From a virus (Duplodnaviria; Heunggongvirae; Uroviricota; Caudoviricetes): a stretch of DNA of 64,000 nucleotides. The translations under genes and the position numbers were made by a program. Numbering within the stretch: the first letter of the stretch is position 1; the number at the start of each line of letters is the position of its first letter. Under the pieces are notes generated by a model. The model had not been told where the DNA came from. It ran no database searches and saw only the letters and a list, made by a program, of their open reading frames with translations. Shown in pieces: positions 1 to 64,000 of the stretch. The stretch is from IMG/VR virus record IMGVR_UViG_2506381017_000002; one strand, written 5' to 3'.

Positions 1-161
1 TACTGATAGATGCAAATCTGTGACTTGCCTATCTTGAATTTTATATAATGACTGAGCATTGAGATATGAATTCTTAATGCTCTTTATTTTATGTTTAGTC
101 ACAACAAAAATACTAAAATAAATTAATTGCGACAGGAAAATTAATACATAGAACGAAAGGA

Positions 162-653
162 ATGTCTTACATAGCGAAGAATAAAGCAGGAACATGGTTT
201 GGACAAAAAATAGAAAAAGACGGTTATAAGTTCGATTCAATTAAAGAATATAACTTTTACGAAAACTTTGTTAAGCCGTCTGGATTAAAGTTCGAAGTGC
301 ATAAGGGATTTAAGTTGCATCCTATTATTGAACTGCAAAATGGTGATTTGAGACTTAGATCTAGTATTTATACACCAGACTTTGTTATCTATAACGAAGA
401 TGGCGGAATGAAGCATGTGATTGATATTAAGTCAGGATTTACTCAATTCGCTATTGATTCTGCTGCAGCATTAAGATTCAAGTTGTTTGCGGATAAATAC
501 AAAATCCCCGTTGAAGTTATTGTCCCAAGAGTTCATGACTTTCGAGTGAAGATCATGGGGACTACGAAGAAATTTGATCCACTTATTAGAGAAGATTTGA
601 CGTATAACACATCTGAATTAGTAAAGGAAGCTTTTTCGAATTTGAAGGACTGA
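162..653 (+). CDS. PD-(D/E)XK nuclease-fold protein (DUF1064-like phage protein)
   Basis: The 163 aa ORF contains a 'PDFVIY...VIDIKSG' D...(D/E)xK arrangement typical of restriction-endonuclease-like folds. Family assignment is from memory only. Confidence 0.4.
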   Translation: MSYIAKNKAGTWFGQKIEKDGYKFDSIKEYNFYENFVKPSGLKFEVHKGFKLHPIIELQNGDLRLRSSIYTPDFVIYNEDGGMKHVIDIKSGFTQFAIDSAAALRFKLFADKYKIPVEVIVPRVHDFRVKIMGTTKKFDPLIREDLTYNTSELVKEAFSNLKD

Positions 654-659
654 ATTAGT

Positions 660-950
660 ATGGTTTACAACATTTGGAACGATCCAGAAATTGAGATTGT
701 TGAGGCAGCTATTAGCAGGTATATAGATAATATTGACGATGAAGATATTATGTTAACCGTAAAAGCCTTAAAGGAACCATATCCTAAGGATATTGAAGGC
801 TACGAAAACATTCGGGCTAAATTGCTGATTGAAATGCGGGACACCTATTTCATTGACATTGAGGATGTAAACAATCTCAATTATTTTAACGATAAATTAA
901 AAGAAAGGTTGCTAAATAATGGCTTCAATTTGGGAAAAGACATTCGGTAA
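660..950 (+). CDS. hypothetical protein
   Basis: 96 aa ORF packed tightly with its neighbours; no recognisable motif. Confidence 0.4.
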   Translation: MVYNIWNDPEIEIVEAAISRYIDNIDDEDIMLTVKALKEPYPKDIEGYENIRAKLLIEMRDTYFIDIEDVNNLNYFNDKLKERLLNNGFNLGKDIR

Positions 951-1230
951 ACGAAACGCTAAGAAAAACGTTACCCGAGAATTGTCTGAAAAGATTATTG
1001 AATACAAAAATGCCTATGGTTACGAAACAATTGCAGAAGCAGTGGTTCAAGTAGGTAATTCATACGAATTTGCTAAAGATATGGACCATGCAGCTCCAAT
1101 TTACGCAGTATGGAGAAGTGCCAAGGAACTAAATGTACTTGATGTGGCTGTTATGAGAGCCATCGTGCATCAAGATGAGTATGAAAGTGATTCTGACGAT
1201 ACTTCGGGCACTAGCTTAGCAATGGTGTAG
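919..1230 (+). CDS. hypothetical protein
   Basis: 103 aa ORF with a modest RBS; acidic C-terminus. Confidence 0.4.
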   Translation: MASIWEKTFGKRNAKKNVTRELSEKIIEYKNAYGYETIAEAVVQVGNSYEFAKDMDHAAPIYAVWRSAKELNVLDVAVMRAIVHQDEYESDSDDTSGTSLAMV

Positions 1231-1264
1231 TTAGTAAAAGGTGGATTTTAACAGGAGGACATAT

Positions 1265-2539
1265 ATGAAGTTTATCGACTTTTTTGCCGGAATTGGAGGC
1301 TTCCATTCTGGTTTAGAAAATGCCGGTCATGAAATGGTCGGTTGGGTTGAATGGGATAAATTTGCTCGTCAATCATATGAAGCAATGTATGACACAGAAG
1401 GGAAGTATACAGCTAATGACATTAAATCAATTAAAGATGGAAAAGAACTCCCAGAAGCAGACCTCTGGGCGTTCGGTAGTCCATGCACCAACATCAGTTT
1501 GGCCGGCAATCGAAAAGGACTCCAAGGAGAACAATCAAGCATGTTCTTTGAAGTTATCAGACTCCTTAAAGACAGAACTTGGGAAGAGAAACCTTCCTAT
1601 CTCCTCATGGAAAATGTTAAAAACCTTCTTGGTTCAAACAAAGGATTTGACTTCTTCCGAGTTCTCTATGAAATGGACGAAGCTGGGTATGATGTCGAAT
1701 GGGAAGTGTTTAATTCCAGCTGGGTTATCCCTCAAAACCGTGAACGGGTATACATCATTGGGCACAAGCGCGGCATAGAATACAAACCCGTCTTTCCTAT
1801 CAATCGCGGTGAACTAGAGAAGAAGCGAAAGTACAACGTTCTACGTGATGTGCTTGAAACTAGTGTAGATAGCAAGTTTTACCTTTCTAAAGATAAGGTG
1901 GAACAATTACTAGTCAACGATAAAAAATCCACCTTTTTGAATACTGGTAAAGTCAAAATTTTTGGGAACACTTCAAACACAGGACATGGCAGTGAAGACG
2001 TGTTACAGGAAGACGGAGTATCAAAGACATTAACTGCTACCAATTATAGACATCCAGTTAAAGTCGCCACCGAAGTAAAGCAGGTTGGAAATATTAGTCA
2101 TTCAACTAGCTTTGGAGGAAATCCTCAAACAGGACGTGTTTATGATGAGTCTGGATTATCCCCTACATTAAATACGATGCAGGGTGGTGGAAGAGAACCA
2201 AAAGTTTTAGTCGAACCATGTTTAACTCCTGATAGAGTTAATAAACGGCAGAATGGACGGCGTTTTAAGAACAATGATGAACCAAATTTCACGTTAACTG
2301 CGGCCGATCGTCATGGAATTTTGCTTAGTAACGGTAAAACATATGTTATTAGAAAATTGACTCCACTTGAATGTTGGAGATTGCAAGGATTCACAGATGA
2401 ACAATTTAACAAAGCAAAGGAAGCTGGAGTAAGTAATAGTCAGCTTTATAAACAAGCCGGTAATGCGGTAACAGTACCAATCGTCGAAGCAATTGGAGAG
2501 AAATTAAATGAAAAACTGGTTAAAGAACAACAAGTATAA
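1265..2539 (+). CDS. DNA (cytosine-5)-methyltransferase
   Basis: AGGAGG sits 7 nt upstream of the ATG at 1265. The protein carries motif I FIDFFAGIGGF, motif IV GSPCTNIS (PC-T instead of PC-Q), motif VI ENVKNL, QNRERVYIIG, and C-terminal motif X GNAVTVPIV. Confidence 0.9.
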   Translation: MKFIDFFAGIGGFHSGLENAGHEMVGWVEWDKFARQSYEAMYDTEGKYTANDIKSIKDGKELPEADLWAFGSPCTNISLAGNRKGLQGEQSSMFFEVIRLLKDRTWEEKPSYLLMENVKNLLGSNKGFDFFRVLYEMDEAGYDVEWEVFNSSWVIPQNRERVYIIGHKRGIEYKPVFPINRGELEKKRKYNVLRDVLETSVDSKFYLSKDKVEQLLVNDKKSTFLNTGKVKIFGNTSNTGHGSEDVLQEDGVSKTLTATNYRHPVKVATEVKQVGNISHSTSFGGNPQTGRVYDESGLSPTLNTMQGGGREPKVLVEPCLTPDRVNKRQNGRRFKNNDEPNFTLTAADRHGILLSNGKTYVIRKLTPLECWRLQGFTDEQFNKAKEAGVSNSQLYKQAGNAVTVPIVEAIGEKLNEKLVKEQQV

Positions 2540-2768
2540 AATTATCATTTTACCTGCGGTTTTATTAGTTGGAATTTTCGTTGGCGGTTGCACTAATGGT
2601 GAGACAAAGGCAGATATTCAGGATATTCTCGATGATGCTAGTTTTACCTCTAAAATTGTTGTAGATAAGGAAACAAGCGTTGAATACATTGTTGTTAAAC
2701 GTGGAATTAATGTTTATGGAATTTCACCTCGTTTAAACAGTGATGGCAAACCTATTATTAAAAAATAA
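2508..2768 (+). CDS. small putative lipoprotein
   Basis: Signal peptide ending in a lipobox-like LVGIFVGGC-TNG; GGAGAG RBS upstream. Confidence 0.5.
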   Translation: MKNWLKNNKYKIIILPAVLLVGIFVGGCTNGETKADIQDILDDASFTSKIVVDKETSVEYIVVKRGINVYGISPRLNSDGKPIIKK

Positions 2769-2784
2769 GGAGAGAATTAATTAA

Positions 2785-2928
2785 ATGACAGGATTAAAAG
2801 CACAAATTAAGAAGTATTTACGTAGCAACGGAATTAACATGATTACTAACGATCAAGGGCGTTCAATTCGTTTGGGTAATGCGAAAACACAAGATTTACT
2901 CAAGGTAGCAGTAAAGCATGGTTTCTAA
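2785..2928 (+). CDS. small hypothetical protein (47 aa)
   Basis: ATG preceded by AAGGAGAG; too short for the ORF track; basic, no motif. Confidence 0.3.
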   Translation: MTGLKAQIKKYLRSNGINMITNDQGRSIRLGNAKTQDLLKVAVKHGF

Positions 2929-3154
2929 ATTAAAGAAAAAGTTTTCAACCCTACCAACCTGGTTTCAATACTATTTAATTATACTTTCTATATTTTTGGG
3001 CTTTGTACTTTTTATGTTTCTTCCAATATTTTTAGCAACCTTTTGTTTTTGTTCTGGACACTGGATTTGGGGATTGCTAACGGTGTTCTTTGTTGCTCTT
3101 CCTTCAATAACATTTATCACTGTTTGGACAAATGAACACGATGGATGGTGGTAA
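2918..3154 (+). CDS. small membrane protein
   Basis: 78 aa with two strongly hydrophobic helices. Confidence 0.45.
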   Translation: MVSKLKKKFSTLPTWFQYYLIILSIFLGFVLFMFLPIFLATFCFCSGHWIWGLLTVFFVALPSITFITVWTNEHDGWW

Positions 3155-3420
3155 CAATCGAGACATTAGTTAAAGAAAAGGAAGTTAAAAGCGCCCAGAC
3201 TATAACGGCGTTGGGCTGTACTTATTGCCAGGAACCATACAAGAAAATGTGGTTATTTGACGGCTTACTCTACTTGCAAATTGAACATGCCGATGGTCTG
3301 CATTATTTAAATGTAGTACCTAATGGTGATTCAGAAGACGTGGGGTTCTTGTATAATCTTTGCGCTAGTCAAGAAATACATTTTTGTCCTATGTGCGGAG
3401 AAGGATTTAAGGAGGAATAA
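3145..3420 (+). CDS. zinc-ribbon protein (paralog A)
   Basis: CTYCQEP ... CPMCGEGFKEE; the same arrangement appears in the next ORF. Confidence 0.5.
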   Translation: MVVTIETLVKEKEVKSAQTITALGCTYCQEPYKKMWLFDGLLYLQIEHADGLHYLNVVPNGDSEDVGFLYNLCASQEIHFCPMCGEGFKEE

Positions 3421-3626
3421 TGAAATTAACTGAAAAGCAAAAGAATTGTCCGTACTGTCAGGAACCTAAGATGACCTTTATTGGAGAAGATGGAGTTCTT
3501 TATCAAGTTAGTGAAGATGCCTTCACAACACCAAAGCTAATTACGATAACCAATGGTCAAACTCACATTGTTAAGATTGAATATTGTCCAATGTGCGGTC
3601 GTTCTCTGAAAGAGGAGGAAAAATAA
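3420..3626 (+). CDS. zinc-ribbon protein (paralog B)
   Basis: CPYCQEP ... CPMCGRSLKEEE; strong AAGGAGG RBS. Confidence 0.55.
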   Translation: MKLTEKQKNCPYCQEPKMTFIGEDGVLYQVSEDAFTTPKLITITNGQTHIVKIEYCPMCGRSLKEEEK

Positions 3627-3829
3627 TGAACATCTATGAAGTCATGCGCTCTAAGGGATTACATTTTGGTAGCCATATTGTGATAGCTAAGAACGAGGAA
3701 AACGCTAAAAGATTGGTTGCAGATATGCTAAATGAAACTCAAACTGCTATTTTTTATAAGCCTAGTGAGTTTGTAGTTAGTGGTCCAATTGATCCCGACA
3801 ATTACTTCGAAGAGACGGTGATCGCTTAA
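3626..3829 (+). CDS. hypothetical protein, paralog of the minus-strand gene at 21324-21539
   Basis: GAGGAGG RBS before the ATG at 3626. The protein shares 'IYEV...ENA.RLV...SGPIDPDNYFEETVIA' with the minus-strand gene at 21324-21539 (...SSPIDPNDYAEETIIN). Confidence 0.55.
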   Translation: MNIYEVMRSKGLHFGSHIVIAKNEENAKRLVADMLNETQTAIFYKPSEFVVSGPIDPDNYFEETVIA

Positions 3830-4089
3830 TGCTACATAAATACACAAAGATAACGGCTATTGAAGCTGAGCAGTTTGATGGTTCGGATGAAATGATGAAT
3901 AAATATTGTATTACTGATGATGGCTGGGGAGAAACGTTCACTTTTCGGAAAGATAATAATTGTCTACCACTAAAGCGTGGCTGGTGGATTATTAATCTTG
4001 GAAAGATTACCGTGTTTGATGTGACATTCACCGATTGGAGAACTATGAGTGATGAAAAATTTCGTAGAACTTACAAGAGGTGTGATTAA
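3829..4089 (+). CDS. hypothetical protein
   Basis: 86 aa ORF; start overlaps the preceding stop (TAATG). Confidence 0.4.
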   Translation: MLHKYTKITAIEAEQFDGSDEMMNKYCITDDGWGETFTFRKDNNCLPLKRGWWIINLGKITVFDVTFTDWRTMSDEKFRRTYKRCD

Positions 4090-4319
4090 TGAGTAGTAGC
4101 AGAGCGAGAAATCATCAAGATTTAGTATGGGAAGCCCAGCATTTCAAACACTCTCATAGAAGATACGTTAAGCACTTCATAATTCGCTCGTATCATTCAA
4201 GAACACGATGGCGTCAATTAAGGAGAGAATGTCATATGAATATTTTCTCTTACCTATATCTTCATGCTACTCGTATTAAATCAACACCTAGAGGAAAGTG
4301 GAGTGACAATAATGAATAA
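4089..4319 (+). CDS. hypothetical basic protein (doubtful)
   Basis: Arg/His-rich 76 aa with an AAGAGG-like RBS; composition looks odd for a real protein. Confidence 0.2.
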   Translation: MSSSRARNHQDLVWEAQHFKHSHRRYVKHFIIRSYHSRTRWRQLRRECHMNIFSYLYLHATRIKSTPRGKWSDNNE

Positions 4320-4518
4320 ATGGGAAATATTCATGCAAGGATTTTTCTCAGCGTTTAATTCTTATGCGTTATTTATATCTGTATTTGGCGATTATAGAGT
4401 AAAGCTTATCACTGGAGCTGAGTGGGTATTATCTGAACATCCTGGTTGGAAATTTGCTCTAGTATCACTTTTCTTGGTTGGATTAGTTTGTTCAATTTAC
4501 AGTGTACGGAAAGGGTAG
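4312..4518 (+). CDS. small membrane protein
   Basis: GGAAAGTGGAG RBS before the ATG at 4312; two hydrophobic helices. Confidence 0.4.
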   Translation: MNKWEIFMQGFFSAFNSYALFISVFGDYRVKLITGAEWVLSEHPGWKFALVSLFLVGLVCSIYSVRKG

Positions 4519-4528
4519 GAAAGACTGA

Positions 4529-4930
4529 ATGAGTAAAGAAAAATGTCCATACTGTCATTTTGTTGACATTAACGATCCCGATAGCGATCCATTAGATACC
4601 ATTATCAGCTCAGGTAACGACATAGAACTATTTATGCGACCCAATCGAACATTTGAAGCTATTCTTAACTGTTATGACGGAGTTGATGGAGATTATAGTT
4701 TCGCATACAAGATTCCTGACACACTTAATTATTGTTATCACTGTGGCCGTCGCCTAGATGGGAAAGAGGGTATAGACTGGAACGATTTATTAATAAAGAT
4801 TGGATTCACATTATCATTACTTCTCGTCCCTATTAGCATAACTTTAGCAGTTACAGTTAGTCCAAACTTCTTATGCGGAGTTATGTTGGGTATTATTTTG
4901 CCAGTCATTTCTATTGTTTGGGTGGATTAG
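4529..4930 (+). CDS. zinc-ribbon protein with C-terminal transmembrane anchor
   Basis: CPYCHF ... CYHCGRR followed by two hydrophobic helices. Confidence 0.5.
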   Translation: MSKEKCPYCHFVDINDPDSDPLDTIISSGNDIELFMRPNRTFEAILNCYDGVDGDYSFAYKIPDTLNYCYHCGRRLDGKEGIDWNDLLIKIGFTLSLLLVPISITLAVTVSPNFLCGVMLGIILPVISIVWVD

Positions 4931-4943
4931 GAGGTTAATAAAT

Positions 4944-5795
4944 ATGGCAATTAAATTATTTAGCATAGGATTATTTGACGAGAAAGATGAGCTCACCAGT
5001 ATCAATATGAAAATTTTCCCGGATCACACACCGCTTATTCATGTAGATATAGAAGGATTCGAGCTATCTACCCTCAAGCTCGAAATTAGATGGGATTATG
5101 AGAATGATTCTGAATTAATGGATCTCATTTATATTACTCGTTATCTACAAGACAAAGGTGCTCCTCATATTGGCTTGACGATGCCTTATATCCCTAATGC
5201 ACGTTATGATCGGATCAATAACGACGATGAAGTCTTTACACTCAAATATTTTGCCGAAGTAATTAATTCCCTTCACTTTGATTATGTGGATGTTTTAGAT
5301 GCACATTCGAACGTTAGTCTTGCATTGATTGATAGAGTACGGCAAATAGATGTTGCTCCGTTAATTCAAAAGGCTATTGACGACTTTAAACCAGATGTTC
5401 TGTTTATGCCTGATGAGGGAGCACATAAACGTTACTCAAAGATGTTCACCCTTCCGTCAACGTTTGGTATTAAGACACGTGATTGGAGAACGGGTGAGAT
5501 CAAAGATTACTTCTTGGCTGAACAAAATTTAGTTGAAGATAGGCGTGTATTAATTATCGATGATATTTGTTCAAGAGGTGGTACTTTCTATTACTCTTCA
5601 AAATTACTTCGTGATAATGGTGCTACTTCAACTGGTTTATATGTAACCCATTGCGAAGAGAACATCGCTAATGGCAATTTACTCAATAAAGAAAAATCAG
5701 GCATTGAACAAATTTATACAGCTAATCCACTATGGCATAGAGATATGACCACATCAGTATATTCGCCATTAGACGAGATTAAAGTCATTGACTAG
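4944..5795 (+). CDS. ribose-phosphate pyrophosphokinase family protein (Prs-like; candidate ADP-ribose pyrophosphokinase Adps of NARP1)
   Basis: GGAGG RBS before the ATG at 4944. PYIPNARYDR matches the Prs PYYGYARQDR region, MPDEGAHKR matches the Prs SPDHGGV region, and the PRTase loop VLIIDDICSRGGT is present. The protein is 283 aa. Confidence 0.8.
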   Translation: MAIKLFSIGLFDEKDELTSINMKIFPDHTPLIHVDIEGFELSTLKLEIRWDYENDSELMDLIYITRYLQDKGAPHIGLTMPYIPNARYDRINNDDEVFTLKYFAEVINSLHFDYVDVLDAHSNVSLALIDRVRQIDVAPLIQKAIDDFKPDVLFMPDEGAHKRYSKMFTLPSTFGIKTRDWRTGEIKDYFLAEQNLVEDRRVLIIDDICSRGGTFYYSSKLLRDNGATSTGLYVTHCEENIANGNLLNKEKSGIEQIYTANPLWHRDMTTSVYSPLDEIKVID

Positions 5796-5805
5796 GAGGA
5801 ATTAA

Positions 5806-7326
5806 ATGACAAAACCGTATTTAGCAACAGATTTTTATAAAGTATCACATGCAATGAATCGACTAAATAAGCCGGCTCTTCACCCAGAAAGTATTGAATA
5901 TATTTATGAGGTGTTGACTCCACGTCAGAATTCATTCTTCCCATACGATGACAAGATGGTTGTGTTTGGCTATGAATTCTTTGTTGCACGTCTGTTGGGC
6001 GAATGGCAAACAGAGTTCTTTGACAAAGATTGGGAAGATATTAAGTTAGACTTTTATGTATTTTTCGAAATGTCAGATAGCCTTGTTTATCGTTCAATGG
6101 TTGAAAAACTCAAGCAATTACATGATTTGGGACATTTACCATTAGAAATTCGGTCATTGCCTGAAGGGTCATTAGTCCCAATGAGAGTTCCTGTGTTATC
6201 AATCAAAAATACTGATCCAGATTTCTATTGGCTTCCAGGTTTCTTAGAAACGACACTACTCGCAAATACTTTTGTAACAACTGGTACTGCTAGTGTGGCA
6301 CGTCAATTCCGTAAGATCGCTGAACATTATGGTGATGTTTCAGCAGACGATAAGGCTTATATTGATTTCCAATTCCACGACTTTTCACAACGAGGACAAC
6401 ATGGAGATGATGCTGCCGTTCTTTCTGGTATCGGACACTTGTCTAGTTTTAAGGGGACAGATGCAGTTCCAGCCGTAGATGAATTATTAAGAGTATATGG
6501 TGGACTTACCCCAGATGAACTAATCGGTGGATCAGTTGTTGCTACAGAACATTCAATTATGGAATCACTTGGTGGTGAATTTGGAACAGATAAGGAAGGT
6601 CAACTTAAAGCTTATGAGTCTTTAATAGATCGAAATCCAGATGGCGTCATTTCTGTTGTTTCAGACACCTACCAATATTGGGACGTTATTGATTATGTAT
6701 TGCCACAACTTAAAGAAAAGATTATGGCTCGTGATGGCAAGTTAGTTATTCGTCCTGATTCTCTTGATGAGTATCGTAAGGCGACTGGTCAAACTATTAA
6801 GTCTACTGAAGATCAATTAGTAACAACACTCCAGGCGTTATATGACACTTTCGGCGGCCATATTAATTCTAAGGGATACAAAGTGCTTGACCAACATATC
6901 GGATTAATTCACGGCGAAGGAATTACCCTAGATAATATTCGACCAATGTTTGATGCCATCTTAAATGCTGGTTTCTCTGCCGAAAATATTGTTTTCGGAT
7001 TAGGAGCTTATGTTTATTCCGTTAAGGTTTCACGTGATGATTTCGGACAAGCTTTGAAAGCTACCGCTTGCGTTATTGATGGTAAAGAGAAAGTTATTTT
7101 TAAGGCGCCTCATTCAAAAAAAGAAGCGTTCAAGCGTTCTCCTCATGGGGCGGTATCAATCCATGGTAAATCTGGGGAATATCATATGATTGAAAATTTG
7201 ACTATGGAAGAAGCAGCTAACGATAAAGATAATCAAATGACTTTGCTGTACAGTCCCAAATACGGTAATCGTGTCACATCATTACGAGATATTCGTCAAA
7301 AAATCTTAGATGGATTAGATAAGTGA
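5806..7326 (+). CDS. nadV: nicotinamide phosphoribosyltransferase family protein (NadV / candidate Namat)
   Basis: N-terminal LATDFYKVSH matches the NAMPT LATDSYKVTH signature. The protein is 506 aa with a strong AGGAGG RBS, 10 nt after the Prs-like gene. Confidence 0.8.
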   Translation: MTKPYLATDFYKVSHAMNRLNKPALHPESIEYIYEVLTPRQNSFFPYDDKMVVFGYEFFVARLLGEWQTEFFDKDWEDIKLDFYVFFEMSDSLVYRSMVEKLKQLHDLGHLPLEIRSLPEGSLVPMRVPVLSIKNTDPDFYWLPGFLETTLLANTFVTTGTASVARQFRKIAEHYGDVSADDKAYIDFQFHDFSQRGQHGDDAAVLSGIGHLSSFKGTDAVPAVDELLRVYGGLTPDELIGGSVVATEHSIMESLGGEFGTDKEGQLKAYESLIDRNPDGVISVVSDTYQYWDVIDYVLPQLKEKIMARDGKLVIRPDSLDEYRKATGQTIKSTEDQLVTTLQALYDTFGGHINSKGYKVLDQHIGLIHGEGITLDNIRPMFDAILNAGFSAENIVFGLGAYVYSVKVSRDDFGQALKATACVIDGKEKVIFKAPHSKKEAFKRSPHGAVSIHGKSGEYHMIENLTMEEAANDKDNQMTLLYSPKYGNRVTSLRDIRQKILDGLDK

Positions 7327-7339
7327 GGTTAATAAAATA

Positions 7340-7507
7340 ATGATTTTATCATTCTTAATAACAGTAGGATTCTTTCTATTTACAGTTTTTCTAGCGTGCG
7401 CCATGTGTTCAGATATTCCATGGCTAGAAATTCCAGCGGGGATTTTTATATTAGTGATGGTGTTTGGGGCATTGTGGTGGGCTGTTTACACGAGCTTCAT
7501 ACAATAA
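7340..7507 (+). CDS. small membrane protein (55 aa)
   Basis: ATG after GTGAGGT; two hydrophobic helices; below the ORF-track length cutoff. Confidence 0.35.
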   Translation: MILSFLITVGFFLFTVFLACAMCSDIPWLEIPAGIFILVMVFGALWWAVYTSFIQ

Positions 7508-7522
7508 CGAAAGGTTGATTTA

Positions 7523-7939
7523 ATGGCAGAAAATAAAATTAATAAATTACGAAAGAAATTAAAGAAAACAATTAAAAAATTTAATGAAAGTCAATGTAAG
7601 TATGTAGCCGTTGGTAAACACGCAGACAATACAGATATTGTAATGATTATAGATAGTTGGGGCGCAGATTCTCTACGGCATATCTTAACTATTCGTCCTG
7701 GTGGGATTTATTCTACAGATAGATCAACATTTAAGATTAATGACAACTTGTTAGAATTTATGACAAATTCCTATGAGTTGGTTAAAAAATTAAACGATAC
7801 TGAAATTCACAGTGCTGACACTAAAGCTTTAGATACACATAAAATTCCAGCACCTAAAAATCCGTTTAATAACAATAACTCAATTGCACAGGGTATTCCA
7901 TTTGATTGCAAGGAACCAGGAAACAGAGCTGTATTATAA
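7523..7939 (+). CDS. hypothetical protein
   Basis: 138 aa with a GAAAGG RBS. Confidence 0.45.
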   Translation: MAENKINKLRKKLKKTIKKFNESQCKYVAVGKHADNTDIVMIIDSWGADSLRHILTIRPGGIYSTDRSTFKINDNLLEFMTNSYELVKKLNDTEIHSADTKALDTHKIPAPKNPFNNNNSIAQGIPFDCKEPGNRAVL

Positions 7940-7959
7940 GGAGGAAATTGACATATTAA

Positions 7960-8787
7960 ATGAGAGTAAGTGAATGCTATCCAGGGCTAAAGGTGGGATA
8001 TTTAATTCTATTAGAAAAGACACATTTAATAGTAGCGGGACATAACAGAACTGCATATAAATGCAAATGCGATTGTGGAAAAATTGTTACTCGTACAGCT
8101 TTGAGCCTTCATCCTAATGCGCATTGTGGAGCTAGTTTTCATAATAGAAAATACTATCATCCAGATGGTATGTCTAAAGATGGTTTTCGTAAGGTTTATA
8201 CAACATGGTATAAAATAAAAAGCCGGTGCGAAGATCCAAATGACAAAGATTATCACAATTATGGTGCGCGTGGTATTACTTTATGCGATGAATGGCACGA
8301 ACTAAATAATTTTGTCAAATGGTATTGGGAGGAAAGTAATCATGAGATCTTAAGCCCCAAATATCAAACTGTAGACAGAATAGACGTAAACAAAGGCTAC
8401 TCTCCAACTAATTGCAGATTACTTACTATGGTTCAACAATCGAATAATAAACGCACGAATAAAATTGTTGAAATTGATGGAGAAAAATTGACATATAGTG
8501 AAGCAGCTAGAAAATATAATATCAAAAAAGATACGGTACGGTGGAGATATTTACATGGCAAAAGAGGTTGGGACTTAGTTGATCATCATGATAGTTCTAA
8601 GGTATATGTGTTCATTGATGGTGAAGAAATGACTCTTAAAGAGATTAGTGAAGCCTACAATATCCCTATAACAACTCTATATCATTGGCGGAAACACAAA
8701 AAAGATAGATGTGAGTTTGAAACGAAAGTACATAATTATAAGGAGGAACAAAGCATTGAGCACGAACAAGAGCTTCAACTATCCTGA
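7960..8787 (+). CDS. Cys-rich phage protein, HNH/homing-endonuclease-like family (paralog of the minus-strand gene at 25118-25831)
   Basis: N-terminal CYPG..G.L.L.EK followed by CxCDCG...C. It shares W..M..RC..pnd..Y..YG.RGI.vC.EW..f.nF..W with the minus-strand gene at 25118-25831. The functional call is tentative. Confidence 0.5.
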   Translation: MRVSECYPGLKVGYLILLEKTHLIVAGHNRTAYKCKCDCGKIVTRTALSLHPNAHCGASFHNRKYYHPDGMSKDGFRKVYTTWYKIKSRCEDPNDKDYHNYGARGITLCDEWHELNNFVKWYWEESNHEILSPKYQTVDRIDVNKGYSPTNCRLLTMVQQSNNKRTNKIVEIDGEKLTYSEAARKYNIKKDTVRWRYLHGKRGWDLVDHHDSSKVYVFIDGEEMTLKEISEAYNIPITTLYHWRKHKKDRCEFETKVHNYKEEQSIEHEQELQLS

Positions 8788-9457
8788 TAACGAATTATAT
8801 CAATTTGTTCAGGAAGAATTACATAAACGAGGTATTACAGCATATTCTATTGGTGAGATTGCATACGAAATGCAGCATGATTATTTGCCAGATTATGAAA
8901 TTAGCGATTTTGCGGAACAATTCAGCGAAGTTCTTAAGAAGCGTGAGGTATTAAATCTTCTTGCATTTGCATTTGAACTAGACAATCTTGCTAATAAACG
9001 TATGTTTAGTGAACCAATTCAAAATATTATTGAAAATGATGCTGGCTTCTGGCAGATTGATGAAATTTTAGCTTCATCCTTGGCACAATTATTCGGCATG
9101 CTTGCGATTACGAATTACGGATACCTTGACAAAAATAAAGTAGGAATTGCAAGACGACTTGATGAGGAGGACAGTATTACTGTATTTTCAGACGATATTG
9201 TTTCTGCTCTTGCTTCGGCAGTAATTGGTCGCTGTGGTCATGGTTCCAAGCTGGAACTTGATGACAATACTGTAGAAGATAAACAAATTAATGATGAATT
9301 TAAAGAACTCAAGTTTGTGGTAAACGGTAAAGAAGTTGAACCCCAAGGCGATCTACGTTATTTTGCGAAGCCTATTAAGAGTGATCGTAAATTACCTAAT
9401 TGGGATCTAAATAAGTTTGCAAATGATTTAGGAAAAGCAATTAATAATTCACGGTAA
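8757..9457 (+). CDS. phosphatidylglycerophosphatase A family protein (PgpA/YutG-like)
   Basis: TTG start at 8757 with AAGGAGG 9 nt upstream. The blocks KRGITAYSIGEIAYEMQ, EPIQNIIENDAGFWQIDEILAS, ITNYGYLDK and FSDDIVSALASAV align with Bacillus YutG as I remember it. Confidence 0.65.
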
Positions 9458-9517
9458 CTCGCTGATAGCTTAGAAGAAGAATTCAGTCACGATTATTATG
9501 TCAACCTGAGTGTAGAC

Positions 9518-9910
9518 ATGGACGACGAATTTACTTGGCAACTAGCTATTGACCTATTAGATAATCAAATGGAATTAGTCGATGTAATTTTCGTCGATTT
9601 GGAATACTTCCTTGATTACGTATATCTCGAAGTTGATCCGCCTAGTGAGTTTGTTGATACAGCGCAAATGATTGCTCAATTCGTATTTGAACACGATCTT
9701 TATCCATATCCAGAGGACAGTAACGATTTAGAAGAAGCAGATGACGAAGACGATGAACTCGATATGAGTGAAATGACCAAGGCACTTGCTGCAATTACCC
9801 CATTATTCATGGAACACTTCAACTCATTGATAAAGTCTGGATCACTAGACAGTCTAATTGATATATTGAGTGACAAAGAAGATAATCGAAAGGATGATGC
9901 TAATGAATAA
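9518..9910 (+). CDS. acidic hypothetical protein
   Basis: 130 aa, very Asp/Glu-rich. Confidence 0.45.
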   Translation: MDDEFTWQLAIDLLDNQMELVDVIFVDLEYFLDYVYLEVDPPSEFVDTAQMIAQFVFEHDLYPYPEDSNDLEEADDEDDELDMSEMTKALAAITPLFMEHFNSLIKSGSLDSLIDILSDKEDNRKDDANE

Positions 9911-10265
9911 CGAAACACAAGAAAACATTGATATGAAATTGAGCCCAGATAATATTTACGGCTACATTTTTACAACCCAGGGCTATTCAGAAGATCAAGA
10001 CGACAAACGTAAGAAACCGTTATTCTTCTGGAAAGGATTCCATATGTATCCACTTGTTGTGCAAAATCCAGAAGACTATGATTTTGAAGATCCAGATTTT
10101 GATGCAACGGAATTGGAATTTTTGGTTTGTACAGAAGGCGGAGACCAAGATAACTATGAGTATGTTGAAATGAATGCAACAGAACTGCGTGATTTCTTAC
10201 GTGCGCATCCAGCATTCCGTATGTTCCCAGCAGCAGACTTATTTGAAGAATTACACGTGATTTAA
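9903..10265 (+). CDS. hypothetical protein
   Basis: ATG at 9903 overlaps the upstream stop; acidic. Confidence 0.45.
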   Translation: MNNETQENIDMKLSPDNIYGYIFTTQGYSEDQDDKRKKPLFFWKGFHMYPLVVQNPEDYDFEDPDFDATELEFLVCTEGGDQDNYEYVEMNATELRDFLRAHPAFRMFPAADLFEELHVI

Positions 10266-10266
10266 T

Positions 10267-10890
10267 ATGGCTCAATTATTCTTTAAATATGGGGCGATGA
10301 ATGCTGGCAAGTCATTGTCCCTATTGACTACAGCACACAATTATCAAGAACAAGATAAAGATGTTTTGATCATGACCAGTGCCATAGATGATCGCTATGG
10401 CGTTGGAAAGGTTTCAAGTCGAGTAGGATTAAGTTGTGAAGCACAACCAATTAAACAAGAAGATAACGTAATTGAATTGATTACAAAGTTATTGAAGTTA
10501 GACACAGAAGGAAAAACTGTTTGGCCACACTGTATTTTAATCGACGAAGCTGAATTCTTAACCGCACAGCAAGTCGTTGATTTAGCTAATATTGTTGACA
10601 CATATAATATTCCCATAATTTGTTATGGCTTACGGACTGATTTTCAATGCAATCTGTTTGAAGGCTCAAAAGCATTATTTGAAGTGGCCGACAAATTAGA
10701 AGAAATCAAAACAGTTTGTCAATGGTGTGACCACAAGGCAACAATGAATTTAAGAATGGTAGATGGCGCTCCAGCTTATGATGGAGATCAAATTCAAATT
10801 GGTGACCAGGAATATATTTCGGTTTGCCGATACCACTACACAAATCCATTAATTAAAGTAACTAAGAATAAAAAAGAAAAGGAAGTATGA
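10267..10890 (+). CDS. tdk: thymidine kinase
   Basis: P-loop GAMNAGKS, and a C-terminal zinc ribbon C.WC...A ... C..H; typical Tdk length of 207 aa. Confidence 0.9.
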   Translation: MAQLFFKYGAMNAGKSLSLLTTAHNYQEQDKDVLIMTSAIDDRYGVGKVSSRVGLSCEAQPIKQEDNVIELITKLLKLDTEGKTVWPHCILIDEAEFLTAQQVVDLANIVDTYNIPIICYGLRTDFQCNLFEGSKALFEVADKLEEIKTVCQWCDHKATMNLRMVDGAPAYDGDQIQIGDQEYISVCRYHYTNPLIKVTKNKKEKEV

Positions 10891-11516
10891 TATTTATTTT
10901 GAACACTAAGAATAACAACGGCGCAAAGATTGCATTAACAGCTATGGGAGCATTCGCACTAGGTCTTGTAGCAACAGGAACAACAGCAAATGCCGACACA
11001 ACTATTGACAGCAACCACGTGCAAGTAGAAGCGGGTGACACATTATCTGCCATCGCTCAAAAGCACGGAACCGACGTTGATACTCTTGTGCGTGAAAATC
11101 ATATTGCAAACAAACATTTAATTCACGTAGGAGATAAGTTGGTTGTTATGCCTGGTGTAAAGAACACCGATGTAAACGGGAAAGATACTGATAATCATGT
11201 AACGAACCCTGTAACTACACCAACTAGCGACCAACAAACAACTACAACTAATGACACACCAGTTACTCAACAAGCACCCGCTACAAGCGGTATTTCAAGC
11301 AACTCAGCTAAGGAAGCTATCGCCCAAAAGGAATCTGGCGGTAGTTACACAGCTACAAACGGTAAGTATATTGGGCGCTACCAACTTGATGCGAGTTATT
11401 TAAATGGTAATTACTCAATCGAAAATCAAGAAAAAGTGGCTGAACAATATGTGGCTCAAAGATACGGTAGTTGGGACGCTGCTTTAGCATTCCATAATGC
11501 ACATGGCTGGTACTAA
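10887..11516 (+). CDS. secreted LysM-domain protein with transglycosylase-like C-terminal domain
   Basis: Signal peptide; LysM block DTLSAIAQKHGTDVDTL...GDKL; C-terminal ESGGSYTATNGKYIGRYQ matching the ESGG..Y.A.N..G.YQ transglycosylase-like motif. Confidence 0.7.
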   Translation: MIFILNTKNNNGAKIALTAMGAFALGLVATGTTANADTTIDSNHVQVEAGDTLSAIAQKHGTDVDTLVRENHIANKHLIHVGDKLVVMPGVKNTDVNGKDTDNHVTNPVTTPTSDQQTTTTNDTPVTQQAPATSGISSNSAKEAIAQKESGGSYTATNGKYIGRYQLDASYLNGNYSIENQEKVAEQYVAQRYGSWDAALAFHNAHGWY

Positions 11517-11569
11517 ACTTAATTTCATTGTACTTAATTAACTAAGTATGATATTATAATTATGTAAAC

Positions 11570-11600
11570 AAAAAGAGCCATGCTGCAACATGACTCTTTC
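11570..11600. terminator. bidirectional rho-independent terminator
   Basis: Hairpin AGAGCCATG-CTGCAA-CATGACTCT with an A-run before and a T-run after. The same loop sequence recurs at 16083. Confidence 0.5.
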
Positions 11601-11637
11601 AGCGTCATCGGATTTTAGCGGTGGCAAGTTACTAACG

Positions 11638-11922
11638 TCATTTATTTTTATTAAACAAAGACTTCAGAAAACACTGCCCCGGTTCCAAAAGGCGGTGTTT
11701 TTCTTTTGCATCTCTGTCTAATTCTGTGTCATTCGGTGGAGATTTCCACGTCAACACAACCCTTTTTGCAGCTCGGATTACTGTGCCCACTGCATCAATA
11801 CAGTAAGCCACACTGAGTAACAATAGGCGTAGAGCCAGAAATATTCCGACCAAGCCTAGTATCGTTACAATCATCCCAACCGCCCAGGGGCAACTTGATT
11901 GCAAAAGTCCAATTAAGGACAA
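11638..11922 (-). CDS. small membrane protein (uncertain)
   Basis: 94 aa with two hydrophobic helices. It lies between the minus-strand ATGATATAAT promoter at ~12040 and the terminator at ~11600. An overlapping alternative ORF exists at 11795-12019. Confidence 0.3.
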   Translation of the reverse strand: MSLIGLLQSSCPWAVGMIVTILGLVGIFLALRLLLLSVAYCIDAVGTVIRAAKRVVLTWKSPPNDTELDRDAKEKHRLLEPGQCFLKSLFNKNK

Positions 11923-12039
11923 ACTTCACGGCGCACTCCCTTCTTACGGATAGAGGAGAGTACCACGAACTTACGCTCATAGTGACCACCATCCTTCCAT
12001 GGATTCGCGCCACCGCCATTAAATCTTTTTGACATTAAT

Positions 12040-12048
12040 ATTATATCA
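12040..12048 (-). promoter_or_regulatory. extended -10 promoter TGATATAAT (conserved ATGATATAAT motif, copy 1)
   Basis: Reverse complement of ATTATATCA; the same 10-mer recurs at 14241, 15194, 15680 and 61696. Confidence 0.4.
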
Positions 12049-12241
12049 TACGATTACAATAAAACAGTTAAACTATAGAATAATACTGCTCACAGCGTCT
12101 AAAATAATCCTTGACAAGTTTTGACTCCCACTAATTTACAAATGTGATACAATAACATTAAGGAAATCCAAATACGGATTCCTACCTTCCTAAGATGGCT
12201 CCACTTTATGTGGGGCTTTTCTTTTTACTTATTTTTAGTAA

Positions 12242-12353
12242 AGAAGTGTTATTTGTTTGTAATAACACTTCCTAATTTAAGCTATTTTAGCACTCATTTT
12301 TCTGGTAAAATAAAGAAGTGTTATAATTCTATATATCAAAAAATAACACTTGT
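12242..12353 (+). promoter_or_regulatory. two inverted-repeat operator-like sites (GAAGTGTTAT / ATAACACTTC)
   Basis: GAAGTGTTAT-N8-ATAACACTTC at ~12242-12272 and GAAGTGTTAT-N24-AATAACACTTG at ~12311-12353, directly upstream of the recombinase start at 12361. Confidence 0.4.
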
Positions 12354-12360
12354 ATTAGGT

Positions 12361-12960
12361 GGTTTTATGAAACAGTTAGTCTTACCCATAAAAGACTCTT
12401 ATGTGTTATCTGAAGTACAAGATACGTTACTAAATAACTTTAGAGCTGGTGTTAGAAACTACACTATCTTTCAAGTTGGAAAAGCTACCTTACTTCGAGT
12501 AAGTGACGTACTCAGATTAAAACAAGAAGATGTCTATGATAAATATGGTGAGGTAAAAAGAAATGCATTTATTAAAGACAAAAAGACGGGGAAGCAAAAT
12601 ACATTGTATTTAAAACCTGTCCGTGAAGATTTAGAAAATTACAAAAAATGGTTAGAAGAAAATGATTATTATTTAACAACGCCCTGGTTATTTCCTTCAA
12701 CTACCAGACCCAACAAACATATTGATGAAAGGCAATATTATACGGTCATGCACGAAGTTGGAGATCTCTTGGACATTCCATATCTTGGAACACACACTAT
12801 GAGAAAGACTGGGGCATATCGAGTTTATGTACAGAGTAATTATAATATCGGATTAGTCATGTCATTACTTAACCATTCATCAGAAGAAATGACCCTGAGA
12901 TATTTGGGATTAGATCAAGTATCCCGAGAAAGATTGTTGGACAAGGTCGATTTTGGGTAA
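12361..12960 (+). CDS. short tyrosine recombinase / phage-integrase-family protein
   Basis: AGGTGG RBS before ATG 12361. C-terminal catalytic signature LGTHTMRKTGAY ... LLNHSSEEMTLRYLGL (H-x-x-R ... H ... Y). Confidence 0.6.
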   Translation, partial: GFMKQLVLPIKDSYVLSEVQDTLLNNFRAGVRNYTIFQVGKATLLRVSDVLRLKQEDVYDKYGEVKRNAFIKDKKTGKQNTLYLKPVREDLENYKKWLEENDYYLTTPWLFPSTTRPNKHIDERQYYTVMHEVGDLLDIPYLGTHTMRKTGAYRVYVQSNYNIGLVMSLLNHSSEEMTLRYLGLDQVSRERLLDKVDFG

Positions 12961-12970
12961 GGAGAAAAAT

Positions 12971-13228
12971 ATGCAACCATTATATATTTTGCAGGGACTT
13001 ATATGTCTCAATATTCTATTTCAATTAATCGTTATTTCATTTTTTAATAGGAAGAAAAAGCATTGGATTGCCATTGCGCAAATGAGTTTAAGCGTTGTTG
13101 TTTTAGCTCTCGTCTCAACAGAGCTATTTGTTATTGGACGTGTCAACTTTCCAGTAGTGCTTACATTCATTATTCAATGCGCCTTGATTCGTATATTTTG
13201 GAAGACGCTTAGACAGTTCGAAAATTAA
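12971..13228 (+). CDS. small membrane protein
   Basis: AAGGAG RBS; hydrophobic throughout. Confidence 0.45.
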   Translation: MQPLYILQGLICLNILFQLIVISFFNRKKKHWIAIAQMSLSVVVLALVSTELFVIGRVNFPVVLTFIIQCALIRIFWKTLRQFEN

Positions 13229-13277
13229 CACTATATAATAGGAAGAAACTCGTTCAAAAAAGAAAAAGGTGAGGACT

Positions 13278-13952
13278 ATGGGAAGAAGATTTGGTAGCAA
13301 AAATGGTATGGGGACTGGTTCAACAAGGATGTCTAGGCATACTGGAAGTGGAAAATATGGTAGTGGTGGACGAAATTCTTCTATTCATGTTCCTACACGG
13401 CCATTCTGGACAACTAAGAAATGGAAAAAGAAACCATTATCTGCCAAGATATTTGATATTGTTATTATGTTAGCTGGATTAGCAATTATTTTGGTTGTAG
13501 CTATGTTTCTTGTTAATGGCACAAAGAACGGAAATAATAACGAGAATGTAACATCTGTATATTCAAGTAATAGCAAGAAAAAGAAGAATTCATCTTTTAG
13601 GGATAAGAATGAAGGAGTAGAGGGGACAAAAGAAACCGAAGAGGGGAGTACAGATACTATAAAAAGTGGAACGATCGATTCTTCACTTTCTAGAGAAGAA
13701 AGTATCGCTCGTGAAGAATCTATTGGTAGAAGCCATAGAGAATATAAGGATGATAACAACGGAAATAATAGTCGAGAATATTATGATGCAGATAGTATCT
13801 CATCTCGACTTCACATAACACCTACCCCTAAACGAAACCAGGACGAATACCCAAACCTGCAATCTCAGGAAACACCGCAACAAAGTCAATCCAATAACAC
13901 ATCAACTCAACCAGCCAAAAATAATGCTCCACAACCAATTAGTCCACAATAA
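13278..13952 (+). CDS. membrane-anchored low-complexity protein
   Basis: GGTGAGG RBS; a single TM helix followed by an S/N/E/K-rich disordered tail. Confidence 0.45.
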   Translation: MGRRFGSKNGMGTGSTRMSRHTGSGKYGSGGRNSSIHVPTRPFWTTKKWKKKPLSAKIFDIVIMLAGLAIILVVAMFLVNGTKNGNNNENVTSVYSSNSKKKKNSSFRDKNEGVEGTKETEEGSTDTIKSGTIDSSLSREESIAREESIGRSHREYKDDNNGNNSREYYDADSISSRLHITPTPKRNQDEYPNLQSQETPQQSQSNNTSTQPAKNNAPQPISPQ

Positions 13953-14240
13953 GCCTTATTATTATTCCTGCTTAGACGAAACGAAAAATTAATTAACATA
14001 TAGTTGATCATTTAGATTGCGCTGAGAGCTTGTTTTTAATGCTGAGTTGCAAGAAAAACTTCGGTAAAATAAAAAGGTAGATATTTTCCCACAAATATCT
14101 CACCCCAATATTCATATACTAAAATCTCCCTCAAGGAATTTTAGTGAAAATATGTTTCTTTATAACCTTTTGACATTCTACAATGAGTAGGATGTCTTTT
14201 TTTATACTCTGAAGCAGGATAAATGCCAAGTTTTATGTTA

Positions 14241-14249
14241 TGATATAAT
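14241..14249 (+). promoter_or_regulatory. extended -10 promoter TGATATAAT (copy 2)
   Basis: Context ATGTTATGATATAAT; no good -35 element. Confidence 0.35.
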
Positions 14250-14485
14250 TAGGGTATTATATGCTGCACAGTAAGAACCTAACAAAAATAGACATCTATC
14301 ATTACCTCAATTGAAGTAGTTAATAGATGCCTATTTTTCTTATTTCTATCAATTGTCCCCCCTGTGCAGGACACAAACCACCAATTTTATCATAACATTA
14401 AAATAATACTATGATCAAGTATGACTAATAGGGTATAATATACCTAGTTACTATTTAGAGTAACTATTTTCATCTTCATTGGAGC

Positions 14486-14519
14486 TCCAGGACATCTTCC
14501 CAGTCCTGGACTTCTTTTT
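14486..14519. terminator. rho-independent terminator (bidirectional)
   Basis: TCCAGGAC-ATCTTCCCA-GTCCTGGA followed by a T-run; it abuts the stop of the minus-strand gene at 14518. Confidence 0.5.
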
Positions 14520-15039
14520 ATCTAAATCCATAAAGAAACTGAACATACGAAAAAGACGTTACCATATTGTCTCCAAATCCGTCTAACATGTTTTTATTAT
14601 CCAGGAAAGGATATACCTTAATTCTCAATCCGATTAGTTCCTTATCAGAAAAACTGTCTAAATATTCATATACAGCTCGTGGTGAAGTAAACCATGTAGA
14701 CTCTAAGTCTTTTACAACCTCGAACTTATAGTTGATTGGATGAACTTCAATATTTTTCTTGCGTTTAATAGTTACTCGGAACTTTCTAGAGAACTTCCAT
14801 TCACCATATTTCATTCGTCCATGGACAGGCATTGATTGTTCTTGCCTTAAAGCAATCCACTTCTTGATTTGTATCCCCTTAGGGCGTGGCTGAAATTTCA
14901 TAGTTCGTGCAAACTTTTCTTTTAATTGTTCTCTAGTCAAACTAGTTGATTTATGTTCTAATTCCTTAATCCTTTTTTGTAATTGTTCATATTCTTGTAT
15001 TTCTTCTGGGGATAAATTTAATTTATTCATGTTTTTCAC
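14518..15039 (-). CDS. hypothetical protein
   Basis: 173 aa; GAGGTG RBS; basic with a coiled-coil N-terminus. Confidence 0.5.
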   Translation of the reverse strand: MKNMNKLNLSPEEIQEYEQLQKRIKELEHKSTSLTREQLKEKFARTMKFQPRPKGIQIKKWIALRQEQSMPVHGRMKYGEWKFSRKFRVTIKRKKNIEVHPINYKFEVVKDLESTWFTSPRAVYEYLDSFSDKELIGLRIKVYPFLDNKNMLDGFGDNMVTSFSYVQFLYGFR

Positions 15040-15193
15040 CTCAAAAAAAATATATCATACTCAGATTAAAAAATACGCAAATTTCAGTAATTACTGAAAA
15101 TGGAGTGAAATGCAGAAATTTTTGAAATTCTATTGACATCTTCATGTACAATACTAACTTTATAAAACATTCATTTTAGAAAATATTTGGCTA

Positions 15194-15202
15194 TGATATA
15201 AT
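15194..15202 (+). promoter_or_regulatory. extended -10 promoter TGATATAAT (copy 3)
   Basis: Context GGCTATGATATAAT. Confidence 0.35.
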
Positions 15203-15208
15203 AATAAT

Positions 15209-15292
15209 GTGCTATTTATCTCCCTAAGCGTAAATGGCATATTCATAAATAAATAACCCAGGAATCATTTCGGTTCCTGGGTCCCTTTTTAT
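15209..15292 (+). ncRNA. candidate small RNA (~85 nt) between the copy-3 promoter and its terminator
   Basis: No ORF; ends in the hairpin ACCCAGGAA-TCATTTCGG-TTCCTGGGT plus CCCTTTTTAT (15256-15292). Confidence 0.3.
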
Positions 15293-15551
15293 CTATATGA
15301 TATTTTTCACATTTTGTGCATAGTAAAAGACCGTCCTCGTATAACTTTGGCGAGTTGCAGGACGATCTTTTATTAGTTAATCTGTAACATGGCCACCGTC
15401 TTTTTAACGGGCCTGCTTTTTGCGTATCTATATTATAGCATGAAAGAAGGGAATTGAGTAGTCGGTGAATACTTAGTGAGGTGTTCATGAGTCTTTTGTG
15501 TTATAACCAGTCATTAAAATTTTTATTTTAATGCGACGAAAATAAGGCAAA

Positions 15552-15597
15552 CAAAAAAACACCATCTAATAAAGTTTTGACCGACTTTAGATGGTGC
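15552..15597 (-). terminator. rho-independent terminator (minus strand)
   Basis: CACCATCTA-loop-TAGATGGTG preceded by A7 on the top strand; the motif AAAAAACACCAT...ATGGTG.TTAGTCTC repeats at 15984-16032. Confidence 0.4.
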
Positions 15598-15679
15598 TTA
15601 GTCTCTACATTGTCTTATTATACACTATAGAAAAACTTAGTGTAAGTTGTAATCATTTAATTTCAAATAATCTTTCCTA

Positions 15680-15688
15680 TGATATAAT
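15680..15688 (+). promoter_or_regulatory. extended -10 promoter TGATATAAT (copy 4)
   Basis: Context TCCTATGATATAAT. Confidence 0.35.
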
Positions 15689-15820
15689 ATTTATGGATTA
15701 TAAGGAAGCGTTGGTGGTTCCTAATCTCTGGTTTATAATACTGGAGGTGCTGCCAATGAAAGCAGTTAAACAAACTTGACCCTAAGTTCAATTTTCGTAA
15801 GAAAGGAGAATGGCGGGTAA

Positions 15821-15970
15821 ATGAGTTTCAACAGCCTAGACCCATTTGAAGGCCTTGCAAAGGTTATTCGGGCTATGCGTGGACTCGATACCGGTGTGCA
15901 ATATGCCACCCTTGCCACATTTGTAATTGTGGTTGGCATTATTGCGTTTACTATTTGCTATACGCACTAG
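15821..15970 (+). CDS. small hydrophobic peptide (49 aa; holin or type I toxin-like)
   Basis: AAAGGAG RBS; MSFNSLDPFEGLAKVIRAMRGLDTGVQYATLATFVIVVGIIAFTICYTH with a C-terminal TM helix. Confidence 0.4.
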   Translation: MSFNSLDPFEGLAKVIRAMRGLDTGVQYATLATFVIVVGIIAFTICYTH

Positions 15971-15983
15971 CGTTAACAGCAAA

Positions 15984-16025
15984 TAAAAAACACCATTCGT
16001 GAGTTTAGCAGCGAACGATGGTGTT
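15984..16025 (-). terminator. rho-independent terminator (minus strand), repeat of the 15552 unit
   Basis: A-run plus an imperfect hairpin CACCATTCG...CGAACGATGGTG. Confidence 0.35.
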
Positions 16026-16082
16026 TAGTCTCAACGTCATTAAGAGATTAGGCATTATCAACAATACTTATTAATCTCAGGA

Positions 16083-16113
16083 AGAGCTATGCTGCAACAT
16101 AGCTCTTTTTGTT
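16083..16113 (+). terminator. rho-independent terminator
   Basis: AGAGCTATG-CTGCAA-CATAGCTCT plus TTTTTG; same loop as the hairpin at 11574. Confidence 0.55.
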
Positions 16114-16196
16114 TACACAAGTATTATAACATCTTATGTTCGTTACGTACATAAAAATTAAAAAATCTTCTTGACATTGTTATTTTGTAATAATTA

Positions 16197-16478
16197 CTAT
16201 GCTGCTTGCTCCATTTTAGTTAACTTAGTCCTCATCATTGCAGCTGCATGGCAATAAATTTCGTAACAAGGATCATCTTTTTCAAAGATTAATGCTTCGT
16301 TTAAATTAGGTGTCAAATATACTTCATTAACTTCAATATCAGAGGTCTTCATACCAAATCTACTCGTTAAGTGCTTGCCATCAACTCCACATACATATAA
16401 CTGTCCAACCTTGATTAAATAAAATGTCTCTTTTATAAGGATCACCGTTCCTCTCTTGGGGTATCTAAATAGTCCCAC
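16197..16478 (-). CDS. hypothetical protein (GTG start, uncertain)
   Basis: 93 aa with a non-ATG start. Confidence 0.3.
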   Translation of the reverse strand: MGLFRYPKRGTVILIKETFYLIKVGQLYVCGVDGKHLTSRFGMKTSDIEVNEVYLTPNLNEALIFEKDDPCYEIYCHAAAMMRTKLTKMEQAA

Positions 16479-16629
16479 AATAGCTGTTTTACAAATGGTG
16501 GAGCCGCATTAAAGTTAATTGCTGGTCGAATTAGCACATCTTTATTATCGCAAATACTAACCTCGACCTGTCCTCCAGCCATTTGTTCTAATCGTTGTTT
16601 AAATTCAGTTGCTAACAATTAACAACCTC

Positions 16630-16770
16630 CTAACTAACTTCTTTAACTAAGAATCCTGTTGCAATGATAATTGGGACAATAATAAATAGGCTGATACCAC
16701 CATATGCAATAGTAGATACGCCTAAAAACGCCAATATTACTAATAATGAAATAATTGCTGTGTAACTCAT
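16630..16770 (-). CDS. small membrane peptide (46 aa)
   Basis: MSYTAIISLLVILAFLGVSTIAYGGISLFIIVPIIIATGFLVKEVS; its ATG overlaps the upstream stop (TAATG). Confidence 0.35.
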   Translation of the reverse strand: MSYTAIISLLVILAFLGVSTIAYGGISLFIIVPIIIATGFLVKEVS

Positions 16771-17045
16771 TACGCCACCGCCCAATTAAATGTTTTTGCT
16801 TTTGACCGCAAATAATCTAGCTTTCCCCACATCATTTGTTTGTAATGTTTAGTAGCGTTAATTCCACAAAGATAATCTTTCGCGTCTTGAAACGAATCAA
16901 AAAACTCGTATTCACAGCACATAGTAGATAAGTTTTCTATGAAATGATAGAGCTCTAATGGATTCTCTGTATTTACCACGTCCCAATAATCTCTTTTAAG
17001 GTACGATGGACTTTCTGAAGTGGGCTGGACTAAAATAATTTTCAT
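16770..17045 (-). CDS. hypothetical protein
   Basis: 91 aa. Confidence 0.45.
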   Translation of the reverse strand: MKIILVQPTSESPSYLKRDYWDVVNTENPLELYHFIENLSTMCCEYEFFDSFQDAKDYLCGINATKHYKQMMWGKLDYLRSKAKTFNWAVA

Positions 17046-17052
17046 AATCTAC

Positions 17053-17271
17053 CTACCGTCTTACTACTTCGCCATCTACAATAATCTTGTAATGGTCCTC
17101 GTCAGTATATAAGCGAATAATCCCATCAGACATTTCTAGACGGACACCATTCATATTAACGATACTGCTGCCACATGAGTGGTATTGATTTAAGTTTTTG
17201 CCAGTACCCATGTTAATTGAAATTGCTTCTTGATCTAATACGTTTTTGATTTTTGTAAATAAGTTTTTCAA
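17053..17271 (-). CDS. hypothetical protein
   Basis: 72 aa. Confidence 0.45.
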   Translation of the reverse strand: MKNLFTKIKNVLDQEAISINMGTGKNLNQYHSCGSSIVNMNGVRLEMSDGIIRLYTDEDHYKIIVDGEVVRR

Positions 17272-17288
17272 AGTCTCTCTCCTTTCTA

Positions 17289-17630
17289 TTAACTTGCTTG
17301 AATGATTAAGAAAACTAGTGTAAAAACTACTTCTACAAGAAAAATGCCTATAATAACAATTCCAAGTTTTTCGTCTTTATCAGACATTTGGTTACTAGAA
17401 TTCTCATGCTCTCCTTCGCCTTGTTCTATGTTATCTGGATTTAACGGTGAGGCAGGATTAGCAGGATTAAGTGGGCTAATAGGACTCGCTGGGTTGCTTG
17501 GATTAGTTAAGCTTGTTGGACTAGCTGGATTAGATGGTGACATCATATCAGCATGTACAGTTGAACTTGGATAAAAAGAAAAGCCAATAATGACTAAAAT
17601 TACTGTTAAGGTTGTAATTATTTTCTTCAA
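17289..17630 (-). CDS. secreted/membrane protein with PxNPAS proline-rich repeats
   Basis: Signal peptide, then PSNPASPTSLTNPSNPASPISPLNPANPASPLNPDN, then a C-terminal TM helix. Confidence 0.5.
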   Translation of the reverse strand: MKKIITTLTVILVIIGFSFYPSSTVHADMMSPSNPASPTSLTNPSNPASPISPLNPANPASPLNPDNIEQGEGEHENSSNQMSDKDEKLGIVIIGIFLVEVVFTLVFLIIQAS

Positions 17631-17980
17631 GAGATATCTTCCTCGTCTTTTGACGTCTCTTCAGGTTTAACAGTGAGAATAATTACTTTGCGAAGGTCAA
17701 TCCCAACACCAGATGCGTCCTTAGTTGCGTACTGGAAAATACCTTCTGAGCCCTTATTCTTATGAGCAACTATCCATCCGACATCCTCTTTGTTCTGATG
17801 TGATAGATCGTATTCAGCGCCGTTTTCAAAAACTAAATGAATGGTGAAGAGCTTTTCGTTATCAAAATCGGAATAGCAATCAATAATGCCTTGTTTCGAA
17901 GCCTCAAAAGGTGATAACTCCTCTTTTTTCTCTAGTTCTTTTGCAGCCACATTTTCTGCTTTCTTATGAAAGAATCTCAT
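17627..17980 (-). CDS. hypothetical protein
   Basis: 117 aa; stop overlaps the next start. Confidence 0.45.
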   Translation of the reverse strand: MRFFHKKAENVAAKELEKKEELSPFEASKQGIIDCYSDFDNEKLFTIHLVFENGAEYDLSHQNKEDVGWIVAHKNKGSEGIFQYATKDASGVGIDLRKVIILTVKPEETSKDEEDIS

Positions 17981-17983
17981 GTA

Positions 17984-18307
17984 TTACTCCTCTTTATTTT
18001 TACTACTCTTTGCTTTTTTGAACGCATTTTTATCCTGACTTAAAATAAGCTGAGATATTTTTTTATAATTTTTCCAGCGACCTACCATGTCTCTACCCTT
18101 AACTCTTATGGAGCCACGATCTCCTCCTGGACGGTAGAAAATTCGAATATAGTTGAAACAATGATCAACATAAATCCACTCGTTATTATCGGTATCGTTA
18201 ACCCAGTACCATGGCCGATTTCTGCGATCAACTTCTTGGCTATATCGCTTTTTTCTTCGCTCAATTCTAGCAAGACGTTTCTTCTTTAATCGTTCTTTTT
18301 TTCGCAT
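17984..18307 (-). CDS. highly basic hypothetical protein
   Basis: 107 aa with K/R-rich termini. Confidence 0.45.
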   Translation of the reverse strand: MRKKERLKKKRLARIERRKKRYSQEVDRRNRPWYWVNDTDNNEWIYVDHCFNYIRIFYRPGGDRGSIRVKGRDMVGRWKNYKKISQLILSQDKNAFKKAKSSKNKEE

Positions 18308-18327
18308 AAAATATCCGTTTTATCTAA

Positions 18328-18936
18328 TTAGAACACCTTCCCGTCGTAAGGCTTGAACATAACATCGTGGAAATCAAAATCTCTCGCTTCGCTTAATGTA
18401 ATAATTCGAGTATTGCCACAACCGACCATCAAATTAAGCGGAATATCTTTTTCATCATCAGGAATGATCAAAATATTTGGCTTGTGTAAAGCATAAAGTA
18501 CCCCTTGTTCATACGTCTGACCAACGTCTGGTTTACTTGGCATAAATAATCCAATACCCATTTCCATGCCATACATTGCGTGCATATCCATTTGGTATGT
18601 ATTCTGTTGCCATTCACGGTCTCCCATTACTTCTGGGTGTTCATTTACATCAATGTCATTGTATTGATGGCTTAATGGGTGGTGACTGTATTGCAATGAA
18701 ACCGATGGATTTTGGCCTAATGCTTCTAATCCTTTTTCCATAAAATCAATTTCTTCTGGACTGAACCACGAGCATTGAATATATGCGCGGACTGCCGAAA
18801 CGCCATTATGAACTACTACATCTTCATATTTGCGCCCTGCTAATTCAACGGAGCCGTTTTGTACTGGCAATCCTCCAGCAATAGCCTCCAAGAATAATTT
18901 ACTTATTTCTGGTTGATGTGTGTTTTCTTGTGCCAT
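18328..18936 (-). CDS. nucleoside 2-deoxyribosyltransferase
   Basis: Aligns by eye with lactobacillus NDT: ...YSHHPLSHQYNDIDVNEHPE..., GMEMGIGLFMPSKPD...YALHKPNILIIPDDEKDIPLNLM...DFDFHDVMFKPYDGKVF at the C-terminus. Confidence 0.8.
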   Translation of the reverse strand: MAQENTHQPEISKLFLEAIAGGLPVQNGSVELAGRKYEDVVVHNGVSAVRAYIQCSWFSPEEIDFMEKGLEALGQNPSVSLQYSHHPLSHQYNDIDVNEHPEVMGDREWQQNTYQMDMHAMYGMEMGIGLFMPSKPDVGQTYEQGVLYALHKPNILIIPDDEKDIPLNLMVGCGNTRIITLSEARDFDFHDVMFKPYDGKVF

Positions 18937-19046
18937 AACTCTCTATTCCTCCATATTCTTTATGTATCATTACCATTTTCTTCTTGAATTCAATAGCACC
19001 AACAGACAAAGAATCGCTGTGGTGATTACTACTAATACTTCATTAC

Positions 19047-19400
19047 TCATGACCAGGGTTCCACATATGGTCCCGATTCAACACTAAAACTGTTACCTTT
19101 CCAAATCTTCTCTAACGCATCTTTCATCTCGGCATTAACCATAATCGGGTCACAACCGAAAACCGTAAGCTTGTATCTGCGTTCATTGTCCTGTGATAAC
19201 TCTTTTTCTGCGTCACGTCTAAATCTATATTCTTGACCATCTAGTTTGATATAGATATTTTGGTCGTAATTATTCTTTGGTACTTGTTCAAAGAACTTTT
19301 TTCGCTCGCCTGCGTCAGCAAACAGATCAACATTATTATCATAAGCACTGGCTAACAATACTTTGTTACCCTTAGTATCTTTGTAATATACAGTAATCAT
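19047..19400 (-). CDS. hypothetical protein
   Basis: 117 aa. Confidence 0.45.
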   Translation of the reverse strand: MITVYYKDTKGNKVLLASAYDNNVDLFADAGERKKFFEQVPKNNYDQNIYIKLDGQEYRFRRDAEKELSQDNERRYKLTVFGCDPIMVNAEMKDALEKIWKGNSFSVESGPYVEPWS

Positions 19401-19426
19401 TTTTATCCTCCTTAAAAACTGATATG

Positions 19427-19621
19427 CTACTTAAGTCTTAATCCCGCTTTAATAGATTGCTCAATGCCGTAATTACTTAAATCTAACTTACGCACTCGTT
19501 TATGTTTACCACATTTACTACACTGATAGATTTCTGACATATTGCTACCGTCCCAGTAGGGGTAATAGATGTCGTCTAACCACTTATAATCATGTTTACA
19601 AAATAACTGTTTAAGCTGCAT
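19427..19621 (-). CDS. small zinc-finger-like protein
   Basis: C.H ... CSKCGKH. Confidence 0.4.
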   Translation of the reverse strand: MQLKQLFCKHDYKWLDDIYYPYWDGSNMSEIYQCSKCGKHKRVRKLDLSNYGIEQSIKAGLRLK

Positions 19622-19949
19622 TTTTCTTAACCTTTACAAATTTATCCTGAGTCGCTGACCCTTCATATATTGTTTCATCATACTCAAATTCATTTCTATA
19701 CATTTCAATATTCCCGACAACTTTTTCTGCTTCAGATAAGTATCGGTTGTATCTATTAAGTTGATATCTGCGAATACGAATTGTGTCATGATCAAACCAA
19801 TAACGCTCATCATTATTAGTTGCTTCCGCTTCCTTGTCAGCATAACTTAACGCTAATTCATATGAATCAGTAACACCAACTACATATTCTGCATAATCGC
19901 TATACCAACCACTAGCGTGAATTACTACATAAATGTCTTTTGTTTTCAT
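19611..19949 (-). CDS. hypothetical protein
   Basis: 112 aa. Confidence 0.45.
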   Translation of the reverse strand: MKTKDIYVVIHASGWYSDYAEYVVGVTDSYELALSYADKEAEATNNDERYWFDHDTIRIRRYQLNRYNRYLSEAEKVVGNIEMYRNEFEYDETIYEGSATQDKFVKVKKNAA

Positions 19950-19978
19950 TTATTCTCCTTATAAAACTGGCATTTTAC

Positions 19979-20167
19979 TTAAAATGGCATGAAAGACATA
20001 ATGCCATAAATGCCCAAAATAATAGGCGCTGATAGCATTACAACACTTTCAGCGTTACTCTTTGCATGATTTTCTGATCCGTTATCAACTATTCTTATAG
20101 CGAGATACATCGTCACTTCAATTACGAACGTTGCAATAATTGGAATTAATAAGTGTTCAATCATCAA
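19979..20167 (-). CDS. small membrane protein
   Basis: 62 aa, hydrophobic. Confidence 0.4.
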   Translation of the reverse strand: MMIEHLLIPIIATFVIEVTMYLAIRIVDNGSENHAKSNAESVVMLSAPIILGIYGIMSFMPF

Positions 20168-20534
20168 AATTCACCGTTCTATCCTTATCTAAGTAGACCA
20201 ATCTTGGCTTAACAGAAATATCAGTTGCTCCCTCTTCACGTTGCTTTAAGACGAAAGCCCATGCGTCTTCTTCTCTTGAAAAGACATCGGTTTCGCGTAA
20301 TGGACCATAATCATCATGGGTCGTGTACTCGGCAATGTAAACACGTTGCATGCCTTGTTCTGTACGTTTCCATTTTGGGCGATCTTCTGATGCCTCATAA
20401 GTAATTTTTACACCTACACCCTCAGCAGATTGAATTACTGTACTTACAATCCTGTCAATGGCCTTTCCGTCAAAATAATCATCTTGACTAGGTTGAATTT
20501 TAATCATAGCTGTCTTTACTTCATCACTTAACAT
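20157..20534 (-). CDS. hypothetical protein
   Basis: 125 aa. Confidence 0.45.
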   Translation of the reverse strand: MLSDEVKTAMIKIQPSQDDYFDGKAIDRIVSTVIQSAEGVGVKITYEASEDRPKWKRTEQGMQRVYIAEYTTHDDYGPLRETDVFSREEDAWAFVLKQREEGATDISVKPRLVYLDKDRTVNFDD

Positions 20535-20536
20535 AT

Positions 20537-21061
20537 TTAACCCTCCGCAATCTTTTGCTTAGCCTCAGAAATAACCTGCATACTTCCGTCCAGTGTTTTC
20601 CTAATTTCACTGAATTCTTTCAATAACTGTTCCCAAGCAACATCAGCAAAACGGTGATTAACATGAGGACTCTTCATTCGTTCACAATAATCCATCATCG
20701 CTTGAATATTGTCGTAGATTTTACCGGCAGTTCGAACTTTCTTCTGCTTTACTAACAAATCTAATGCTTCATTAATAGCTGATTTAACTTCTGGATTGGT
20801 ATTCACCTTGAAACCATTATCGTCATGCTCATTCTCTGAATAAACAGTAATAACTTGCTTTTGGCGTGTATCAATGACAAACACAATATCGTGTAGTCGA
20901 TACTTTTCACGATTATTATTCTGTTTCTCAACGAATTCACCTTGAGATAATAAACGACTCATCCAGCCATCAAATTCAGTTTTAGTGATATTGAATCTTG
21001 TTAAGATTCGTTCTTTGGCATGTTCTGTTACTTTATAAAGCGGAAAGTTCTTAACTCCCAT
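20537..21061 (-). CDS. hypothetical protein
   Basis: 174 aa. Confidence 0.45.
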   Translation of the reverse strand: MGVKNFPLYKVTEHAKERILTRFNITKTEFDGWMSRLLSQGEFVEKQNNNREKYRLHDIVFVIDTRQKQVITVYSENEHDDNGFKVNTNPEVKSAINEALDLLVKQKKVRTAGKIYDNIQAMMDYCERMKSPHVNHRFADVAWEQLLKEFSEIRKTLDGSMQVISEAKQKIAEG

Positions 21062-21077
21062 CTAAAATCCTCCATTA

Positions 21078-21311
21078 TTACATTTTCATTATGTTAGACA
21101 ACATCATTGGCGTTGTTGTAATACTGTTTAAGTCATCAAGTTTACAAGTGAAAGACCCATCTTTTCCAAAGTCAATCGTGCATACTCCCTTAATTGGTTC
21201 GGTAATATTCTCAACTTTACCCGGAAATGACATAAGTGCTTGATGTTTCAGGTTGATTGTCGTTAGCCATGAAAAATCACCTGATACTGGTCTTCCTCGA
21301 AATGCTTTCAT
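21078..21311 (-). CDS. hypothetical protein
   Basis: 77 aa. Confidence 0.4.
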   Translation of the reverse strand: MKAFRGRPVSGDFSWLTTINLKHQALMSFPGKVENITEPIKGVCTIDFGKDGSFTCKLDDLNSITTTPMMLSNIMKM

Positions 21312-21323
21312 TTAAGGCGCTCC

Positions 21324-21539
21324 TTAATTAATAATCGTTTCTTCGGCATAATCATTTGGGTCAATTGGACTACTAGCCGCAAAGTCACTTGTTTTATAAC
21401 GCTCAAAACCAGCCATATCATTACAGCTATTTACTACTAGGCGTACTGCATTTTCTGGCGCTCTAGCAATTACCACGCTACTTTCAATTCCTTTAAACGC
21501 AATATTATCTTTAAGTGCTACCACTTCGTAAATGTGCAT
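21324..21539 (-). CDS. hypothetical protein, paralog of the plus-strand gene at 3626-3829
   Basis: MHIYEVV...ENAVRLV...SSPIDPNDYAEETIIN versus MNIYEVM...ENAKRLV...SGPIDPDNYFEETVIA. Confidence 0.5.
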   Translation of the reverse strand: MHIYEVVALKDNIAFKGIESSVVIARAPENAVRLVVNSCNDMAGFERYKTSDFAASSPIDPNDYAEETIIN

Positions 21540-21880
21540 TAATCTTCCTCCCTTACTGGTTCAATAATTGCTTTATCCCAGTCGATTGCTAAATCTTTTC
21601 GTTCTTTTAACTTATCAATTTCTTCTTGAGTGAAATGAGTTTGAAAATCACTATCTTTATCAATGTTGTTAAGAACAATATCTTCACCCTGAAAAACATT
21701 TAAATATCCACGTTCGCCAGGAAAGACTTGTACAGTATATTTTTGATTACTCAAAATTTGTCCACGAACTTTATAGAGCCAACTTAATGCGTCCTCGACA
21801 AGGATAGCCGGAGTCCCCTCATGTACATCCATGACAGCCTCTAATTGATTAATTTGGTCGTCAATTAATTTCATGTACAT
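21539..21880 (-). CDS. hypothetical protein, module gene B (paralog of 22943-23359)
   Basis: Shares YTVQV.P...QTHFTQ.EID..K......I.WD...IEPV with the gene at 22943-23359. Confidence 0.5.
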   Translation of the reverse strand: MYMKLIDDQINQLEAVMDVHEGTPAILVEDALSWLYKVRGQILSNQKYTVQVFPGERGYLNVFQGEDIVLNNIDKDSDFQTHFTQEEIDKLKERKDLAIDWDKAIIEPVREED

Positions 21881-22560
21881 TACTCTTCCACCTCAATTGG
21901 CTTGATAGCTTTAACCCAGTCGGGTCCATCAAGGATGTCTCTGCCTTGAACGGTAAATGTATCATTATGGTAGAGACAAGTTGAATGAAACGCCTCTTCA
22001 GCAGTACGTCCGTCTCCGATAAAGATCCATTTATCGAGGTCTTTTTTAGCAAATCTATCTGAACCTTCCATCGGTAAAATATACTTTTTATCTGGATCGA
22101 TCTTGGAAGATTCTAACTTGTTACCCTCGCCTCTTAGACAGATTTTAAGTCTTAACCCATAATCATCTTCAGGATCATAAATATCTACTCTATAACCATA
22201 TTTACGCAATGCTTCCGCTAAACTTTTGATATGGTATACGCGAACCATTTCATAACGAGGAAAATCGAAAGCAGTATAGCCATTATTTTCCTTAGTATAT
22301 TCGAACAATATCAAACTATCTTGTTCGTCATTAAGGGCTTTATCGATTGCAACAAACGCGTTGTTTAGCTCTTTAGGCAGTGCTTCTTCTTCAATTTGTT
22401 GTAATCGCCCCGCCGCTTCTTCGGCAGTAATTATATTCTTCTGATATTTGTCTTTTAACTCAAATTCTTTTAACTGATTTCTTATATCATCATAATCTGC
22501 CTCTAACCTATGAATAATAGGCCAAAGAGACTTAACTTCATTGTTTGTAAATAACCCCAT
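21880..22560 (-). CDS. hypothetical protein, module gene A (paralog of 23359-23877)
   Basis: Shares KKYILPMEGS ... PDWVKAIKPIEVEE with the gene at 23359-23877 (KKYILPMEGS ... PEWVKALEPVEVEE). Confidence 0.5.
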   Translation of the reverse strand: MGLFTNNEVKSLWPIIHRLEADYDDIRNQLKEFELKDKYQKNIITAEEAAGRLQQIEEEALPKELNNAFVAIDKALNDEQDSLILFEYTKENNGYTAFDFPRYEMVRVYHIKSLAEALRKYGYRVDIYDPEDDYGLRLKICLRGEGNKLESSKIDPDKKYILPMEGSDRFAKKDLDKWIFIGDGRTAEEAFHSTCLYHNDTFTVQGRDILDGPDWVKAIKPIEVEE

Positions 22561-22668
22561 TACGCAACCCCCTCTACTTCTCTACTCCAACAATACGGAC
22601 AGACATTTAACTCATCAGTGTCCTCTACAAAGAATCGTTCGCCACAATCAAGACATATACGAATCATT
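22561..22668 (-). CDS. tiny zinc-ribbon peptide (35 aa, tentative)
   Basis: MIRICLDCGERFFVEDTDELNVCPYCWSREVEGVA; C..C ... C..C. Confidence 0.25.
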
Positions 22669-22858
22669 TAAATCTCCTAACTATAATAAAGTTACAAATA
22701 ATTCCGACAAACATAGCAATCAAATAAATCCAAACAGTTATTTTTGACACTAATGCAAAGTTATTTATAGTAGCTGCTATCCATGATGCAATAATTAGCC
22801 CTGCAACCATAACACTTACTCCATAGCAAAAGCCGGAGAGAAAACTTAACTTATTCAA
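22664..22858 (-). CDS. small membrane protein
   Basis: 64 aa with two TM helices. Confidence 0.4.
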   Translation of the reverse strand: MNKLSFLSGFCYGVSVMVAGLIIASWIAATINNFALVSKITVWIYLIAMFVGIICNFIIVRRFK

Positions 22859-22942
22859 ACTTACTCCTCCACACGAATTGACTTCTTCTTGTTTTCTTTT
22901 CGCAGAATATACTTTTCAAAGAGCCACTTTAGACATTGATTG

Positions 22943-23359
22943 TTACTTGCTCTCTACTGGTTCAATCTTAACTTCGTCCCAATTAATAGTGGCAAAGAAT
23001 GGGTTGGTTTTCATTTCATCAATTTCTGATTGGGTGAAGTGCGTTTGATACTTCCCATCTCCCTCGTTATCATAAAGAAAATAGACGCCATCTCCTATAT
23101 CTTTATTCAAGAATCCATCATCATTTGGCAAAACTTGAACAGTATATTCACTATCGCCTTCTGCTAATTTAATGCGTTTATGCAGACTATCTCTATACAT
23201 TGCCATACCAACCATTTGATTAGCTAACAACATTTGATTAATGGTTGAAATACTTAGAAAATCATCGCAATCAATGAATTTTTGTAGCTTCTCAATTTTT
23301 GTTTCTAACTCAAATAATTCAAGATTTAAATTTTCAGTATCAATTATTTTATTTATCAT
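22943..23359 (-). CDS. hypothetical protein, module gene B'
   Basis: Paralog of the gene at 21539-21880. Confidence 0.5.
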   Translation of the reverse strand: MINKIIDTENLNLELFELETKIEKLQKFIDCDDFLSISTINQMLLANQMVGMAMYRDSLHKRIKLAEGDSEYTVQVLPNDDGFLNKDIGDGVYFLYDNEGDGKYQTHFTQSEIDEMKTNPFFATINWDEVKIEPVESK

Positions 23360-23877
23360 TATTCTTCTACCTCCACAGGTTCAAGCGCCTTTACCCATTC
23401 AGGTGCTTCTTCAATGTCTTTAGCGGTAACCAAATAGTTTGGAGTATATAGGGCTATATCATCTTTTTCTGGAAAAAAGCTCCCACAATCCCAAACTCCT
23501 AATTTATTTTTAAATGCACATCTTTGGACTTTCTCACCAAATGTATTGGTAATTGTTGAACCTTCCATAGGTAAAATGTATTTTTTATTAGGGTCAAGAT
23601 CTACATCAGACCAGTCAGCAGTTAAGTGATAGCAAGTCTTTTCTTTTTCAAGAGTTAAGCTGTAGTCTTGGGCAAGCAGCTCACGATATACCCGATTTAC
23701 TAAGCTCATTGAGTCATAAAAGAAGTGGGCATTTGTATAGCCATCTTTAATATTGCCCTGAATATCTGAGTAAACGTCCCTTAAAGTATTGAGATATTCT
23801 TCAGTACCAACAGATTGTTTATATGCTTCGCGAGCAGTAATCTTAATTGGCTTCACATCTTTTTCGTACGTAAGCAT
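23359..23877 (-). CDS. hypothetical protein, module gene A'
   Basis: Paralog of the gene at 21880-22560. Confidence 0.5.
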   Translation of the reverse strand: MLTYEKDVKPIKITAREAYKQSVGTEEYLNTLRDVYSDIQGNIKDGYTNAHFFYDSMSLVNRVYRELLAQDYSLTLEKEKTCYHLTADWSDVDLDPNKKYILPMEGSTITNTFGEKVQRCAFKNKLGVWDCGSFFPEKDDIALYTPNYLVTAKDIEEAPEWVKALEPVEVEE

Positions 23878-24311
23878 TAATTAGGCTCCTTAATTTCTTC
23901 AATTAGATTTGCGATTGCTGGGAATTGTTTCTTAGCTGCGTCTAATTCTTCTTGAGTGTACGCGTTTGGATTGTTTCCATAACCCACACCTAAGCCGTTA
24001 GGATTGATGCCTAGGTAATTAGCATCGCCATCCCGATCTACTCCGAGAGGAAGAATATATTTTTGCTGATTTTCTCGTTCATTTAAGTATTTACGAATGA
24101 TTTCAAGTGCCTCAATCGCACCATCATTAAGATGTTGAGCTAAAATAGTACCGTCAATATACCCGTCTCCATAGAGATCATTTGATCTTAAGTTAAATCG
24201 TACAAAATAATCACCATCACTCTTTTGACGGATATATAAATAATCGCCCTCAGCCTCTGCATAAAATTCATCTAGTTCGTTAATCTTCTTAGTTAACTTT
24301 GAAAGCTTCAT
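23877..24311 (-). CDS. hypothetical protein (distant member of the KYILP family)
   Basis: Contains QQKYILPLGVDRDG. Confidence 0.45.
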   Translation of the reverse strand: MKLSKLTKKINELDEFYAEAEGDYLYIRQKSDGDYFVRFNLRSNDLYGDGYIDGTILAQHLNDGAIEALEIIRKYLNERENQQKYILPLGVDRDGDANYLGINPNGLGVGYGNNPNAYTQEELDAAKKQFPAIANLIEEIKEPN

Positions 24312-24383
24312 TGATTTTTCCTCCTATGGATTATTATGTATAAGGGGAAGAACCCCTTGTTGTGTGTATATGTTTATTGCCTG

Positions 24384-25121
24384 CTAAGCTGCGACTGGAG
24401 CTGGATCGTTAAACTTTTCAGCGCGTTCAGCCTTAATTTGTTCAAATTCTGATTGAGTCAACTTACCAAGTTCGACTAAGCGTTGTTCAATCAGATCCAG
24501 TACAGCATTACGATCACTGTCGCTGTTTACAAAGTCATACTTTCTCATGTCAATTCTTAAAACAGAAGACTGAGAGTATCCTTGGTACCAATGGCTGTAC
24601 GTCTCCCAAACCGATCTGTAATAATCAACTAATTTAGGATCTTCTGTTTCCATTTCTCGGCCACGCAGTTTAATATGATCTAACATAACTTCAAATGGCG
24701 CATCTAGATAAATAATTAGGTCTGGAATTCCATTAAATGGATGGGCAGCCACATCAGAAATCATATTTTGGTTAAGTTCAATATAGAGATCAAACATTGT
24801 TTGAGGAAATTCTCCACGTTTATAAAGATTAAAGGCCATTAGAGAATCGCTAAGCAAAGAACTGTCATAAACTGTGTTTACCATATTTTCATGTTCAGCA
24901 AGATATAACCCCTCTTTCAGTTGCTTAAACCGATAATTTAAAAACGCTATTTGTAAAGCAAAACTTAAATCGTTTCTACTCTTATTCCCATCAGCATAAA
25001 ACTCCTTTAGCATTGGGATATTTTCAACGTCTTCATAAAATCCTTTTGTCCCCAAATCCTTGGTTAAAATGCGGGTTAAACTTGTCTTCCCAATTCCGAT
25101 TGGTGCGTTAATAAAAATCAT
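24384..25121 (-). CDS. deoxynucleoside kinase (dNK/dAK-dGK family)
   Basis: P-loop APIGIGKTSL, an ERS-like DSSLLSD block, and the lid KLRGREMETE. Confidence 0.8.
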   Translation of the reverse strand: MIFINAPIGIGKTSLTRILTKDLGTKGFYEDVENIPMLKEFYADGNKSRNDLSFALQIAFLNYRFKQLKEGLYLAEHENMVNTVYDSSLLSDSLMAFNLYKRGEFPQTMFDLYIELNQNMISDVAAHPFNGIPDLIIYLDAPFEVMLDHIKLRGREMETEDPKLVDYYRSVWETYSHWYQGYSQSSVLRIDMRKYDFVNSDSDRNAVLDLIEQRLVELGKLTQSEFEQIKAERAEKFNDPAPVAA

Positions 25122-25831
25122 GCTGCCGTTAATTCCTTTCTTTTATGTGACATATTTTCATTAATAGGAGCAATTAACTCTTCGTTCCTTTTACCATGTT
25201 TATATCGGGCGTAGAGAGTTAGTCTGTCTATTCCAGTTTCCCTTGCCAACTCGCCATATGTGTAATACTTTCCGCAAACTTTAATATAGACATTATTGCG
25301 TTTATTATTAGCTTGAACATATCTGTCAACCCATCTACAATTTTGGGGTTCATAATTGCCGTTAACGTCTATTCGATCAATAGATTGTTCGATACCTGTT
25401 TTATTAATATCAAATCCATTTTCTAGTGCCCATTTCTTAAAGTTCTTATAGTCGTTCCATTCAGTACATACGCTAATTCCTCGCCCACCATATTTTGGAT
25501 AGGCTTTGTCATTGGAGTTCATACACCGCTGTCGCATATGAGCCCAAGTATGATAAAGACGGTGATATTTACTATCTTTTTGGCTATCTGCTGTCTTATA
25601 TTTTTTATGAAAATTATTACCTTGTACGAGCTCTGCATTATAGCAACCACACGATAATGTCGATCGACTTTTATTCACACCTAGTCCATCGGTTCGAAAC
25701 ACCTTTTCAGTACCGCAATCACAGCGACATAGCCAACCGCCCCTTGTGTAACGACCATTAGGAATTCTTCTCTTCTCAATCAACGTCAGCCTTCCAACTC
25801 TTTTACCTGGATAGCATTCAGCCTCTTTCAC
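25118..25831 (-). CDS. Cys-rich phage protein, HNH/homing-endonuclease-like family (paralog of the plus-strand gene at 7960-8787)
   Basis: GTG start with an AGGAGGG RBS. Shares CYPGKRVGRLTLIEK ... CRCDCG ... YHTWAHMRQRC ... YGGRGISVCTEW..F..W with the plus-strand gene at 7960-8787. Confidence 0.5.
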   Translation of the reverse strand: MKEAECYPGKRVGRLTLIEKRRIPNGRYTRGGWLCRCDCGTEKVFRTDGLGVNKSRSTLSCGCYNAELVQGNNFHKKYKTADSQKDSKYHRLYHTWAHMRQRCMNSNDKAYPKYGGRGISVCTEWNDYKNFKKWALENGFDINKTGIEQSIDRIDVNGNYEPQNCRWVDRYVQANNKRNNVYIKVCGKYYTYGELARETGIDRLTLYARYKHGKRNEELIAPINENMSHKRKELTAA

Positions 25832-25957
25832 TCAATCCCTCCTCTTAAATTTTTGTATACAAAAAGCGTCACCAGATTCTAATCAATCTCGCAAAGTGAC
25901 GCTTATTTATATGTCTCGTTATAAATACGTAATAAAGAATTTCGCTAATTATAGCTA

Positions 25958-26024
25958 TGGGACGGGTGGGATTCGAACCCACGACATTGTGCACTTGTTC
26001 TACCAAACTGAACTACCGACCCTG
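25958..26024 (-). pseudogene. tRNA-like element (truncated anticodon arm; probable tRNA pseudogene)
   Basis: Acceptor GGGTCGG/CCGTCCC with one mismatch; D arm GTTC-AGTTTGGTA-GAAC; T arm GTGGG-TTCGAAT-CCCAC. Only ~65 nt, with about 8 nt missing between the D and T arms. Confidence 0.4.
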
Positions 26025-26295
26025 CTTGCTTTAGTACATTCAGAAAGCATTCCAAAGATCTTATTTTAAGCTCACAAATTTATTACACGGATAGGAGCTA
26101 GGTTCTACGTTTACCTGAATCGCCGTGGTTTCTATAAGAAATTTCTAACAACGAGGGAGCTACCCTCCGGCTACATATTAACGGTGGTGTAACCTTAGAT
26201 GCCACGTTTCCATTTCAATTAAGAAGGTTGATAAAAACCTTTCATCACTGCGCTATAGCGCGTCTGCCAATTCCGCCACTCCGGCGATTCAGAAT

Positions 26296-26440
26296 TTGAT
26301 CCTATACGCCAGAGGTAGGACTCGAACCTACAAAATCTATAGCATTTTGTGACTATGGAGTAGACGGGAGTCGAACCCGTGTCCAACCAAACCAGTTTCC
26401 AAATACATTTTAGACTTATTAGGATTATGTACTTAATTCT
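26296..26440 (-). other. two abutting tRNA-like elements of non-canonical structure
   Basis: T-arm-like CACGGG-TTCGACT-CCCGT plus CTACTCCA at ~26356-26400, directly followed by hairpin ACAAAAT-GCTATAG-ATTTTGT plus T arm GTAGG-TTCGAGT-CCTAC plus CTCTGGCG at 26307-26355. No matching 5' acceptor strands were found. Confidence 0.3.
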
Positions 26441-26791
26441 TAAATCAAAATAGTCACATAATCATTTTCCAAAGACTATTTTAATCGATCTAGTTTTAAT
26501 ACTTAGTCACACTTAAACTAGCAAATCATGAACTAAGACCAGAGGGGTGAAATGTGATAGCTAGTATCCTTATCTGGTATCAAGATATTAACCAAGTGCC
26601 TATAAGCTAGGCAGCTAAAGCTGTAACTCTATGGTTATTTGCTTTTATATTTAAATGAAAGTATTTCGGCGTTATCTTCCGTAAGTCGTATTTAGGGCTT
26701 TATTTGACTGTCGAATCCATAAACTACCCCAGAATAGAGCTTTAAATCATAGCTCCAAATAATAATTCAAATAGACTTCTTGATGAAGTCT

Positions 26792-26865
26792 ATAACATAG
26801 AAGGGATTTGAACCCTTGCTCTTACCCGCTAAGATAAAGCTCTACCAAGCTGAGACTTACTATGT
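26792..26865 (-). tRNA. tRNA-like gene (74 nt; perfect acceptor and T arm, internal arms not resolved)
   Basis: Acceptor AACATAG/CTATGTT 7/7, T arm AAGGG-TTCAAAT-CCCTT, D-loop-like CAGCTTGGTAGAGC. I could not fold the anticodon arm by eye. Confidence 0.45.
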
Positions 26866-27209
26866 TACTTATATATCAAAATATTTCTTGTGGTGGAACC
26901 CCTAACAGCTTTTGCCTTATTCCACATTTATTCCTACTAGCTTCATAGGATGGGCATAGTCCTTATCCCTGCTAAGGGGGCGCTGTCGTTACTCGCTGAA
27001 TATTTTAATATGTTCTTGTTAAGGGAGACTCATTTCAAGACCTCAACATCGGTCGGTTGAATGACTACTTACGCGCTAAGGATGTATACTATCCTTTCAT
27101 CATCTTCCCACCTGGTAGCTAACCCCACTCACGGATTCCGCACATGACTACGCTCCGTCAGCGAATATTGTACCTGTCTTTTATAAAATCCTGATTTTAA
27201 AAACCAGAA

Positions 27210-27282
27210 TGGACCTTGCAGGACTCGAACCTACGACCGAGCGGTTATGAGCCGCCTGCTCTACCAACTGAGCTAAAGGTCC
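27210..27282 (-). tRNA. tRNA-Met (anticodon CAT; could be Ile2 if lysidinylated)
   Basis: GGACCTT-TA-GCTC-AGTTGGTA-GAGC-A-GGCGG-CTCATAA-CCGCT-CGGTC-GTAGG-TTCGAGT-CCTGC-AAGGTCC-A gives a full canonical cloverleaf; no encoded CCA. Confidence 0.9.
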
Positions 27283-27428
27283 AAAATTTAGAGAACACGA
27301 TTAATCACTTCATGTTCTCAAAGTAACAAGGATAGTTGATTAGTCCTATCGCCGAGACGCCCATTCAAGTGCGTTGCTCTCCTTTACATACCAACCACTA
27401 CATTCAAAGCGTTGACGCTTGCTACTCT

Positions 27429-27515
27429 AACTACGAAGACAGGATTCGAACCTGCAACCTAGGATCAAGTTTTATCGGTGTACACCCCTATGCTCTAGCC
27501 AATTGAGCTACTTCG
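27429..27515 (-). tRNA. tRNA-like gene (~87 nt, long-variable-arm type; anticodon unresolved)
   Basis: Acceptor TACGAAG/CTTCGTA 7/7, D arm GCTC-AATTGGCTA-GAGC, T arm GCAGG-TTCGAAT-CCTGT; 36 nt between the D and T arms that I could not fold unambiguously. Confidence 0.4.
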
Positions 27516-27888
27516 TAAGAATAATGTCCACCCAGAAACGTTAGATGGTGAACTGATAAGTTAAGAGCTTGTTGACTGTGCTAAGTATCAGTCTGATTAC
27601 TCTTAGAGCTTATATCTTTTTGATGGACATTGACTTAGCAATTCTGTCCACGAATGATTAATTAGTAGGTTTACCACCAACCTACCTTGTAGAAACGCCG
27701 TTAAGCTTTCGTGGTCATGGTCACTCATTCTACTTTCACGGGGTTTGCCATGACACAAGCCGCTTGGTTTTTCTTAATAGCCTGACTAGGGCTACCAAAA
27801 TACAACAACTACCAATGGGCAGTGAAACGCCATGATTTAGGCGTATATCCAAATTCACTTGGTGTTCTCCTTGCATACCAAGGAGAAT

Positions 27889-27950
27889 AGCTTGGGAGGG
27901 AATTGAACCCTAAACGTACGCTGGCACCCTGCCATTATCACCAAGCCCCA
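27889..27950 (-). pseudogene. truncated tRNA-like element (~60 nt)
   Basis: Acceptor GGCTTGG/CCAAGCT and T arm TAGGG-TTCAATT-CCCTC, but only 26 nt between; no D or anticodon arms. Confidence 0.3.
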
Positions 27951-28800
27951 AACATAATACATGTATCGTTTTCGTTACTGTATTTTTACGTGCCAGTTGA
28001 AAACTGTTAATAAAAGTCGCAATGCACGGGCCCGTAGGCCATTGCCGTTTTGATAGGCTCGGCAACCTCTATATAAGACCGTTTTATTTTAACGGTGACG
28101 GTGCACCCCATCATTCAACCAATTAAGAGAGGGTTGATTCTCTCGACAATAACTGTCGATTAAGGAGTCAAGCTCCACGTTAATCTGATTAATCTTTAAC
28201 AAGACAGCCTCTTTCTTATCTGTCATACCTATTTCTTTTGCATTCACACGAACACCGAGGTGGGTAATTATTCTGTATTTCGAAGCCCTACGTGAGCCGT
28301 AATCAGATTTTATAAAAGAAGCATTTTACAGATGTATCTCCGTATGTTTATAGGGCTGGGCGCTGATTTAACAATATCTAGCCGATTTCAAGAGGTGATC
28401 AACCCCTCTAGCGCACTTGTTCATCGGGTATCCAACATGTCTCGTCCCGGGAAGCCCACACTTCCAGTGTAAGAGACTATATCTTCAAATACTTCCCGCC
28501 ATTAAATGACTTGCAATCTTATGTTTGTATTATTCAGGGTGTAGATTACTAGATCACCCGAACCCGCAACCTGAGAATTAAACCCAGCATTAACTTAGGC
28601 AATATCTGCATCGCAGGTAGTCGCACACGCAACCATAACAATAAGAAGCGTGGCATCAATCACATTACGAGCATTAGAAACTCCTCCAGTTGTGAGTAGG
28701 ATACCTCGTATAAATCACATTACTGCCATTTATACTCAAGCGCTTCAACCGACATACCTGTTGCCGGTTTTCCTATTATACATATCCATATAACAGAAAC

Positions 28801-28885
28801 ACCTAGAGAGGGATTTGAACCCCCGAACCCGAAGGAACGGTTTTGGAGACCGTCGCGTTTGACCAGACTTCGCTATCTAGGTATT
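28801..28885 (-). tRNA. tRNA with long variable arm and anticodon CCA (85 nt)
   Basis: ACCTAGA-TA-GCG-AAGTCTGGTCAAA-CGC-G-ACGGT-CTCCAAA-ACCGT-TCCTTCGGGTTC-GGGGG-TTCAAAT-CCCTC-TCTAGGT-G. The acceptor is a perfect 7/7, the D stem is 3 bp (class II like) and the variable arm is 12 nt. A UGG reader with class II architecture is unusual. Confidence 0.6.
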
Positions 28886-29037
28886 AATAACGTGCCATGC
28901 CAGCGTAAACACGTTATTAGATCGAATTGAAAAATGTAAAGGTAAAGGTATATGGAAAATATAACCTATTGAACATACGTTAGGTGTTTTTACATTCCAA
29001 ACGTTTTCCGTCATTTGGAACAACCTATTACTAGGAA

Positions 29038-29110
29038 TTTCGGTAATGGGAATCGAACCACATATCTACACTACATAATGTTGCTCTACCATTGAGCTAT
29101 ACCGAACCTT
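29038..29110 (-). tRNA. tRNA-like gene (T stem imperfect)
   Basis: Acceptor TTCGGTA/TACCGAA, D arm GCTC-AATGGTA-GAGC, anticodon-like ACATT-ATGTAGT..., but T stem TGTGG/CCCAT is mismatched. Confidence 0.3.
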
Positions 29111-29179
29111 GTCAAGATAAGACCACACATATCTTATCTGACTAACCAATCTTTCATATTTCGGAGGTGCTTAACCATG

Positions 29180-29260
29180 AAAGGAGTTCCCCAGCCCAAC
29201 CACTTAGCTGGGAATAACACAAAACGGAATCGAACCGCAGTGTGCCAACAAAAGTAGATA
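29180..29260 (-). other. tRNA-like fragment(s)
   Basis: CGG-TTCGATT-CCG T-loop-like motif and a D-loop-like GCTAAGTGGTTGGGC; no complete cloverleaf found. Confidence 0.2.
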
Positions 29261-29339
29261 AAAAGAAATGACAATTTATGAATCAACAATTTTTGATTAT
29301 CAAACACAGCACGTAAATGTTTAATAATTTCGGGCATTT

Positions 29340-29420
29340 CTGCCCTATGCGAAGCAGAGGAGTCGAACCTCTGTAAAGGACAAACATGGATGATTAAAAA
29401 TTAGAAAGGTGTGTTTGTAT
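29340..29420 (-). other. tRNA 3'-half-like element
   Basis: T arm AGAGG-TTCGACT-CCTCT plus acceptor 3' strand GCTTCGC-A; no matching 5' strand within 400 nt. Confidence 0.25.
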
Positions 29421-29500
29421 TATCAATTTAAAAGATATATAGGGAGTGTGTACTTCCAAAATGTACGTATTGCCTTTCCACTCTTCGCGATAGACCCACT

Positions 29501-29573
29501 TGGACTCGAACCAAGGTTGGTAGTTTAGAAGACTACTGTTCTATCCAGTTAAACTATAGGTCCATAATCAGGA
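29501..29573 (-). tRNA. tRNA-Arg (anticodon TCT)
   Basis: GGACCTA-TA-GTTT-AACTGGATA-GAAC-A-GTAGT-CTTCTAA-ACTAC-CAAC-CTTGG-TTCGAGT-CCAAG-TGGGTCT-A; all stems pair (two G-U wobbles in the acceptor); 73 nt. Confidence 0.85.
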
Positions 29574-29728
29574 TTACTCCTGAAATGTTGAAGTGATCAT
29601 TTGATCTGTGTGATTTATTAACGGGTCGCAACTGCGTTGCTCCTCATCAACGATATCTATAATAACCCAAATAAAAATATTTGTCAATTGATTTACCTAC
29701 AATTTAATATAAAATATTTTTGTTGTGT

Positions 29729-29971
29729 TCAAATAAAAGTTACTTTACCTTTTTGATCGCTATTAGAGAGGTAATATACAACAATATCTTCCATAGTCCA
29801 TTGCGCTTTAGGATCACCCTTTGTTAAAAGTTCATAACGATCTTTAGGATATTCAAACGTATCCTTTGAATGTTTTTTATAGTAGTCAAGTACGAAGTTA
29901 CGAAAACCATCTTCGCCATTCTCTTTGTTAAACATTTCTTTTTCAAACAATTTAATTAATGCTTTGTCCAT
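29729..29971 (-). CDS. hypothetical protein
   Basis: 80 aa. Confidence 0.45.
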   Translation of the reverse strand: MDKALIKLFEKEMFNKENGEDGFRNFVLDYYKKHSKDTFEYPKDRYELLTKGDPKAQWTMEDIVVYYLSNSDQKGKVTFI

Positions 29972-30227
29972 AATAACTGGCTACCTCCTTAATATTATCT
30001 GGTTTAAATCCTGACCAAGCGTCTCCTACGCCTTCTTCGTCCAGCCATTCTACTACGGGAAAACTGTGCCACCCCTGTTTACGTAAAACTTCTAACATTG
30101 GACTATCTTGAAGAACTGTTACCTCTTTATAATCTACGCCCAGCTTATTAAATAACTTCTTAGTCATCATACAAGCAGGACAATGCTCTTTTGTATAAAT
30201 CTTTACTTTAATGATGAATCCACCCAC
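29952..30227 (-). CDS. glutaredoxin-like protein (NrdH/Grx fold)
   Basis: KIYTKEHCPACMMTKKLF...VD (CPAC active-site-like) then ...FPVV. Confidence 0.6.
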   Translation of the reverse strand: MGGFIIKVKIYTKEHCPACMMTKKLFNKLGVDYKEVTVLQDSPMLEVLRKQGWHSFPVVEWLDEEGVGDAWSGFKPDNIKEVASYYGQSIN

Positions 30228-30558
30228 TTAATGTATCTTGTCATATTATCGCTCCTTAAACAAAAATGACCATCCTAACTCTTTTGTCAGAATAGCCATT
30301 TTATCTGTTATAATTAAAAAGTGCATTGGTCGAGACCCAATACACCAAAACCGTTTAAAGGGTGTGATTAAGTCGCAAGCCTTTTTGTCGAGTGTTTGGT
30401 TGGTGGTGTACGGCAATACACCAGAATAGGAACACTTGCCAGCTAACTTATCAACCCAACTATTGAAGTAATATAATTCTTTGATACGGTTATATTATAG
30501 CATGAGTTAGTGTTTTTATCTACCGTCTAGTTTTTCGGGACTAGGCGGTTTTTCTGTA

Positions 30559-31308
30559 TTATTGTACTTTATTTGGGCGCCAGTTGATCTTACCTACTAT
30601 CGCTGTTGCCGTGTAAAATAGCGTCATAGCAAGCATTGGTAACGCAGCCTGAGAATATCCATCCTTAAGTGCAGTAAACCATAATAGTACGTTCACAAAA
30701 TCAGAAATCAACCATAATGTGTATGTTGTTGAATATTGCCGGAAACATAACCAACTAGCCGTTCCACCAATAGCAAGTGCCAATGCGTCCCAAAGAGGGT
30801 TTGTATCATGAAGATAGATTCCAACATAATAAAGCACAAACCAAGCTGCTAAGATTGCAACAATTACATATAACCAGCCCATCTTAGTTAATCCTTTAAT
30901 TTCCGTACTCTTACCGCTCCATGTACGCCAATTCTTTAACAAAGGTAAATCAATCAAGAATAGAAATACCAGTTGATCTAAGACACTCCAATAATGGCCG
31001 GCACTAACATTGATAATGACATAAGCAATTACAGAAATACTTCCAAGCAATCCATTAATAGCATGACTGGATACTCGATTTCCTTCTGAATCATATCCAC
31101 CTGCGCCCATAGCAACTGTACACCACATACCAAAGAATATTCCGATAAATGATACAACCGCAATCCAATTAATTGGGTTTAATAACAGAATAGCTAATTG
31201 AAATCCTACGCCAAATCCAAATAGTGCCCAGGGGAACCGATCCCAACCTGTTAATTCTTCTTTTAACCATTGAAGATAAGTACCTTCAAAACGATATGCT
31301 TTATCCAT
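30559..31308 (-). CDS. multi-pass membrane protein, possible PnuC-like nicotinamide riboside transporter
   Basis: 249 aa with about 7-8 TM helices and W/N/G-rich helices typical of the NMN_transporter family. Its size fits PnuC (~230-250 aa). The call is tentative and motivated by the NAD genes elsewhere in the window. Confidence 0.4.
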   Translation of the reverse strand: MDKAYRFEGTYLQWLKEELTGWDRFPWALFGFGVGFQLAILLLNPINWIAVVSFIGIFFGMWCTVAMGAGGYDSEGNRVSSHAINGLLGSISVIAYVIINVSAGHYWSVLDQLVFLFLIDLPLLKNWRTWSGKSTEIKGLTKMGWLYVIVAILAAWFVLYYVGIYLHDTNPLWDALALAIGGTASWLCFRQYSTTYTLWLISDFVNVLLWFTALKDGYSQAALPMLAMTLFYTATAIVGKINWRPNKVQ

Positions 31309-31467
31309 CTTTCTACATTCCCTCTTTCTTATTAGTAGCTTTCACTCGTTTATTTTCGAGCTGCTTATCCGAGTTATTACTCTTCTTATCAGATAGAAAT
31401 AAAATACCAAAAATCAATATTCCGATGACAATAATCATCGTTAATGACTTAATAATGAAATACCCCA

Positions 31468-32278
31468 TTACTTGTTACCTGTTTGATCTACAATCACACC
31501 ATTTGCACCTTGAACAGTAACGAAACCATGCTTAAGGTGTGCTTGTGCTTCCATGTATTGAATATTCTTATCAGTGATTGAATCAGAAATCTTCTTATTT
31601 GCCTTAGCTTCCCCTTCTGCACGTGCAATCTTTGCATTTGCATCAGCTTCGGCCTCGGTCTTCTTAGTCTTCGCTTCTAACTTAGCCCGTTCGTTATCTT
31701 GACTGGCCTTAATTAAATCATCAATTGATTTTTTGAGTTTGAGCATCAACATCAGGAACGCCGAAACTTAAATCTTCAACAATGAATCCTTGGTCTTCAA
31801 CTGACTTTTGGAAGTCCTTCAAAATAGCGCCTTGGACCTTAGCAGAGCCAGAACCCATTACATCAAGCAAGCTATACTTAGATAATTCATCACGACTAGC
31901 TTTTTGAAGCTTTTGATTAAGCCAACCATTTTCAATTGACTTAATATCTGCTGATCCAAATTTCTTATATACCTTAGTGGCTTTAGTTGGATCTACATGG
32001 TAAGCGTAAGTAATGTTAACAGTAGTCTTCTTCCCATCTTTAGTAGCAGACCCAACCTTTTGTTTAACAGTTTGACTGCAAATAGGGTACTGAGTAACCT
32101 TATCTAACCCAACGAATCGTACTCCCTGGCCTAAACTTTCGTCACGAACCCCTCCCGACATCGAATAACGAATACCAACGTTACCATTATCAATCTTCTC
32201 AAAGAATCGGAAGCCTCCAATAGTGACACCCAATAATACAACAACTGCTCCAATAGACCATTTAACTGATTTTTCCAT
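31468..32278 (-). pseudogene. SPFH/band-7 (prohibitin/stomatin-like) protein gene split by a frameshift at an A6 run
   Basis: The N-terminal ORF (31721-32278) has a TM helix plus SPFH core and ends ...DVDAQTQKIN*. The C-terminal ORF (31468-31752) carries the coiled-coil AEADANAKIARAEGEAKANKK. The reading frames join if CAAAAAATCA loses one A (...QKSIDDLIKA). Confidence 0.55.
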
Positions 32279-32483
32279 TTACTTCCTCCCTATTTGGTAA
32301 TACATGAATTTTACTTACAACAATTTTCTTTGCAGGCAATCCAGTCATTTCACGCCCTGTTCTAACATTAATTGCATCAATAAACTGAACTGTCCCACTA
32401 TCACCATCTACTTCCCACTGATTAGTAGGAATAATTTGAATTCCTTTATAGTAAAAATACATAGGTTCTCTATTTAACTTCAC
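32262..32483 (-). CDS. hypothetical protein
   Basis: 73 aa. Confidence 0.4.
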   Translation of the reverse strand: MKLNREPMYFYYKGIQIIPTNQWEVDGDSGTVQFIDAINVRTGREMTGLPAKKIVVSKIHVLPNREEVNGKIS

Positions 32484-32811
32484 TTATCTTGTATCCTTTA
32501 TGTGTTTTTACTACGCCTTCAAGACAATTTTGAATCATTGCTTTATTTAATTTATTATCGGCAACAAACTTTTCGTATTCGTTAGAGTCTAACCAAAAGA
32601 TATATTCCTCATCGCCCTTTGAAAAACGAATTCTAGGAACTCTTTTTTCAACTACAGCTTTCTTTTTTATTGCTTTCTTCTTACCTAAATCCTCAACTGG
32701 AATACTTTCAAAGTCTTCTCCAGCTTGATTACGCAAATCTACATATTGATTATTATCAACTTTATAAGCACGAATAACACGCATAGATTCGCCGTTATAC
32801 TCTTTCATCAT
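32470..32811 (-). CDS. hypothetical protein
   Basis: 113 aa. Confidence 0.45.
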   Translation of the reverse strand: MMKEYNGESMRVIRAYKVDNNQYVDLRNQAGEDFESIPVEDLGKKKAIKKKAVVEKRVPRIRFSKGDEEYIFWLDSNEYEKFVADNKLNKAMIQNCLEGVVKTHKGYKISEVK

Positions 32812-35062
32812 ATTGCTTCTCCTCCCTCTTTAATAACAATTCTAGATTACTATGATGAACAGTCTCACCAGTTTTTTTAACAGTTGATTTAAGTGATTTT
32901 GTTGATGTAAGCAAGAAACAAAGCTCACTGGCTCGGGTCAAAGCCGTATATAATAATTCCCGATTATTTAGCATGTAATGGAATGGCAACACCACAATCA
33001 CACATGGAATAGTAGACCCTTGAGACTTATGAACTGTCATCGCGTACCCTAATTGGATAGTCTCAAGCTCCTTATCTCTAAGAAATACTTTACCGACCCC
33101 GTCGAAATCAATAACGGCCTCAACATGGCTAACGCCACCTTTGCTATTAAATTCAAGGTCTATACTTTCAATAATTCCTGTGTTCCCGTTGAAAATAGGG
33201 CGATACATCTGATGATTCTCTGCCGCTGTTGCTCGATAGTTATTTGACGTGTTAAGAACTTTATCGCCTTCACGTAGAATATAAGCATCAGCACTATTAG
33301 CTTTGACCTTGTACTGGTTCTTAGTAGGACTCTTAGGGTTAGCAATTGTTTGCGCTAAGTCATTAATACGAGTACAACCACTAACTGTCTGAGTGAGTAT
33401 TTGAATATCGCTAACATCATACTTATTTAACGCCTGGGCAAAAATCCTATAAGCATCTGTGTTTAGCTTCTCTTCTTCTGCCGAATCTTCAAACACATAG
33501 CCTAGATCGTTCTTATTACCTAGCATTGTCCAACTATCTTTCGGGCTAACCTCAGGCATCTTGCCCATTCGATATTGTAATGAATGAGTAATAATTGCTG
33601 AATCCTGTGCTTGACGATGAATCTTAGTCAAAGAAACAGTAGGGACAATTTTAGAAGAAATAATATCTCTCATAACCCCAACACCAATAGAATCTAATTG
33701 AGCGATATCACCGACCATAATAAATTTAGTACCATCGCCCAAAGCATTAACTAGCGCCTCAAATAAGCTATCATTAACCATTGACACCTCATCTAAGATA
33801 ACCACATCAACTGGCAATGGATTTTCTTCATGTTCAAAACCGCCAAATGGATCACCGATTCCAAGCAAACGGTGAATAGTCTGTCCTCGTTTACCTGTTA
33901 ATTGAGTAAGATTATCAGCTGCCTTCCCAGACAATGCACAGGTAGCTACCTGGTAGTCATTCTCCTGTAATACTTTAATCACGGCATTTAAGGCGGTAGA
34001 TTTACCTGTACCGGCTAATCCCTGTAACATTGATACATTTTTATCAAGCATCATATTAATTGCTTCGGTCTGTTCGTCTGAGTATTTCCAACCTTGTTCT
34101 TCTTGAATTCTGTCGATAATTTTATCGCGCTCTTTATACTCAAATTTATTTTCAGAGTGAAGTAATCTCAATAGATTCTTTGCAATAGATTTTTCGGTGT
34201 TATACAAACGCTTAGTAGCCACTCGTCTTACATCATCAGCTTCATAAATGACAAACTCATCGCTATCGTTAATCCATTGAAGTGTCTCTTCAACGTCACA
34301 ATCAAACACCTCTTGGCGAAGATATTTCATCAAATCTATTTCTTTTGTCCAGGAGCTTCCATCCATAGCCAATTTATCAAAGTAATCTTTTACAAAAGCA
34401 TGGACACGACGTGGATCATTAGATGGAATACCAAAGTTAAGCGCCTTTTCATCTATAGTCTTAAAACCTACTCCCGGAACGTCCATAAACTCATAAGGAT
34501 CTTTATTAAGCATTTCGATAGCACCTTCCACTGAATGAACGTGGCGCACTAATTTTCGTGTCATATGAGGGTTAAAGCCCCACTTACCAAAAGCAACATA
34601 GGCTTCGCTATAATCTTTTTGCTCTTCATAGGCGTTAATCAACTTGTCAGCACTGACAGGTCCAATGCCCTTGATAGCCATCAATTCTTTTACCCTATGC
34701 TCTTGAAAAATAGGTCGAGGATCATCAAATTGAGCATTAACAAGTACCCCTTTGGGGGAGATATCAGTAAGGAATTGCCGGAAGTCTTCTCGAGACATAC
34801 CTTCAATTGGATCTCGACGCTTGCTACTAATGTATTGATATTGCGGGCCATATTTTTCATCGTTAATAAATTCACCGCGAATAATATATTCGTTCTGAGG
34901 AATGAGTGACATCTCACCCTTGAACACTACATCGCCAAAAGAATTTTTAACAATATTCCCTTCTCGTACCTCTGACACCCTCATCGTAGCAATTTTGAAT
35001 AATGAATCGTTGGCGGCAAACCTTATGCGTTGAATTGAACCTACAATTTCTACTTCGGCCAT
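32795..35062 (-). CDS. RecD-like SF1 DNA helicase
   Basis: N-terminal HhH segment GIGPVSADKLI, Walker A QGLAGTGKSTAL, Walker B VVILDEVSMV, and C-terminal TVHKSQGST; 755 aa. Confidence 0.85.
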   Translation of the reverse strand: MAEVEIVGSIQRIRFAANDSLFKIATMRVSEVREGNIVKNSFGDVVFKGEMSLIPQNEYIIRGEFINDEKYGPQYQYISSKRRDPIEGMSREDFRQFLTDISPKGVLVNAQFDDPRPIFQEHRVKELMAIKGIGPVSADKLINAYEEQKDYSEAYVAFGKWGFNPHMTRKLVRHVHSVEGAIEMLNKDPYEFMDVPGVGFKTIDEKALNFGIPSNDPRRVHAFVKDYFDKLAMDGSSWTKEIDLMKYLRQEVFDCDVEETLQWINDSDEFVIYEADDVRRVATKRLYNTEKSIAKNLLRLLHSENKFEYKERDKIIDRIQEEQGWKYSDEQTEAINMMLDKNVSMLQGLAGTGKSTALNAVIKVLQENDYQVATCALSGKAADNLTQLTGKRGQTIHRLLGIGDPFGGFEHEENPLPVDVVILDEVSMVNDSLFEALVNALGDGTKFIMVGDIAQLDSIGVGVMRDIISSKIVPTVSLTKIHRQAQDSAIITHSLQYRMGKMPEVSPKDSWTMLGNKNDLGYVFEDSAEEEKLNTDAYRIFAQALNKYDVSDIQILTQTVSGCTRINDLAQTIANPKSPTKNQYKVKANSADAYILREGDKVLNTSNNYRATAAENHQMYRPIFNGNTGIIESIDLEFNSKGGVSHVEAVIDFDGVGKVFLRDKELETIQLGYAMTVHKSQGSTIPCVIVVLPFHYMLNNRELLYTALTRASELCFLLTSTKSLKSTVKKTGETVHHSNLELLLKREEKQYDERV

Positions 35063-35367
35063 TAATATTTCACCACCAAGTTCAGTAATTCGAATTCATC
35101 GGGATAATTATATGCATCTAATTTACTATTGGCTTCATAATAAATTAGGGTTTTACGACCAGCCTCAATAAGCTTCTCCACATCTTCTTGCGCTAAGTTA
35201 ATATTATCTTTTAGCTTCACATTAGAAGTTGTGTTGGTGCGGACTAATTCTTTTGATAATTCAGTCTTAGTTCTAAATGCTTCATCGGGTTTTGCTTTTA
35301 GTAAAAAACCAGTCATATTGAAGTCGTTTTTTAACGTAAAAGTAAATGGCTTCTTGGACACTTCCAT
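35062..35367 (-). CDS. hypothetical protein
   Basis: 101 aa. Confidence 0.45.
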   Translation of the reverse strand: MEVSKKPFTFTLKNDFNMTGFLLKAKPDEAFRTKTELSKELVRTNTTSNVKLKDNINLAQEDVEKLIEAGRKTLIYYEANSKLDAYNYPDEFELLNLVVKY

Positions 35368-35370
35368 AGA

Positions 35371-35898
35371 TTACGCTACCTCCTCAAGATTGAATTCAGG
35401 GTGTTGTTCCTTCCAGACATCAGTCTTATATAAATGACGACCGTTTCGCATCACTCTATGACCTTCAAGATTAACGAATGACCGTCTACTTAGTTCAGGT
35501 GCAACTCTTAAGCCATGAGAAATACTCTTAACGAATACCGGATTATCATTATTCTTATCAGTAATCACATAACCGACTTTCGCATAGTACGCAAGACGTT
35601 GTTTTCTTAGCAGGTCATACTTAACTAATAGATTGTGCATCTTACGTACCGATAATTCTAAATCATCGGCAATTTCTTTAATCGTAACCAGTCCACGACT
35701 AATGCAATTGTTAAGCATTCTTTCTAGCCGATCATGACTATATTCGTCAAATAAATTATTTTCTTTAATATAATTGCGTATCCAAATTAAATCCGGGTTA
35801 TTTTTGTCAGCTTTTCGTGACCAGCTCTCGCCAACCTTGTTATATGATTCCAAACGGTACAAATGATTGTAAAATTCGTCTGAGTATGTTTGCTTCAT
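35371..35898 (-). CDS. hypothetical protein (possible DNA-binding/regulatory)
   Basis: 175 aa, basic, helix-rich. Confidence 0.4.
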   Translation of the reverse strand: MKQTYSDEFYNHLYRLESYNKVGESWSRKADKNNPDLIWIRNYIKENNLFDEYSHDRLERMLNNCISRGLVTIKEIADDLELSVRKMHNLLVKYDLLRKQRLAYYAKVGYVITDKNNDNPVFVKSISHGLRVAPELSRRSFVNLEGHRVMRNGRHLYKTDVWKEQHPEFNLEEVA

Positions 35899-36030
35899 GC
35901 CTCCCAGCCTTTCTAAACTAAAATACTACTTTATTTTATTTTCAACTAAAATCAATATAAAATATTTTTGTTGTGATTAACAATATACATAATATCATAC
36001 AACCCAAGTCCATGACACTAGAAAAATAAA

Positions 36031-37515
36031 TTATTCTAAATCATTATTAATTTGTGTTTTTCCAACATCACGAATAAGATTAAGGCCGCGATCGACCTCC
36101 AGAACAACCTGTCGATTAGTCTGACCTTGTCGGTTTTTATCCCAGAAAACAATCATGTAATCATTATCTTCGTCTAACATTTCTGAGTGTCCCTTTGAGT
36201 TAACTACCTTAATAGCATTCTTCCCACTCACCTCTGATTGAGAGGCCATACGTACTAAAATCAATGACGATACTACGTCGGTAATATTCTTCGCCATTCC
36301 AATCATGCTTTGATCTAAATAACGCGCTCGTCGATTAGTCTTGGTCATCTGTGTAGTAACCCAAACATGGACGTTCAAATTACTAGGCTTAATCACGTTA
36401 TATAGCTTCACCATATTCTGTTGTAATTGTAGCCAAGAACTATCGTTGACCCGACTATATGTATCGTTATCCAATTTCAATGTATCAAGGATAAAATACC
36501 GTACATCATATAATCGAGCATACTTCTTAATAAGTCGAATTGTCTTTGCCATACTAAACTCATTCATATTAACAAAACGGACTAGACCTTCTGACACCTT
36601 TCTCAAATACCATTCTTTGGCCTCGTTTAAATATTCCCATTCTTCATCGGTAAAACTACCTCGCAAGAACCTATTCTTGTTAAACATGGCACCCTTATGG
36701 CGAGCGTTAATATAAGCTGTTAGTAATCCTTGAACATATCGGCTTTTTTCTTCTTCATTAGCGATAATTAAGACAGGTTCCTCGTTGTTAATTGAACTTT
36801 GAATATGCAAAAGGGTAGTGAGAAACGTCTTCCCTACCCCCGAATTAGCAGCTAACATTGTAATATTTCCTAGTGCTAACCCGTTTTGAATTGAATCCAT
36901 TAATGGACTTCCTAATGGTAGTCCTTGTGCAATACCCTCATCTGCCTCTTTAAGCATTTCATCAACATCATCAAACATTTCTTCAACTCGGTCATTTCCA
37001 AATTGAGAATCTACAAATGCCTCTGCTATAAGACCTTCTAATACTTCATTGAGGGTTTCCAGGTCCATTTCCTGGTATTTATCCCAGTTCTGCTTAATAG
37101 GAAATCCCATCTCAGTCAGTTTCATTAACGTTTTATAACGTTGCAATTCGTTGTAATAACTATCGACATTTTCTTTTTCGACAATGGCGATACCCTTTTC
37201 AATGGTTTCGTAACCACCAGCTTCTGAATATGCTTTTTGAATTTTCTCTTCTTTGGAATTTACGTAGGCACCTACGGATACTGCATCCAAAGTTTTAAGC
37301 CCACGATCCTCGACCATCTCTTTCAGCATATGATAGTAGAAACGCCACATCGAATTAGAAATATCGTTTGGATTTACAGGGTAATCAAAAAAGTAATTTG
37401 TATCACCATAAAGAGAAAAAATTAATTGACTCTCGATGATACCTCTTTGAGTTTTCAGCTCTTTATAAAAGTCAGATTTTATAATGGTATTTTCTTGTTT
37501 TACCTTTTCTGCCAA
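36031..37515 (-). CDS. DnaB-like replicative DNA helicase
   Basis: C-terminal RecA-fold with Walker A LAANSGVGKTFLTT and a DnaB-like N-terminal helical domain; 494 aa. Confidence 0.6.
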   Translation of the reverse strand: MAEKVKQENTIIKSDFYKELKTQRGIIESQLIFSLYGDTNYFFDYPVNPNDISNSMWRFYYHMLKEMVEDRGLKTLDAVSVGAYVNSKEEKIQKAYSEAGGYETIEKGIAIVEKENVDSYYNELQRYKTLMKLTEMGFPIKQNWDKYQEMDLETLNEVLEGLIAEAFVDSQFGNDRVEEMFDDVDEMLKEADEGIAQGLPLGSPLMDSIQNGLALGNITMLAANSGVGKTFLTTLLHIQSSINNEEPVLIIANEEEKSRYVQGLLTAYINARHKGAMFNKNRFLRGSFTDEEWEYLNEAKEWYLRKVSEGLVRFVNMNEFSMAKTIRLIKKYARLYDVRYFILDTLKLDNDTYSRVNDSSWLQLQQNMVKLYNVIKPSNLNVHVWVTTQMTKTNRRARYLDQSMIGMAKNITDVVSSLILVRMASQSEVSGKNAIKVVNSKGHSEMLDEDNDYMIVFWDKNRQGQTNRQVVLEVDRGLNLIRDVGKTQINNDLE

Positions 37516-37527
37516 TCGCCGAACCCC

Positions 37528-37818
37528 CTAATTATTAATAACTTTCAACCCTACCAAACTTTTCTCTTCTGAGATAAATCTATCAACTTCGCTTAATCTA
37601 AACTGTTTGAATTGAGAATCAGCAAGATAACGCTCACGTAATTCGTCAAAAAAGATTGTTACATTTTCGATTGCGCTCCCTGGCATTTCTCTTATAATCT
37701 TTAGAATCAATGGAAGCTTTAATTTTGATTTCAATAGACCTTGAAAACCAAATGAGGCCATTAATACATGTTTATGCTCTTCGATTTTTTGATCTACCCA
37801 CATGTGTTTATCTTTCAT
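37528..37818 (-). CDS. hypothetical protein
   Basis: 96 aa. Confidence 0.4.
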   Translation of the reverse strand: MKDKHMWVDQKIEEHKHVLMASFGFQGLLKSKLKLPLILKIIREMPGSAIENVTIFFDELRERYLADSQFKQFRLSEVDRFISEEKSLVGLKVINN

Positions 37819-38432
37819 TAAATAAAATCAACCTTCCGTCTCCCGGAGCCTTTGCGCTTGTAAGCGACTGTAGGCTGTTCGATCTTCTTCTTTTCCTCTT
37901 TACTAATTTTCTCTACTTTTTTCCGCTCTTTATCCAAAGCATCTAACCTTCTCTGAATAAAATTAATATTTCCTGTCACGATTTTCATGATGTAATTAAT
38001 TTCATGTTCTTCGTTGTTAAATTCAACTGTTTTCTGCGCTTTTTTTATGGCGTCATAAGAATATAACAGCGTATAATAAATTGTTTTGAACGAGTATCCC
38101 TGCTTATTCCCACGAACATTTGTGCTCGCGGGTCTAAATTTACCTACTCTCAATCCCAACAGGCGCTCAACGCAATATTTTGATAGGTTAGCACCAGCAG
38201 GAAGATTTAATATTTCTGACTTGAAATATTGATAAACTTGATCCCAATCACTATTTTCCTGTTCCCTAAACTTGATATCTTCATGTTCTTTAAGATATTT
38301 GGGTAAGCAGTCAATATGGAATTTACGCTTATAATTTCTGTACCCGCTCTTAGTTTTTAGCGGAATTGGTTTGATTACCATATCTTCTTCATTTAATGGA
38401 TTGGCACAGTAATAGCACTTTTGAATAGCCAT
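37818..38432 (-). CDS. hypothetical zinc-finger protein
   Basis: N-terminal CYYC ... HIDC; basic C-terminus. Confidence 0.4.
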   Translation of the reverse strand: MAIQKCYYCANPLNEEDMVIKPIPLKTKSGYRNYKRKFHIDCLPKYLKEHEDIKFREQENSDWDQVYQYFKSEILNLPAGANLSKYCVERLLGLRVGKFRPASTNVRGNKQGYSFKTIYYTLLYSYDAIKKAQKTVEFNNEEHEINYIMKIVTGNINFIQRRLDALDKERKKVEKISKEEKKKIEQPTVAYKRKGSGRRKVDFI

Positions 38433-39535
38433 TATAGTTTAACCTTTCGAATTTCAAATTCATTTTGGTTAACTAAAACTACACCTTGAGAACGACTAGA
38501 TTTCGCACTTATTTTTTTGCTGTATTCATCCATTCCTTTGATCGATCCAAAAGTTGCTTGGAAACGATTATCACCCACTTCTAACATTGAGAAACGATGT
38601 AAATGTCCTCCAAGAACTGCATCATAATGACGATCATATTGTTCTCCCAATTCAGCTAATGTAGTCTTTTTATTCAAATTATTTCTATCACCATGTACAA
38701 ATGCAAAATTCCAACCTTGTACATTAATGTCTGTAAAATAGCTATCTGAATCAATAAATTCTACGTCTGATCCTGATAATTCAATCCACATCTTAATAAT
38801 CTGATTGCTAATATTTACTGCATGATCTGAATTTAGATTAGAATTTTTGTCTCCTTGCATACGGTCGTGATTACCAGCAATTCCACGATAAGTAATTAGC
38901 TCTACATGTTGCCGAATTCGTTGAATAAAATCAATAATTAATTTTGTTACATGAACGATTTGTTCAGACAAAGTTTCTTCCGAGTCGTATAAGTTCTGGT
39001 TACGCATGTAAGCATGTTCTACAATGTCACCAAGATTAACAATATCAACGCTATAAACTTTATTTTCTTCGATAAGTTTAATGACTTTATCAGCATATTT
39101 AATTAATAAACCTTCAACCACTTGTGTATCATAATAGTTTTCTGGCATATCAACATATGCACCATAATGAATGTCAGATAAACAAACGATCATTGCGCTA
39201 TTTGTATCCTGTCCAGCGTCAGGAAGAATTACTGGATTTTCCGCTAAAACAAAATCGGTCTTTTCTAACGCTGACTTAATTTCATTAATAAACAACAGAT
39301 CTTTATTAGTTTGACGAACTAATCGCCGAATTACTCGACCCTGCTCTTGCGTTTCCAGCTTCTTACTATTCAATTGACCAATTGCATTCTGAATACTTTG
39401 TAACTTATTATCTGCAATCAAGTCCGCATGAGTAGTTGCATCTTTTAAACGACCAGAATCTTTTTGAAACCGTTTAATAAGCCCACGATAGTTTTCGTTA
39501 GTATCACTATCATAGAACCCTTCTTGTTCCATCAT
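38432..39535 (-). CDS. calcineurin-like metallophosphoesterase (Mre11/SbcD-like nuclease candidate)
   Basis: Motifs SDIHYG, NLGDIVEH, GNHDRMQG, FVHGDRN and GGHLHRF. Confidence 0.65.
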   Translation of the reverse strand: MMEQEGFYDSDTNENYRGLIKRFQKDSGRLKDATTHADLIADNKLQSIQNAIGQLNSKKLETQEQGRVIRRLVRQTNKDLLFINEIKSALEKTDFVLAENPVILPDAGQDTNSAMIVCLSDIHYGAYVDMPENYYDTQVVEGLLIKYADKVIKLIEENKVYSVDIVNLGDIVEHAYMRNQNLYDSEETLSEQIVHVTKLIIDFIQRIRQHVELITYRGIAGNHDRMQGDKNSNLNSDHAVNISNQIIKMWIELSGSDVEFIDSDSYFTDINVQGWNFAFVHGDRNNLNKKTTLAELGEQYDRHYDAVLGGHLHRFSMLEVGDNRFQATFGSIKGMDEYSKKISAKSSRSQGVVLVNQNEFEIRKVKL

Positions 39536-39758
39536 CTTCTTGTGCTTAGGCCATGAGCAACGTCTCGATGGGGACGTTTTTTGTAATTCTTCTTTTATTT
39601 CACTAGCTACATTTAAATGTTGGTGAGTAACATTAATATGTTCTCCCTTTTTATTAACATAGCTGTATTCTTTTGTAGCGATACTAATTACCCTCCATAG
39701 TTTTAGTTTTATATATGTACACGAGGAAAATCCTCGTAATTAAATATGTTATGTGTTA

Positions 39759-40754
39759 TTAAGCTGCTACCGGTGTTTCGTCTAAAATTTTCACCTTTTG
39801 TTCATTCATATACTTAATAACCTTATTTTGTTGTTCTTTAGTTAATGCGCTTAAAGTCTTGCTTCCAGTCATCTCTTTAACTTTAGTAGCAAATTCTTGC
39901 TTCTTATCTTGACCTTCTAACAAAGATAAGAAATCTGCCACTTGATCTTCAAACGGCATTTCAGAAGTAATACTTTCTTCATATGCGACCTTGGCCTTTT
40001 TCTTATCCTTACTAAAGTCTTTAACAATAACATTACCCTTGTTGTCATCTGCTTCTAAGCGTTTGGCCCAGTTGACATACGAAGGATTTTCGATTTCGGC
40101 TCCCCGAGCATAGGTATCAGTACGGTCTTTTTCAACTACACCAAAGTACTTATTATCACGAGTAAATAATCGAAGAACCACGTCGTAATCGAATGGCGCC
40201 TTCTTTGCCATATCCGGCTTCTCGCCAGTCTTAACACGGACACCGCCACCTGCATCTTTCATTACATCTGAAGCCTGAGCAATTGACACAATATTAATTC
40301 CTTGACTTGCTAATTTAAGTTTTAAGTTCTGCAAGCGACTCGCTAATTGCTTAATCTTTCCCCATGAACGTACAGACAAATTAGCATCAAGTACATCTTT
40401 TCCCTTACGAATCGCACGAGATTCTTCAACTTCTTGAAGGGCCTCTTGAATGTTTTCGTAAATCTTAGTTTCTGAATCAATAATTAATGTCTTGAAGTCG
40501 TCCACATTTTCATCTAATTCATCAATTAAATTAGCTAAATCATCAAATGATTGGGAATCAACAATTCCTAATAAATTCTTGGCCCGTTCTGTTCCTTCGT
40601 ACCACGCATACCCGTCTTCACTATCCATTGCAATTATTTCCGGGAATGAAAGACCAAAAACAGTCTTACCAACACCTGTTGGTCCGTATACTAAAATTTT
40701 CAAGCCCTTTTTACGGCTGTTAGGCTTTCGCAACATATCCAAATCCAATGCCAT
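39759..40754 (-). CDS. RecA-fold AAA ATPase (Sak4-like recombination/replication ATPase candidate)
   Basis: Walker A ILVYGPTGVGKTVF and Walker B LIIDSE; 331 aa. Confidence 0.5.
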   Translation of the reverse strand: MALDLDMLRKPNSRKKGLKILVYGPTGVGKTVFGLSFPEIIAMDSEDGYAWYEGTERAKNLLGIVDSQSFDDLANLIDELDENVDDFKTLIIDSETKIYENIQEALQEVEESRAIRKGKDVLDANLSVRSWGKIKQLASRLQNLKLKLASQGINIVSIAQASDVMKDAGGGVRVKTGEKPDMAKKAPFDYDVVLRLFTRDNKYFGVVEKDRTDTYARGAEIENPSYVNWAKRLEADDNKGNVIVKDFSKDKKKAKVAYEESITSEMPFEDQVADFLSLLEGQDKKQEFATKVKEMTGSKTLSALTKEQQNKVIKYMNEQKVKILDETPVAA

Positions 40755-40812
40755 ACAATAACTCCTTTAATTAATATCATTTCGTATTTTTGTTGTGGTT
40801 GATGAAAAATTT

Positions 40813-41964
40813 TTATTTAAATAAACCGCCAAACATATCATCGACGCCAGATTCTTCTTCTTCCTTGTTGTCGTCCTCATTGAATACGCTGGTATTTTCT
40901 TCAATATCTTCATCATCTTCAACAACAATCAAGGCCTCTGGAGAATACTTATCAGCCAACATGAAATCGGACTTTTCGCCATCGACGTTCATTAATGGCA
41001 TCTTAAAAATAACCTTGTCAACACTGCGGTCACCAATTGTTTCTTCGTTTTCAATTTGTTCTTCGGTCATAATACCAAGTTGAATCAATTCCATAACCTG
41101 CTTACTTCGTTGAATCTTACCCGTACTCTTTTCATAACCGTGAACAATATTATTCTTAAGACCAATTTCACGAACTACGCCTTTCTTAACCTTAAAAAGC
41201 GTTTCGATAGCCTTGGTCATCATATCTACTTTTTCTTCCGTAGTTTGAATAGTAAATTGTTGTGGGAAGGCAAGCGTCTTTTTAATTTCCTTGCCATTTT
41301 CTTTGCCAATGTATTGTGGGACAAGGGCATTAACAACAATTTCGTTTCTTTCCTTTAATGTCTTTTCCCAATCTCGTGGCAACGCCGTACTTTCAAGCAA
41401 GTAGGTTTGACGCATTTCTGCCTTTTCTTCTACTTCTTCATTATCCTTACCGTCATACAAGCCAATATTTGTAATATTAAAACTACGACTGATCTTTCCA
41501 TCGTAACGTTGATATTCAATATTCCCACTAACATAAATTTCTTGGCCGTCATGTAAGTGTTCGTCCATGTAATTAATAGCATCTAGCTCAGACAAGAAAC
41601 GTTTTCGGATTAACTTCCCTTTTTCGTCACGTTCAAGGGCAACGTTAATAAATGAGAACTCAGCAACATTTTCAAGAGCATCTTCGTTATCACGTAGGTC
41701 CCAATCAAGTTCCATATGTTGATTAGTATCCTTGTTAAATACATGAACAACTGGCTTGCGCTTTGAGTAGCCACCCATCATTTGCACATAAATCGAATTG
41801 CTATCACCAATCTTAACTGGGAAGCCCACTCGTTTATATACCCAACCTGACTTAGATTCAGTAGTTTGTGCAGGGAATGTGTCGCTTGAAATAGAAGCTC
41901 GTCCACGAGCAGTAAAACGAGCAATTCCCGGTTTTAATTCTTTTTCTAACTTAGCCTTTGGCAT
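40813..41964 (-). CDS. putative ssDNA-binding protein (acidic C-terminal tail)
   Basis: 383 aa ending ...EEEESGVDDMFGGLFK, reminiscent of SSB acidic tips; no further motif. Confidence 0.3.
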   Translation of the reverse strand: MPKAKLEKELKPGIARFTARGRASISSDTFPAQTTESKSGWVYKRVGFPVKIGDSNSIYVQMMGGYSKRKPVVHVFNKDTNQHMELDWDLRDNEDALENVAEFSFINVALERDEKGKLIRKRFLSELDAINYMDEHLHDGQEIYVSGNIEYQRYDGKISRSFNITNIGLYDGKDNEEVEEKAEMRQTYLLESTALPRDWEKTLKERNEIVVNALVPQYIGKENGKEIKKTLAFPQQFTIQTTEEKVDMMTKAIETLFKVKKGVVREIGLKNNIVHGYEKSTGKIQRSKQVMELIQLGIMTEEQIENEETIGDRSVDKVIFKMPLMNVDGEKSDFMLADKYSPEALIVVEDDEDIEENTSVFNEDDNKEEEESGVDDMFGGLFK

Positions 41965-42550
41965 TAACTAGTTCCTCCTTAGAAATTTTCTTAAATTGTA
42001 ATTGTTGTTTTTCAGGATCTGTATACGAGATCAGTATTACTCCATCATTTAACTCTTCAAAGTTAAATTCCATTTCATCATCTAATCCAGCTTCTTTGCG
42101 GATAACATCAAAATTGGGAGCAATACTAATGTAGGCTGCATCAATATCCACCTTGATAATTTCTCCATCATTATCAGAAATCTTTTTCTGCTCATCCTTT
42201 AAAAGTGAAACTAGCGCACTACTAAATTCTTCAAGGCTTAATTGGTTACCTTTTTGTTTACTGCTAGATCCACGATCTGTAGCTTCATTTAAAGGTGACG
42301 TACTTGTACTTTTTTGTTCGTCACGATCTCTTCCTTCAATTCTTGAGAATCCCGCTCGAATAACTTCAAAGCCAGCCTCTTGCAATGCTTGGACTAATTT
42401 TTGGTATCTATCTTCTGCAATAGCACTCAAGAGCTCATTATCGTTATCAACACCTAAATAGGCTTTAATACCAGGAATAGCTTCTGGAGTAAGAATTTTA
42501 GTCAAATCTAATCCAACTTGTATGTCATACTTGTGTGTAAAATTACTCAT
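41951..42550 (-). CDS. hypothetical protein
   Basis: 199 aa. Confidence 0.45.
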   Translation of the reverse strand: MSNFTHKYDIQVGLDLTKILTPEAIPGIKAYLGVDNDNELLSAIAEDRYQKLVQALQEAGFEVIRAGFSRIEGRDRDEQKSTSTSPLNEATDRGSSSKQKGNQLSLEEFSSALVSLLKDEQKKISDNDGEIIKVDIDAAYISIAPNFDVIRKEAGLDDEMEFNFEELNDGVILISYTDPEKQQLQFKKISKEELVNAKG

Positions 42551-43118
42551 GAATCAATTCCCACCATTCATTTAATTGCCGATACGTATCTTGGAGTGAA
42601 CCCGAGTTATCAATAACATAAATTTCACTGAATGGATATGGTGCATTTAATTGTGTAACGAAACGTTTAGGGAATTGTTCACGGCCATATTCTTGTAAGA
42701 AATCCATTTGTCGTTCACTATTCTTTCCTAAATCTTCTTCGTTATAACCACCATCCCGATCTTTCAGTCTCTTTTTTGCGACTTCTGGGTCGGTATAAAC
42801 ATACAAGGGCTTAAAACCCTTTTCGATGCAGTAATGTGAATATTCTAATAATTTGCGAATATCTGGGATTATTAACGGTGTATCAATACTGCCATATTTT
42901 TCGTCAAGTAGATTAATCCACGCTTCATGACCGAAAATACTTCTGATACTTTCTCCCAAATCTTGCAGGTGATGACGCTGTACCTTGTCCCCGGCAAATT
43001 GCTCAGCTAATTCATGAATAGGTTCTCCTAATGCGTGTTTAACAGCACGGCCGTTAAACAAATTATCTTTAATATAATTTGCCACTGTATCTTTACCTGC
43101 ACCACCACTAGAACCCAT
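42543..43118 (-). CDS. deoxynucleoside monophosphate kinase (T4 gp1-like)
   Basis: N-terminal MGSSGGAGKDTVANYI (SG...SGKDT P-loop variant) and IIPDIR (compare T4 gp1 IVPDTR). Confidence 0.65.
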   Translation of the reverse strand: MGSSGGAGKDTVANYIKDNLFNGRAVKHALGEPIHELAEQFAGDKVQRHHLQDLGESIRSIFGHEAWINLLDEKYGSIDTPLIIPDIRKLLEYSHYCIEKGFKPLYVYTDPEVAKKRLKDRDGGYNEEDLGKNSERQMDFLQEYGREQFPKRFVTQLNAPYPFSEIYVIDNSGSLQDTYRQLNEWWELIHE

Positions 43119-43292
43119 AATGGCTATATTTAAGATAGATATTCCTCCTTTTGATATATATTAGTATTTTTGTTGTGATTAATAATGCTCAGTTATCATA
43201 TCAAAAAAGATATAAGCAAGTCATAAAATTGCATCTACCGGTAACGTTTTTTTGAAGAAACTAAAAAAAGCAGTAGTTACACTGCAAAATAA

Positions 43293-44561
43293 CTACTGCT
43301 TGATTTTCATTAAGTTTTCTCTATCGTGATAGTACATAAGTCCACGATGCCAAATTGAGTTTGCGAATTTTTGAGAAGAAATAGCTTCTTTAATCTTATC
43401 TTCTGGATAGTCGCCAACCTCACCAAATACCTCTACAATCTCAGTCACCACGTCAGATTGATGTTCTGGTTGTAAAGTACCATATTTGGCTATCAATCTA
43501 CGATTAACCAGGTCAATTATACCAGATATTCTTAATTTATTAGCGCTAACCTTTGAATCCTTACCATACACAGTTTTCCACGCCTCATTAAGTCTCTTGT
43601 TAAGAGTCCAATGTCCAAGTGGAGTTTCTTCACTACTTAAAAATTTTAATTTACGAAATAGGTAAGAGTCTTGTGTTACAGGTATAAAGTATTTGTCAGT
43701 TTGAGGACTGGCCCCTCCTCCATTCTTCACCTTAACTTCCTTTATCCCTAAATTTATCCACTCCATTTCTTTTGGAGTAAACTTAACTATTCTATCACCA
43801 TATTTACCATGGACAGTTAATTCATTTCCGTTAAAGTCTTTTAGTTTAATGCGAGCAATTTCGCTATCTTCCGTTTCTCTAGCAAGATATATACCTTTAA
43901 ATAGAAATAGAGCAATTAAGTTTTCTGGACTTGGCGATTCCGGCATAAAATTGTCCATAAGCTCATTATAGGTAATTAATTGTAATTTTCTAGGCTTCCA
44001 TTTATGCGAGTGTAAAGCCCAATTATCTTCGATCGCTATTTTCTTGTCGTTATATTTTGATAACAGGTCATTAATTGATCGCACTAAAGTACGACAATAG
44101 CCCAATTTATTATTGACCGTCTTTTCGTTCAGTTGCTTCTCTTCAAGTAAATATTTGCGAAATTCTTTTATCTGAGCTTTATTGAATTCCCAAAATGGAA
44201 TGTTATACTTTTTTTCGATTGTTTCTACATCGGTCAACGCAGCATTAGCACCTGCCGCACTTATTTCGTTATGCCGTTCTGCATAGTAATACCATGATAA
44301 TTGTTTTATGTTATTCCCAATCTCATATTTAGGATTAAAAGACCTATATTTTTCAATTCGATATGTTCGGAGTTGAAGGTATTTATTTAACTTATCATTC
44401 ATAAAGTTATTAAAAAACACATGGAATATAATTTCAACCTGTTCTGAATTATATTCCACTGACAATAACAATTCACTAATTTCTTTCTGATCTTTCTCCC
44501 CTAGATCATTAATTATCTCATTAAGATTACCGATTCTGTCTAATATTATCTTATTTTCCAT
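43293..44561 (-). CDS. hypothetical protein, possibly recombinase-associated
   Basis: 422 aa immediately downstream of the tyrosine recombinase; no clear catalytic motifs. Confidence 0.35.
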   Translation of the reverse strand: MENKIILDRIGNLNEIINDLGEKDQKEISELLLSVEYNSEQVEIIFHVFFNNFMNDKLNKYLQLRTYRIEKYRSFNPKYEIGNNIKQLSWYYYAERHNEISAAGANAALTDVETIEKKYNIPFWEFNKAQIKEFRKYLLEEKQLNEKTVNNKLGYCRTLVRSINDLLSKYNDKKIAIEDNWALHSHKWKPRKLQLITYNELMDNFMPESPSPENLIALFLFKGIYLARETEDSEIARIKLKDFNGNELTVHGKYGDRIVKFTPKEMEWINLGIKEVKVKNGGGASPQTDKYFIPVTQDSYLFRKLKFLSSEETPLGHWTLNKRLNEAWKTVYGKDSKVSANKLRISGIIDLVNRRLIAKYGTLQPEHQSDVVTEIVEVFGEVGDYPEDKIKEAISSQKFANSIWHRGLMYYHDRENLMKIKQ

Positions 44562-44727
44562 GTTCTTCCCCTATATGCCTGTCCTAATTAATCTAAACAA
44601 TTGTATTATACCTTTAGTTATAGCTTAAATCCATACATCAAATACAATTGTGTTGTTATATTAACACTTTCTTATATTATAGCAAGCAGAATAGGCTATT
44701 AATTTACCCCAACCAGATATTAGTGAA

Positions 44728-45768
44728 TTATTTTAGTACTTTGTGCTCCTTACCAGTACGATAAACTGTATTTTCTATTTCTGGACGTGAGTGAATTAAC
44801 ATTAATAATTGTTCTTTTGAGAGCTTATCAATTTCTGTGTAATCATAATTGGTTGTTAGCATTGCTGCTCCAGTCATTGTTGGGTCTTGTTGTGAATGGA
44901 TATATTTTTCTGTGTTCACGATACTCTCGTGATCTAGGAAATCTTTTACTAACATAATATCTTTAGTTTGGTAATAAAGAGTAGTGGCAGCTCCTGCACG
45001 CAATGAGTGTGGTGTTAATTGGTGATTTATTTTCTTACTAAATTCTCTAAGCGCATTCTTTAATGTTTCATGCGAAAGAGAGTTAAATACGAATTCATTT
45101 TTATCTCCGTTAAACAATTTTTCTTTTAACTTATTGTAATAACTCAATTCAAGATATTTAGTATTTAATTTTTTCCCTTTATCAATAACGTCTAATCGTG
45201 CAAAACGTGTTCCATCATGTGCAATGACGAATTGAAAATCTTCCCATTTGATCGAAAATATCGCTGAAACACGGACGCCTGTTCTAAACATAAAATCTAC
45301 TAATAACGCATATTTTATTCCTAACGTTTCATCGGGATCATTACGATATCTTCTCTCTTTTAAAAATTCTTTTAATTGTTCTAACTCTTCACGAGAAATT
45401 GCCTCATGGTGCTTAACGTCATTTGTCTTTAATGATTTATTTGTTAAAACGTAATTATTTAAATCGTCAATATTTACACTTTTATAAATTCCCTCCTTCT
45501 TAATCATTTTCATAAGTGAACGAACTGCTATCAAGTGACCTTTAATCGTTGAATCCTTAATGTCTTTTTCTCGTAAAGGTGCAATAAATTTATTTAATAC
45601 ATCACTGAACCGAAGATGATTTAGGTCATATTCGCTAATCTCAACTGGCTCTTTATTAAACACCATTTTGCTGAAAAGCGTTACTGATGTTTTGTAATTG
45701 TGAATTGTATTAGCTGTAGCCAACGAATTAATCCAAGTTAAGTATACTTCGTGCATTTCTCTTTCCAT
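44728..45768 (-). CDS. tyrosine recombinase / phage integrase family protein
   Basis: GGAGGA RBS before MEREMHEV; FRTGVRVSAI (box I Arg), HSLRAGAAT, and LDHESIVNTEKYIH (His...Tyr). Confidence 0.75.
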   Translation of the reverse strand: MEREMHEVYLTWINSLATANTIHNYKTSVTLFSKMVFNKEPVEISEYDLNHLRFSDVLNKFIAPLREKDIKDSTIKGHLIAVRSLMKMIKKEGIYKSVNIDDLNNYVLTNKSLKTNDVKHHEAISREELEQLKEFLKERRYRNDPDETLGIKYALLVDFMFRTGVRVSAIFSIKWEDFQFVIAHDGTRFARLDVIDKGKKLNTKYLELSYYNKLKEKLFNGDKNEFVFNSLSHETLKNALREFSKKINHQLTPHSLRAGAATTLYYQTKDIMLVKDFLDHESIVNTEKYIHSQQDPTMTGAAMLTTNYDYTEIDKLSKEQLLMLIHSRPEIENTVYRTGKEHKVLK

Positions 45769-46012
45769 TGTAATTCCTCCATATCTCCTATAACACAATG
45801 CGGATTTTATAAATCAATACTAAAAACAGATAATTTTTATAGCACCTACAAATAAGTCAATTTCGAGCATTTAATTTTACTTACTCTTAAATAAATGATA
45901 TAAAAGCTATAATAAAAAAACGGAGCCATTTAATACAGCTCCGTTTTTTCAATATCAAGTGTATAAATATTTTAATTAAATATTATAAAATCCGCATTTT
46001 ATTTCGTTTTTC

Positions 46013-46540
46013 TTACCATTGAAATTTATATTGTTGTGGTGACAGTTGATACGTGTAAGTCTCAACTATATTTCTATCCTTGTCGATTACATAATCTACT
46101 GTAAAATTATTCGGATCATCACCATTGATTTTGCACCACTTAGGCCCATTCTGACCATCAAGTTTTATTTTATCTCCAGATTTCGTATGTTTTATTTTCA
46201 TCCATCCTTCTTTTACTGGATAAAAGTCACTGTCGTCACTTTGCTTTTTATTATAGCCATTTTTGCTAGATAGCATATTGTTGTAATCTTTCTTTTCATT
46301 AGAGTTTAGTTTTGACTCGTCTATATTGTTATTCCCATCTACTTCAGCAACAAATTGACGATAACCAGTTCCTTTTCCGTTAAATAAAATGACAATACGT
46401 CGATTTTCTGATTTCGGACTACTACGTAAGTAGATTTTTCCTGCTAAGTCCTTATTAGACATAGCATGAACATCATTAGGAATAATAACTATCCCAATTG
46501 CCACTAAAAATGCAATAATAATTCCAAAATATTTTTTCAT
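46013..46540 (-). CDS. secreted protein
   Basis: Signal peptide ending ...NDVHA; 175 aa. Confidence 0.5.
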   Translation of the reverse strand: MKKYFGIIIAFLVAIGIVIIPNDVHAMSNKDLAGKIYLRSSPKSENRRIVILFNGKGTGYRQFVAEVDGNNNIDESKLNSNEKKDYNNMLSSKNGYNKKQSDDSDFYPVKEGWMKIKHTKSGDKIKLDGQNGPKWCKINGDDPNNFTVDYVIDKDRNIVETYTYQLSPQQYKFQW

Positions 46541-46563
46541 AGTAAATTTTCTCCTGTCGCTAA

Positions 46564-47223
46564 CTATAGGTCTTGAAGTTCTTCTACATGGTCAGCTACT
46601 TTTTGGTCCAATTCATTATGCTTATCCATAAAGTCATCGTAGCTTCCACTAATATTCGTAGCATGGTTAGCAAAATGTTTTGCGTCTAAATAAGCATTAT
46701 GAATTTTCTCTTTGTCTGAATCGTCAACAGAATCATTTTTCTGAATCTTCTGGTCTAAGTCATGAAGATCGCTAAGTTTACTATCAACATCATCAATCTC
46801 ATCAGTATGATTATTTTGAATAGTATCAATTGTAGAATCTACATCAAAATCATCGTCAGAATTTTCTATAGCATCATTCCATTCGTTACCTTCTTTGGAA
46901 GATAATTGTTCTACCTTGTGACCAAGTGCAAAGTATTGAGTAGCAAATTCTTCTTTATCATCTTTGTAATTTGATTTGTTTTTCTTCTGTTGTTGGGCTG
47001 TTTCTGCCTGCTCTTCCGCTTCATCGGCACTATTTTGAGCCATTCCACCGAAAATAAATGTACATACAACTACTACACACGTAATGATAAATTTCTTTTT
47101 GCTTTTCTTAAACTGATCGCTCTCTTTATCTTTTCTTTGTTTAAACCACTTAACACCGTAGACTATTGCAACAATAAATGAGACTAAAAACGCCAATTCT
47201 AATAAGCCAGCTAAAGTTTCCAT
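46564..47223 (-). CDS. membrane protein with acidic C-terminal domain
   Basis: Two TM helices then a D/E-rich tail. Confidence 0.45.
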   Translation of the reverse strand: METLAGLLELAFLVSFIVAIVYGVKWFKQRKDKESDQFKKSKKKFIITCVVVVCTFIFGGMAQNSADEAEEQAETAQQQKKNKSNYKDDKEEFATQYFALGHKVEQLSSKEGNEWNDAIENSDDDFDVDSTIDTIQNNHTDEIDDVDSKLSDLHDLDQKIQKNDSVDDSDKEKIHNAYLDAKHFANHATNISGSYDDFMDKHNELDQKVADHVEELQDL

Positions 47224-47340
47224 AATATAAATATCCTCCTAATTACACAAAAATGGTCAATCAGCGTAGCTAATTGCGTCGATTGACCATTTAGTTTTAA
47301 AACTCCTTTATTTTACCAAAAATTTCTTTCGCTGAAAACG

Positions 47341-47688
47341 CTATATACAAAAGTCATTAATTACTTTACTAAGTTGTCTTTTAACCTTGTTGAAATCTTC
47401 TAGTCGTAATTTATCCATTGGTAAAGAACGCACTCTTTCACGAGAATAACAATGTATTTGTGTTGCATTTACTCGACCATATATATTTGCATAGCCCTGT
47501 AAATTAACGTAACCATTAAAATAAGTTCCACCAGAAGTGATTGGTGCTACCATAAGATAATTTGTATTGCGATTATATCGATCGTTAGAAATAATTACCG
47601 CTGGATGAATACCTTCCATCTCAGTATCTATAGCCGGACTAAAGTCTAAATAGATAATATCTCCCTGTTTATACTGTACTTTACTCAT
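47341..47688 (-). CDS. MazF/PemK-family endoribonuclease toxin
   Basis: GGAGAA RBS before MSKVQYKQGDIIYLDFSP...GIHPAVIISNDRYN...YLMVAPITSGG (PemK signature). Confidence 0.7.
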   Translation of the reverse strand: MSKVQYKQGDIIYLDFSPAIDTEMEGIHPAVIISNDRYNRNTNYLMVAPITSGGTYFNGYVNLQGYANIYGRVNATQIHCYSRERVRSLPMDKLRLEDFNKVKRQLSKVINDFCI

Positions 47689-47736
47689 AATTTTCTCCAT
47701 TCTACATTGTAAAAATGTCATTTTAACGACTGCTTA

Positions 47737-47880
47737 TTCTAAAAAGAGGATCGCCTAGAATGACGACCCCCTTTTTGGTTGATTTTATTTTTCTTTCCAA
47801 TTTTTGGAGGAAAATTTCCTTCCCACCAATCAATACAAATTGCTATTAAGAAACAAATTCCGATAATAATTAAATGTGTC
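47737..47880 (-). CDS. small membrane peptide upstream of the MazF-like gene
   Basis: AGGAGAA RBS; MTHLIIIGICFLIAICIDWWEGNFPPKIGKKNKINQKGGRHSRRSSF; not MazE-like. Confidence 0.3.
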
Positions 47881-47890
47881 ATACATTCTC

Positions 47891-48256
47891 CTATAATTTC
47901 ATATATCCTCTAGAAACAGTTAGATCAGCTAATTTAATACTAAAATTATCAAAATAATCTCGATCATTAATACTTAAATCAGAATATGGAGTACTATCAA
48001 GCCCACCAAATGATAATTTTGAAATAATATCTTTAGTAATTTCCACGCGTGTATCATTTTTATCCCAGCCAGCAGCAATATTCTCTAACCAATCATCATT
48101 TAATTCGTAAGCACGAACTCCACCTTCGGGAGCAATAACGCAAAGAAAATTTTTTCCAACATTACTATTCAAAATTTTCCCAGTTACGCCCATATAGCCA
48201 CATAGGTTACTAAAAATCTCTACTGCATCATCAATTAATGTTCTATGTTTCCACAT
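47891..48256 (-). CDS. hypothetical protein
   Basis: 121 aa with a GGAGGAG RBS. Confidence 0.45.
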   Translation of the reverse strand: MWKHRTLIDDAVEIFSNLCGYMGVTGKILNSNVGKNFLCVIAPEGGVRAYELNDDWLENIAAGWDKNDTRVEITKDIISKLSFGGLDSTPYSDLSINDRDYFDNFSIKLADLTVSRGYMKL

Positions 48257-48525
48257 AATTTTCTCCTCCTACATAAATAAATCTGCAATTGCTACCAATA
48301 AGCACGTTAACAATAATCCGACCTTTACAAAATTAAAGGCAAAGCCTAATTCTTCACCGATCCGATTAATTAAATTCATAATATATTTCCTCCTAAATAA
48401 TAAAGACTTCATTTGAATGCTGCCTAGTTTCCTCACTAAACATAATTCAAATGAAGTCTTTTAACTTCTATTAAAATTTCTTTTGCAAAAAACGTTTTAT
48501 AAAGAAAGACCACCGTTGATATAAA

Positions 48526-48939
48526 TTAGTGGTGGTCTTGCTCTTTGATTCGACTTGAATGTTCTTTTAAGAACTTTGCTACTTTAAGCATAATTTCTTC
48601 GGTATCATCCTGTGTAGTAATACCAAGCATTAAAGCTATACCCTCATCCTTAGTAACTTTGAGATGATAATCATTTTTCATTAAGAACAGCTTTGTAGCA
48701 ACGTAAGCTGTTCTTTTATTTCCATCAGAAAATATATGCTTTTTTGTAATCTTCTGCATTACATACGCGGCTTTAACCCAAATTGTTGGGTATAATTCCG
48801 CACCAAAAACAACCATCTGTGGCTGTTCAACTACTAAACTTAAACCTTCCGGGTATTGTAGCCCATAAACTCCTTCACCCGCTTTTCTAATCACTTGTTT
48901 ATTTACAGCTAAAATTTCTTTTTCTGTTAAATATTCCAT
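48526..48939 (-). CDS. doc: Doc (Fic-family) toxin
   Basis: Fic/Doc motif HIFSDGNKRTAYV; 137 aa. Confidence 0.8.
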   Translation of the reverse strand: MEYLTEKEILAVNKQVIRKAGEGVYGLQYPEGLSLVVEQPQMVVFGAELYPTIWVKAAYVMQKITKKHIFSDGNKRTAYVATKLFLMKNDYHLKVTKDEGIALMLGITTQDDTEEIMLKVAKFLKEHSSRIKEQDHH

Positions 48940-48940
48940 A

Positions 48941-49186
48941 CTACAAATCCTTGAGAGCGTCTATTAAATCGGAGTCTTCATCGAAAATTTTATCTATCAT
49001 TTTCTGTGTATCTTTACTTATACTTTCTTTCTTTTTAAATGTTATTACTCGACCATCGGAAGAAATATCTTTTTCATATTCGTCACCTGGTTGAGCGTGC
49101 ATTTTTTCTTTGTCACTCTTGGTCAATCGTAAACCAAATGAATTTCCAGACTTAAAAAATTTTGAATTTTCATGAATTTCTTGCAT
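48941..49186 (-). CDS. AbrB/MazE-fold antitoxin
   Basis: KSGNSFGLRLTKS swapped-hairpin motif; 1 nt spacing to the doc gene. Confidence 0.65.
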   Translation of the reverse strand: MQEIHENSKFFKSGNSFGLRLTKSDKEKMHAQPGDEYEKDISSDGRVITFKKKESISKDTQKMIDKIFDEDSDLIDALKDL

Positions 49187-49270
49187 AATATCACCTCGTA
49201 ATTACATTATAGCATATTAGTGATTACAATTTCTCCAATTCTTACTTTTGTAAAAGACGTGTTTTATAAG

Positions 49271-49588
49271 TTAAGCGATTTCTTCCCAAGTGGACCAATC
49301 ATCGTAGTAATCAACAATTCCGTCAACGTAATTGTCGATTTCCTTATCTTCACCGCCGTTTTCCCAATAATTATCAAATTGTTCTTCAGTCCAATTTAAG
49401 TCATACATATAATAATCAATAGCGGAGTCGTACACTACCCCTGATAAACCAGTGTGAGCGATAACAAGTTCTTTTTCTTCTTTACCACGTTGCATTGTCA
49501 AAATGGCCTCGCCATAAGTTGTTTCCACAAGACTCACTAATTCGGTTTTTGCATTATCTGTTAAAATTTTCATAATAATTTCCTCCAA
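49271..49588 (-). CDS. acidic hypothetical protein
   Basis: 105 aa. Confidence 0.45.
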   Translation of the reverse strand: MEEIIMKILTDNAKTELVSLVETTYGEAILTMQRGKEEKELVIAHTGLSGVVYDSAIDYYMYDLNWTEEQFDNYWENGGEDKEIDNYVDGIVDYYDDWSTWEEIA

Positions 49589-49614
49589 TTCTTACCTTTT
49601 CTAAAATATCTGTT

Positions 49615-49917
49615 TTATAAATCAATCCAAATTTCATTCATATCTTCGTCGTAGAATAACGCTTGCCATTTATCGGCGTTTCCTTCAAAATCAACTAGCC
49701 AAACAATTGAGTCATGTTCTGCGCTTAATTGATCCAAAAATTCATCGGTTGCATACTTTGTTTCTAAAACCCGAAAAATTTCGTCTAGTTCCGAGTTAGT
49801 AATTAAATTTTCTGTACTATTACCAATGCTGTACCAGCCTTCTGTAAGATAGGTAACATTTAATTCATCTAGTCGTGCTAATGCGTCTTTTGCTGTTAAA
49901 ATTTCCATTTTATTCAC
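49615..49917 (-). CDS. hypothetical protein
   Basis: 100 aa. Confidence 0.45.
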   Translation of the reverse strand: MNKMEILTAKDALARLDELNVTYLTEGWYSIGNSTENLITNSELDEIFRVLETKYATDEFLDQLSAEHDSIVWLVDFEGNADKWQALFYDEDMNEIWIDL

Positions 49918-50096
49918 TCTCCTAAAATTTCTTTTTCTTTTAACTGTTCTACTTTGTACCCAACATTTTCTAATGCTTCAATTGCCTCGGATAATGTCAT
50001 TTCTATACCAATTCCAAATGACTCTCCCCATTTAATTAACTCTTGTTCATTAACTCGTTCACGAAATCCGTCGTGAGTGTCAATTAAAAATCTCAC
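49914..50096 (-). CDS. hypothetical protein (GTG start, tentative)
   Basis: Downstream part of the 93 aa track ORF that does not overlap the clamp gene. Confidence 0.3.
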   Translation of the reverse strand: MRFLIDTHDGFRERVNEQELIKWGESFGIGIEMTLSEAIEALENVGYKVEQLKEKEILGE

Positions 50097-50121
50097 TCTA
50101 AAATCATCTCCAAATTTTCTT

Positions 50122-50934
50122 TTAGTGCAAACGAATAGGGCAAACCAAACCAAGCCCACCATTTTCTCGTGAAATTGTGAATGGACGGTAAGCATTTTGG
50201 TAGAATCTAAATGTTAGATTTTCTCGACTACTAAGATGTTGTAAACGTTGCTTTAATTTTTTCATGTTGAAATTAATTTCAAACTCACCTTCTACTTCTA
50301 CATTAGTGACTGCGAGTGGGAACTCTAAATCTTTTCTCCCATCAAAGTATTCAAGTTTTACTACATTACCTTTTACCAAAAGTGCTCCTACATCAGACTT
50401 TTTTACTATTTCTTTCAACACTGGAAAAATTTCTTTTTGTTGTACATCAAACTTAACGGTTGCATCATTAAGATATGGTGTAACTCGTACTAAATCTGGA
50501 TAACCAAACACACTTATATTTCCTCGGCTGTCATCAATAAATTCTTCACCACCGCCAACGATTGAAATAATTCCCTTGTACTTTCCATCATTAAATTGAG
50601 GGTAAACTCCCAATGTCTTCCCGTATTTCGTCGGTGTCTTAGATAAATTCTTTGCAAACTTACCATCAATTAAAAATTCTTTACCAACTAACTCAGATGG
50701 AATACTTGCTGCCACGTGTGAACGTTCTAATACATGGCTATCTGTTGCTTCTAAGATCAAGTTATTTTCTGTAATCCGAACATGAACAAATGTAAGGTTA
50801 GGACGATGGTCAGATGGCTTAGCAACAGCAGTCGCCACTTGACGTAACTTTTGTAAAAATTCTTTTGCGTTTACAAAAATACCGTTATCTTTATTAATAG
50901 TTGCTACATTGTTTAATAGTGTTTGTGTATTCAT
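50122..50934 (-). CDS. DnaN-like DNA polymerase sliding clamp (short, 270 aa)
   Basis: N-terminal LQKLRQVATAVAKPSDHRPNLTFVHVRITENNLILEATDSHV matches DnaN domain I, and the C-terminus ...VCPIRLH resembles DnaN ...VVMPMRL. Confidence 0.5.
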   Translation of the reverse strand: MNTQTLLNNVATINKDNGIFVNAKEFLQKLRQVATAVAKPSDHRPNLTFVHVRITENNLILEATDSHVLERSHVAASIPSELVGKEFLIDGKFAKNLSKTPTKYGKTLGVYPQFNDGKYKGIISIVGGGEEFIDDSRGNISVFGYPDLVRVTPYLNDATVKFDVQQKEIFPVLKEIVKKSDVGALLVKGNVVKLEYFDGRKDLEFPLAVTNVEVEGEFEINFNMKKLKQRLQHLSSRENLTFRFYQNAYRPFTISRENGGLGLVCPIRLH

Positions 50935-50998
50935 GATAATTACCTCTTAATAGTGAATTTATTTTTAATAGTGTATTTGTTATGAGAATTTCTTTTGA

Positions 50999-51334
50999 TT
51001 AGTACGATAGCGGGTGTTTATACATATCGATTGCCTTATCTTTCTTACCAGCCTTCCATGCGTTCATAATTTTTTCACCCATGCAGCTTTCCATGGTATG
51101 GAAATAATTGCAACTATAGAAATCAACATTACTTTTTTCTTCCTCGGTCAAACTTTCAATTAACGCCTTATGGAATTCCTCGGTTTCACTCAAAGCAATT
51201 GCACATTTGGCTTCAATTATCGCTAACGGCTCGCCTAACTTATAAGCGACGGCTTTCTTCAAATGCAACTTTACTACCCTGTCTAATTCTTTCTTAAATG
51301 ACTTTTCATCAAAATTTGCATCAAAATAACTCAT
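50999..51334 (-). CDS. hypothetical protein
   Basis: 111 aa. Confidence 0.45.
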   Translation of the reverse strand: MSYFDANFDEKSFKKELDRVVKLHLKKAVAYKLGEPLAIIEAKCAIALSETEEFHKALIESLTEEEKSNVDFYSCNYFHTMESCMGEKIMNAWKAGKKDKAIDMYKHPLSY

Positions 51335-51357
51335 TTTCTATTTCCTCCAAAAATTTT

Positions 51358-51552
51358 TTACTGTGATACCTTACAAATTCCACATTCCTGTAATGCTTCA
51401 TTCAATTCTTCAATGCTTACTGGACTAATTCCAACACTTTCAATAAATTCCTGAACAGTTTCACCAATATGGTCAATTCCACCTGTAACCGTTGCGTCAT
51501 CTTTTAATTCAATTCCCAAAGTCTTTTTTGATAACATTTCTATTTCCTCCAA
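51358..51552 (-). CDS. hypothetical protein
   Basis: 64 aa. Confidence 0.4.
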   Translation of the reverse strand: MEEIEMLSKKTLGIELKDDATVTGGIDHIGETVQEFIESVGISPVSIEELNEALQECGICKVSQ

Positions 51553-51616
51553 TTCATAAATACCGTTATATCAACGTTTCTAGCATCTGAATTTCTTTAT
51601 AAAATACATATTTTAT

Positions 51617-51886
51617 CTAATCTTCTGCTTCGCTCAGTAATTCGTTTAGATTAATTCCAAATGTTATCCTTGGTTTCAAAGCATCAATTTCTTGCTCCCA
51701 AATTTCGATACTATTATTTAATTCTTGCCCAAAATCTACTGCGCTATATTCGTTGAATTGTAGATATTGAACTAATAATTTCTTTGCCTTGTCTAACGTG
51801 GTTGCTGTAGTAATGTAATCAGTCGGTTCCTGCCAAAACTCTTGATGATCGACAATAACAACAACATAAACTTTTTTATTTTCCAT
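51617..51886 (-). CDS. hypothetical protein
   Basis: 89 aa. Confidence 0.45.
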   Translation of the reverse strand: MENKKVYVVVIVDHQEFWQEPTDYITTATTLDKAKKLLVQYLQFNEYSAVDFGQELNNSIEIWEQEIDALKPRITFGINLNELLSEAED

Positions 51887-51959
51887 CTTTATTTCCTCCG
51901 TTTATCTAAAAATTCTTTTTGCTCCAGCCTATGGAAATATCTAATTTTGTTAATCGTTT

Positions 51960-52523
51960 TTATGCTTCGACGATTTTCAAGCCGTAACTCTCAACCCAAC
52001 CAAGGTCAGTAAGACGCTTCATCATTTCATTTGCCGCATCAAGGCTGTAAAATTTCTTCCAACGATCATAGCTTAATTTTGTATAACGAGATGTAACTTT
52101 TACTCCAATTCTTTCACCATCTGTAATTATCCATACTTTTGGCTTAACTCTTTTTTCTCCAACAAGCACTTTGAATGTCTCTTCATCACGTTTCACCACA
52201 AACCATTCTTTGTACCAGGCATCTTCCGGCTTATTGGACTTTACCTTTTCTGGGTAACGATATTCTAATTTGTTATTCTGTGATAACCATGTCAATCGTT
52301 TACTCATCGTACTCGAATTACTGAATCTTAAGCTTCCATTAAGCGCGTCATCAGCAAAGCCGAAAACTCCTTCCTTAAAATCTTCAAATGTTTCATATGC
52401 TTTCGTGTAATCTTCTACCGTGCGTTTTCCGTTCCAGTCCCAACTATTGCTAGATCGATAGGTCCCTGCAATGGTCATATTCTCACGGTCAATTCTGAAC
52501 CTTACTACTGTGTCGTAACTCAT
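51960..52523 (-). CDS. hypothetical protein
   Basis: 187 aa. Confidence 0.45.
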   Translation of the reverse strand: MSYDTVVRFRIDRENMTIAGTYRSSNSWDWNGKRTVEDYTKAYETFEDFKEGVFGFADDALNGSLRFSNSSTMSKRLTWLSQNNKLEYRYPEKVKSNKPEDAWYKEWFVVKRDEETFKVLVGEKRVKPKVWIITDGERIGVKVTSRYTKLSYDRWKKFYSLDAANEMMKRLTDLGWVESYGLKIVEA

Positions 52524-52561
52524 TTTAATTTCCTCCGTTTATCTAAAAATTCTTTTTCTAC

Positions 52562-52897
52562 TTACCAAATAGGAAAAACATATTTTTCTTTAACAATAGT
52601 TGTTTGACTAACTGGCATCGCCCCTGCTATACCAACTAATTCATGCTTTTCTACACTTTCACCATCTTCAAGTGGATAAGCGAAAATTTGAATATCCTCG
52701 ACTTCTTCATCTGATAAGTTCTCTAAAGACTCAATCATTTCGTTTTCATCATAGAAACCTTCAAGCTCATTGCCGAACCAATCGCAAACACTGAAATACC
52801 AAGACTTACGAATTAGCTCACCATCAAAGTAGTCGTCTGGCTTAATCCATTTGAAAGTAACTGGATAGTTTTCTCGGCGATAGTGTAATTTCTTCAT
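52562..52897 (-). CDS. hypothetical protein
   Basis: 111 aa. Confidence 0.45.
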   Translation of the reverse strand: MKKLHYRRENYPVTFKWIKPDDYFDGELIRKSWYFSVCDWFGNELEGFYDENEMIESLENLSDEEVEDIQIFAYPLEDGESVEKHELVGIAGAMPVSQTTIVKEKYVFPIW

Positions 52898-52924
52898 GAT
52901 TATTTTCTCCTCAATAATTTTTTC

Positions 52925-53149
52925 TTAGTGTTCGATACGTAGGCACCACCAGTAGTTATCAACTACCGCTTGATTGATTACGTCATACTCCCACAACTTG
53001 TTGAATGTAAAAACTGCGATTGCGTCATTACATAAGCTCGCAATTCTAATACCCTTTTTGTCAGCTTTCGTTAAGACAAGTTCGATAAACTTATCAAGTT
53101 TCTTCTGGCTCGCTTTTGTCTTAAATTCATTCATTTTTATTTCCTCCAA
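52925..53149 (-). CDS. hypothetical protein
   Basis: 74 aa. Confidence 0.4.
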   Translation of the reverse strand: MEEIKMNEFKTKASQKKLDKFIELVLTKADKKGIRIASLCNDAIAVFTFNKLWEYDVINQAVVDNYWWCLRIEH

Positions 53150-53176
53150 GTGGTTAATTTATTTTCTGTTCAGTAA

Positions 53177-53524
53177 TTAATAGTGATAATTTCTTTTATT
53201 CTTAACGTTGACCAATTCAATACCATCAGCACCTTCACCTTGTTGACCCACAATTTTTTGTGATTTATCAGTAGGAACAACAACGAGGGTGTAGTCACCA
53301 TTGCCTTGGTCGTGGTACTCAACCTCGAAATTCTGAGTTTTAATAGTGTCGTCATTCTTGAGCGATAAATTTTTCTGTTTGTGACCAATAGTCTTACTAA
53401 TAATTTTTGCCTCACTGTGCATTGTGATTGCGTTTGAGTTGGCTTCATGCTTTGACATAATCCAGCCGGTAACGCTTACGATAGTTGTTAGGGTTAATAC
53501 GATTAGTGCAATATTTTTCTTCAT
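53177..53524 (-). CDS. secreted protein
   Basis: Signal peptide MKKNIALIVLTLTTIVSVTGWI. Confidence 0.45.
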   Translation of the reverse strand: MKKNIALIVLTLTTIVSVTGWIMSKHEANSNAITMHSEAKIISKTIGHKQKNLSLKNDDTIKTQNFEVEYHDQGNGDYTLVVVPTDKSQKIVGQQGEGADGIELVNVKNKRNYHY

Positions 53525-53564
53525 GGTTATTTATCCTCCGAGTGGTTGTATTGTGTGGTTGTGG

Positions 53565-53921
53565 TTAGTCTTCTAATTCTTCGATAGCATCATCAATCGC
53601 TTGACTTAATACATAGCAACGCAAGGAAACATCAATTGATTCATAGCAATCATCAAGCCACCATTCAGCAGTTTTTTGACGGTCCATAAACCCTTCATCA
53701 ATTGCTTCGCGGATTAAGTCCTTGTTATCATCAACGTATTCCTTGGCTTTGTTGGCGTTGAAAGTATATGATCCTGAGCCATTACCAGTTACAGAATCTT
53801 CGATCCAAAGTTGTTCGTTGAGTTCTTCACGATCAACCTCGTTGACATTGATTTCGTTGTCCTTGATGAAGTCGATTACATCGTTCTTAACATTTTCAAA
53901 GTAGTCATATTGTTGTGTCAT
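53565..53921 (-). CDS. acidic hypothetical protein
   Basis: 118 aa. Confidence 0.45.
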   Translation of the reverse strand: MTQQYDYFENVKNDVIDFIKDNEINVNEVDREELNEQLWIEDSVTGNGSGSYTFNANKAKEYVDDNKDLIREAIDEGFMDRQKTAEWWLDDCYESIDVSLRCYVLSQAIDDAIEELED

Positions 53922-53984
53922 GATATTTACCCCTCAATTAATATATTTTAGTATTTTTGTTGTGATTAATAGTGTAAGATTACA

Positions 53985-54197
53985 TTAGTTTAGCAAGTTC
54001 GTCAATAGTACCCGTAGAAGTGGTAAGGTCACTGCAATAACAATAACTGTAATGAATACAGCTAAAATACTGTACTTCTTGAACCTGATTAGCCTTTCGC
54101 TATCTCGTTCTAACTGCTTAATGTATTCAGGATCAACCAACTTGTAATCCTGTTCAGCGTATTTCTGTAGTTCCTTTTGTGACATCATAATTGTCAA
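53985..54197 (-). CDS. small membrane-anchored protein
   Basis: 70 aa with a C-terminal TM helix. Confidence 0.4.
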   Translation of the reverse strand: MTIMMSQKELQKYAEQDYKLVDPEYIKQLERDSERLIRFKKYSILAVFITVIVIAVTLPLLRVLLTNLLN

Positions 54198-54719
54198 AAC
54201 CTTTCTAATTTGCTTCAGCGGTTATTATTAATCGCTTTATATAGAGTCTTATCGTGTTGATAAGGCTCTCTAAAAACAATTAATAGTGTCTTTTTCACTT
54301 TCACAGGCTTAAACCAAGGAATATTAGCAAGTCCCTGCTGGTAGTATCACGGTGCCTTTATCTACTATTGATTAGGCGGTTGACGTGGAATCACCTCCCC
54401 CTACCGTACCGGGTTATTTACCAACTTTTGATATTGCGGAGTTGTTCTCAGTTCTACTGAAAGATTGAACCGCCGTTATTTTGTTTTCAAAGTTCAGCAT
54501 ATGTTGGTTTGAAAGTGATTGAGTATGCTCTCGCTCACACTGTCCGCCACCTTAACTTTTAGCTTGAATACAGTTATGGCTTTATCCTGCCCTAGGTGAT
54601 ATATGGAATCCTACACCCTTGCGGTTTATCAAGTTATTATGTTAAGCCTGTTCAGCCCGTTGACTTTTGCGACTTGTTAACGTTTTTTGAATTGGTAACT
54701 TTCCAATTAGTTTGAACAA

Positions 54720-55490
54720 TTTTATATAACATCGTAAGTTATATAAGGATAACCTTTTATTTCTTAATCGCTTCAAGGCTTGCGATTGCCTGCTCCTTTA
54801 TCGTGTCTTTATTATAACTTCCGATGTTATAATTGTCAAGACTTAATTTTTTGAATTGTAGCGGTTGACCTTGAAGTCAAAGTTAGATACTCAAGTGAAC
54901 TCACTTTCAATCCATTTATTAAGTTTGTGCTTTTTATTATAACTTCGTAAGTTATAAATTGTCAAGAAGTAAATTTGATTAATTTTTAATCACCTAGGCT
55001 AGTTCGATGACTGCTCTTTATTGTGATTGTCCTAATCAACTTTACGGCTTTATTATAACTTCCGATGTTATAAATGTCAATACCTTTTTCAAATTATTTT
55101 TGATACCTGGTATTTATTGCCGTTGTCCTTTTGACGATTCCAATTATAACATCGCAAGTTATAAAGTCAACTATTTTTTGTAAAAAAATAAGAGTAGTTA
55201 TAATAACTACTCTTGTAATTCTTTTAGGCGCTTATCTAATTCAATTTTAAACTCTTTCAAATCACTGATATAAGTATCTCTTATATCTATATTAGATTTT
55301 ATTAATTGATATAATCTTGTTTTAGATGATGGGCGAATAAAGCCCCCCGCCTCACTCTTACGCTTCCAATAGTAAGCTTTATCTGGATTAGCTTTTTCAT
55401 AATTCTTTTTTGCTTGTTTTTGTGCTTCACTAACCAAGACTTCACCTCCTTTTTACTTTATAACATGGTAAGTTATAAGTATTATACCAT
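54720..55490. repeat. array of six TTATAAC-N7-GTTATAA palindromic promoter/operator elements
   Basis: Copies at ~54731, 54810, 54943, 55076, 55144 and 55462. Several embed TGTTATAAT/TGTTATAAA extended -10 sequences, and several are followed by ATTGTCAAG. Confidence 0.6.
55207..55437 (-). CDS. small basic protein (TTG start), candidate regulator; inverted paralog of the plus-strand gene at 56715-56912
   Basis: AAAGGAGGTGAA RBS; one TTATAAC-N7-GTTATAA element sits between its -10 and its RBS. The C-terminus ...DKRLKELQE matches ...ERLKELKK in the paralog. Confidence 0.5.
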   Translation of the reverse strand: MVSEAQKQAKKNYEKANPDKAYYWKRKSEAGGFIRPSSKTRLYQLIKSNIDIRDTYISDLKEFKIELDKRLKELQE

Positions 55491-56714
55491 ACTCAACAGA
55501 AATAAAACTACACAATCAGTAATTGACTATTACAATACTTAAGTTTAAAATTGTTATATCTCCTTGAGTAAGGAGGTGACAACATGAAACATAATGAAAA
55601 AGAAAAGAAACAACCCTATAAGGCTTTTTACTTTGAGTGTAGCCTAATAAAGTTATTTCTTAAAATCATCATTATAAAGTAGTGTAATCACTTCCCTGAG
55701 TTGTTGTGTGACGGCTCAACCCAGGGAGATTTTTATTACAATTACATTATATCACAATTTATTGTGGTATTATATATTTGTTGATATGATATTACTAGAT
55801 TGTTATAATATAGATACAAGAAAACCCCTAAAGGTTGTTAACTTGTCCGTTAACCTTTAGGGCGGTGAGTTATTCACTACTTAATAATAAAGAATTTAAA
55901 GAATAATCTTAAAAGGCTGAACTCGCAATATACAACCTTAAAAGATTGTTCTTTTTTCTTTTTATTGTTCATGTTCCCACCCCCTTTCCTTAAGGGGTTA
56001 AAATAATTTAAACATCGTTATTTCTGAAAGTCAATAATTGAAAAAGAAAAAGCCAAAACGCAAAAGTAAAAAACGTTAAGGCTTAAAGGCTTAAAAGCTT
56101 ACATATTGAGGGAACGTGGCGCCGTTCCCTTTTTGTATAATTATCATATCATACTTACAACCCTAACAGAATAGAAAAATAACACCCCTTTATTTTTCTA
56201 TATAAGGAAGAAAAAACATAATAAAAAAACGATAAAGAAAAAAATAAATATACATGTTGACAACATGAAGAATTGTGTTATTATAATATACGTAAGCTAT
56301 TAATATAGTTTACAAGGCGACACACTAACAACAAATAATAAAGGTTTGAGGTGGTCAAATTGTATTCTATATTGTTGCATGCTGCAACCTTGTTTAGTTT
56401 GGTAAGTGGTGGAATTCTGGCGATAGTAACATCAATCGAAAAAGTTCTTATCATAAAAGAAAAAGCCCACAAGTCAGATAAGGACAAGGGGCAAAAATAA
56501 CTTACATTTATGAATATTTGGGAAGTGTTGCGACCACTTCCCTTTTTCTACAGTGTTATAATAACATAATAAAAAGGGTGTGACAATATGAAATGGATCA
56601 TATTAATTGGTCTATATCTTTTCGGGTTTGTTTGTCTAACGGTTGCGATCAAAAAGGCGAGAAAAATATATAATACTTTAAAGCATAATAAATAATTAAA
56701 ATAAATATAGAATT

Positions 56715-56912
56715 ATGGAAAACAAACAAAACAAAACAAGTAAAGCAAAATTACAAGCAAATAAACGCTATCAAGAAAGACATAAAAAAGAAGTTTATCG
56801 CAATCAGAAAAAATCTAGGGCGAAAAATTTTCTATTGAATGATGCAAGGATTGACGAACTAGAATTTTTTTCTGAATTAATTTCTGAAAGATTGAAAGAA
56901 TTAAAAAAATAA
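56715..56912 (+). CDS. small basic protein, inverted paralog of the minus-strand gene at 55207-55437
   Basis: 65 aa, K/R-rich then IDELEFFSELISERLKELKK. Confidence 0.45.
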   Translation: MENKQNKTSKAKLQANKRYQERHKKEVYRNQKKSRAKNFLLNDARIDELEFFSELISERLKELKK

Positions 56913-56939
56913 TAATAGTAATTAGGGTAATGCGTTAGT

Positions 56940-57620
56940 GTTTAGCGTGTTGCCCTTTTGTATTGTGGTTATATGATAACGCTTACATAGTGATGTATAG
57001 CAGTGTATAGGTATTACAGTGATATGTATATAGTAGCGTGCATAGTGTTGTTATGATAGTGATATATAGTAGTGTTATTTGTGTCTGTGTATAGATGTAT
57101 ATAGGTTAGTGAGTGAGTAGTGTTACATAGTGATATGCATAGTGAAGTAATATGATAGTGTAGTGATGTATATAATGTATTGAGTTAGTAACTGATTTAC
57201 GTTTGTAGATATTAGATTGTCAAGGCTGAGAGTGAGTGCGGTGTATGGGGTGTAGTGTGATTAGTATGTTTGATATATGATAATGTTTTCATATGTTATT
57301 GTAATGATATAGTAAGTGAGTAGTATATTGATATGTATGTATTGAGTGAGTAAGTAGGCGGATTGCGTGAGTGTGTTTGGTTAGTTAGTTATTATATTAG
57401 GGGTGTGTATTAAGTTACGTTTGTAAATTTTAAATTGTCAAGAGTGAATTTTTATGGTCTGGGTTTATTATTGTGTTGGTTGTGATATGTATTAGTTAGA
57501 TTTTATTTATTAGGGGTGTGGGTGAATTATTGGGCGGTGTTAGGTTAGGTAAACGGTTATTATATTAATTTATTGGGTGTTTGGTGTGGTGTGTGAGTAT
57601 GTGTGAACATTTGTTCATAG
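56940..57620 (+). repeat. cytosine-depleted GT/A-rich degenerate repeat tract
   Basis: About 2% C over ~650 bp on the top strand; reiterated GTGATA / TAGTG / GTATAG units; two copies of TTACGTTTGTA..ATTGTCAAG. Confidence 0.6.
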
Positions 57621-58099
57621 CAGATTATAATATATGAAATTTTGTTCATATGAATTAGTGAAAAGTACCCTACCCAGCCCACCAAAATAAATATATTAAG
57701 TTTACAACTGTAGCCCCTTATAAATAAAATTACCCCTTATCAAAAGATAGGGGCTTTCTTTTTCGATATTAAAATATTCTTGTAACCGTTTACACATAAC
57801 AACAACTATTATTGTGTCTTAAATTTGCAAATAGGCGGGGGTTATTTTACTCAAAACGCCTTAATTTTTAGGGAAAATTTTAGGGTAGTTGCTTCACTCA
57901 CACACCACAAAATTTTTTCCATTCACCCCATTTCTCGCACCCTATCACCCCTCAAATATCCCAATAAATTAATACCAAATTTAACCTTTTCAAAACTATG
58001 AAAATATCTTTCATAATCTTTCAACACAATATCCCTACCCATTCCTCTCACCCTTTCCCATTCAACTATAAATAAAGAGCCTAGGAATTACCCTAGACT

Positions 58100-58426
58100 C
58101 TAATTCATCTCATTATTAATATACTCTTCTAACCCAACTCTGGTCTCGTCATCTAAATTGGCAACATACTCCCTATATTTACTCAAATAGCCCTCATTAA
58201 TACTACTAATTACATATAATATATACCCTTCGTATAGACCATCTGGACACTTTAATAATCGCTGCATCAGTCTCATTAAATAGTAATACTGTTCATCATA
58301 ACCATCATTCATATATTTATTCTCAAATATATAATATGCAGTCCAAATAATATTATCGTCCCTATTTTCTAAACTGGATATACCCCATAGTTCCTTAATT
58401 ATAGTATCTAGTTTAATAATCTCCAC
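58100..58426 (-). CDS. hypothetical protein
   Basis: 108 aa, Tyr/Glu-rich. Confidence 0.45.
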   Translation of the reverse strand: MEIIKLDTIIKELWGISSLENRDDNIIWTAYYIFENKYMNDGYDEQYYYLMRLMQRLLKCPDGLYEGYILYVISSINEGYLSKYREYVANLDDETRVGLEEYINNEMN

Positions 58427-59857
58427 TGTCGTTTCCCCATTCTTATATTAAACGTATGTTCCCTTGTTATAATACACGAACGAATGTTCTTTATCAAGTA
58501 TTATCAGTAAATAGATACATATATCGCTTTATAGTACATTTTTATATTTATGTTCTTAATGCCATATACCCAATTATTCTGATTTATGAAAATATTGCGC
58601 ACCCAAAATAGCCATTTTTTGAAACAAAGAAAATTGCCTCTCGCTTTCATAACAATTATTTTCATAAAATTACTCAAAACTACCCTATTTTGCACCCAAT
58701 AAAATCTTCGAAACTCCCTATGAGGAATTCCTCAATTCACAAACTTTCGACTTCTACACAAACAACATTACTGAATTTAATTATACTTTGTGAATTTTTC
58801 TTCACTAATTCAAGAATTCAATTCTAAATAACTAAAATATGAACAAAAATTGTTATGAAAACATCGTTTTATGCATACCTAACTTATTTACGAAATAATC
58901 TGTCTTATTGTACAAAACTAAAAATTCATCATTCTTAATATTTCGCACCCTACTACTCATGTAACTAACCCTATCGAAACTCCCTATTTTTCATTTTGAT
59001 ATTTTTACTCAAATCACTGAATTTTTAACCAAAAAAAATGAACTAATACCAAATCCTATTTAATAGGATCTAGTAGTACTTTTTTATAATTATTATTCAC
59101 TTGAGACATTCATTAGTACATCTTCGATAATACAAGGGGTTTCAAACATCTAATTCCAGAAAATTTCACAAACTTAAAAAGGGTGCGGGGTATTTTTACT
59201 CTAATAACCTATAATTATATGTTTCGTATTGGTTCATTATTTCCACTCAGACTATTTTTCATAATTCCGCCGCCATCTATCCATTGTAATAGGAAGAAAA
59301 CCTCTATTTTCTATCACTGCTTTTATTGTCGCTTGTGAAGTCATCAAAAAATGCTGTTTCATTTTTATGTAACTATTCTCGCCTTCTTTTTCTCTTTAAA
59401 CACAGCCAAACACCAACGTAGAATGGAGTTAACGGGTCATAAATCAAAATTACATTAATTTATCTAAATCAGCTCTTAGCCCCATTATTCATTGTTCGTT
59501 TTGATTATTTATGAGCAATAATTATGTAGGTCAATTATTAAAACAGCTATTCCACAAGTTCCTTTAAATAAAAAACAGCGACAGTAAATACCACCGCTGA
59601 AATAATTACGGATTACTTACATAACCACTTACTAATCTTTTTAATTAAATGTTTAACGTGCTTATTAGGCACAATCAATATTATTAGACACCAATGCGTC
59701 ATAAAGGAGTTGCCTCCTTTCTGCACTAGTCGGGTTTCCTAAGCCCGCTCAAATGTGCCTAATTATTGTATCATATTTATTTTATGCTATAATATAGTTA
59801 TCAATATTATTAGGCCGTGTGATGTGGGTGCTTCCTAGCTCACGCATTGGTTTAACG

Positions 59858-59935
59858 TGGGGCGCCCTGATAGGCGCTCTTTTTTTTATTTAAAATAAAA
59901 GCCACAGTAACTAGTTTATCTGTTACTGTGGCTTT
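59858..59935. terminator. two consecutive rho-independent terminators
   Basis: GGGCGCC-CTGATA-GGCGCTC plus T8, then GCCACAGTAAC-loop-GTTACTGTGGC plus TTTT. Confidence 0.5.
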
Positions 59936-59997
59936 TCACATTTTATATTACTTTATATGTTTAATTCCGATTAAATCATATATAATCAGATTAAGTA

Positions 59998-60387
59998 TTA
60001 CGATAACATGTCTAAATTAGGCCTGTTTTTCAATTTAGAACTCAAAGAACTGTCATCAGTTTTAGAGTCATTATCGTTTTTCTTATTTCCAATTCTTGTC
60101 CTTAATTTGCGCTTGGGCTTTTCTTCAACATCGACATCATCATTCTCTTCTACCGACGTCTTTTCTTCTAGTTTTGAAACTGAGTTAATAGTACCTAACT
60201 GTCCATCTAAGCTTGCACTATCTAAAATAGCTTGGATAAGATCACCAGTTCCATATTTCCTAACTACCATTTCTAATGCCCTAATAGCAGCCGGAGAAAA
60301 TTGTGACTGGTTTTTAGACCATTCTGCAACTTTTGAATCCTCGGGAATAAGGATAGTTTTTCTAATCATTTTCGCCATAAAAATCAC
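59998..60387 (-). CDS. putative ParR-like centromere-binding adaptor (type II partition)
   Basis: Immediately downstream of the actin-like ATPase; N-terminal basic ribbon-helix-helix-like segment and acidic/Ser-rich tail. Confidence 0.4.
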   Translation of the reverse strand: MIFMAKMIRKTILIPEDSKVAEWSKNQSQFSPAAIRALEMVVRKYGTGDLIQAILDSASLDGQLGTINSVSKLEEKTSVEENDDVDVEEKPKRKLRTRIGNKKNDNDSKTDDSSLSSKLKNRPNLDMLS

Positions 60388-60392
60388 ACTCT

Positions 60393-61604
60393 CTATAAGG
60401 CTTCAACAATTACTTGTAATCCTAATTCATTTAAATATTGTGCATATTCCTTATCAATCCAAATTACTGGAACATCATATCCACCACTGAAGCTCTTAAG
60501 TTTTTCGTTCAATACTTCGCGAAGATTACTCTCATCTAGCATTGGAATGGAACCACCACCATATACGTAAACAAGTTCAGTATCCTTAGCGATACGCATT
60601 GTTTGACTAACTGTATCGATAATCTTGTCAGCTAATGGTTCTAATTGGTCGTAAACAACTTGACGTACTTTATCTTGGCGAGCTCGACGCAATGGACTGA
60701 CCTTTTCAGATAAGAAACTCTGTAATTGTGAACGTTCCTCAAAATTCATTTGTTGATCTTGAAGAACACGCACTGCATCTTGTAATACATTTCCGTATCC
60801 TTGTGGTAACGAAGCTGATGCTGCTGGATTAGCTTTACCGTTAATAATTGCTACTACATCAGTAGTCCCTTCTCCGATATCAATTCCAAGTACATTTCGT
60901 GAATTAATAAGGTCGTCAGCTCCAACTTCATCCTTCATTTCTGAATAGTTCTTATCAAAGTCTTCCTTAATTTTATCTGTTAATCCATCATAATCGGAGG
61001 AAATAAGCATTTGGGCTGTTTCACCTTCTAATGCAACATATACTTTATTAAATTCAATGGTTACATTAATTGGATCCTTAAAGTTATGGAAAGTTACTGT
61101 ATGCGTACTACCCATGTAACGTTCTTTGTAACGATCTTTTGCATTATTAACCTTACCTTCTGAAATAGGTAACGCAGTCGCCATATTAACTTTTACCTTT
61201 AGAGTCTCCTTTAAGTCTTGTCCAGCTTCATATGCTTCTTTTACTTTCTTTCCAGCTATCAAACTTAAAGTAAGAATAATTGCTAAATCTGTTTCTGATT
61301 TACCAGTAAAGTCATTAACATCAAAAGCCCTCATAGATAGACCACTGTCGATCGCAGCATTACCAATTAAAAATCTTCCAGAGGTTTTTACTGCATTACT
61401 TGACACACTAACGTCCATGTTATTAAGAAAGTTCTTCATATATGTATCTTGATCTTGTTTAGAATCAAATTCCATAGGAGCTTGTACATCTTGTGGACGT
61501 TCTGCTGCTATAACTGACGGAAACTTAATATTTTCACCATCAACATTTGCTTTTACAGAACCATATCCCAAATCATTTGCAACCTTCATAATCTTCTCAA
61601 CCAT
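60393..61604 (-). CDS. actin-like ATPase (ParM/Alp-family segregation protein)
   Basis: N-terminal phosphate-1 motif KVANDLGYGSVKA, later VLGIDIGEGTTDV and VYVYGGGS (actin-fold phosphate-2/adenosine motifs); 403 aa. Confidence 0.65.
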   Translation of the reverse strand: MVEKIMKVANDLGYGSVKANVDGENIKFPSVIAAERPQDVQAPMEFDSKQDQDTYMKNFLNNMDVSVSSNAVKTSGRFLIGNAAIDSGLSMRAFDVNDFTGKSETDLAIILTLSLIAGKKVKEAYEAGQDLKETLKVKVNMATALPISEGKVNNAKDRYKERYMGSTHTVTFHNFKDPINVTIEFNKVYVALEGETAQMLISSDYDGLTDKIKEDFDKNYSEMKDEVGADDLINSRNVLGIDIGEGTTDVVAIINGKANPAASASLPQGYGNVLQDAVRVLQDQQMNFEERSQLQSFLSEKVSPLRRARQDKVRQVVYDQLEPLADKIIDTVSQTMRIAKDTELVYVYGGGSIPMLDESNLREVLNEKLKSFSGGYDVPVIWIDKEYAQYLNELGLQVIVEAL

Positions 61605-61695
61605 TATTTCTACCTCCGATTTATAACATAATCATATTATATCATACTTAATACAAATTTAAGTGTAACTAAATAAGATATTTTATTTTTTTATA

Positions 61696-61704
61696 TGATA
61701 TAAT
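61696..61704 (+). promoter_or_regulatory. extended -10 promoter TGATATAAT (copy 5)
   Basis: Context TTATATGATATAAT in the parM upstream/centromere region; the hairpin AACGCT-TTGGT-AGCGTT at ~61803-61822 lies downstream. Confidence 0.3.
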
Positions 61705-61825
61705 CTTCTTTTTGATTACCACAATGTTAATAATACTATGTATTTAACATAATGTAAATAACATTTAACACTTTTAGAAAGTTTTATGAAGGCAAATAAA
61801 AAACGCTTTGGTAGCGTTTCATAGT

Positions 61826-62155
61826 TTACTTAAGGCTTTTAGACATGTAGTCCTTTTGCTCTAATATATTATACATTCTATCAAATCGAGTTTTTTCACT
61901 CTCGTTTAATTCAGCAATTTCACTCTCAATCATATGTTCGACAACTGCCTTTGCATTTTTTGCAACACCAAGATTAATTAAGGCAGAAACCTTATTACGA
62001 ATATGATTGTCAACACGTATATTAACTGGAAAGGACACTTCTTTATTGTCTGTTAAGATGTCTTCTTTTTTTGTTATCTCCTTGAATGATGGCTTTGCAT
62101 CTACCTCACTATTTTTCAAGGAATTCTTTGATTTAGCTGGCTTTGATATTGCCAT
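61826..62155 (-). CDS. small ParB/ParG-like centromere-binding protein (partner of ParA)
   Basis: 109 aa; overlaps the ParA stop; basic N-terminus and predicted RHH-like C-terminal region. Confidence 0.45.
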   Translation of the reverse strand: MAISKPAKSKNSLKNSEVDAKPSFKEITKKEDILTDNKEVSFPVNIRVDNHIRNKVSALINLGVAKNAKAVVEHMIESEIAELNESEKTRFDRMYNILEQKDYMSKSLK

Positions 62156-62967
62156 TATTCATGTGCCTCCTTAATACGCCCTAAAAGTTCAACTGCAACT
62201 TCTTTATAAACATTGAGAGTTTTTTTGTCCCATGCATCTCTATCTTCTGTAATACCTGTGACGTCATAATTTTTAGCTCTTTCCATAATCCTAATATGAC
62301 TATTAAAAACGTCAGCTCCCCATTCTTCTCTTGATTTTTCCAAAATCAATTGATCGACTTTAGCATTGTCTTTAGATAAAACAGGAACAACTGCTAATAC
62401 TTCTGTGTCAGCAATATACTCATCAATTATGTCGTCTTGAATATATTCAATAAAGTCTTTTGCATCGTCAAAAGCTCTTTGTTGAGTTTGAAGAACAATT
62501 ACTAATTCGTCACAAGCATACAAAGCTGTATCATTTTGTAAACTCAACGTAGGACTAACATCTATAAAAATGTAATCATACTTGTCCTTTATATCACTTA
62601 GCTTATTTTTAAAGGATGCGACACGCTCCTTTTCATTAAGATAAGCATGTTCAAGATATCTAGGATATAGATAAAAATCACTAGCAGTTGGGACAAGATA
62701 AAGATTATCCATTACCTGAACTGTAACATTATCCAAACTTTCATTATCTTTAATAGCGCTCATTAGCGTCTTGTTAAATGATAAAATCTCATCAGACTTT
62801 TGACTCTTTGTCTTTACCATCAATGTTGTCAAATCTGCCTGTGGATCAAAATCAATTAATAATACCTTATTCCCCATTTTTGCCAAACTATACGCTACCA
62901 ATGCAGTGGTCGTTGTCTTACCAACACCACCCTTTTGATTACACATTGAAATTACTTTTGCACTCAT
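62155..62967 (-). CDS. parA: ParA/Soj-family partition ATPase
   Basis: Deviant Walker A MCNQKGGVGKTTTTALVAYSLA; 270 aa. Confidence 0.85.
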   Translation of the reverse strand: MSAKVISMCNQKGGVGKTTTTALVAYSLAKMGNKVLLIDFDPQADLTTLMVKTKSQKSDEILSFNKTLMSAIKDNESLDNVTVQVMDNLYLVPTASDFYLYPRYLEHAYLNEKERVASFKNKLSDIKDKYDYIFIDVSPTLSLQNDTALYACDELVIVLQTQQRAFDDAKDFIEYIQDDIIDEYIADTEVLAVVPVLSKDNAKVDQLILEKSREEWGADVFNSHIRIMERAKNYDVTGITEDRDAWDKKTLNVYKEVAVELLGRIKEAHE

Positions 62968-62979
62968 TTCAATTCCACC

Positions 62980-63700
62980 TCACCTATTTATTAAGTACTA
63001 TAATATCAAACCTTTCGGATTGTGTTAAGTGTAATATGTAATGTATATTATATGAATCGCATAAAACTACACAAAAGTGTTAAATGTGATTTATATAATG
63101 CATAATGTGAAATATATTATTAATTATAAATTATGTATAAAACATATCCCATTATATATAATGTTTTTAATACTATACATAATGGGATATACACGACTTA
63201 TTAATATCTATTGACTTTTTAGGTTTTTGATGGGATTATCTACTTGTAACAACAAACTATCCAAATGTGTTACAGGTGAGAGTTATTTATATGATTGGCT
63301 CACACAAAACAATTTTATATCTGCCCGAAAATAAGTCACTATCAAAGTATATGTTCGTGAGATAGTGTTATTTAAGCGTGATTTAATATGGTTCACGCAA
63401 AATATATTGAACATTATTGTTATATTGCTATTTAAATTCGGGTATGGTATCTTATATTACATACCACAATAAGTGGTATTTTAGGCGAACCAAGTTTGAG
63501 AAGGATTAGGCACCCTTTGATAACTATTACAACTGAATAAAGAGTATAAAAAAAGACCCAACCATTAGGCATTTGGTTAGATCGACAAAAAACTTTTATT
63601 CATATATTGTATGTATTTATAATACCATACTTTGTCGATTAATCAATAGGTTGAGCTTGTTTTCTTATACTCATTTTCAAATAAATGATTAGGAGAAAAA
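62980..63700. repeat. AT-rich centromere/origin-like region with inverted and direct repeats
   Basis: ATATCCCATTATAT ... ATAATGGGATAT inverted repeat at ~63143-63195, and GTGTTAA(G/A)TGT(A/G)AT direct repeats at ~63023 and ~63078. Confidence 0.45.
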
Positions 63701-63703
63701 CAA

Positions 63704-64000
63704 TGAATAACCAAAAAGCATTTCTAGGTATCAACCTAGATTTACTCGAAAATCCCAAATATAAGAATCTAGACTCCCGTGCAATGATGTTGTACGCTCT
63801 TTACGCTGACCGCTATTCTGCATCAATGAATAACGCTCGTTTAGGGAATACTGCATTCGTTGATGATATGGGAGTTTTTATTCGTTTTACTAATGAATTA
63901 GCTGCCAAGGTACTTCACACAACAGCCAAAATGATTAGTAAATTTCGTAAGCAATTAGAATCAGAGAATTTAATTAAGATTGTTCGTGAAGGACTTAAGG
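63704..64000 (+). CDS. replication initiator / replisome organizer (RepA_N-type wHTH), 5' partial
   Basis: AGGAG RBS; FLGINLDLLENPKYKNLDSRAMMLYALYADRYSAS...GNTAFVDDMGVFIRFTNELAAKVLHTTAKMISKFRKQLESENLIKIVREG matches the RepA_N / phage replisome-organizer N-terminal pattern. Truncated by the window end. Confidence 0.7.

Follow-up and report, generated by a model that had tools for sequence, protein, structure and literature searches.

In the window, as we call the whole 64,000-nucleotide stretch of phage DNA that was analysed, a gene-free tract of about 3.8 kb on the minus strand (25,861–29,687) holds 13 modules built on an acceptor stem and a T arm: three decoding tRNAs (Arg-UCU, CAU and Trp-CCA), a tmRNA, and at least nine tRNA-shaped modules that cannot decode, since none of them has a 7-nt anticodon loop. 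On balance we favour, with modest confidence, the joint view that this tract is a single promoter-to-terminator non-coding RNA operon of a large Lactobacillaceae phage and that its non-decoding modules are maintained. The general picture drawn in an earlier note, of perfect tRNAs amid odd tRNA-like elements all lying on the minus strand, was confirmed by a T-arm motif scan, ARAGORN and the Rfam tRNA model. The options it offered for the odd elements (pseudogenes, split or permuted tRNAs, tRNAs with unusual inserts) all miss the main point, which is that they are conserved, non-decoding, tRNA-shaped RNAs of one tmRNA-bearing non-coding RNA operon.

All features described below lie on the minus strand. 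The array is headed by a predicted sigma-70-type promoter (29659–29687; TTGACA, a 17-nt spacer and TATTAT), which matches the consensus at 11 of 12 positions, is the top site within 25700–30000 and keeps its sequence in the relatives L001 and L007. At the other border, a terminator-like hairpin read from the sequence (25861–25902; GCGTCAC...GTGACGC followed by TTTTT, with a loop exceeding the length handled by the terminator scanner) is kept in L020 and is about 81% identical in L012; one transcript would cover all the modules. The T-arm scan of the window, made with a GGTTCRANTCC-type motif and also with a loose pattern, yielded 11 perfect 5-bp T arms between 25966 and 29515 and weaker ones at 29239, 29056 and 27912; the minus-strand matches of the loose pattern beyond the array were A+T-rich low-complexity sequence, not G-rich T arms. 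No conserved ORF was found in the array, where a 45-aa ORF (28089–28226) loses its start codon or frame in relatives. An HNH endonuclease gene adjoins the array, and the window has two genes of the integrase family, each about 13–15 kb from the array ends.

ARAGORN called tRNA-Arg(tct), tRNA-Trp(cca), tRNA-Met(cat), one "tRNA-???" and one tmRNA in the window, and nothing else. The tRNA-Arg(UCU) (Rfam tRNA model, 62.4 bits) has the canonical fold attributed to it before, at 29491–29563 and not at 29501–29573, and opens the array in each of the relatives examined. The CAU tRNA (27210–27282; 69.8 bits), previously described as a tRNA-Met that folds perfectly, does so; it is Met by its anticodon, and its GGACCUU acceptor, of a kind known from Bacillus tRNA-Ile2, suggests a lysidine tRNA-Ile2. 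A close phage homologue carries a tRNA-Ile annotation in one record (H28). The tRNA-Trp(CCA) (28800–28882; 56.7 bits) has a long class-II-like variable arm and is chimeric, with a body of Tyr type and the anticodon arm of a Trp tRNA: it aligns to tRNA-Tyr(GTA) of L004 (18627–18709), its extra arm is also found in tRNA-Tyr of L019 (21525–21604), and its anticodon arm is identical to the one that normal Trp tRNAs have in L010 and L014. The tmRNA (26356–26730; 75.4 bits against a gathering score of 47) is complete and in one piece, and its tag, ANNHRVTALAA, is identical in L020, L022, L023 and L028. What had been taken for a tandem fusion at 26296–26440 comprises the 3' tRNA-like domain of this tmRNA and, after it, the 3' portion of a permuted element. 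The tmRNA and the tRNA-Trp had been missed in the earlier note, as had a 54-nt mini element (28563–28616) and a minihelix (29215–29246), both described below.

Four odd elements are cloverleaf-type and were also matched by the Rfam tRNA model (29038–29106, 27431–27517, 25958–26022 and 26793–26866), with anticodon-region loops in its alignments of 4 nt in E4, 21 nt in E8, none in E13 and 6 nt in E10, the last length being counted from the sequence. This bears out the observation of kept acceptor and T arms, with internal arms that could not be folded by eye, at 29038–29110, 27429–27515 and 26792–26865. E4 (29038–29106; 51.8 bits) is a 69-nt cloverleaf whose 5-bp "anticodon" stem carries a 4-nt loop; the tetraloop arm is kept in seven relatives, and acceptor pair 6-63 changes from U-A to C-G, a single compensatory pair. 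E10 (26793–26866; 33.7 bits) is a 74-nt cloverleaf with the loop TTAGCG. Its slot keeps an AACA...TGTT acceptor in L001, L020 and L032 with differing anticodon arms (loops ATGGTAA, CGAAATG and GTAAAGC), and the acceptor, D and T stems covary, with six compensatory pairs. In the 65-nt E13 (25958–26022; 49 bits), one of two elements described before as truncated (25958–26024 and 27889–27950), the acceptor, D arm and T arm are present and the entire anticodon arm is replaced by a 14-nt linker, AAGUGCACAAUGUC; the copy in L010 differs by one nucleotide, and a 60-nt orthologue in L032 and L028 has three compensatory acceptor pairs. ARAGORN in its bacterial, intron, low-threshold and mitochondrial modes gave no canonical recognition of the non-decoding elements. 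Neither it nor the Rfam model folds them as standard cloverleafs, and the possibility that ordinary finders would do so for every element, raised in the earlier note, thus falls away.

E8 (27431–27517) is an 87-nt cloverleaf whose 21-nt "anticodon" loop opens with a perfect palindrome, GGTGTACACC, and ends in an A-rich tail, CGATAAAACTTGA. Among six distinct homologues 100% of the cells are paired and 10 of 21 pairs show double-sided changes, a level reached by none of 500 shuffles. The palindrome stays at the same loop position with a different sequence in each lineage, and it is broken in L035. "Unusual insert" is thus a fair description of this element. We conclude that it is not an intron-containing decoder: when introns were allowed ARAGORN called 27430–27518 as "tRNA-Asn(gtt)" with a 14-nt intron, but the Rfam search gave no hit to any intron family, group I included, even with E-values as high as 10, comparison of the homologous loops gave no consistent anticodon after any excision, and no bulge-helix-bulge (BHB) junction was evident by eye.

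Other modules are reduced further or enlarged. E6 (28563–28616) is the 54-nt armless mini, with a 7-bp acceptor, a small internal hairpin and a T arm with a TTTAATT loop; four of its pairs are changed on both sides, in a compensatory manner, in L012 (16350–16395). The 60-nt E7 (27888–27947), the second truncated element, has a 7-bp acceptor, a short hairpin and a T arm, without D or anticodon arm. Its slot holds 55-nt minis in L012 and L007 whose acceptors differ in a compensatory manner (AGCCTTG/CAAGGCT against AGTCCTG/CAGGACT), and the spacer immediately upstream is conserved. E3 (29215–29246) is a bare acceptor/T-arm minihelix (GGCACAC-TGCGG-TTCGATT-CCGTT-TTGTGTT-A) kept in L001, L004, L005 and L007; the variant of L020 (AGCGCAT-TACGG...CCGTT-TTGTGTT) retains pairing through one-sided changes. 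The supposed 3' half at 29340–29420 has a 6-bp 5' partner 137 nt upstream (29488–29483), and belongs to a 141-nt long-body element, E2 (29348–29488), in which the 5' acceptor strand GCGAAG, beginning 2 nt past tRNA-Arg, is followed by a body of about 100 nt, the T arm (29356–29372), the 3' strand GCTTCGC and a discriminator A. The minimum free energy fold closes this acceptor (z = −2.3), and the homology block starts exactly at ATCGCGAAG in L004, L005 and L007 despite differing upstream sequence. An element of the same architecture in L010 has a perfect 7/7 acceptor, its strands 134 nt apart, and starts 3 nt past a tRNA. The acceptor of E2 is of 6 bp only and shows no covariation for the window copy, which counts against this reading. 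Directly after E2 there is a hairpin, GGGCA-GAAA-TGCCC (29332–29345), with GAGTA-GAAAA-TACTC at its site in L020, so that the stem is kept by compensatory changes.

The other supposed 3' half (26307–26355) finds its 5' partner downstream (26279–26285), and the two form E12, a circularly permuted tRNA-like cloverleaf (26252–26343), the only element for which permutation, as once suggested, is supported. Its first part has the 3' strand of the AC stem (GCUAUAG), a 5-nt variable loop, the T arm, the acceptor 3' strand (CUCUGGC) and G73; after a 21-nt linker, the second has the acceptor 5' strand (GCCGGAG), UG, the D arm, G26 and the AC-stem 5' strand (CUAUAGC). Pairing is complete in the acceptor (7/7), T stem (5/5), D stem (3/3) and AC stem (7/7), with canonical connectors of 2, 1 and 5 nt, and only two of 100,000 shuffles did as well under the strict criteria. 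In relatives the topology is unchanged but the sequences of the 5' half and of the AC stem (AUCAUC/GAUGAU) are different, a fold matched by 41 of 30,000 shuffles; for L010, RNAfold recovers the permuted four-way junction unaided. There is no anticodon loop, and the AC stem continues into flanking RNA. The 5' half in the window shares 23 nt with tRNA-Leu(TAG) of L010 and L017, so the element could descend from a truncated tandem pair. Against the two-piece tmRNA model RF04321, E12 scored 18.2 bits (gathering score 47); ARAGORN found no permuted tmRNA in the window and gave only one dubious call, in L020, with the tag not identified.

The odd elements share a 3' signature with the real tRNAs. 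The base right after the discriminator is T in 13 of 13 modules of the window and in 55 of 61 non-redundant T-arm modules, over a T background of 30% in the arrays, and CCA is encoded in no module, odd elements and real tRNAs alike. This U74 could also come by simple inheritance from tRNA ancestors. RNase Z is repressed by cytidines or CCA following the discriminator (PMC7479834). The long-body and permuted pieces start 2–3 nt past the discriminator of the preceding module. Between modules, a candidate cargo RNA at 27525–27650 has a 30-pair consensus fold with two compensatory pairs, and is about 80% identical in L012, the coding genes of which are 66–80% identical; a 190-nt conserved RNA without conserved ORF lies between E12 and E13 (26023–26212) and, taken together with E13, shows 96% identity in L010, compared with 65–72% for the flanking genes.

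In relatives with RecD protein identity of 45–55% the array is likewise gene-free and lies between PnuC/glutaredoxin and dNK, and the 65-nt arm-less form, the palindrome loop, the minis, the long-body and the permuted architectures recur at that distance. The array is also mosaic. It is 86–92% identical, with replacements, to that of the closest relative, compared with 95.8% in coding DNA, and tRNA swaps fall precisely on gene boundaries; within the L010 array sits a TnpB element. Since the array is a hot spot of cassette shuffling and the relatives are mostly close, part of its conservation, such as the 96% block of L010, may reflect recent transfer and not purifying selection. Covariation among paralogous tRNA-derived sequences shows stem retention only, and says nothing on role.

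The reading towards which we lean, though not strongly, is that the odd modules are maintained non-decoding tRNA mimics, excised by RNase P and RNase Z, which serve as punctuation, as decoys, or as both. The top half (acceptor stem and T arm) is kept in all of them, and the D arm and elbow in four as well. This is the part of a tRNA seen by RNase P, RNase Z and the CCA-adding enzyme, so each module would be cut from the long primary transcript in the manner of the neighbouring tRNAs. Cleavage at the modules could free and stabilise the structured RNAs in between, for instance 27,525–27,650 and 26,023–26,212, and the released, CCA-tailed mimics could occupy tRNA-binding host factors; the two roles are non-exclusive. 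Punctuation by itself leaves unexplained why full cloverleaves with special loops are retained. For E12, a nick at the capped acceptor end would give a two-piece RNA joined by tRNA-like pairing, as in two-piece tmRNA.

Mimicry could instead be primary and punctuation incidental, the modules serving to titrate defences or toxins of the host that target tRNA, for instance anticodon nucleases or enzymes that modify the acceptor or the CCA end. At least four distinct ways of disabling the anticodon region are seen while the top half and elbow are retained, the E10 slot joins a constant acceptor to an unnatural anticodon arm that varies per lineage, resembling diversifying pressure, and the decoding tRNAs of the arrays (Arg-UCU, Asn, Lys, Tyr, Leu and Trp) belong to classes that are typical nuclease targets. 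The relative L019 encodes a tRNA-repair enzyme, a polynucleotide-kinase/phosphatase/T4-Rnl1-type ligase fusion; the scan of window ORFs turned up no gene for RNA repair. An anti-defence role is documented for tRNA clusters of phages (PMC13096335). We hold this version to be possible but rather unlikely: it names no defence system or target, a decoy for anticodon nucleases is expected to copy the target loop, here absent or unnatural, and the conserved inter-module RNAs are left unexplained. A DNA-level role, in which the palindromes and the tRNA fragments would act not as RNA but as sites for protein binding, recombination, attachment or homing, seems very improbable. Perfect spacer-less palindromes do recur at one position, most with 6-bp restriction-type cores (TGTACA, TGCGCA, CATATG, GCGCGC), and tRNA and tmRNA genes often serve integrases as attachment sites (PMC4383910). 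Yet the window holds no excess of palindromes of 8 nt or more over chance (280 observed against 337 expected), the sequence of the loop palindrome changes per lineage while the surrounding RNA helices covary, the elements are co-oriented in one transcription unit, and the two integrase genes are distant from the array.

That the odd elements are recombination debris, pseudogenes and fragments left by rapid cassette exchange, whose apparent conservation is close kinship or recent block exchange, we consider improbable. It would account for the exchanges at gene boundaries, for an array less conserved than its flanking genes in the closest relative, for the adjoining HNH gene and the TnpB element of L010, for the tRNA-Leu fragment in E12 and for the broken palindrome of L035. 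It does not account for double-sided substitutions that keep helices in five separate families, for unusual architectures shared at 45–55% RecD identity, for a permuted fold rebuilt in two versions from unrelated sequence, or for the kept T after the discriminator. Recurrence in diverged relatives, compensatory changes and the 3' signature common to real tRNAs thus make decaying pseudogenes unlikely, and we disfavour that option of the earlier note. There is still less, in our estimate next to no, room for disrupted but functional tRNA genes, intron-containing, split or permuted, that mature into ordinary decoders. The ARAGORN intron call in E8 and the order of 3' half then 5' half in E12, as in permuted tRNA genes (PMC3978253), point that way. 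However, no intron family or consistent anticodon was obtained for E8 and its homologues, the AC stem of E12 runs into flanking RNA without an anticodon loop, E13, E6, E7 and E3 offer no anticodon arm that maturation could restore, and the BHB splicing endonuclease used by permuted tRNAs is, as is well established, absent from bacteria (PMC3978253).

Among known systems, E6, E7 and E3 resemble armless mitochondrial tRNAs and synthetic minihelices in being cut down to the acceptor stem and T arm with a short connector. For RNase P and the CCA-adding enzyme, the acceptor-T-arm minihelix is as small as a substrate can be. ARAGORN in mitochondrial mode did not recognise E6 or E7. Close to the reading favoured here are mascRNA, from the 3' end of MALAT1, and the tRNA-like parts of the TMER transcripts of murine gammaherpesvirus-68, non-aminoacylated mimics whose acceptor/T-arm recruits RNase P and RNase Z and sets the ends of non-coding RNAs. 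The modules of the array may be analogous, as putative tRNA-mimic processing modules beside non-coding RNAs, and one of the two examples is viral; mascRNA and TMERs are eukaryotic with one module per transcript, whereas here about ten structurally different modules stand in a bacterial-phage operon. Unlike E6, E7 and E3, armless mitochondrial tRNAs always retain the anticodon arm (PMC3326299).

E2 and the long-body element of L010 are similar to one-piece tmRNA (RF00023), with acceptor and T arm enclosing a large body, and E12 with its downstream RNA to two-piece tmRNA (RF04321), where the 3' acceptor piece comes first; two-piece tmRNAs are already known from phages, mainly marine (PMC9004378). 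What sets E12 apart from tmRNA is a genuine D arm together with an AC stem of tRNA type; it has no G3-U70 pair and no tag reading frame. Like the permuted tRNA genes known from Cyanidioschyzon merolae, further unicellular algae and one archaeon (PMC3978253), it encodes the 3' half ahead of the 5' half within one transcript, with a short linker that bridges the two at the acceptor end, and its cloverleaf geometry is fully canonical. Those genes undergo BHB-dependent circularisation to complete decoding tRNAs (PMC3978253), whereas E12 is borne by a bacteriophage, without anticodon loop or visible BHB junction, and its ends run into flanking RNAs.

The array spacers were not shared by any phage in INPHARED. 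Besides its tRNAs, the T4 cluster holds two small stable non-tRNA RNAs (species 1 and 2). The array resembles the tRNA gene clusters of phages such as T4, T5 and mycobacteriophages (PMC6409571, PMC13096335) in being co-oriented, in a large phage, with rare-codon tRNAs (AGA, AUA), next to a homing-type endonuclease gene and rapidly variable between relatives. It departs from them in that at least nine of its 13 modules are non-decoding and in that, instead of spacers of a few bases, it has spacers of 150–850 nt made of conserved structured RNA.

The window is a piece of a large phage and codes for a RecD-like helicase, a DnaB-like helicase, NAD-salvage genes, a PnuC transporter, a dTMP kinase and, near the tRNA array, an HNH endonuclease. 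About 3.9 kb between the PnuC gene (30559-31308) and the HNH gene (25118-25831) contain no credible open reading frame. The best sigma-70-type promoter of the region (TTGACA, 17 nt, TATTAT; 29687-29659, minus strand) lies at the head of the array, whose end is a GC-rich hairpin followed by TTTTT (25902-25861). A motif scan for G-rich T arms (GGTTCRANTCC type) found 11 perfect minus-strand copies with 5/5 stems, none of them outside 25966-29515, along with three weaker ones.

On this minus strand, ARAGORN called a tRNA-Arg(tct) at 29489-29564, a tRNA-Trp(cca) at 28799-28883, an unassigned "tRNA-???" at 27430-27518 and a tRNA-Met(cat) at 27209-27283, and both ARAGORN and Rfam detected a tmRNA at 26356-26730, with the tag ANNHRVTALAA. 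The methionine tRNA agrees with that read by eye in an earlier note at 27210-27282; the arginine tRNA of that note is also real, but its position was 10 nt off, the true gene being 29491-29563. That reading had overlooked the tmRNA, the tryptophan tRNA, a 54-nt mini-element (28563-28616) and a bare minihelix (29215-29246), and what it took for a tandem fusion at 26296-26440 consists of the tmRNA's 3' end together with the element that follows. Over its full length, the tmRNA matches RF00023 with 75.4 bits (gathering score 47), and shows a tRNA-like domain with G3-U70 (acceptor GGGGTAG/CTACTCC), a pseudoknotted body and a tag reading frame ending in ALAA.

Two of the decoding tRNAs deserve a comment. 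The tRNA-Trp (28800-28882, minus strand), the sole decoder of Trp codons in the window, is a chimera. Its body is of the tRNA-Tyr type, has a long extra arm and is homologous to the tRNA-Tyr(GTA) of two related phage sequences (L004, 18627-18709; L019, 21525-21604); its anticodon arm is the one found in the relatives' normal Trp tRNAs, and A1-U72 and G73 are also present. For a tRNA-Trp, a class-II shape is unusual. Several relatives encode a tRNA-Ile(UAU), absent from the window, with a long variable arm of around 26 nt whose stem covaries (L001, 18653-18746; L010, 20044-20139; L012, 17576-17669; L017, 16340-16435; L020, 18411-18504). The acceptor of the window's CAU tRNA (GGACCUU; 27210-27282) suggests what we take to be a lysidine-type tRNA-Ile2, in such a way that the relatives and the window would have two different solutions for reading AUA.

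The Rfam tRNA model produced seven matches in the array, four of them without a 7-nt anticodon loop: the alignments leave 4 nt at this position in element E4 (29038-29106), 21 nt in E8 (27431-27517), none in E13 (25958-26022) and 6 nt, counted by hand, in E10 (26793-26866). These four score 33.7-51.8 bits against RF00005 (gathering score 29). The odd modules have the 7-bp acceptor, the 5-bp T stem and the TΨC-type loop of a canonical tRNA, with acceptors pairing 7/7 in E4, E6 (28563-28616), E7 (27888-27947), E8 and E10, and 6/7 in E13. What they lack is a 5-bp anticodon stem with a 7-nt loop, U33 and a readable triplet, and E3 (29215-29246), E6 and E7 have no anticodon arm at all. Common to all odd modules is a retained tRNA top half and a lost decoding end. 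Allowing introns, lowering the threshold or using mitochondrial modes, ARAGORN still left the odd modules as "???" or uncalled. The earlier note was to be abandoned if standard finders folded every locus into a canonical cloverleaf; ARAGORN and Rfam leave these loci without a 7-nt anticodon loop, and its claim that they are real non-canonical tRNA-like elements therefore holds.

Other known classes were also considered. E6 and E7 differ from armless mitochondrial-type tRNAs in keeping the T arm and lacking the anticodon arm, and neither was called by ARAGORN with -mt or -mtmam. Two mitochondrial-mode calls, mtRNA-Leu at 26774-26842 and mtRNA-Tyr at 26305-26363, are dubious, neither being a convincing cloverleaf. 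No Intron_gpI match was found within 25000-30500 at E-values up to 10, and the inserts are 14-21 nt long, compared with 200 nt or more for group I introns. Reading E8 as an intron-containing tRNA was discarded, as it depends on an ARAGORN heuristic and is inconsistent across the E8 family.

Relatives were gathered by RecD-based and pattern-based searches from IMG/VR (L001-L008, L022, L023), JGI and ENA metagenomes (L028, L032, L035) and ENA and Logan assemblies (L010, L012-L014, L017, L019, L020); a search through the dTMP-kinase gene found none. All of them hold a gene-free array of 1.7-4.6 kb in the same position, with tRNA-Arg(UCU) first. The array is a mosaic in which tRNAs are swapped exactly at gene boundaries. 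In the closest relative, L020, it is 86-92% identical, with replacements, versus 95.8% over 14.5 kb of coding DNA, and, conversely, 26210-25955 shares 96% identity with L010, whose coding DNA shares 65-72%. Judged from these comparisons, the array is a hot spot of cassette shuffling, so a high identity is not by itself evidence of purifying selection, and the argument for maintenance therefore rests on compensatory change. Genes of mobile elements located at or inside the arrays fit such a cassette-like turnover: the HNH gene (25118-25831, minus strand) directly downstream of the array, a NUMOD4/HNH gene at or inside that of L017 (16463-17110) and an IS605-type OrfB/TnpB inside that of L010 (16286-17629). 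Among the cultured phages of INPHARED the CAU tRNA was the sole match of the array, and its 1.3-kb spacer gave none. Against named phages, the best RecD matches listed are around 32% identical, with two unlisted records in the 60-80% band.

Compensatory changes were found in several of the slots. E13, which conserves acceptor, D and T arms with a 14-nt linker in place of the anticodon arm, differs by one base from its L010 counterpart, and by three compensatory acceptor pairs from a 60-nt orthologue in L032 and L028. Four compensatory pairs, in acceptor and T stem, separate E6 from a 46-nt version in L012, and in the E7 slot L012, L007 and L028 have 55-nt minis with compensatory differences between their acceptors. 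The tetraloop arm of E4 is retained in seven sequences, with one acceptor pair switched. In the E10 slot, the acceptor, D and T stems are kept with six compensatory pairs and the anticodon arm is different, and unnatural, in each lineage. E3 is a bare 12-bp acceptor/T minihelix retained in all the relatives that cover the site. In the long-bodied E2 (29348-29488) the 5' strand starts 2 nt after tRNA-Arg and is predicted to form 6 bp with a 3' strand 137 nt away; its L010 counterpart has a perfect 7-bp acceptor. We hold it to be highly probable that the odd modules are maintained, non-decoding RNAs.

The covariation is best seen in E8. Six distinct homologues were aligned with a covariance model built in this analysis, and 100% of the alignment cells are paired, with both-sided changes in 10 of the 21 pairs, affecting all four cloverleaf helices, a level that none of 500 shuffles reached. 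Its loop, of 21-27 nt, follows one design throughout, in which each lineage has its own perfect palindrome (GGTGTACACC, ATGCGCAT, ACACGCGCGTGT or AGCATATGCT) ahead of an A-rich tail of the type GAGAAAAACWWGA; a second subfamily carries GTGTACAC, and in the L035 variant the palindrome is broken. Each palindrome is improbable given the composition of its own loop (P = 0.004-0.07). Neither the window nor the array shows an excess of palindromes in general, and that of E13 (GTGCAC) is not significant by itself (P = 0.17); significance is limited to their repeated occurrence at one and the same loop position across diverged members of the E8 family. A search within the window for an antisense target of the A-rich loop gave no more matches than chance.

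Element E12 (26252-26343) folds as a permuted cloverleaf. The earlier note had seen only a 3' half, at 26307-26355; a 5' half also exists, placed after a 21-nt linker, and the first 7 nt of that 5' half (GCCGGAG) pair 7/7 with the upstream CUCUGGC. The order is anticodon-stem 3' strand (GCUAUAG), 5-nt variable loop, T arm, acceptor 3' strand, G73 and linker, and then acceptor 5' strand, 2 nt, D arm, 1 nt and anticodon-stem 5' strand (CUAUAGC). All the helices are perfect and the connectors of 2, 1 and 5 nt are canonical; shuffling the flanks 100,000 times reproduced this arrangement only twice. Six relatives have at the same place another 5' half (GCUAGAG...), another D arm and another anticodon stem (AUCAUC/GAUGAU) in the identical arrangement, matched by 41 of 30,000 shuffles even with relaxed criteria, and unconstrained RNAfold produces the permuted four-way junction in L010. 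Among the versions, acceptor pair 3-70 appears as U·G, U-A or C-G, and pair 4-69 as A·C or G·U. It is this preservation of the topology in two unrelated sequence versions that argues for the maintenance of E12. As 23 nt of its 5' half in the window are shared with the tRNA-Leu(TAG) of L010 and L017, the element may descend from a truncated tandem pair.

E12 is not a decoder, because the anticodon loop is absent: its anticodon stem runs on into the flanking RNA on both sides without a loop. As in permuted tRNA genes, the 3' half precedes the 5' half on one strand, and acceptor, D, T and anticodon stems are rebuilt. Those genes have a complete anticodon loop after joining, a BHB junction motif and a splicing endonuclease to act on it; E12 has no such loop, no BHB-like bulges were seen there by eye, and bacteria are not known to have the BHB splicing endonuclease. 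The two-piece tmRNA model RF04321 failed on E12 plus its downstream RNA (18.2 bits against a gathering score of 47, E = 1.3), and ARAGORN called no permuted tmRNA in the window. Such a call in L020 (19265-19769) joins the real tmRNA 3' domain to the E12 5' half, and is probably an artefact since it carries "Tag not identified"; it does show that this 5' half resembles a tRNA domain. A 12-nt perfect palindrome, GCGCTATAGCGC (26250-26261), overlaps the D-stem 3' strand and the anticodon-stem 5' strand of E12, and could form an alternative local hairpin, GCGC-UAUA-GCGC, in competition with the permuted cloverleaf.

In Firmicutes, CCA-less precursors are substrates of RNase Z, and acceptor/T-arm minihelices are sufficient for RNase P and the CCA-adding enzyme. 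A T directly follows the discriminator (T74) in 13/13 modules of the window, and CCA is encoded in none of the 13; the same signature is found in 55 of 61 non-redundant modules of all arrays, T making up 30% of array bases. A C or CCA directly after the discriminator represses RNase Z (PMC7479834). Acceptor/T-arm domains without encoded CCA abut conserved structured non-coding RNAs, as in mascRNA and TMERs. One such stretch, 27525-27650, has a conserved fold with two compensatory pairs and is around 80% identical in L012, and 190 nt upstream of E13 (26023-26212, minus strand) travel together with it. The inter-module RNAs are not junk. The 190-nt RNA contains several hairpins and matches nothing in Rfam; its identity to the L010 copy is 96% (coding genes, 65-72%). 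At E-values up to 10, Rfam assigned the spacers to no known RNA family, finding tRNA and tmRNA alone. Two long and relatively G+C-rich spacers (27985-28560 and 28620-28795, minus strand) have no match in Rfam or INPHARED, and short islands at 28329-28305, 28182-28149 and 28016-27948 are conserved in L012. The best reading frame of the array (28089-28226, 45 aa) is not conserved, having lost its ATG in L020 and being frameshifted or diverged in L007, L032, L028 and L004, and the differences in that at 29134-29337 are, by eye, mostly non-synonymous.

The simplest mechanism would be that RNase P and RNase Z excise the odd modules, which would then be both the punctuation of a polycistronic non-coding RNA precursor and a source of free, non-decoding tRNA mimics. 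We lean towards this combined reading, though our confidence in any one downstream role as the dominant one is far lower than that in the maintained, non-decoding status. The main rival, that the modules are decoys against tRNA-targeting defences, is suggested by the lineage-specific anticodon arms at the E10 slot, by a tRNA-repair fusion enzyme in the relative L019 and by recent evidence for phage tRNA clusters as anti-defence loci (PMC13096335); we judge it rather unlikely. Plain debris fits the data worse and is more doubtful again. The same poorer fit applies to disrupted genes that still decode and to sites acting at the DNA level, both of which we consider very improbable.

Beyond excision as punctuation and free mimics, a broader joint reading, which we consider less likely than not, is that RNA types new for bacterial phages (a permuted tRNA-like gene, palindrome-loop cloverleaves and armless minis) form a "tRNA-mimic toolkit". 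The mimics would manipulate the tRNA-handling enzymes or the defences of the host, RNase P and RNase Z would mature E12 into a two-piece RNA with a tRNA-shaped head and a conserved body of ~190-260 nt, and the lineage-specific palindrome of E8 would mediate self-specific dimerisation as a kissing loop.

The usual view of phage tRNA clusters is that they help with codon usage or, lately, that they replace defence-cleaved tRNAs, and their odd members are dismissed as pseudogenes. In the family studied here, the greater part of the cluster consists of conserved and structured RNAs, tRNA-shaped and unable to decode. Nearest to the locus among known systems are phage tRNA clusters, one-piece and two-piece tmRNA, permuted tRNA genes and tRNA-like processing modules, the last represented by mascRNA and the herpesviral TMERs. 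Two-piece tmRNA is already known from marine phages (PMC9004378), and permuted tRNA genes from algae and one archaeon (PMC3978253). By contrast, none of these analogues is a bacterial-phage operon with around ten structurally different anticodon-less mimics, and no description of the array locus was found in the literature. If excised and stable, the modules would be a bacterial-virus counterpart of tRNA punctuation and mascRNA/TMER processing, or decoys for tRNA-binding enzymes or toxins, and either role would widen what viral tRNA genes are thought to do. E12 would carry tRNA-type circular permutation beyond algae, one archaeon and tmRNA, and would offer an uncomplicated test system, RNase P and RNase Z being all that is needed; the palindromic loops predict dimerisation, which is directly testable.

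RecD homologues at 45-55% identity lie on 100-145 kb contigs and bear names from Limosilactobacillus, Lactobacillus and Liquorilactobacillus, these names being the one basis on which the host is most likely a member of the Lactobacillaceae. Searches by RecD and by the E13 pattern found no host or prophage copies in GTDB representative genomes. Two tyrosine-recombinase (phage integrase family) genes lie in the window, at 12208-12960 (plus strand) and 44728-45798 (minus strand); of the two, the relatives keep the one that precedes the replication module. This phage could be temperate, or a prophage of the plasmid-like kind. No RNA-repair or tRNA-processing genes were found among the window reading frames scanned. 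L019, with a RecD of 48% identity, encodes beside RecD (12652-15150) an 832-aa tRNA-repair-type fusion of polynucleotide-kinase-like AAA_33, metallophosphatase and T4 Rnl1-type RNA ligase domains, without counterpart among those reading frames. The window also has an NAD+ salvage set (4914-7326, plus strand, and 30559-31308, minus strand), comprising a PRPP-synthetase-like phosphoribosyltransferase, a nicotinamide phosphoribosyltransferase and a PnuC-type NMN transporter, which together with a thymidine kinase, the dTMP kinase and a nucleoside 2-deoxyribosyltransferase makes this phage rich in nucleotide-metabolism genes.

Follow-up and report, generated by a model that had tools for sequence, protein, structure and literature searches.

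A class II tRNA gene with anticodon CCA and Trp-type identity nucleotides on a tRNA-Tyr scaffold in a Limosilactobacillus reuteri phage-plasmid

By the textbook rule, long variable arms in bacteria are restricted to tRNA-Leu, -Ser, -Tyr and -Sec. Remoulding of tRNA genes, the alloacceptor shift after duplication, is known from organelles and from some bacteria. The event recruits an isoacceptor paralogue to another amino acid by substitutions in the anticodon and in identity elements, and known cases mostly stay within one structural class. A class-II-type long arm joined to the anticodon of a class I amino acid is found in the nematode nev-tRNAs, the eukaryotic nov-tRNAs and the bacterial allo-tRNAs, which keep Ser or Leu identity and so either mistranslate or are inactive. 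The allo-tRNAs are further distinguished by an 8/4 or 9/3 arrangement of acceptor and T stems and by a long D stem (Mukai et al. 2017, PMC5389517). Another relevant group are the phage tRNAs proposed to evade tRNA-targeting defences, which are phage-borne copies of a host tRNA species and differ from the host's sequence by substitutions in the anticodon loop (van den Berg 2023, PMC10264068; Azam 2024, PMC11555353).

The tRNA gene described here, from a phage-plasmid of L. reuteri, has something in common with each of these. Like the nev-, nov- and allo-tRNAs it joins a long arm to a class I anticodon, and like other non-cognate tRNAs containing a V arm it lies in a mobile, phage-borne context within an irregular tRNA cluster; in contrast to them, the identity of its acceptor end has been switched to match the anticodon. 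It is not an allo-tRNA, as its acceptor stem has 7 bp, its T stem 5 bp and its D stem 3 bp. It shares with remoulded tRNAs the recruitment of a paralogue through anticodon and identity-element substitutions, but it crosses the boundary from class II to class I and joins the cognate tRNAs of TyrRS and TrpRS, which are paralogous class Ic synthetases. Like the defence-evading phage tRNAs it is a phage-borne version of a host tRNA species with a sequence of its own, except that here the anticodon loop is canonical and the whole scaffold differs.

The gene has already been annotated as tRNA-Trp, and its job is likely to be the ordinary one. In the literature searched, the sole mention of it was as 'tRNA-Trp' in the genome paper of strain ATCC 53608, where it is among the plasmid tRNAs called by tRNAscan-SE and its structure is unremarked (PMC4667477), and a class II tRNA-Trp was nowhere described, whether for phages or for bacteria. 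Nor did that literature contain an account of a Trp identity of bacterial type carried by a class II scaffold, of a Tyr-to-Trp remoulding or of the abundance of such tRNAs in phages.

The tRNA gene and its fold

The window, by which we mean the whole stretch of 64,000 nucleotides analysed, is part of an L. reuteri phage-plasmid. Infernal matched the tRNA model RF00005 over its full length (1-71) to positions 28800-28882 on the minus strand, with 56.7 bits and E=2.2e-10 (gathering score 29), and ARAGORN called a tRNA-Trp(cca) at 28799-28883 on the same strand. The match is a real tRNA gene and not a chance similarity. An earlier note on this DNA had placed an 85 nt tRNA at 28801-28885; the gene was confirmed, on the minus strand and with coordinates shifted by 1-3 nt. 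The 85 nt correspond to the length of the ARAGORN call, and the mature tRNA has 83 nt without CCA, which is not encoded in this gene or in the other array tRNAs called by ARAGORN. The parts of the gene are as follows.

28800-28882, minus strand: complete tRNA gene of class II architecture with anticodon CCA (Infernal RF00005; ARAGORN)
28876-28882, minus strand: acceptor stem, 5' strand ACCUAGA (alignments to tRNA-Tyr)
28855-28873, minus strand: D arm GCGAAGUCUGGUCAAACGC, with a 3-bp stem, an A.A mismatch and a large loop (19/19 against tRNA-Tyr)
28837-28853, minus strand: anticodon arm ACGGU-CUCCAAA-ACCGU, with U31-A39 where tRNA-Tyr has A31-U39 (Infernal and ARAGORN)
28844-28846, minus strand (read from 28846 to 28844): anticodon CCA, which reads UGG (Infernal and ARAGORN)
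28825-28836, minus strand: variable region UCCUUCGGGUUC, 12 nt, of tRNA-Tyr type with a cUUCGg mini-hairpin (12/12 against tRNA-Tyr)
28808-28824, minus strand: T arm GGGGG-UUCAAAU-CCCUC (T stem the same as in the tRNA-Tyr of L151, see below)
28801-28807, minus strand: acceptor stem, 3' strand UCUAGGU, including U72 (Infernal and ARAGORN)
28800, minus strand: discriminator G73, which is A73 in tRNA-Tyr (sequence and Infernal)

The RNA begins with ACCUAGA-UA-GCGA-AGUCUGGUCAA-ACGC-G-ACGGU-CUCCAAA-ACCGU, and after ACCGU the remainder is UCCUUCGGGUUC-GGGGG-UUCAAAU-CCCUC-UCUAGGU-G. The acceptor/T geometry is 7/5, and all 7/7 pairs of the acceptor stem ACCUAGA/UCUAGGU are Watson-Crick. The D stem consists of G10-C25, C11-G24 and G12-C23, with A13.A22 mismatched at the fourth position, and encloses the loop AGUCUGGUCAA; positions 8 and 9 are U8 and A9, and position 26 is G26. 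The 3-bp D stem and large D loop described earlier were thus read correctly from the sequence, as was the 12-nt variable arm, in which we recognised a CC-UUCG-GG mini-hairpin. The anticodon loop is a perfect 7-nt loop with U33 and A37 on a stem of 5 bp, next to which G26.U44 is a possible extra pair. Infernal and ARAGORN gave the same anticodon register, with the Infernal posterior maximal over the whole loop, which bears out the reading of the loop as CTCCAAA with anticodon CCA. The discriminator G73 also stands, window position 28800 being G on the minus strand. The residues engaged in tertiary interactions (U8, A14, G15, G18G19 and C48) are intact, the T loop is canonical, and the T arm contains the GTTCRANNC motif. 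The 8-bp acceptor stem drawn by ARAGORN was rejected as an artefact: the 'eighth pair', U(-1).G73, was drawn for all four array tRNAs called, because there is a T at -1 in each.

Tyr-type core and Trp-type identity positions

When the 83-nt sequence was sought by sensitive blastn in 50,697 phage records (2.3 Gb), 63 of the records matched, and megablast of the region against INPHARED gave no match. Among the listed blastn matches, the annotated features were tRNA-Tyr, including those of Streptomyces and Mycobacterium phages, with a single exception, a weak match (72.9%) to a tRNA-Trp of Rhodococcus phage Peregrin. Host-type contigs of Listeria, Enterococcus and Staphylococcus and the unannotated matches in phages phi6255 and TPWB06 were called tRNA-Tyr(gta) by ARAGORN. 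The D arm was identical at 19/19 positions to that of the genuine tRNA-Tyr(GTA) of L143-L147, and the exact D arm GCGAAGTCTGGTCAAACGCG is present in genuine tRNA-Tyr(GTA) genes with G1-C72 and A73. The variable region matched that of the Staphylococcus and phage phi6255 tRNA-Tyr at 12/12 positions. When the 27-nt motif spanning the V and T arms, TCCTTCGGGTTCGGGGGTTCRAATCCC, was sought in IMG/VR, it was found in 25 contigs, of which 3 belonged to the L. reuteri phage-plasmid family; in the other contigs, all unrelated, it was part of a tRNA-Tyr(GTA) (22/22). The best tRNA-Tyr of these motif-bearing contigs (L151) was identical at 62/83 positions. Among the 21 differences, 9 fell in pairs 1-4/69-72 and N73, 2 in the anticodon (34 and 35), and 2 made up the 31-39 pair. 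Region by region, the agreement with tRNA-Tyr was 0-3/7 for the acceptor strands, 0/1 for N73 and 1/3 for the anticodon.

Profile HMMs were also built from phage Tyr, Ser and Leu tRNAs and assigned 94/98 correctly in a leave-one-out trial. With the anticodon masked, Tyr scored above Ser and Leu (29.9, 22.5 and about 12.7 bits), and with the anticodon unmasked the gap between Tyr (27.9 bits) and Ser (26.1 bits) was narrow; the best unmasked score, 42.0 bits, was obtained with the set of phage class II CCA tRNAs described below. It is the exact-motif scans and the alignments, and not these phage-derived isotype HMMs, that are decisive for a Tyr ancestry, and judged by them the core of the tRNA is that of a bacterial (Bacillota-type) tRNA-Tyr. 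Of the architectures offered earlier (Ser, Leu, Tyr or Sec), class II in general was right, Sec was not, and Tyr, listed only generically, turned out to be the nearest isotype. An assignment to Ser or Leu in another anticodon register, which the earlier note had considered as the outcome opposed to its own, was not obtained. tRNA-Ser was rejected on a V region of 12 nt (15-23 nt in the controls), A1-U72 and C2-G71, G73 alone being in common; tRNA-Leu was rejected on G73, against A73 in 37/39 controls, and on the lowest HMM score, about 12.6 bits.

In comparison with bacterial tRNA-Tyr carrying the UCCUUCGGGUUCG variable arm (the Bacillota/Actinobacteria type), the D arm, position 26, the backbone of the anticodon stem, the V arm, the T arm and acceptor pairs 5-7 were the same or nearly so. 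In the 5' acceptor strand, A5 G6 A7 are kept, whereas A1, C2, C3 and U4 stand where tRNA-Tyr has GGAG. The GUA, A73, G1-C72 and A31-U39 of bacterial tRNA-Tyr are here CCA, G73, A1-U72 and U31-A39. The tRNA therefore has the class II core of a bacterial tRNA-Tyr but neither its anticodon GUA, in which U35 is critical, nor its A73 and G1-C72, and every Tyr identity element tested has been lost except the variable arm.

The major elements for bacterial TrpRS are the CCA anticodon, G73 and the first pair (A1-U72), and those for bacterial TyrRS are A73, U35, G1-C72 and the variable arm (PMC9976931; PMC5370408), the last being bound by the S4-like domain of the enzyme (PMC5370408). U31-A39 is a predicted Trp determinant, G73 in E. 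coli tRNA-Ser is an antideterminant for TyrRS and LeuRS, and C2-G71 in E. coli tRNA-Leu is an antideterminant for SerRS (PMC9976931). With G73, A1-U72, C2-G71, U31-A39 and CCA, the phage-plasmid tRNA holds all of the listed Trp features and both antideterminants. This upholds the proposal of an unusual Trp isoacceptor, the bacterial Trp set (C34 C35 A36, G73, A1-U72 and U31-A39) being found on a class II body. Efficient charging by B. subtilis TrpRS has been reported to need G2-C71, G3-C70 and G4-C69 (PMC9976931). These pairs are present in B. subtilis tRNA-Trp but not here, where C2-G71, C3-G70 and U4-A69 are found instead, and they are missing from the class I phage tRNA-Trp of the related plasmid YLR001 too.

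Canonical bacterial tRNA-Trp (E. coli, B. subtilis) belongs to class I. It has the same CUCCAAA loop, U31-A39, G73, A1-U72 and 7/5 geometry and also reads UGG, but it has a variable loop of 4-5 nt in place of the 12-nt region with its hairpin, and a D stem of 4 bp in place of the 3-bp stem with a loop of 11-13 nt. The anticodon, G73 and A1-U72 of a bacterial tRNA-Trp are thus present, and the class I architecture is not. The D, V and T arms were without similarity to those of the YLR001 class I phage tRNA-Trp (D arm 4/19, T arm 2/17). Since a Tyr core is combined with substitutions at the identity positions that amount to the bacterial Trp set, the tRNA is most likely a Tyr-derived one recruited as a Trp isoacceptor.

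The element, its tRNA array and long-armed tRNAs of other phages

The PHROGs annotations in the window include RecD/exonuclease V, DnaB, NAMPT, a methyltransferase, an integrase and partition proteins. Among species-representative genomes, the tRNA was found only in L. reuteri ATCC 53608, on plasmid p53608_1, and three L. reuteri megaplasmids of 129-139 kb were ~92% identical over the tRNA region. The PGAP annotation of the 129-kb relative FN041 lists a terminase, tape measure, holin, RepA, ParM, MazF and RelE toxins, ArdA and a replicative polymerase; an aminoacyl-tRNA synthetase was sought in it and none was found. The 720-aa 'RNA ligase' of FN041 had no match in the window.

The gene is part of a minus-strand array that runs from ~29564 to 25958 and contains tRNA-Arg(TCT), tRNA-Met, a tmRNA and several degenerate tRNA-like genes. 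Two further features were noted in or next to the array.

29659-29687, minus strand: candidate sigma-70-like promoter, TTGACA-17-TATTAT, 11/12 (best match; by consensus only)
28885-28919, minus strand: perfect 10-bp hairpin around a loop of 15 nt, separated by 2 nt from the 5' end of the tRNA, upstream of which it lies, and conserved in all copies

The promoter match (29687-29659) precedes tRNA-Arg(TCT) where the array starts, and is a candidate for the promoter of a polycistronic transcript that would include tRNA-Trp(CCA). Could the hairpin be a leader structure? We put this as a question.

Ten copies of the tRNA were collected, from the window, three PLSDB plasmids, three IMG/VR contigs and three metagenome contigs, and nine of them were aligned. 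The ten copies differ in the D loop alone. Among the nine, mean pairwise identity was 99.3% for the tRNA, 92.4% for the 700 nt upstream and 58% downstream. The pair formed by tRNA-Arg(TCT) and the class II tRNA-Trp is constant in all copies, whereas Met, Asn, Gly, Thr, Phe, Ile, Gln and Cys tRNAs of the array vary between them. The conservation of the tRNA is consistent with purifying selection, and as evidence it is modest because the nearest 400 nt upstream are also 94-98% conserved. Since the copies are nearly identical, covariation support is not obtainable from the L. reuteri family.

Further class II tRNAs with anticodon CCA were sought in IMG/VR with the pattern CTCCAAA, 18-33 nt, GGTTCRAWTCC, which gave at least 120 matches. 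ARAGORN recognised in these phage contigs at least 62 distinct tRNAs, counting that of the window, in which the anticodon is CCA and the variable region measures 9-21 nt. They were compared with Tyr, Ser and Leu tRNAs from the same loci.

Class II CCA tRNAs (62): G73 in 54/62; pair 1-72 A-U in 25 and G.U in 17 (U72 in at least 42); U31-A39 in 61/62
Tyr tRNAs (22): A73 in 19/22; G1-C72 in 19/22
Ser tRNAs (37): G73 in 27/37; G1-C72 in 34/37; G2-C71 in 32/37
Leu tRNAs (39): A73 in 37/39

The V arms of the class II CCA set are genuine hairpins, 87% of them having a stem of 3 bp or more (50% in shuffles) and 52% a GNRA or UUCG tetraloop (1% in shuffles). Such long-armed tryptophan tRNAs are common among phage genomes, and in some contigs (L104, L105) class I and class II CCA tRNAs lie side by side. 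Related cases come from cultured phages: the 82-nt 'tRNA-Trp' of Brevundimonas phage Kabachok combines a D arm of class II type with only 8 nt of variable region, and a class II scaffold also underlies the 87-nt 'tRNA-Lys(CUU)' of Caulobacter phage CcrBL9. Long variable regions also occurred with His, Asn, Cys and Lys anticodons, in loci that had been picked for class II CCA tRNAs, so that these occurrences are not population frequencies. The nearest neighbours of the class II CCA set were of mixed type (Ser 23, Tyr 19, long-armed Cys 8, and others). With nearest class II relatives so heterogeneous, neither a tRNA-Tyr origin nor a single origin is claimed for all class II CCA tRNAs.

Charging, use and alternative explanations

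The tRNA is probably a functional Trp isoacceptor, charged by TrpRS and reading UGG, which was remoulded from a bacterial (Bacillota-type) tRNA-Tyr gene. What would have been kept from tRNA-Tyr is the D arm with its 3-bp stem and large loop, the short variable arm with its UUCG cap, the T arm and the lower part of the acceptor stem, and the positions read by synthetases would have been replaced: GUA by CCA, A73 by G73, G1-C72 by A1-U72 (together with the rest of the top four acceptor pairs) and A31-U39 by U31-A39. We infer expression, charging by TrpRS and ribosomal use along the following route. The gene would be transcribed together with the minus-strand array of the phage-plasmid, RNase P would cut at the tRNA 5' end, with U at -1, and after 3' trimming CCA would be added by the host enzyme. 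Host TrpRS would then charge the tRNA with Trp, and by reading UGG in the standard code it would provide the element with a tRNA-Trp supply of its own. Some observations speak against this explanation. The G2-C71, G3-C70 and G4-C69 pairs wanted by the B. subtilis enzyme are missing, Trp has a single codon, so that the usual codon-bias rationale for phage tRNAs is inapplicable, and the clearly degenerate tRNA-like genes in the same array mean that not all of its members need to work.

If the tRNA had instead kept a Tyr or Ser identity, it would be a missense tRNA inserting Tyr or Ser at UGG, by analogy with the nematode nev-tRNAs and bacterial allo-tRNAs, in which a long arm is likewise combined with a non-cognate anticodon. 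The tRNA-Tyr core includes the V arm to which the S4-like domain of bacterial TyrRS binds (PMC5370408), the main SerRS elements are G73 and the long arm (PMC7609411; PMC5389517), and the anticodon is not read by SerRS and LeuRS (PMC11028032). However, the positions needed by TyrRS have been changed (A73 to G73, G1-C72 to A1-U72 and U35 to C35), and Tyr identity depends critically on A73 and U35, while G73 acts as an antideterminant against TyrRS. As for Ser, the V region of 12 nt compares with 15-23 nt (median 18) in phage tRNA-Ser of the same data set, and A1-U72 and C2-G71 replace G1-C72 and G2-C71, with C2-G71 a reported SerRS antideterminant. A coordinated switch to a complete Trp set would also be unexpected if the old identity had been kept, and we consider missense insertion at UGG very improbable. 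The tRNA could, alternatively, be a tRNA-like RNA without a part in translation, either a decoy or regulator or a decaying relic of the turnover of the tRNA array. Such an RNA might titrate a tRNA-targeting toxin or feed a Trp T-box. The element does carry MazF- and RelE-type toxins, a usable anticodon loop is lacking from tRNA-like genes of the same array (29038-29106, 25958-26022 and 27431-27517), and some allo-tRNAs are charged yet unused in translation (PMC5389517). Nevertheless, the perfect 7-nt anticodon loop with U33 and A37 is unlike that of the degenerate neighbours, the acceptor pairs, the tertiary-interaction residues and the T loop are all intact, the tRNA is the most conserved one of the array across the ten copies, and a coherent switch to Trp identity would not be expected of a relic. 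A role outside translation therefore appears unlikely.

The earlier note had further raised the possibility of a recoding or suppressor-type tRNA, or of one with Sec-like architecture, and had proposed an inspection of UGA and UGG usage. That inspection gave no sign of recoding: TGG makes up 1.34% of the codons in the genes of the window, and TGA is the stop of 12/76 ORFs. Long ORFs covered 0.670 of the window in the standard code, and this fraction became 0.718 when TGA was read as sense and 0.714 when TAG was. The window thus uses the standard code, and nothing points to stop reassignment or selenocysteine. A suppressor or recoding tRNA was rejected, as the anticodon CCA pairs with a sense codon and fits no stop codon, and the ORF coverage gives no signal of in-frame stops. 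tRNA-Sec was rejected as well, the acceptor/T geometry being 7/5 and not 8/5, the D stem 3 bp and not 6 bp with a 4-nt loop, and the anticodon other than UCA. A related alternative is a tRNA-Trp that reads UGA in addition, as an opal suppressor, if the foreign D arm and core were to relax decoding by CCA. UGA reading has precedents in the Hirsh suppressor and in tRNA-Trp species whose anticodon stem has 4 bp. The D arm found here is entirely unlike that of a normal tRNA-Trp, and UGA reading is known for tRNA-Trp(CCA) variants with altered bodies (PMC13092985). The anticodon stem has the normal 5 bp, with G26.U44 possibly added to it, however, and TGA is still in use as a stop, with a coverage when taken as sense that is close to that of TAG (0.718 vs 0.714). 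UGA reading is accordingly an extremely improbable explanation.

As to why a Trp isoacceptor should have a class II body, the scaffold may be the product of neutral remoulding inside a fast-evolving tRNA array. To our knowledge, no tRNA-Trp-targeting nuclease has been reported for the L. reuteri host. By extension of the proposal that phage tRNAs evade tRNA-targeting defences (PMC10264068, PMC11555353), the foreign scaffold might itself be of advantage, in that nucleases or other factors recognising the body of a tRNA would then meet a phage tRNA-Trp unlike the host's; we hold this to be conceivable but rather doubtful. A wider form of the idea, also doubtful and a little more so, is that phages carry a widespread class of tRNAs with a class I identity (Trp, and apparently His, Asn, Cys and Lys) on a class II scaffold, selected for being unlike the host isoacceptor. 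In such a scaffold swap the cognate synthetase would still charge the tRNA, and what is evaded might be nucleases that cleave tRNA or other toxins that modify it.

Contrary to the textbook rule, a full Trp identity set is found on an intact tRNA-Tyr scaffold. Should the tRNA be charged with Tyr or Ser instead of Trp, it would be a mistranslating tRNA carried by a phage, an even more surprising outcome. If it is charged with Trp, as is probable, then a class II body would be accepted for Trp by TrpRS, EF-Tu and the ribosome, the tRNA would represent a natural switch from Tyr to Trp identity between the tRNAs of two paralogous synthetases, and it would offer a natural scaffold for the engineering of orthogonal Trp tRNAs. 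The finding also raises the question of whether scaffold swaps in phage tRNAs may be a means of escape from tRNA-targeting defences.

Inverted repeat upstream of the class II tRNA-Trp

The sequence just upstream of the class II tRNA-Trp(CCA) carries the following feature.

28885-28919: perfect 10-bp inverted repeat with a 15-nt loop (arms TAATAACGTG and CACGTTATTA)

The repeat, which stops 2 nt upstream of the 5' end of the tRNA, was found to be unchanged across six aligned copies of the element. The tRNA strand has no T-run beyond the repeat, which is therefore probably not a terminator but a leader structure.

Other members of the tRNA array

Several further genes with unusual features were located in the array.

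29038-29106, minus strand: tRNA-like gene without a usable anticodon loop (scores as tRNA, 51.8 bits)
25958-26022, minus strand: tRNA-like gene without a usable anticodon loop (scores as tRNA, 49.0 bits)
26793-26866, minus strand: tRNA-like gene without a usable anticodon loop (scores as tRNA, 33.7 bits)
27431-27517, minus strand: tRNA with an enlarged anticodon loop (21 nt in place of the 7-nt loop)
26353-26730, minus strand: tmRNA gene (75.4 bits; tag peptide ANNHRVTALAA)

The anticodon stem of the gene at 29038-29106 is capped by a 4-nt loop, AUGU, and in the gene at 25958-26022 only AGUGCACA is left in place of the entire anticodon arm. Counterparts of at least these two are kept in the related plasmids L129-L131. 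Each of the three tRNA-like genes could serve as a decoy or a processing element, or could be a relic. For the tRNA with the enlarged loop, ARAGORN gave a 4-base anticodon, 'tgta' (Thr|Tyr); this gene could contain a small insertion or an intron, or could be a frameshift-type or defunct tRNA. The tmRNA gene, which sits within the array, is also kept in FN041, YLR001, ATCC 53608 and one metagenome copy.

Odd tRNAs in sister plasmids and in other phages

No two copies of the phage-plasmid element are alike in the content of the tRNA array. Odd tRNAs were found in the sister plasmids, as was a class I tRNA-Trp; the last entry below comes from a Caulobacter phage.

L129 2487-2562; L130 (plasmid YLR001) 3170-3245 and 3660-3755; L150 8362-8437: odd tRNAs
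L130 5385-5458: class I tRNA-Trp(CCA) with an A1.C72 mismatch and G73
L141 (Caulobacter phage CcrBL9) 2496-2582: 87-nt tRNA-Lys(CUU) on a Ser/Tyr-like scaffold

The odd tRNAs include a 'tRNA-Phe(aaa)' with no U33 in its loop (CGAAAUG), a 'tRNA-Cys(aca)' and a tRNA-Ile(tat) that is 96 nt in length and bears a long variable arm. YLR001 is one family member possessing both class I and class II tRNA-Trp(CCA). Class I anticodons on class-II-length tRNAs are not confined to Trp, and the tRNA-Lys(CUU) listed here occurs in cultured Caulobacter jumbo phages. Among the IMG/VR phage loci L004-L122, a sample biased toward contigs with class II CCA tRNAs, a variable region of at least 9 nt was found in 12 of 31 His, 9 of 29 Asn, 6 of 19 Cys and 8 of 42 Lys tRNAs.

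Other genes of the element

Genes outside the array were also recorded in the related plasmid FN041 and in the window.

L134 (FN041) 19291-21450: 720-aa 'RNA ligase' gene
5806-7326, plus strand; 30559-31308 and 18328-18936, minus strand: NAD and nucleotide salvage genes of the window

A tblastn search of the window gave no match to the 'RNA ligase', which possibly acts in RNA or tRNA repair; the corresponding stretch of the window (~15150-17020) is ~3.5 kb shorter than that of FN041. The salvage genes, encoding nicotinamide phosphoribosyltransferase, a PnuC transporter, nucleoside 2-deoxyribosyltransferase and deoxynucleoside kinase, are auxiliary metabolic genes of the phage-plasmid.

Follow-up and report, generated by a model that had tools for sequence, protein, structure and literature searches.

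A putative Aca13-family repressor switch over a tandem promoter bank on a Limosilactobacillus reuteri plasmid

We conclude that the palindrome array of the window (the whole 64,000-nucleotide stretch of DNA analyzed here) and the small gene beside it probably, at about 0.8, form a repressor-operator switch on a Limosilactobacillus reuteri RepA_N-type plasmid, in which a 76-aa repressor of the Aca13 family would gate a bank of tandem promoters. The anatomy of the locus, the strand of its promoters, the co-variation of its operators with the adjacent protein and the homology of that protein to Aca13 all emerged from the sequence and its comparison with relatives.

The window falls in an L. reuteri plasmid family (rep_cluster_2483) with a RepA_N initiator and both ParA/DUF5388 and ParM, some members of which have also been entered in IMG/VR. 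Phage-like genes of replication and nucleotide metabolism are also present in the window, as are seven tRNAs and one tmRNA. The comparison set consisted of about 14 related plasmids or contigs, which are given L numbers where they have to be told apart.

The palindrome array and its promoters

When up to 2 mismatches were allowed, a search of the window for TTATAAC-N7-GTTATAA returned 6 matches where 1.26 would be expected, a number that 0 of 100 shuffles reached. The six palindromes claimed in the earlier note are thus present and restricted to the locus. Its description of each element as a perfect 7-bp inverted repeat held for five copies (zero mismatches, starting at 54812, 54937, 55053, 55144 and 55458) and failed for the copy at 54724, where the two outermost positions deviate (2 mismatches). 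All six copies have an intact core TATAAC-N7-GTTATA, of which no further instance was found outside the array in the 64-kb window, even when 1 mismatch was allowed. The features of the locus, in the order in which the minus strand is read, are as follows.

55458-55489, minus strand: own promoter-operator of the 76-aa gene, with the extended -10 TGGTATAAT at 55481-55489 and the palindrome at 55458-55478
55207-55437, minus strand: gene of the 76-aa protein, the Aca13-family repressor candidate, with a TTG start and the RBS GGAGGTG at 55443-55449
55190-55214, minus strand: intrinsic terminator, an 11-bp stem followed by ATTTTTTT
55143-55170, minus strand: predicted promoter P4, TTGACT-N16-TATAAT (11/12), with the operator at 55144-55164 spanning spacer and -10
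55052-55080, minus strand: predicted promoter P3, TTGACA-N17-TATAAT (12/12), with the operator at 55053-55073
54936-54965, minus strand: predicted promoter P2, TTGACA-N18-TATAAT (12/12), with the operator at 54937-54957
54811-54839, minus strand: predicted promoter P1, TTGACA-N17-TATAAT (12/12), with the operator at 54812-54832
54724-54744, no strand assigned: terminal operator-only copy, ATATAAC-N7-GTTATAT, lacking a -35 and lying ~70 nt downstream of P1
54198-54723, minus strand: non-coding leader of ~525 nt, separating the first ORF from the promoter bank
53985-54197, minus strand: first ORF of the operon, 70 aa, membrane-type, with a C-terminal hydrophobic helix
53565-53921, minus strand: second ORF, 118 aa, very acidic (pI 4.05)

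In P1-P4, as in all relatives, the palindrome takes up the spacer and reaches into the -10; its promoter-proximal arm GTTATAA plus a T makes up the -10 hexamer. Judged by their boxes (TTGACA and TATAAT) and their spacing of 16-18 bp, these are predicted sigma-A promoters. Only three sigma-70-type promoters with a 12/12 match were predicted in the 64-kb window, and all of them lie in the array (P1-P3); in the whole plasmid pLr03, 12/12 promoters are likewise confined to its array. The 22 nt upstream of each -35 in the bank are 77-86% A+T, resembling an UP element.

Neither an RBS-preceded ORF nor a terminator was found in the 90-125-bp segments between the promoters, which indicates that P1-P4 are tandem promoters feeding one long leftward transcript rather than the several tiny transcription units that had been proposed. 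On the minus strand, the next 10 kb contained no promoter match of at least 10/12 and no convincing terminator.

The terminator at 55190-55214 divides this bank from the 76-aa gene unit, directly upstream of it, which encodes a basic protein (pI 9.6). As the earlier note had stated, one palindrome copy (TTATAAC-TTACCAT-GTTATAA) lies between the -10 and the RBS of this gene; it covers roughly -5 to +16. Because of this position the gene is probably autoregulated, in keeping with what had been suggested for it. The same layout of extended -10, plasmid-specific palindrome and RBS is repeated in 12 relatives; the own-promoter operators are degenerate in L004 and L006.

Operator types, adjacent proteins and Aca13

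Every relative has the same order of elements, namely the small gene, the terminator, 1-4 tandem consensus promoters, the promoter-less site and the leader. The -35 boxes, -10 boxes and inter-promoter flanks are orthologous between plasmids, and the palindrome set among them switches between ~8 types.

TTATAAC-N7-GTTATAA: window, L008-13, L016, L017 and L029
ATATAAC-N7: L003
TTATAAC-N6: L001 and L005
TATAGCG-N4-CGCTATA: L004
TATAGAC-TTAA-GTCTATA: L006, L007 and L018
TATAGGC-N4-GCCTATA: L026
TATAA[A/G]C-N4: L002
ACTGTAC..ACAGTAC, with the -10 changed to TACAAT: L031

In all 12 plasmids for which both sequences were at hand, the palindrome at the small gene is of the same type as those of the bank, and in a 12 x 12 matrix of own-operator against array scores each row scored best within its own class. 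The promoter-less terminal copy keeps its position in all relatives, each time with the palindrome specific to its plasmid, and in the complete 83.7-kb pLr03 that plasmid's version of the operator is found at 5 homologous positions only. Compared with proteins of the N6 and N7 classes, those of the N4 classes have in common an insertion of 2 residues and a deletion of 3. In helix 1, the positions of K10 and K11 of the window's protein vary between K, I, V and T along with the inner bases of the half-site. As far as sequences can tell, therefore, operator type co-varies with the adjacent 76-aa-type protein. The same tandem-bank layout was absent from distant IMG/VR members of the protein family (L019-L025, 30-34% identity), so that this arrangement may be peculiar to the plasmid group of L. 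reuteri.

The earlier note had also pointed to an inverted paralog of the small gene, and the two proteins are indeed true paralogs: BLASTP aligned them with E = 3e-5, and both match phrog_2277, a PHROG without an assigned function. The paralog belongs to a rightward operon of small genes.

56253-56284, plus strand: promoter of the paralog operon, TTGACA-N16-TATTAT, with the invariant palindrome CATGTTGACAACATG over its -35
56715-56912, plus strand: gene of the 65-aa Aca13-family paralog, the last of the operon

Identity across four operator types is 83-91% for the 65-aa protein, but only 49-67% for the 76-aa-type protein; specificity thus tracks the gene adjacent to the array. The use of the TTATAAC palindrome by the paralog, which the earlier note had entertained, is unlikely in view of this missing co-variation, and the 65-aa protein is probably not the binder of that palindrome. 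Its own candidate operator is the CATGTTGACAACATG palindrome.

Pfam gave no match for either the 76-aa or the 65-aa protein, and megablast and tblastn searches of a phage collection with the locus and the 76-aa protein gave none. A profile search of 1.84 billion representatives collected 186 small proteins, and hmmsearch with the family profile matched, among PDB sequences, residues 91-141 of 8YE6 chain B (AcrIIA32, "A32") with E = 8.5e-5. This segment is the Aca13 domain, which has no HTH (PMC12282945). In BLASTP against the Aca13 segment, the 65-aa protein reached E = 5e-6 and the 76-aa protein E = 4e-5, in a remote alignment of ~31-37% identity over 30-51 residues; the motif [KR]-S-x-A-x-x-F-[IL] is common to the family and Aca13. 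An AF2 model of the 76-aa protein is all-helical, with four helices and a pLDDT of 95; it showed no HTH, and comparison of the model gave no match to a known fold. By these comparisons the 76-aa and 65-aa proteins are Aca13 homologs and candidate non-HTH repressors.

In EMSA, Aca13 binds an inverted repeat that lies in acr promoters between their -35 and -10 boxes, and reporter assays show that it represses these promoters; mutants were tested as well, and its dimeric, DNA-bound mode is an AlphaFold 3 model (PMC12282945). K92, W99, R107 and S111 are essential in AcrIIA32 (PMC12282945). Three of these four residues are not conserved in the 76-aa protein, where K92 corresponds to Q6, R107 to A21 and S111 to K25, and W99 is kept as an aromatic residue (Y13). 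In the 65-aa paralog the first two positions are conserved (K12 and Y19) and the others are not (V27 and Q31). The loss of critical residues is compatible with a different specificity without proving it; the positions may be specificity residues, which would be expected to vary. Together, the co-variation of operator type with the small protein and the Aca13 homology bear out the idea that the palindromes are promoter-embedded operators, as predicted from the sequence.

The repeats might instead be a by-product of tandem duplication of a promoter unit of ~100 bp, reflecting TATAAT-like self-complementarity and having no dedicated binding protein. The units are clearly paralogous duplicates, they number 1 to 4 depending on the plasmid, and the -10 dictates the outer TATA of each arm. 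Within one plasmid, however, all copies have the same arms but different 7-nt centers and flanks, and between plasmids, where the flanks are orthologous, the arms of all copies have changed together. Since this concerted change extends to the non-duplicated copy at the small gene and to the promoter-less terminal copy, duplication alone is insufficient, and we consider this explanation very improbable. It is scarcely credible that the palindromes serve as plus-strand extended -10 promoters (TGTTATAAT) for several tiny rightward units, which is how the earlier note had read them. The plus-strand strings that it named were all located (TGTTATAAT in the copy at 54812, TGTTATAAA in the copy at 55053 and ATTGTCAAG after the copies at 54812 and 54937), and the first of them, at 54824-54832, is a perfect plus-strand extended -10. 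But TGnTATAAT occurs in only one of the six copies, and the plus strand offers no -35 and no RBS-preceded ORF downstream; its ORFs at 55007-55183 and 55131-55250 cross palindromes and the terminator at 55190-55214 and are not conserved. The minus strand, by contrast, has 12/12 promoters, with TTGACA and TATAAT at a fixed register, in all relatives. Read on the minus strand, each palindrome is followed by CTTGACAAT, which makes ATTGTCAAG simply the reverse complement of the -35 box TTGACA. The promoters had thus been assigned to the wrong strand.

Also highly improbable, in our judgment, is a role of the palindromes as centromere-like (parS/parC) sites of a partition system of the window, with any effect on transcription being secondary. 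Two partition operons do lie 5-7 kb from the array.

59998-61604: partition system of ParM plus a 129-aa adaptor
61826-62967: partition system of ParA plus a DUF5388 protein

In some Firmicute plasmids, for example pSM19035 with its omega protein, repeats embedded in promoters act both as operators and as centromeres, and such double use would favor a centromere here. Each par operon of the window, however, has its own, different upstream repeats (TGTTAAAT before parM and ATATCCCATTAT...ATAATGGGATAT before parA), and ParM is 98-99% identical in plasmids with differing palindromes. The palindrome type follows the adjacent small gene instead, and every copy stands in a fixed register to -35 and -10 boxes. 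Two further candidates were rejected. Replication-origin iterons were ruled out because each element is a palindrome tied to a promoter; the RepA_N initiator gene of pLr03 is ~7 kb away, past both par operons. A reading of the palindromes as RNA hairpins was likewise considered and set aside.

Proposed switch, leader and downstream operon

In the repressor-operator switch that we favor, the 76-aa protein would act as a free-standing dimer of the Aca13 family and bind each palindrome; both the binding and its dimeric stoichiometry are our inference. A bound dimer would occlude the spacer and -10 of P1-P4 and exclude RNA polymerase, because the palindrome fills the spacer and its arm forms the -10. 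The repressor would be made from a short unit of its own (extended -10, operator at about -5 to +16, RBS, ORF and terminator), at which its binding would result in autoregulation. The four bank promoters would be read leftward into the leader and then into a long string of small genes. In a newly entered cell, still free of repressor, the bank would fire hard in a transient burst until repressor from the weaker, autoregulated promoter had accumulated; it would then be shut off and stay silent during maintenance. The promoter-less fifth operator may be a roadblock or a cooperativity site, and the operator types may have diverged under selection to evade the repressors of related plasmids already resident in the cell. 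Relatives of the window have been typed as non-mobilizable plasmids, an observation that counts against the burst model with respect to the route of entry into a repressor-free cell.

The 70-aa ORF is the first gene after the leader in all relatives. In five of them the second gene encodes ArdA (PF07275, E = 2.4e-16), and in the window this slot is held by the 118-aa acidic ORF, beyond which there is a long string of small, mostly ORFan genes. The 118-aa protein showed no similarity to ArdA on comparison and had no solved relative. The earlier note had spoken of a host-takeover-like region. The array does head an early or establishment-type gene block, and plasmid establishment or anti-restriction, as suggested by ArdA in five relatives, describes it better than host takeover. 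Among the downstream genes of the window, which are ORFans in Pfam and PHROGs, no anti-defence gene and no Acr was recognizable; this absence counts against a putative anti-defence operon.

The leader has a length of 520-545 nt in all relatives, even where alleles share no more than 57% identity. Its 5' hairpin (54690-54708) and long 3' hairpin (54226-54285) are invariant, its center exists in at least three divergent, mosaic alleles, and the GC content of its central part is 0.43, against 0.29 in the array. Folding z-scores were modest, about -2 in each of the three divergent alleles. Double changes were counted in 15 of 68 consensus pairs; such compensatory counts are soft because the alignment between alleles is unreliable.

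It is possible, if rather unlikely, that the switch works as proposed and that the main product of the bank is the leader itself, as an abundant structured RNA serving as a processive-antitermination element or an anti-defence RNA. The conserved length, the invariant terminal hairpins, the GC-enriched core, the z-scores and the double changes would all suit such an RNA, as would a position, size and GC enrichment like those of EGeRS1 (PMC8708921). The modest size of the z-scores, the unreliable inter-allele alignment and the lack of an Rfam match speak against it, and no terminator follows the leader, which must therefore at least also be a 5' UTR. On this doubtful reading, the bank may mainly serve to fill a cell just entered with copies of a large structured RNA that would be new, typical of Lactobacillaceae plasmids and related to EGeRS1 in function, acting in cis, as a processive antiterminator of an operon of >10 kb, or in trans, against host defence; separately, and with as much reserve, the ~8 protein-operator alleles may represent a natural specificity code for a new non-HTH fold.

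Searches for the identity of the leader gave little. Rfam had no match at the gathering score in the window, leader included, and only chance-level matches at E <= 10 for 53900-55600. The leader sequence showed no similarity beyond L. reuteri plasmids, and a genome-wide scan with its 5' hairpin returned mostly unrelated matches, Trichococcus among them. ROOL and GOLLD, considered as possible identities, were not found, and a link to viral sgRNAs was dropped because nothing connects the two.

Relation to known systems

The nearest known system is Aca13 itself, which was characterized only in 2025, in streptococcal prophages (PMC12282945), and occurs there as the C-terminal domain of AcrIIA32 and as free-standing homologs (PMC12282945, PDB 8YE6 chain B). 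Apart from sequence homology, the two systems share a small, basic, all-helical protein without an HTH, an inverted-repeat target in the -35/-10 spacer of strong counter-defence promoters and regulation of the protein's own expression, the last two being predictions here. In contrast to Aca13, the proteins described here are free-standing with 73-78 aa, carry an extra helix and a loop insertion, and are encoded by Lactobacillaceae plasmids rather than streptococcal prophages. Their operators lie in 1-4 tandem promoters, at a promoter-less site and in their own promoter, and the genes downstream are ArdA (in relatives) and ORFans, with no anti-CRISPR gene recognized among them. The HTH-type repressors Aca1-Aca12 follow the same logic of a strong promoter, an inverted-repeat operator and an autorepressor, which limits the strong acr promoter after an initial burst (PMC12282945). 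They differ in their HTH fold, in usually acting on a single promoter and in the place of the aca gene, downstream in the same operon.

On the Bacillus pumilus plasmid p576, the autoregulated repressor Reg576 (EGeRS2) holds anti-restriction and establishment promoters off, and entry of the DNA leads to a transient burst until Reg576 has accumulated (PMC6294495, PMC8708921). A small autoregulated plasmid repressor in control of several strong, operator-bearing promoters is likewise predicted here. Reg576, however, belongs to the ribbon-helix-helix proteins, and two of its dimers bind dual TTATCCC heptamers; the four promoters of p576 head separate, scattered operons instead of forming a tandem bank before one operon, and p576 is conjugative. 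EGeRS1 of the pLS20 family is a GC-enriched, non-coding element of 400-600 bp, rich in inverted repeats and situated immediately upstream of the RBS of establishment genes (PMC8708921). The 525-nt leader is analogous to it in place, size and GC enrichment; it has no sequence similarity to EGeRS1, and it is preceded by four predicted promoters whereas EGeRS1 lacks a strong sigma-A promoter.

Several strong tandem promoters are also found at the head of the early region of phage T7, where A1, A2 and A3, all used by the host polymerase, lie within a few hundred bp before gene 0.3, which encodes the anti-restriction protein Ocr. Unlike the bank described here, the T7 promoters have no repressor operator and are shut off by other mechanisms.

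The Aca13-type switch is therefore known, and what appears to be new is its wiring to a tandem promoter bank on plasmids. The comparisons suggest that the Aca13 family is used on Lactobacillaceae plasmids, there on an operon of the anti-restriction or establishment type rather than on acr genes; that it is wired to up to four tandem consensus promoters and a downstream promoter-less site; and that it has at least eight putative operator specificities, set in a promoter scaffold that is conserved in other respects. The pairs of matching protein and operator constitute a data set on how the Aca13 fold reads DNA and could supply compact, potentially orthogonal repressor and promoter parts for lactobacilli. 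With almost all of the downstream genes being ORFans, the family could also serve as a marker of anti-defence genes in L. reuteri plasmids.

The non-coding leader and the operon of the 65-aa paralog

54198-54723, minus strand: non-coding leader of ~525 nt, between the bank of four tandem promoters and the first ORF
56253-56284, plus strand: promoter of the rightward operon
56351-56912, plus strand: genes of that operon, encoding two small membrane peptides and the 65-aa Aca13 paralog

Comparison of the leader among related plasmids and contigs revealed that its size is kept at 520-545 nt and that the hairpins at its 5' end (54690-54708) and 3' end (54226-54285) are without variation, with a GC-richer core between them that exists as at least three alleles, divergent and mosaic. 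The folding z-score was approximately -2 for each allele, and a search of Rfam returned no match for the leader. In position, size and GC enrichment, the leader is like EGeRS1, the non-coding GC-enriched regions upstream of establishment genes in pLS20-family plasmids.

In the rightward operon, the palindrome CATGTTGACAACATG lies over the -35 element of the promoter and was invariant in all four plasmids checked; it is a candidate operator for the 65-aa paralog. We also found that distant family members (30-34% identity; IMG/VR contigs L019-L025) carry two Aca13-like genes in tandem on the same strand, preceded by a promoter similar to that of the rightward operon. Because of this arrangement, the divergent layout of the two Aca13-family paralogs in the Limosilactobacillus reuteri plasmids looks to be derived.

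Small proteins and peptides around the promoter bank

53565-53921, minus strand: 118-aa very acidic protein (pI 4.05, 32 D+E)
55584-55682, plus strand, and 55877-55972, minus strand: convergent genes for two paralogous peptides of 31-32 aa

The acidic protein occupies the slot that ArdA holds in relatives. Its family, with over 1000 clusters, occurs in Firmicute mobile elements and in Caudoviricetes and includes fusions to PF14207 (DpnD/PcfM). A possible role for the protein is anti-restriction by DNA mimicry.

Both peptides are rich in lysine at the N-terminus and end in a hydrophobic tail, and their genes lie inside an insert of ~700 bp that is missing from related plasmids. A strong plus-strand promoter at 55781 is predicted to produce a transcript antisense to the peptide gene on the minus strand, an arrangement that resembles type I toxin-antitoxin systems.

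Repeat arrays and the tRNA/tmRNA cluster

61740-61790 and 63144-63190: candidate centromere or operator repeats of two partition systems
26353-26730, minus strand: tmRNA gene (75 bits)

These candidates are repeats of TGTTAAAT upstream of parM and a palindrome, ATATCCCATTAT...ATAATGGGATAT, upstream of parA/DUF5388. In a further stretch of ~600 bp (56875-57500), conserved in plasmid pLRI01, GC skew is extreme (+0.63 to +0.84) and direct repeats of a degenerate TAGTGATATG / CATAGTG motif are numerous; an origin, a set of iterons or an array of protein-binding sites are possible readings.

On this otherwise RepA_N plasmid, seven tRNA genes and the tmRNA gene are clustered at 25958-29563 (minus strand), near phage-like replication genes (DnaB-like, RecD-like and sliding clamp) and genes of nucleotide and NAD salvage.
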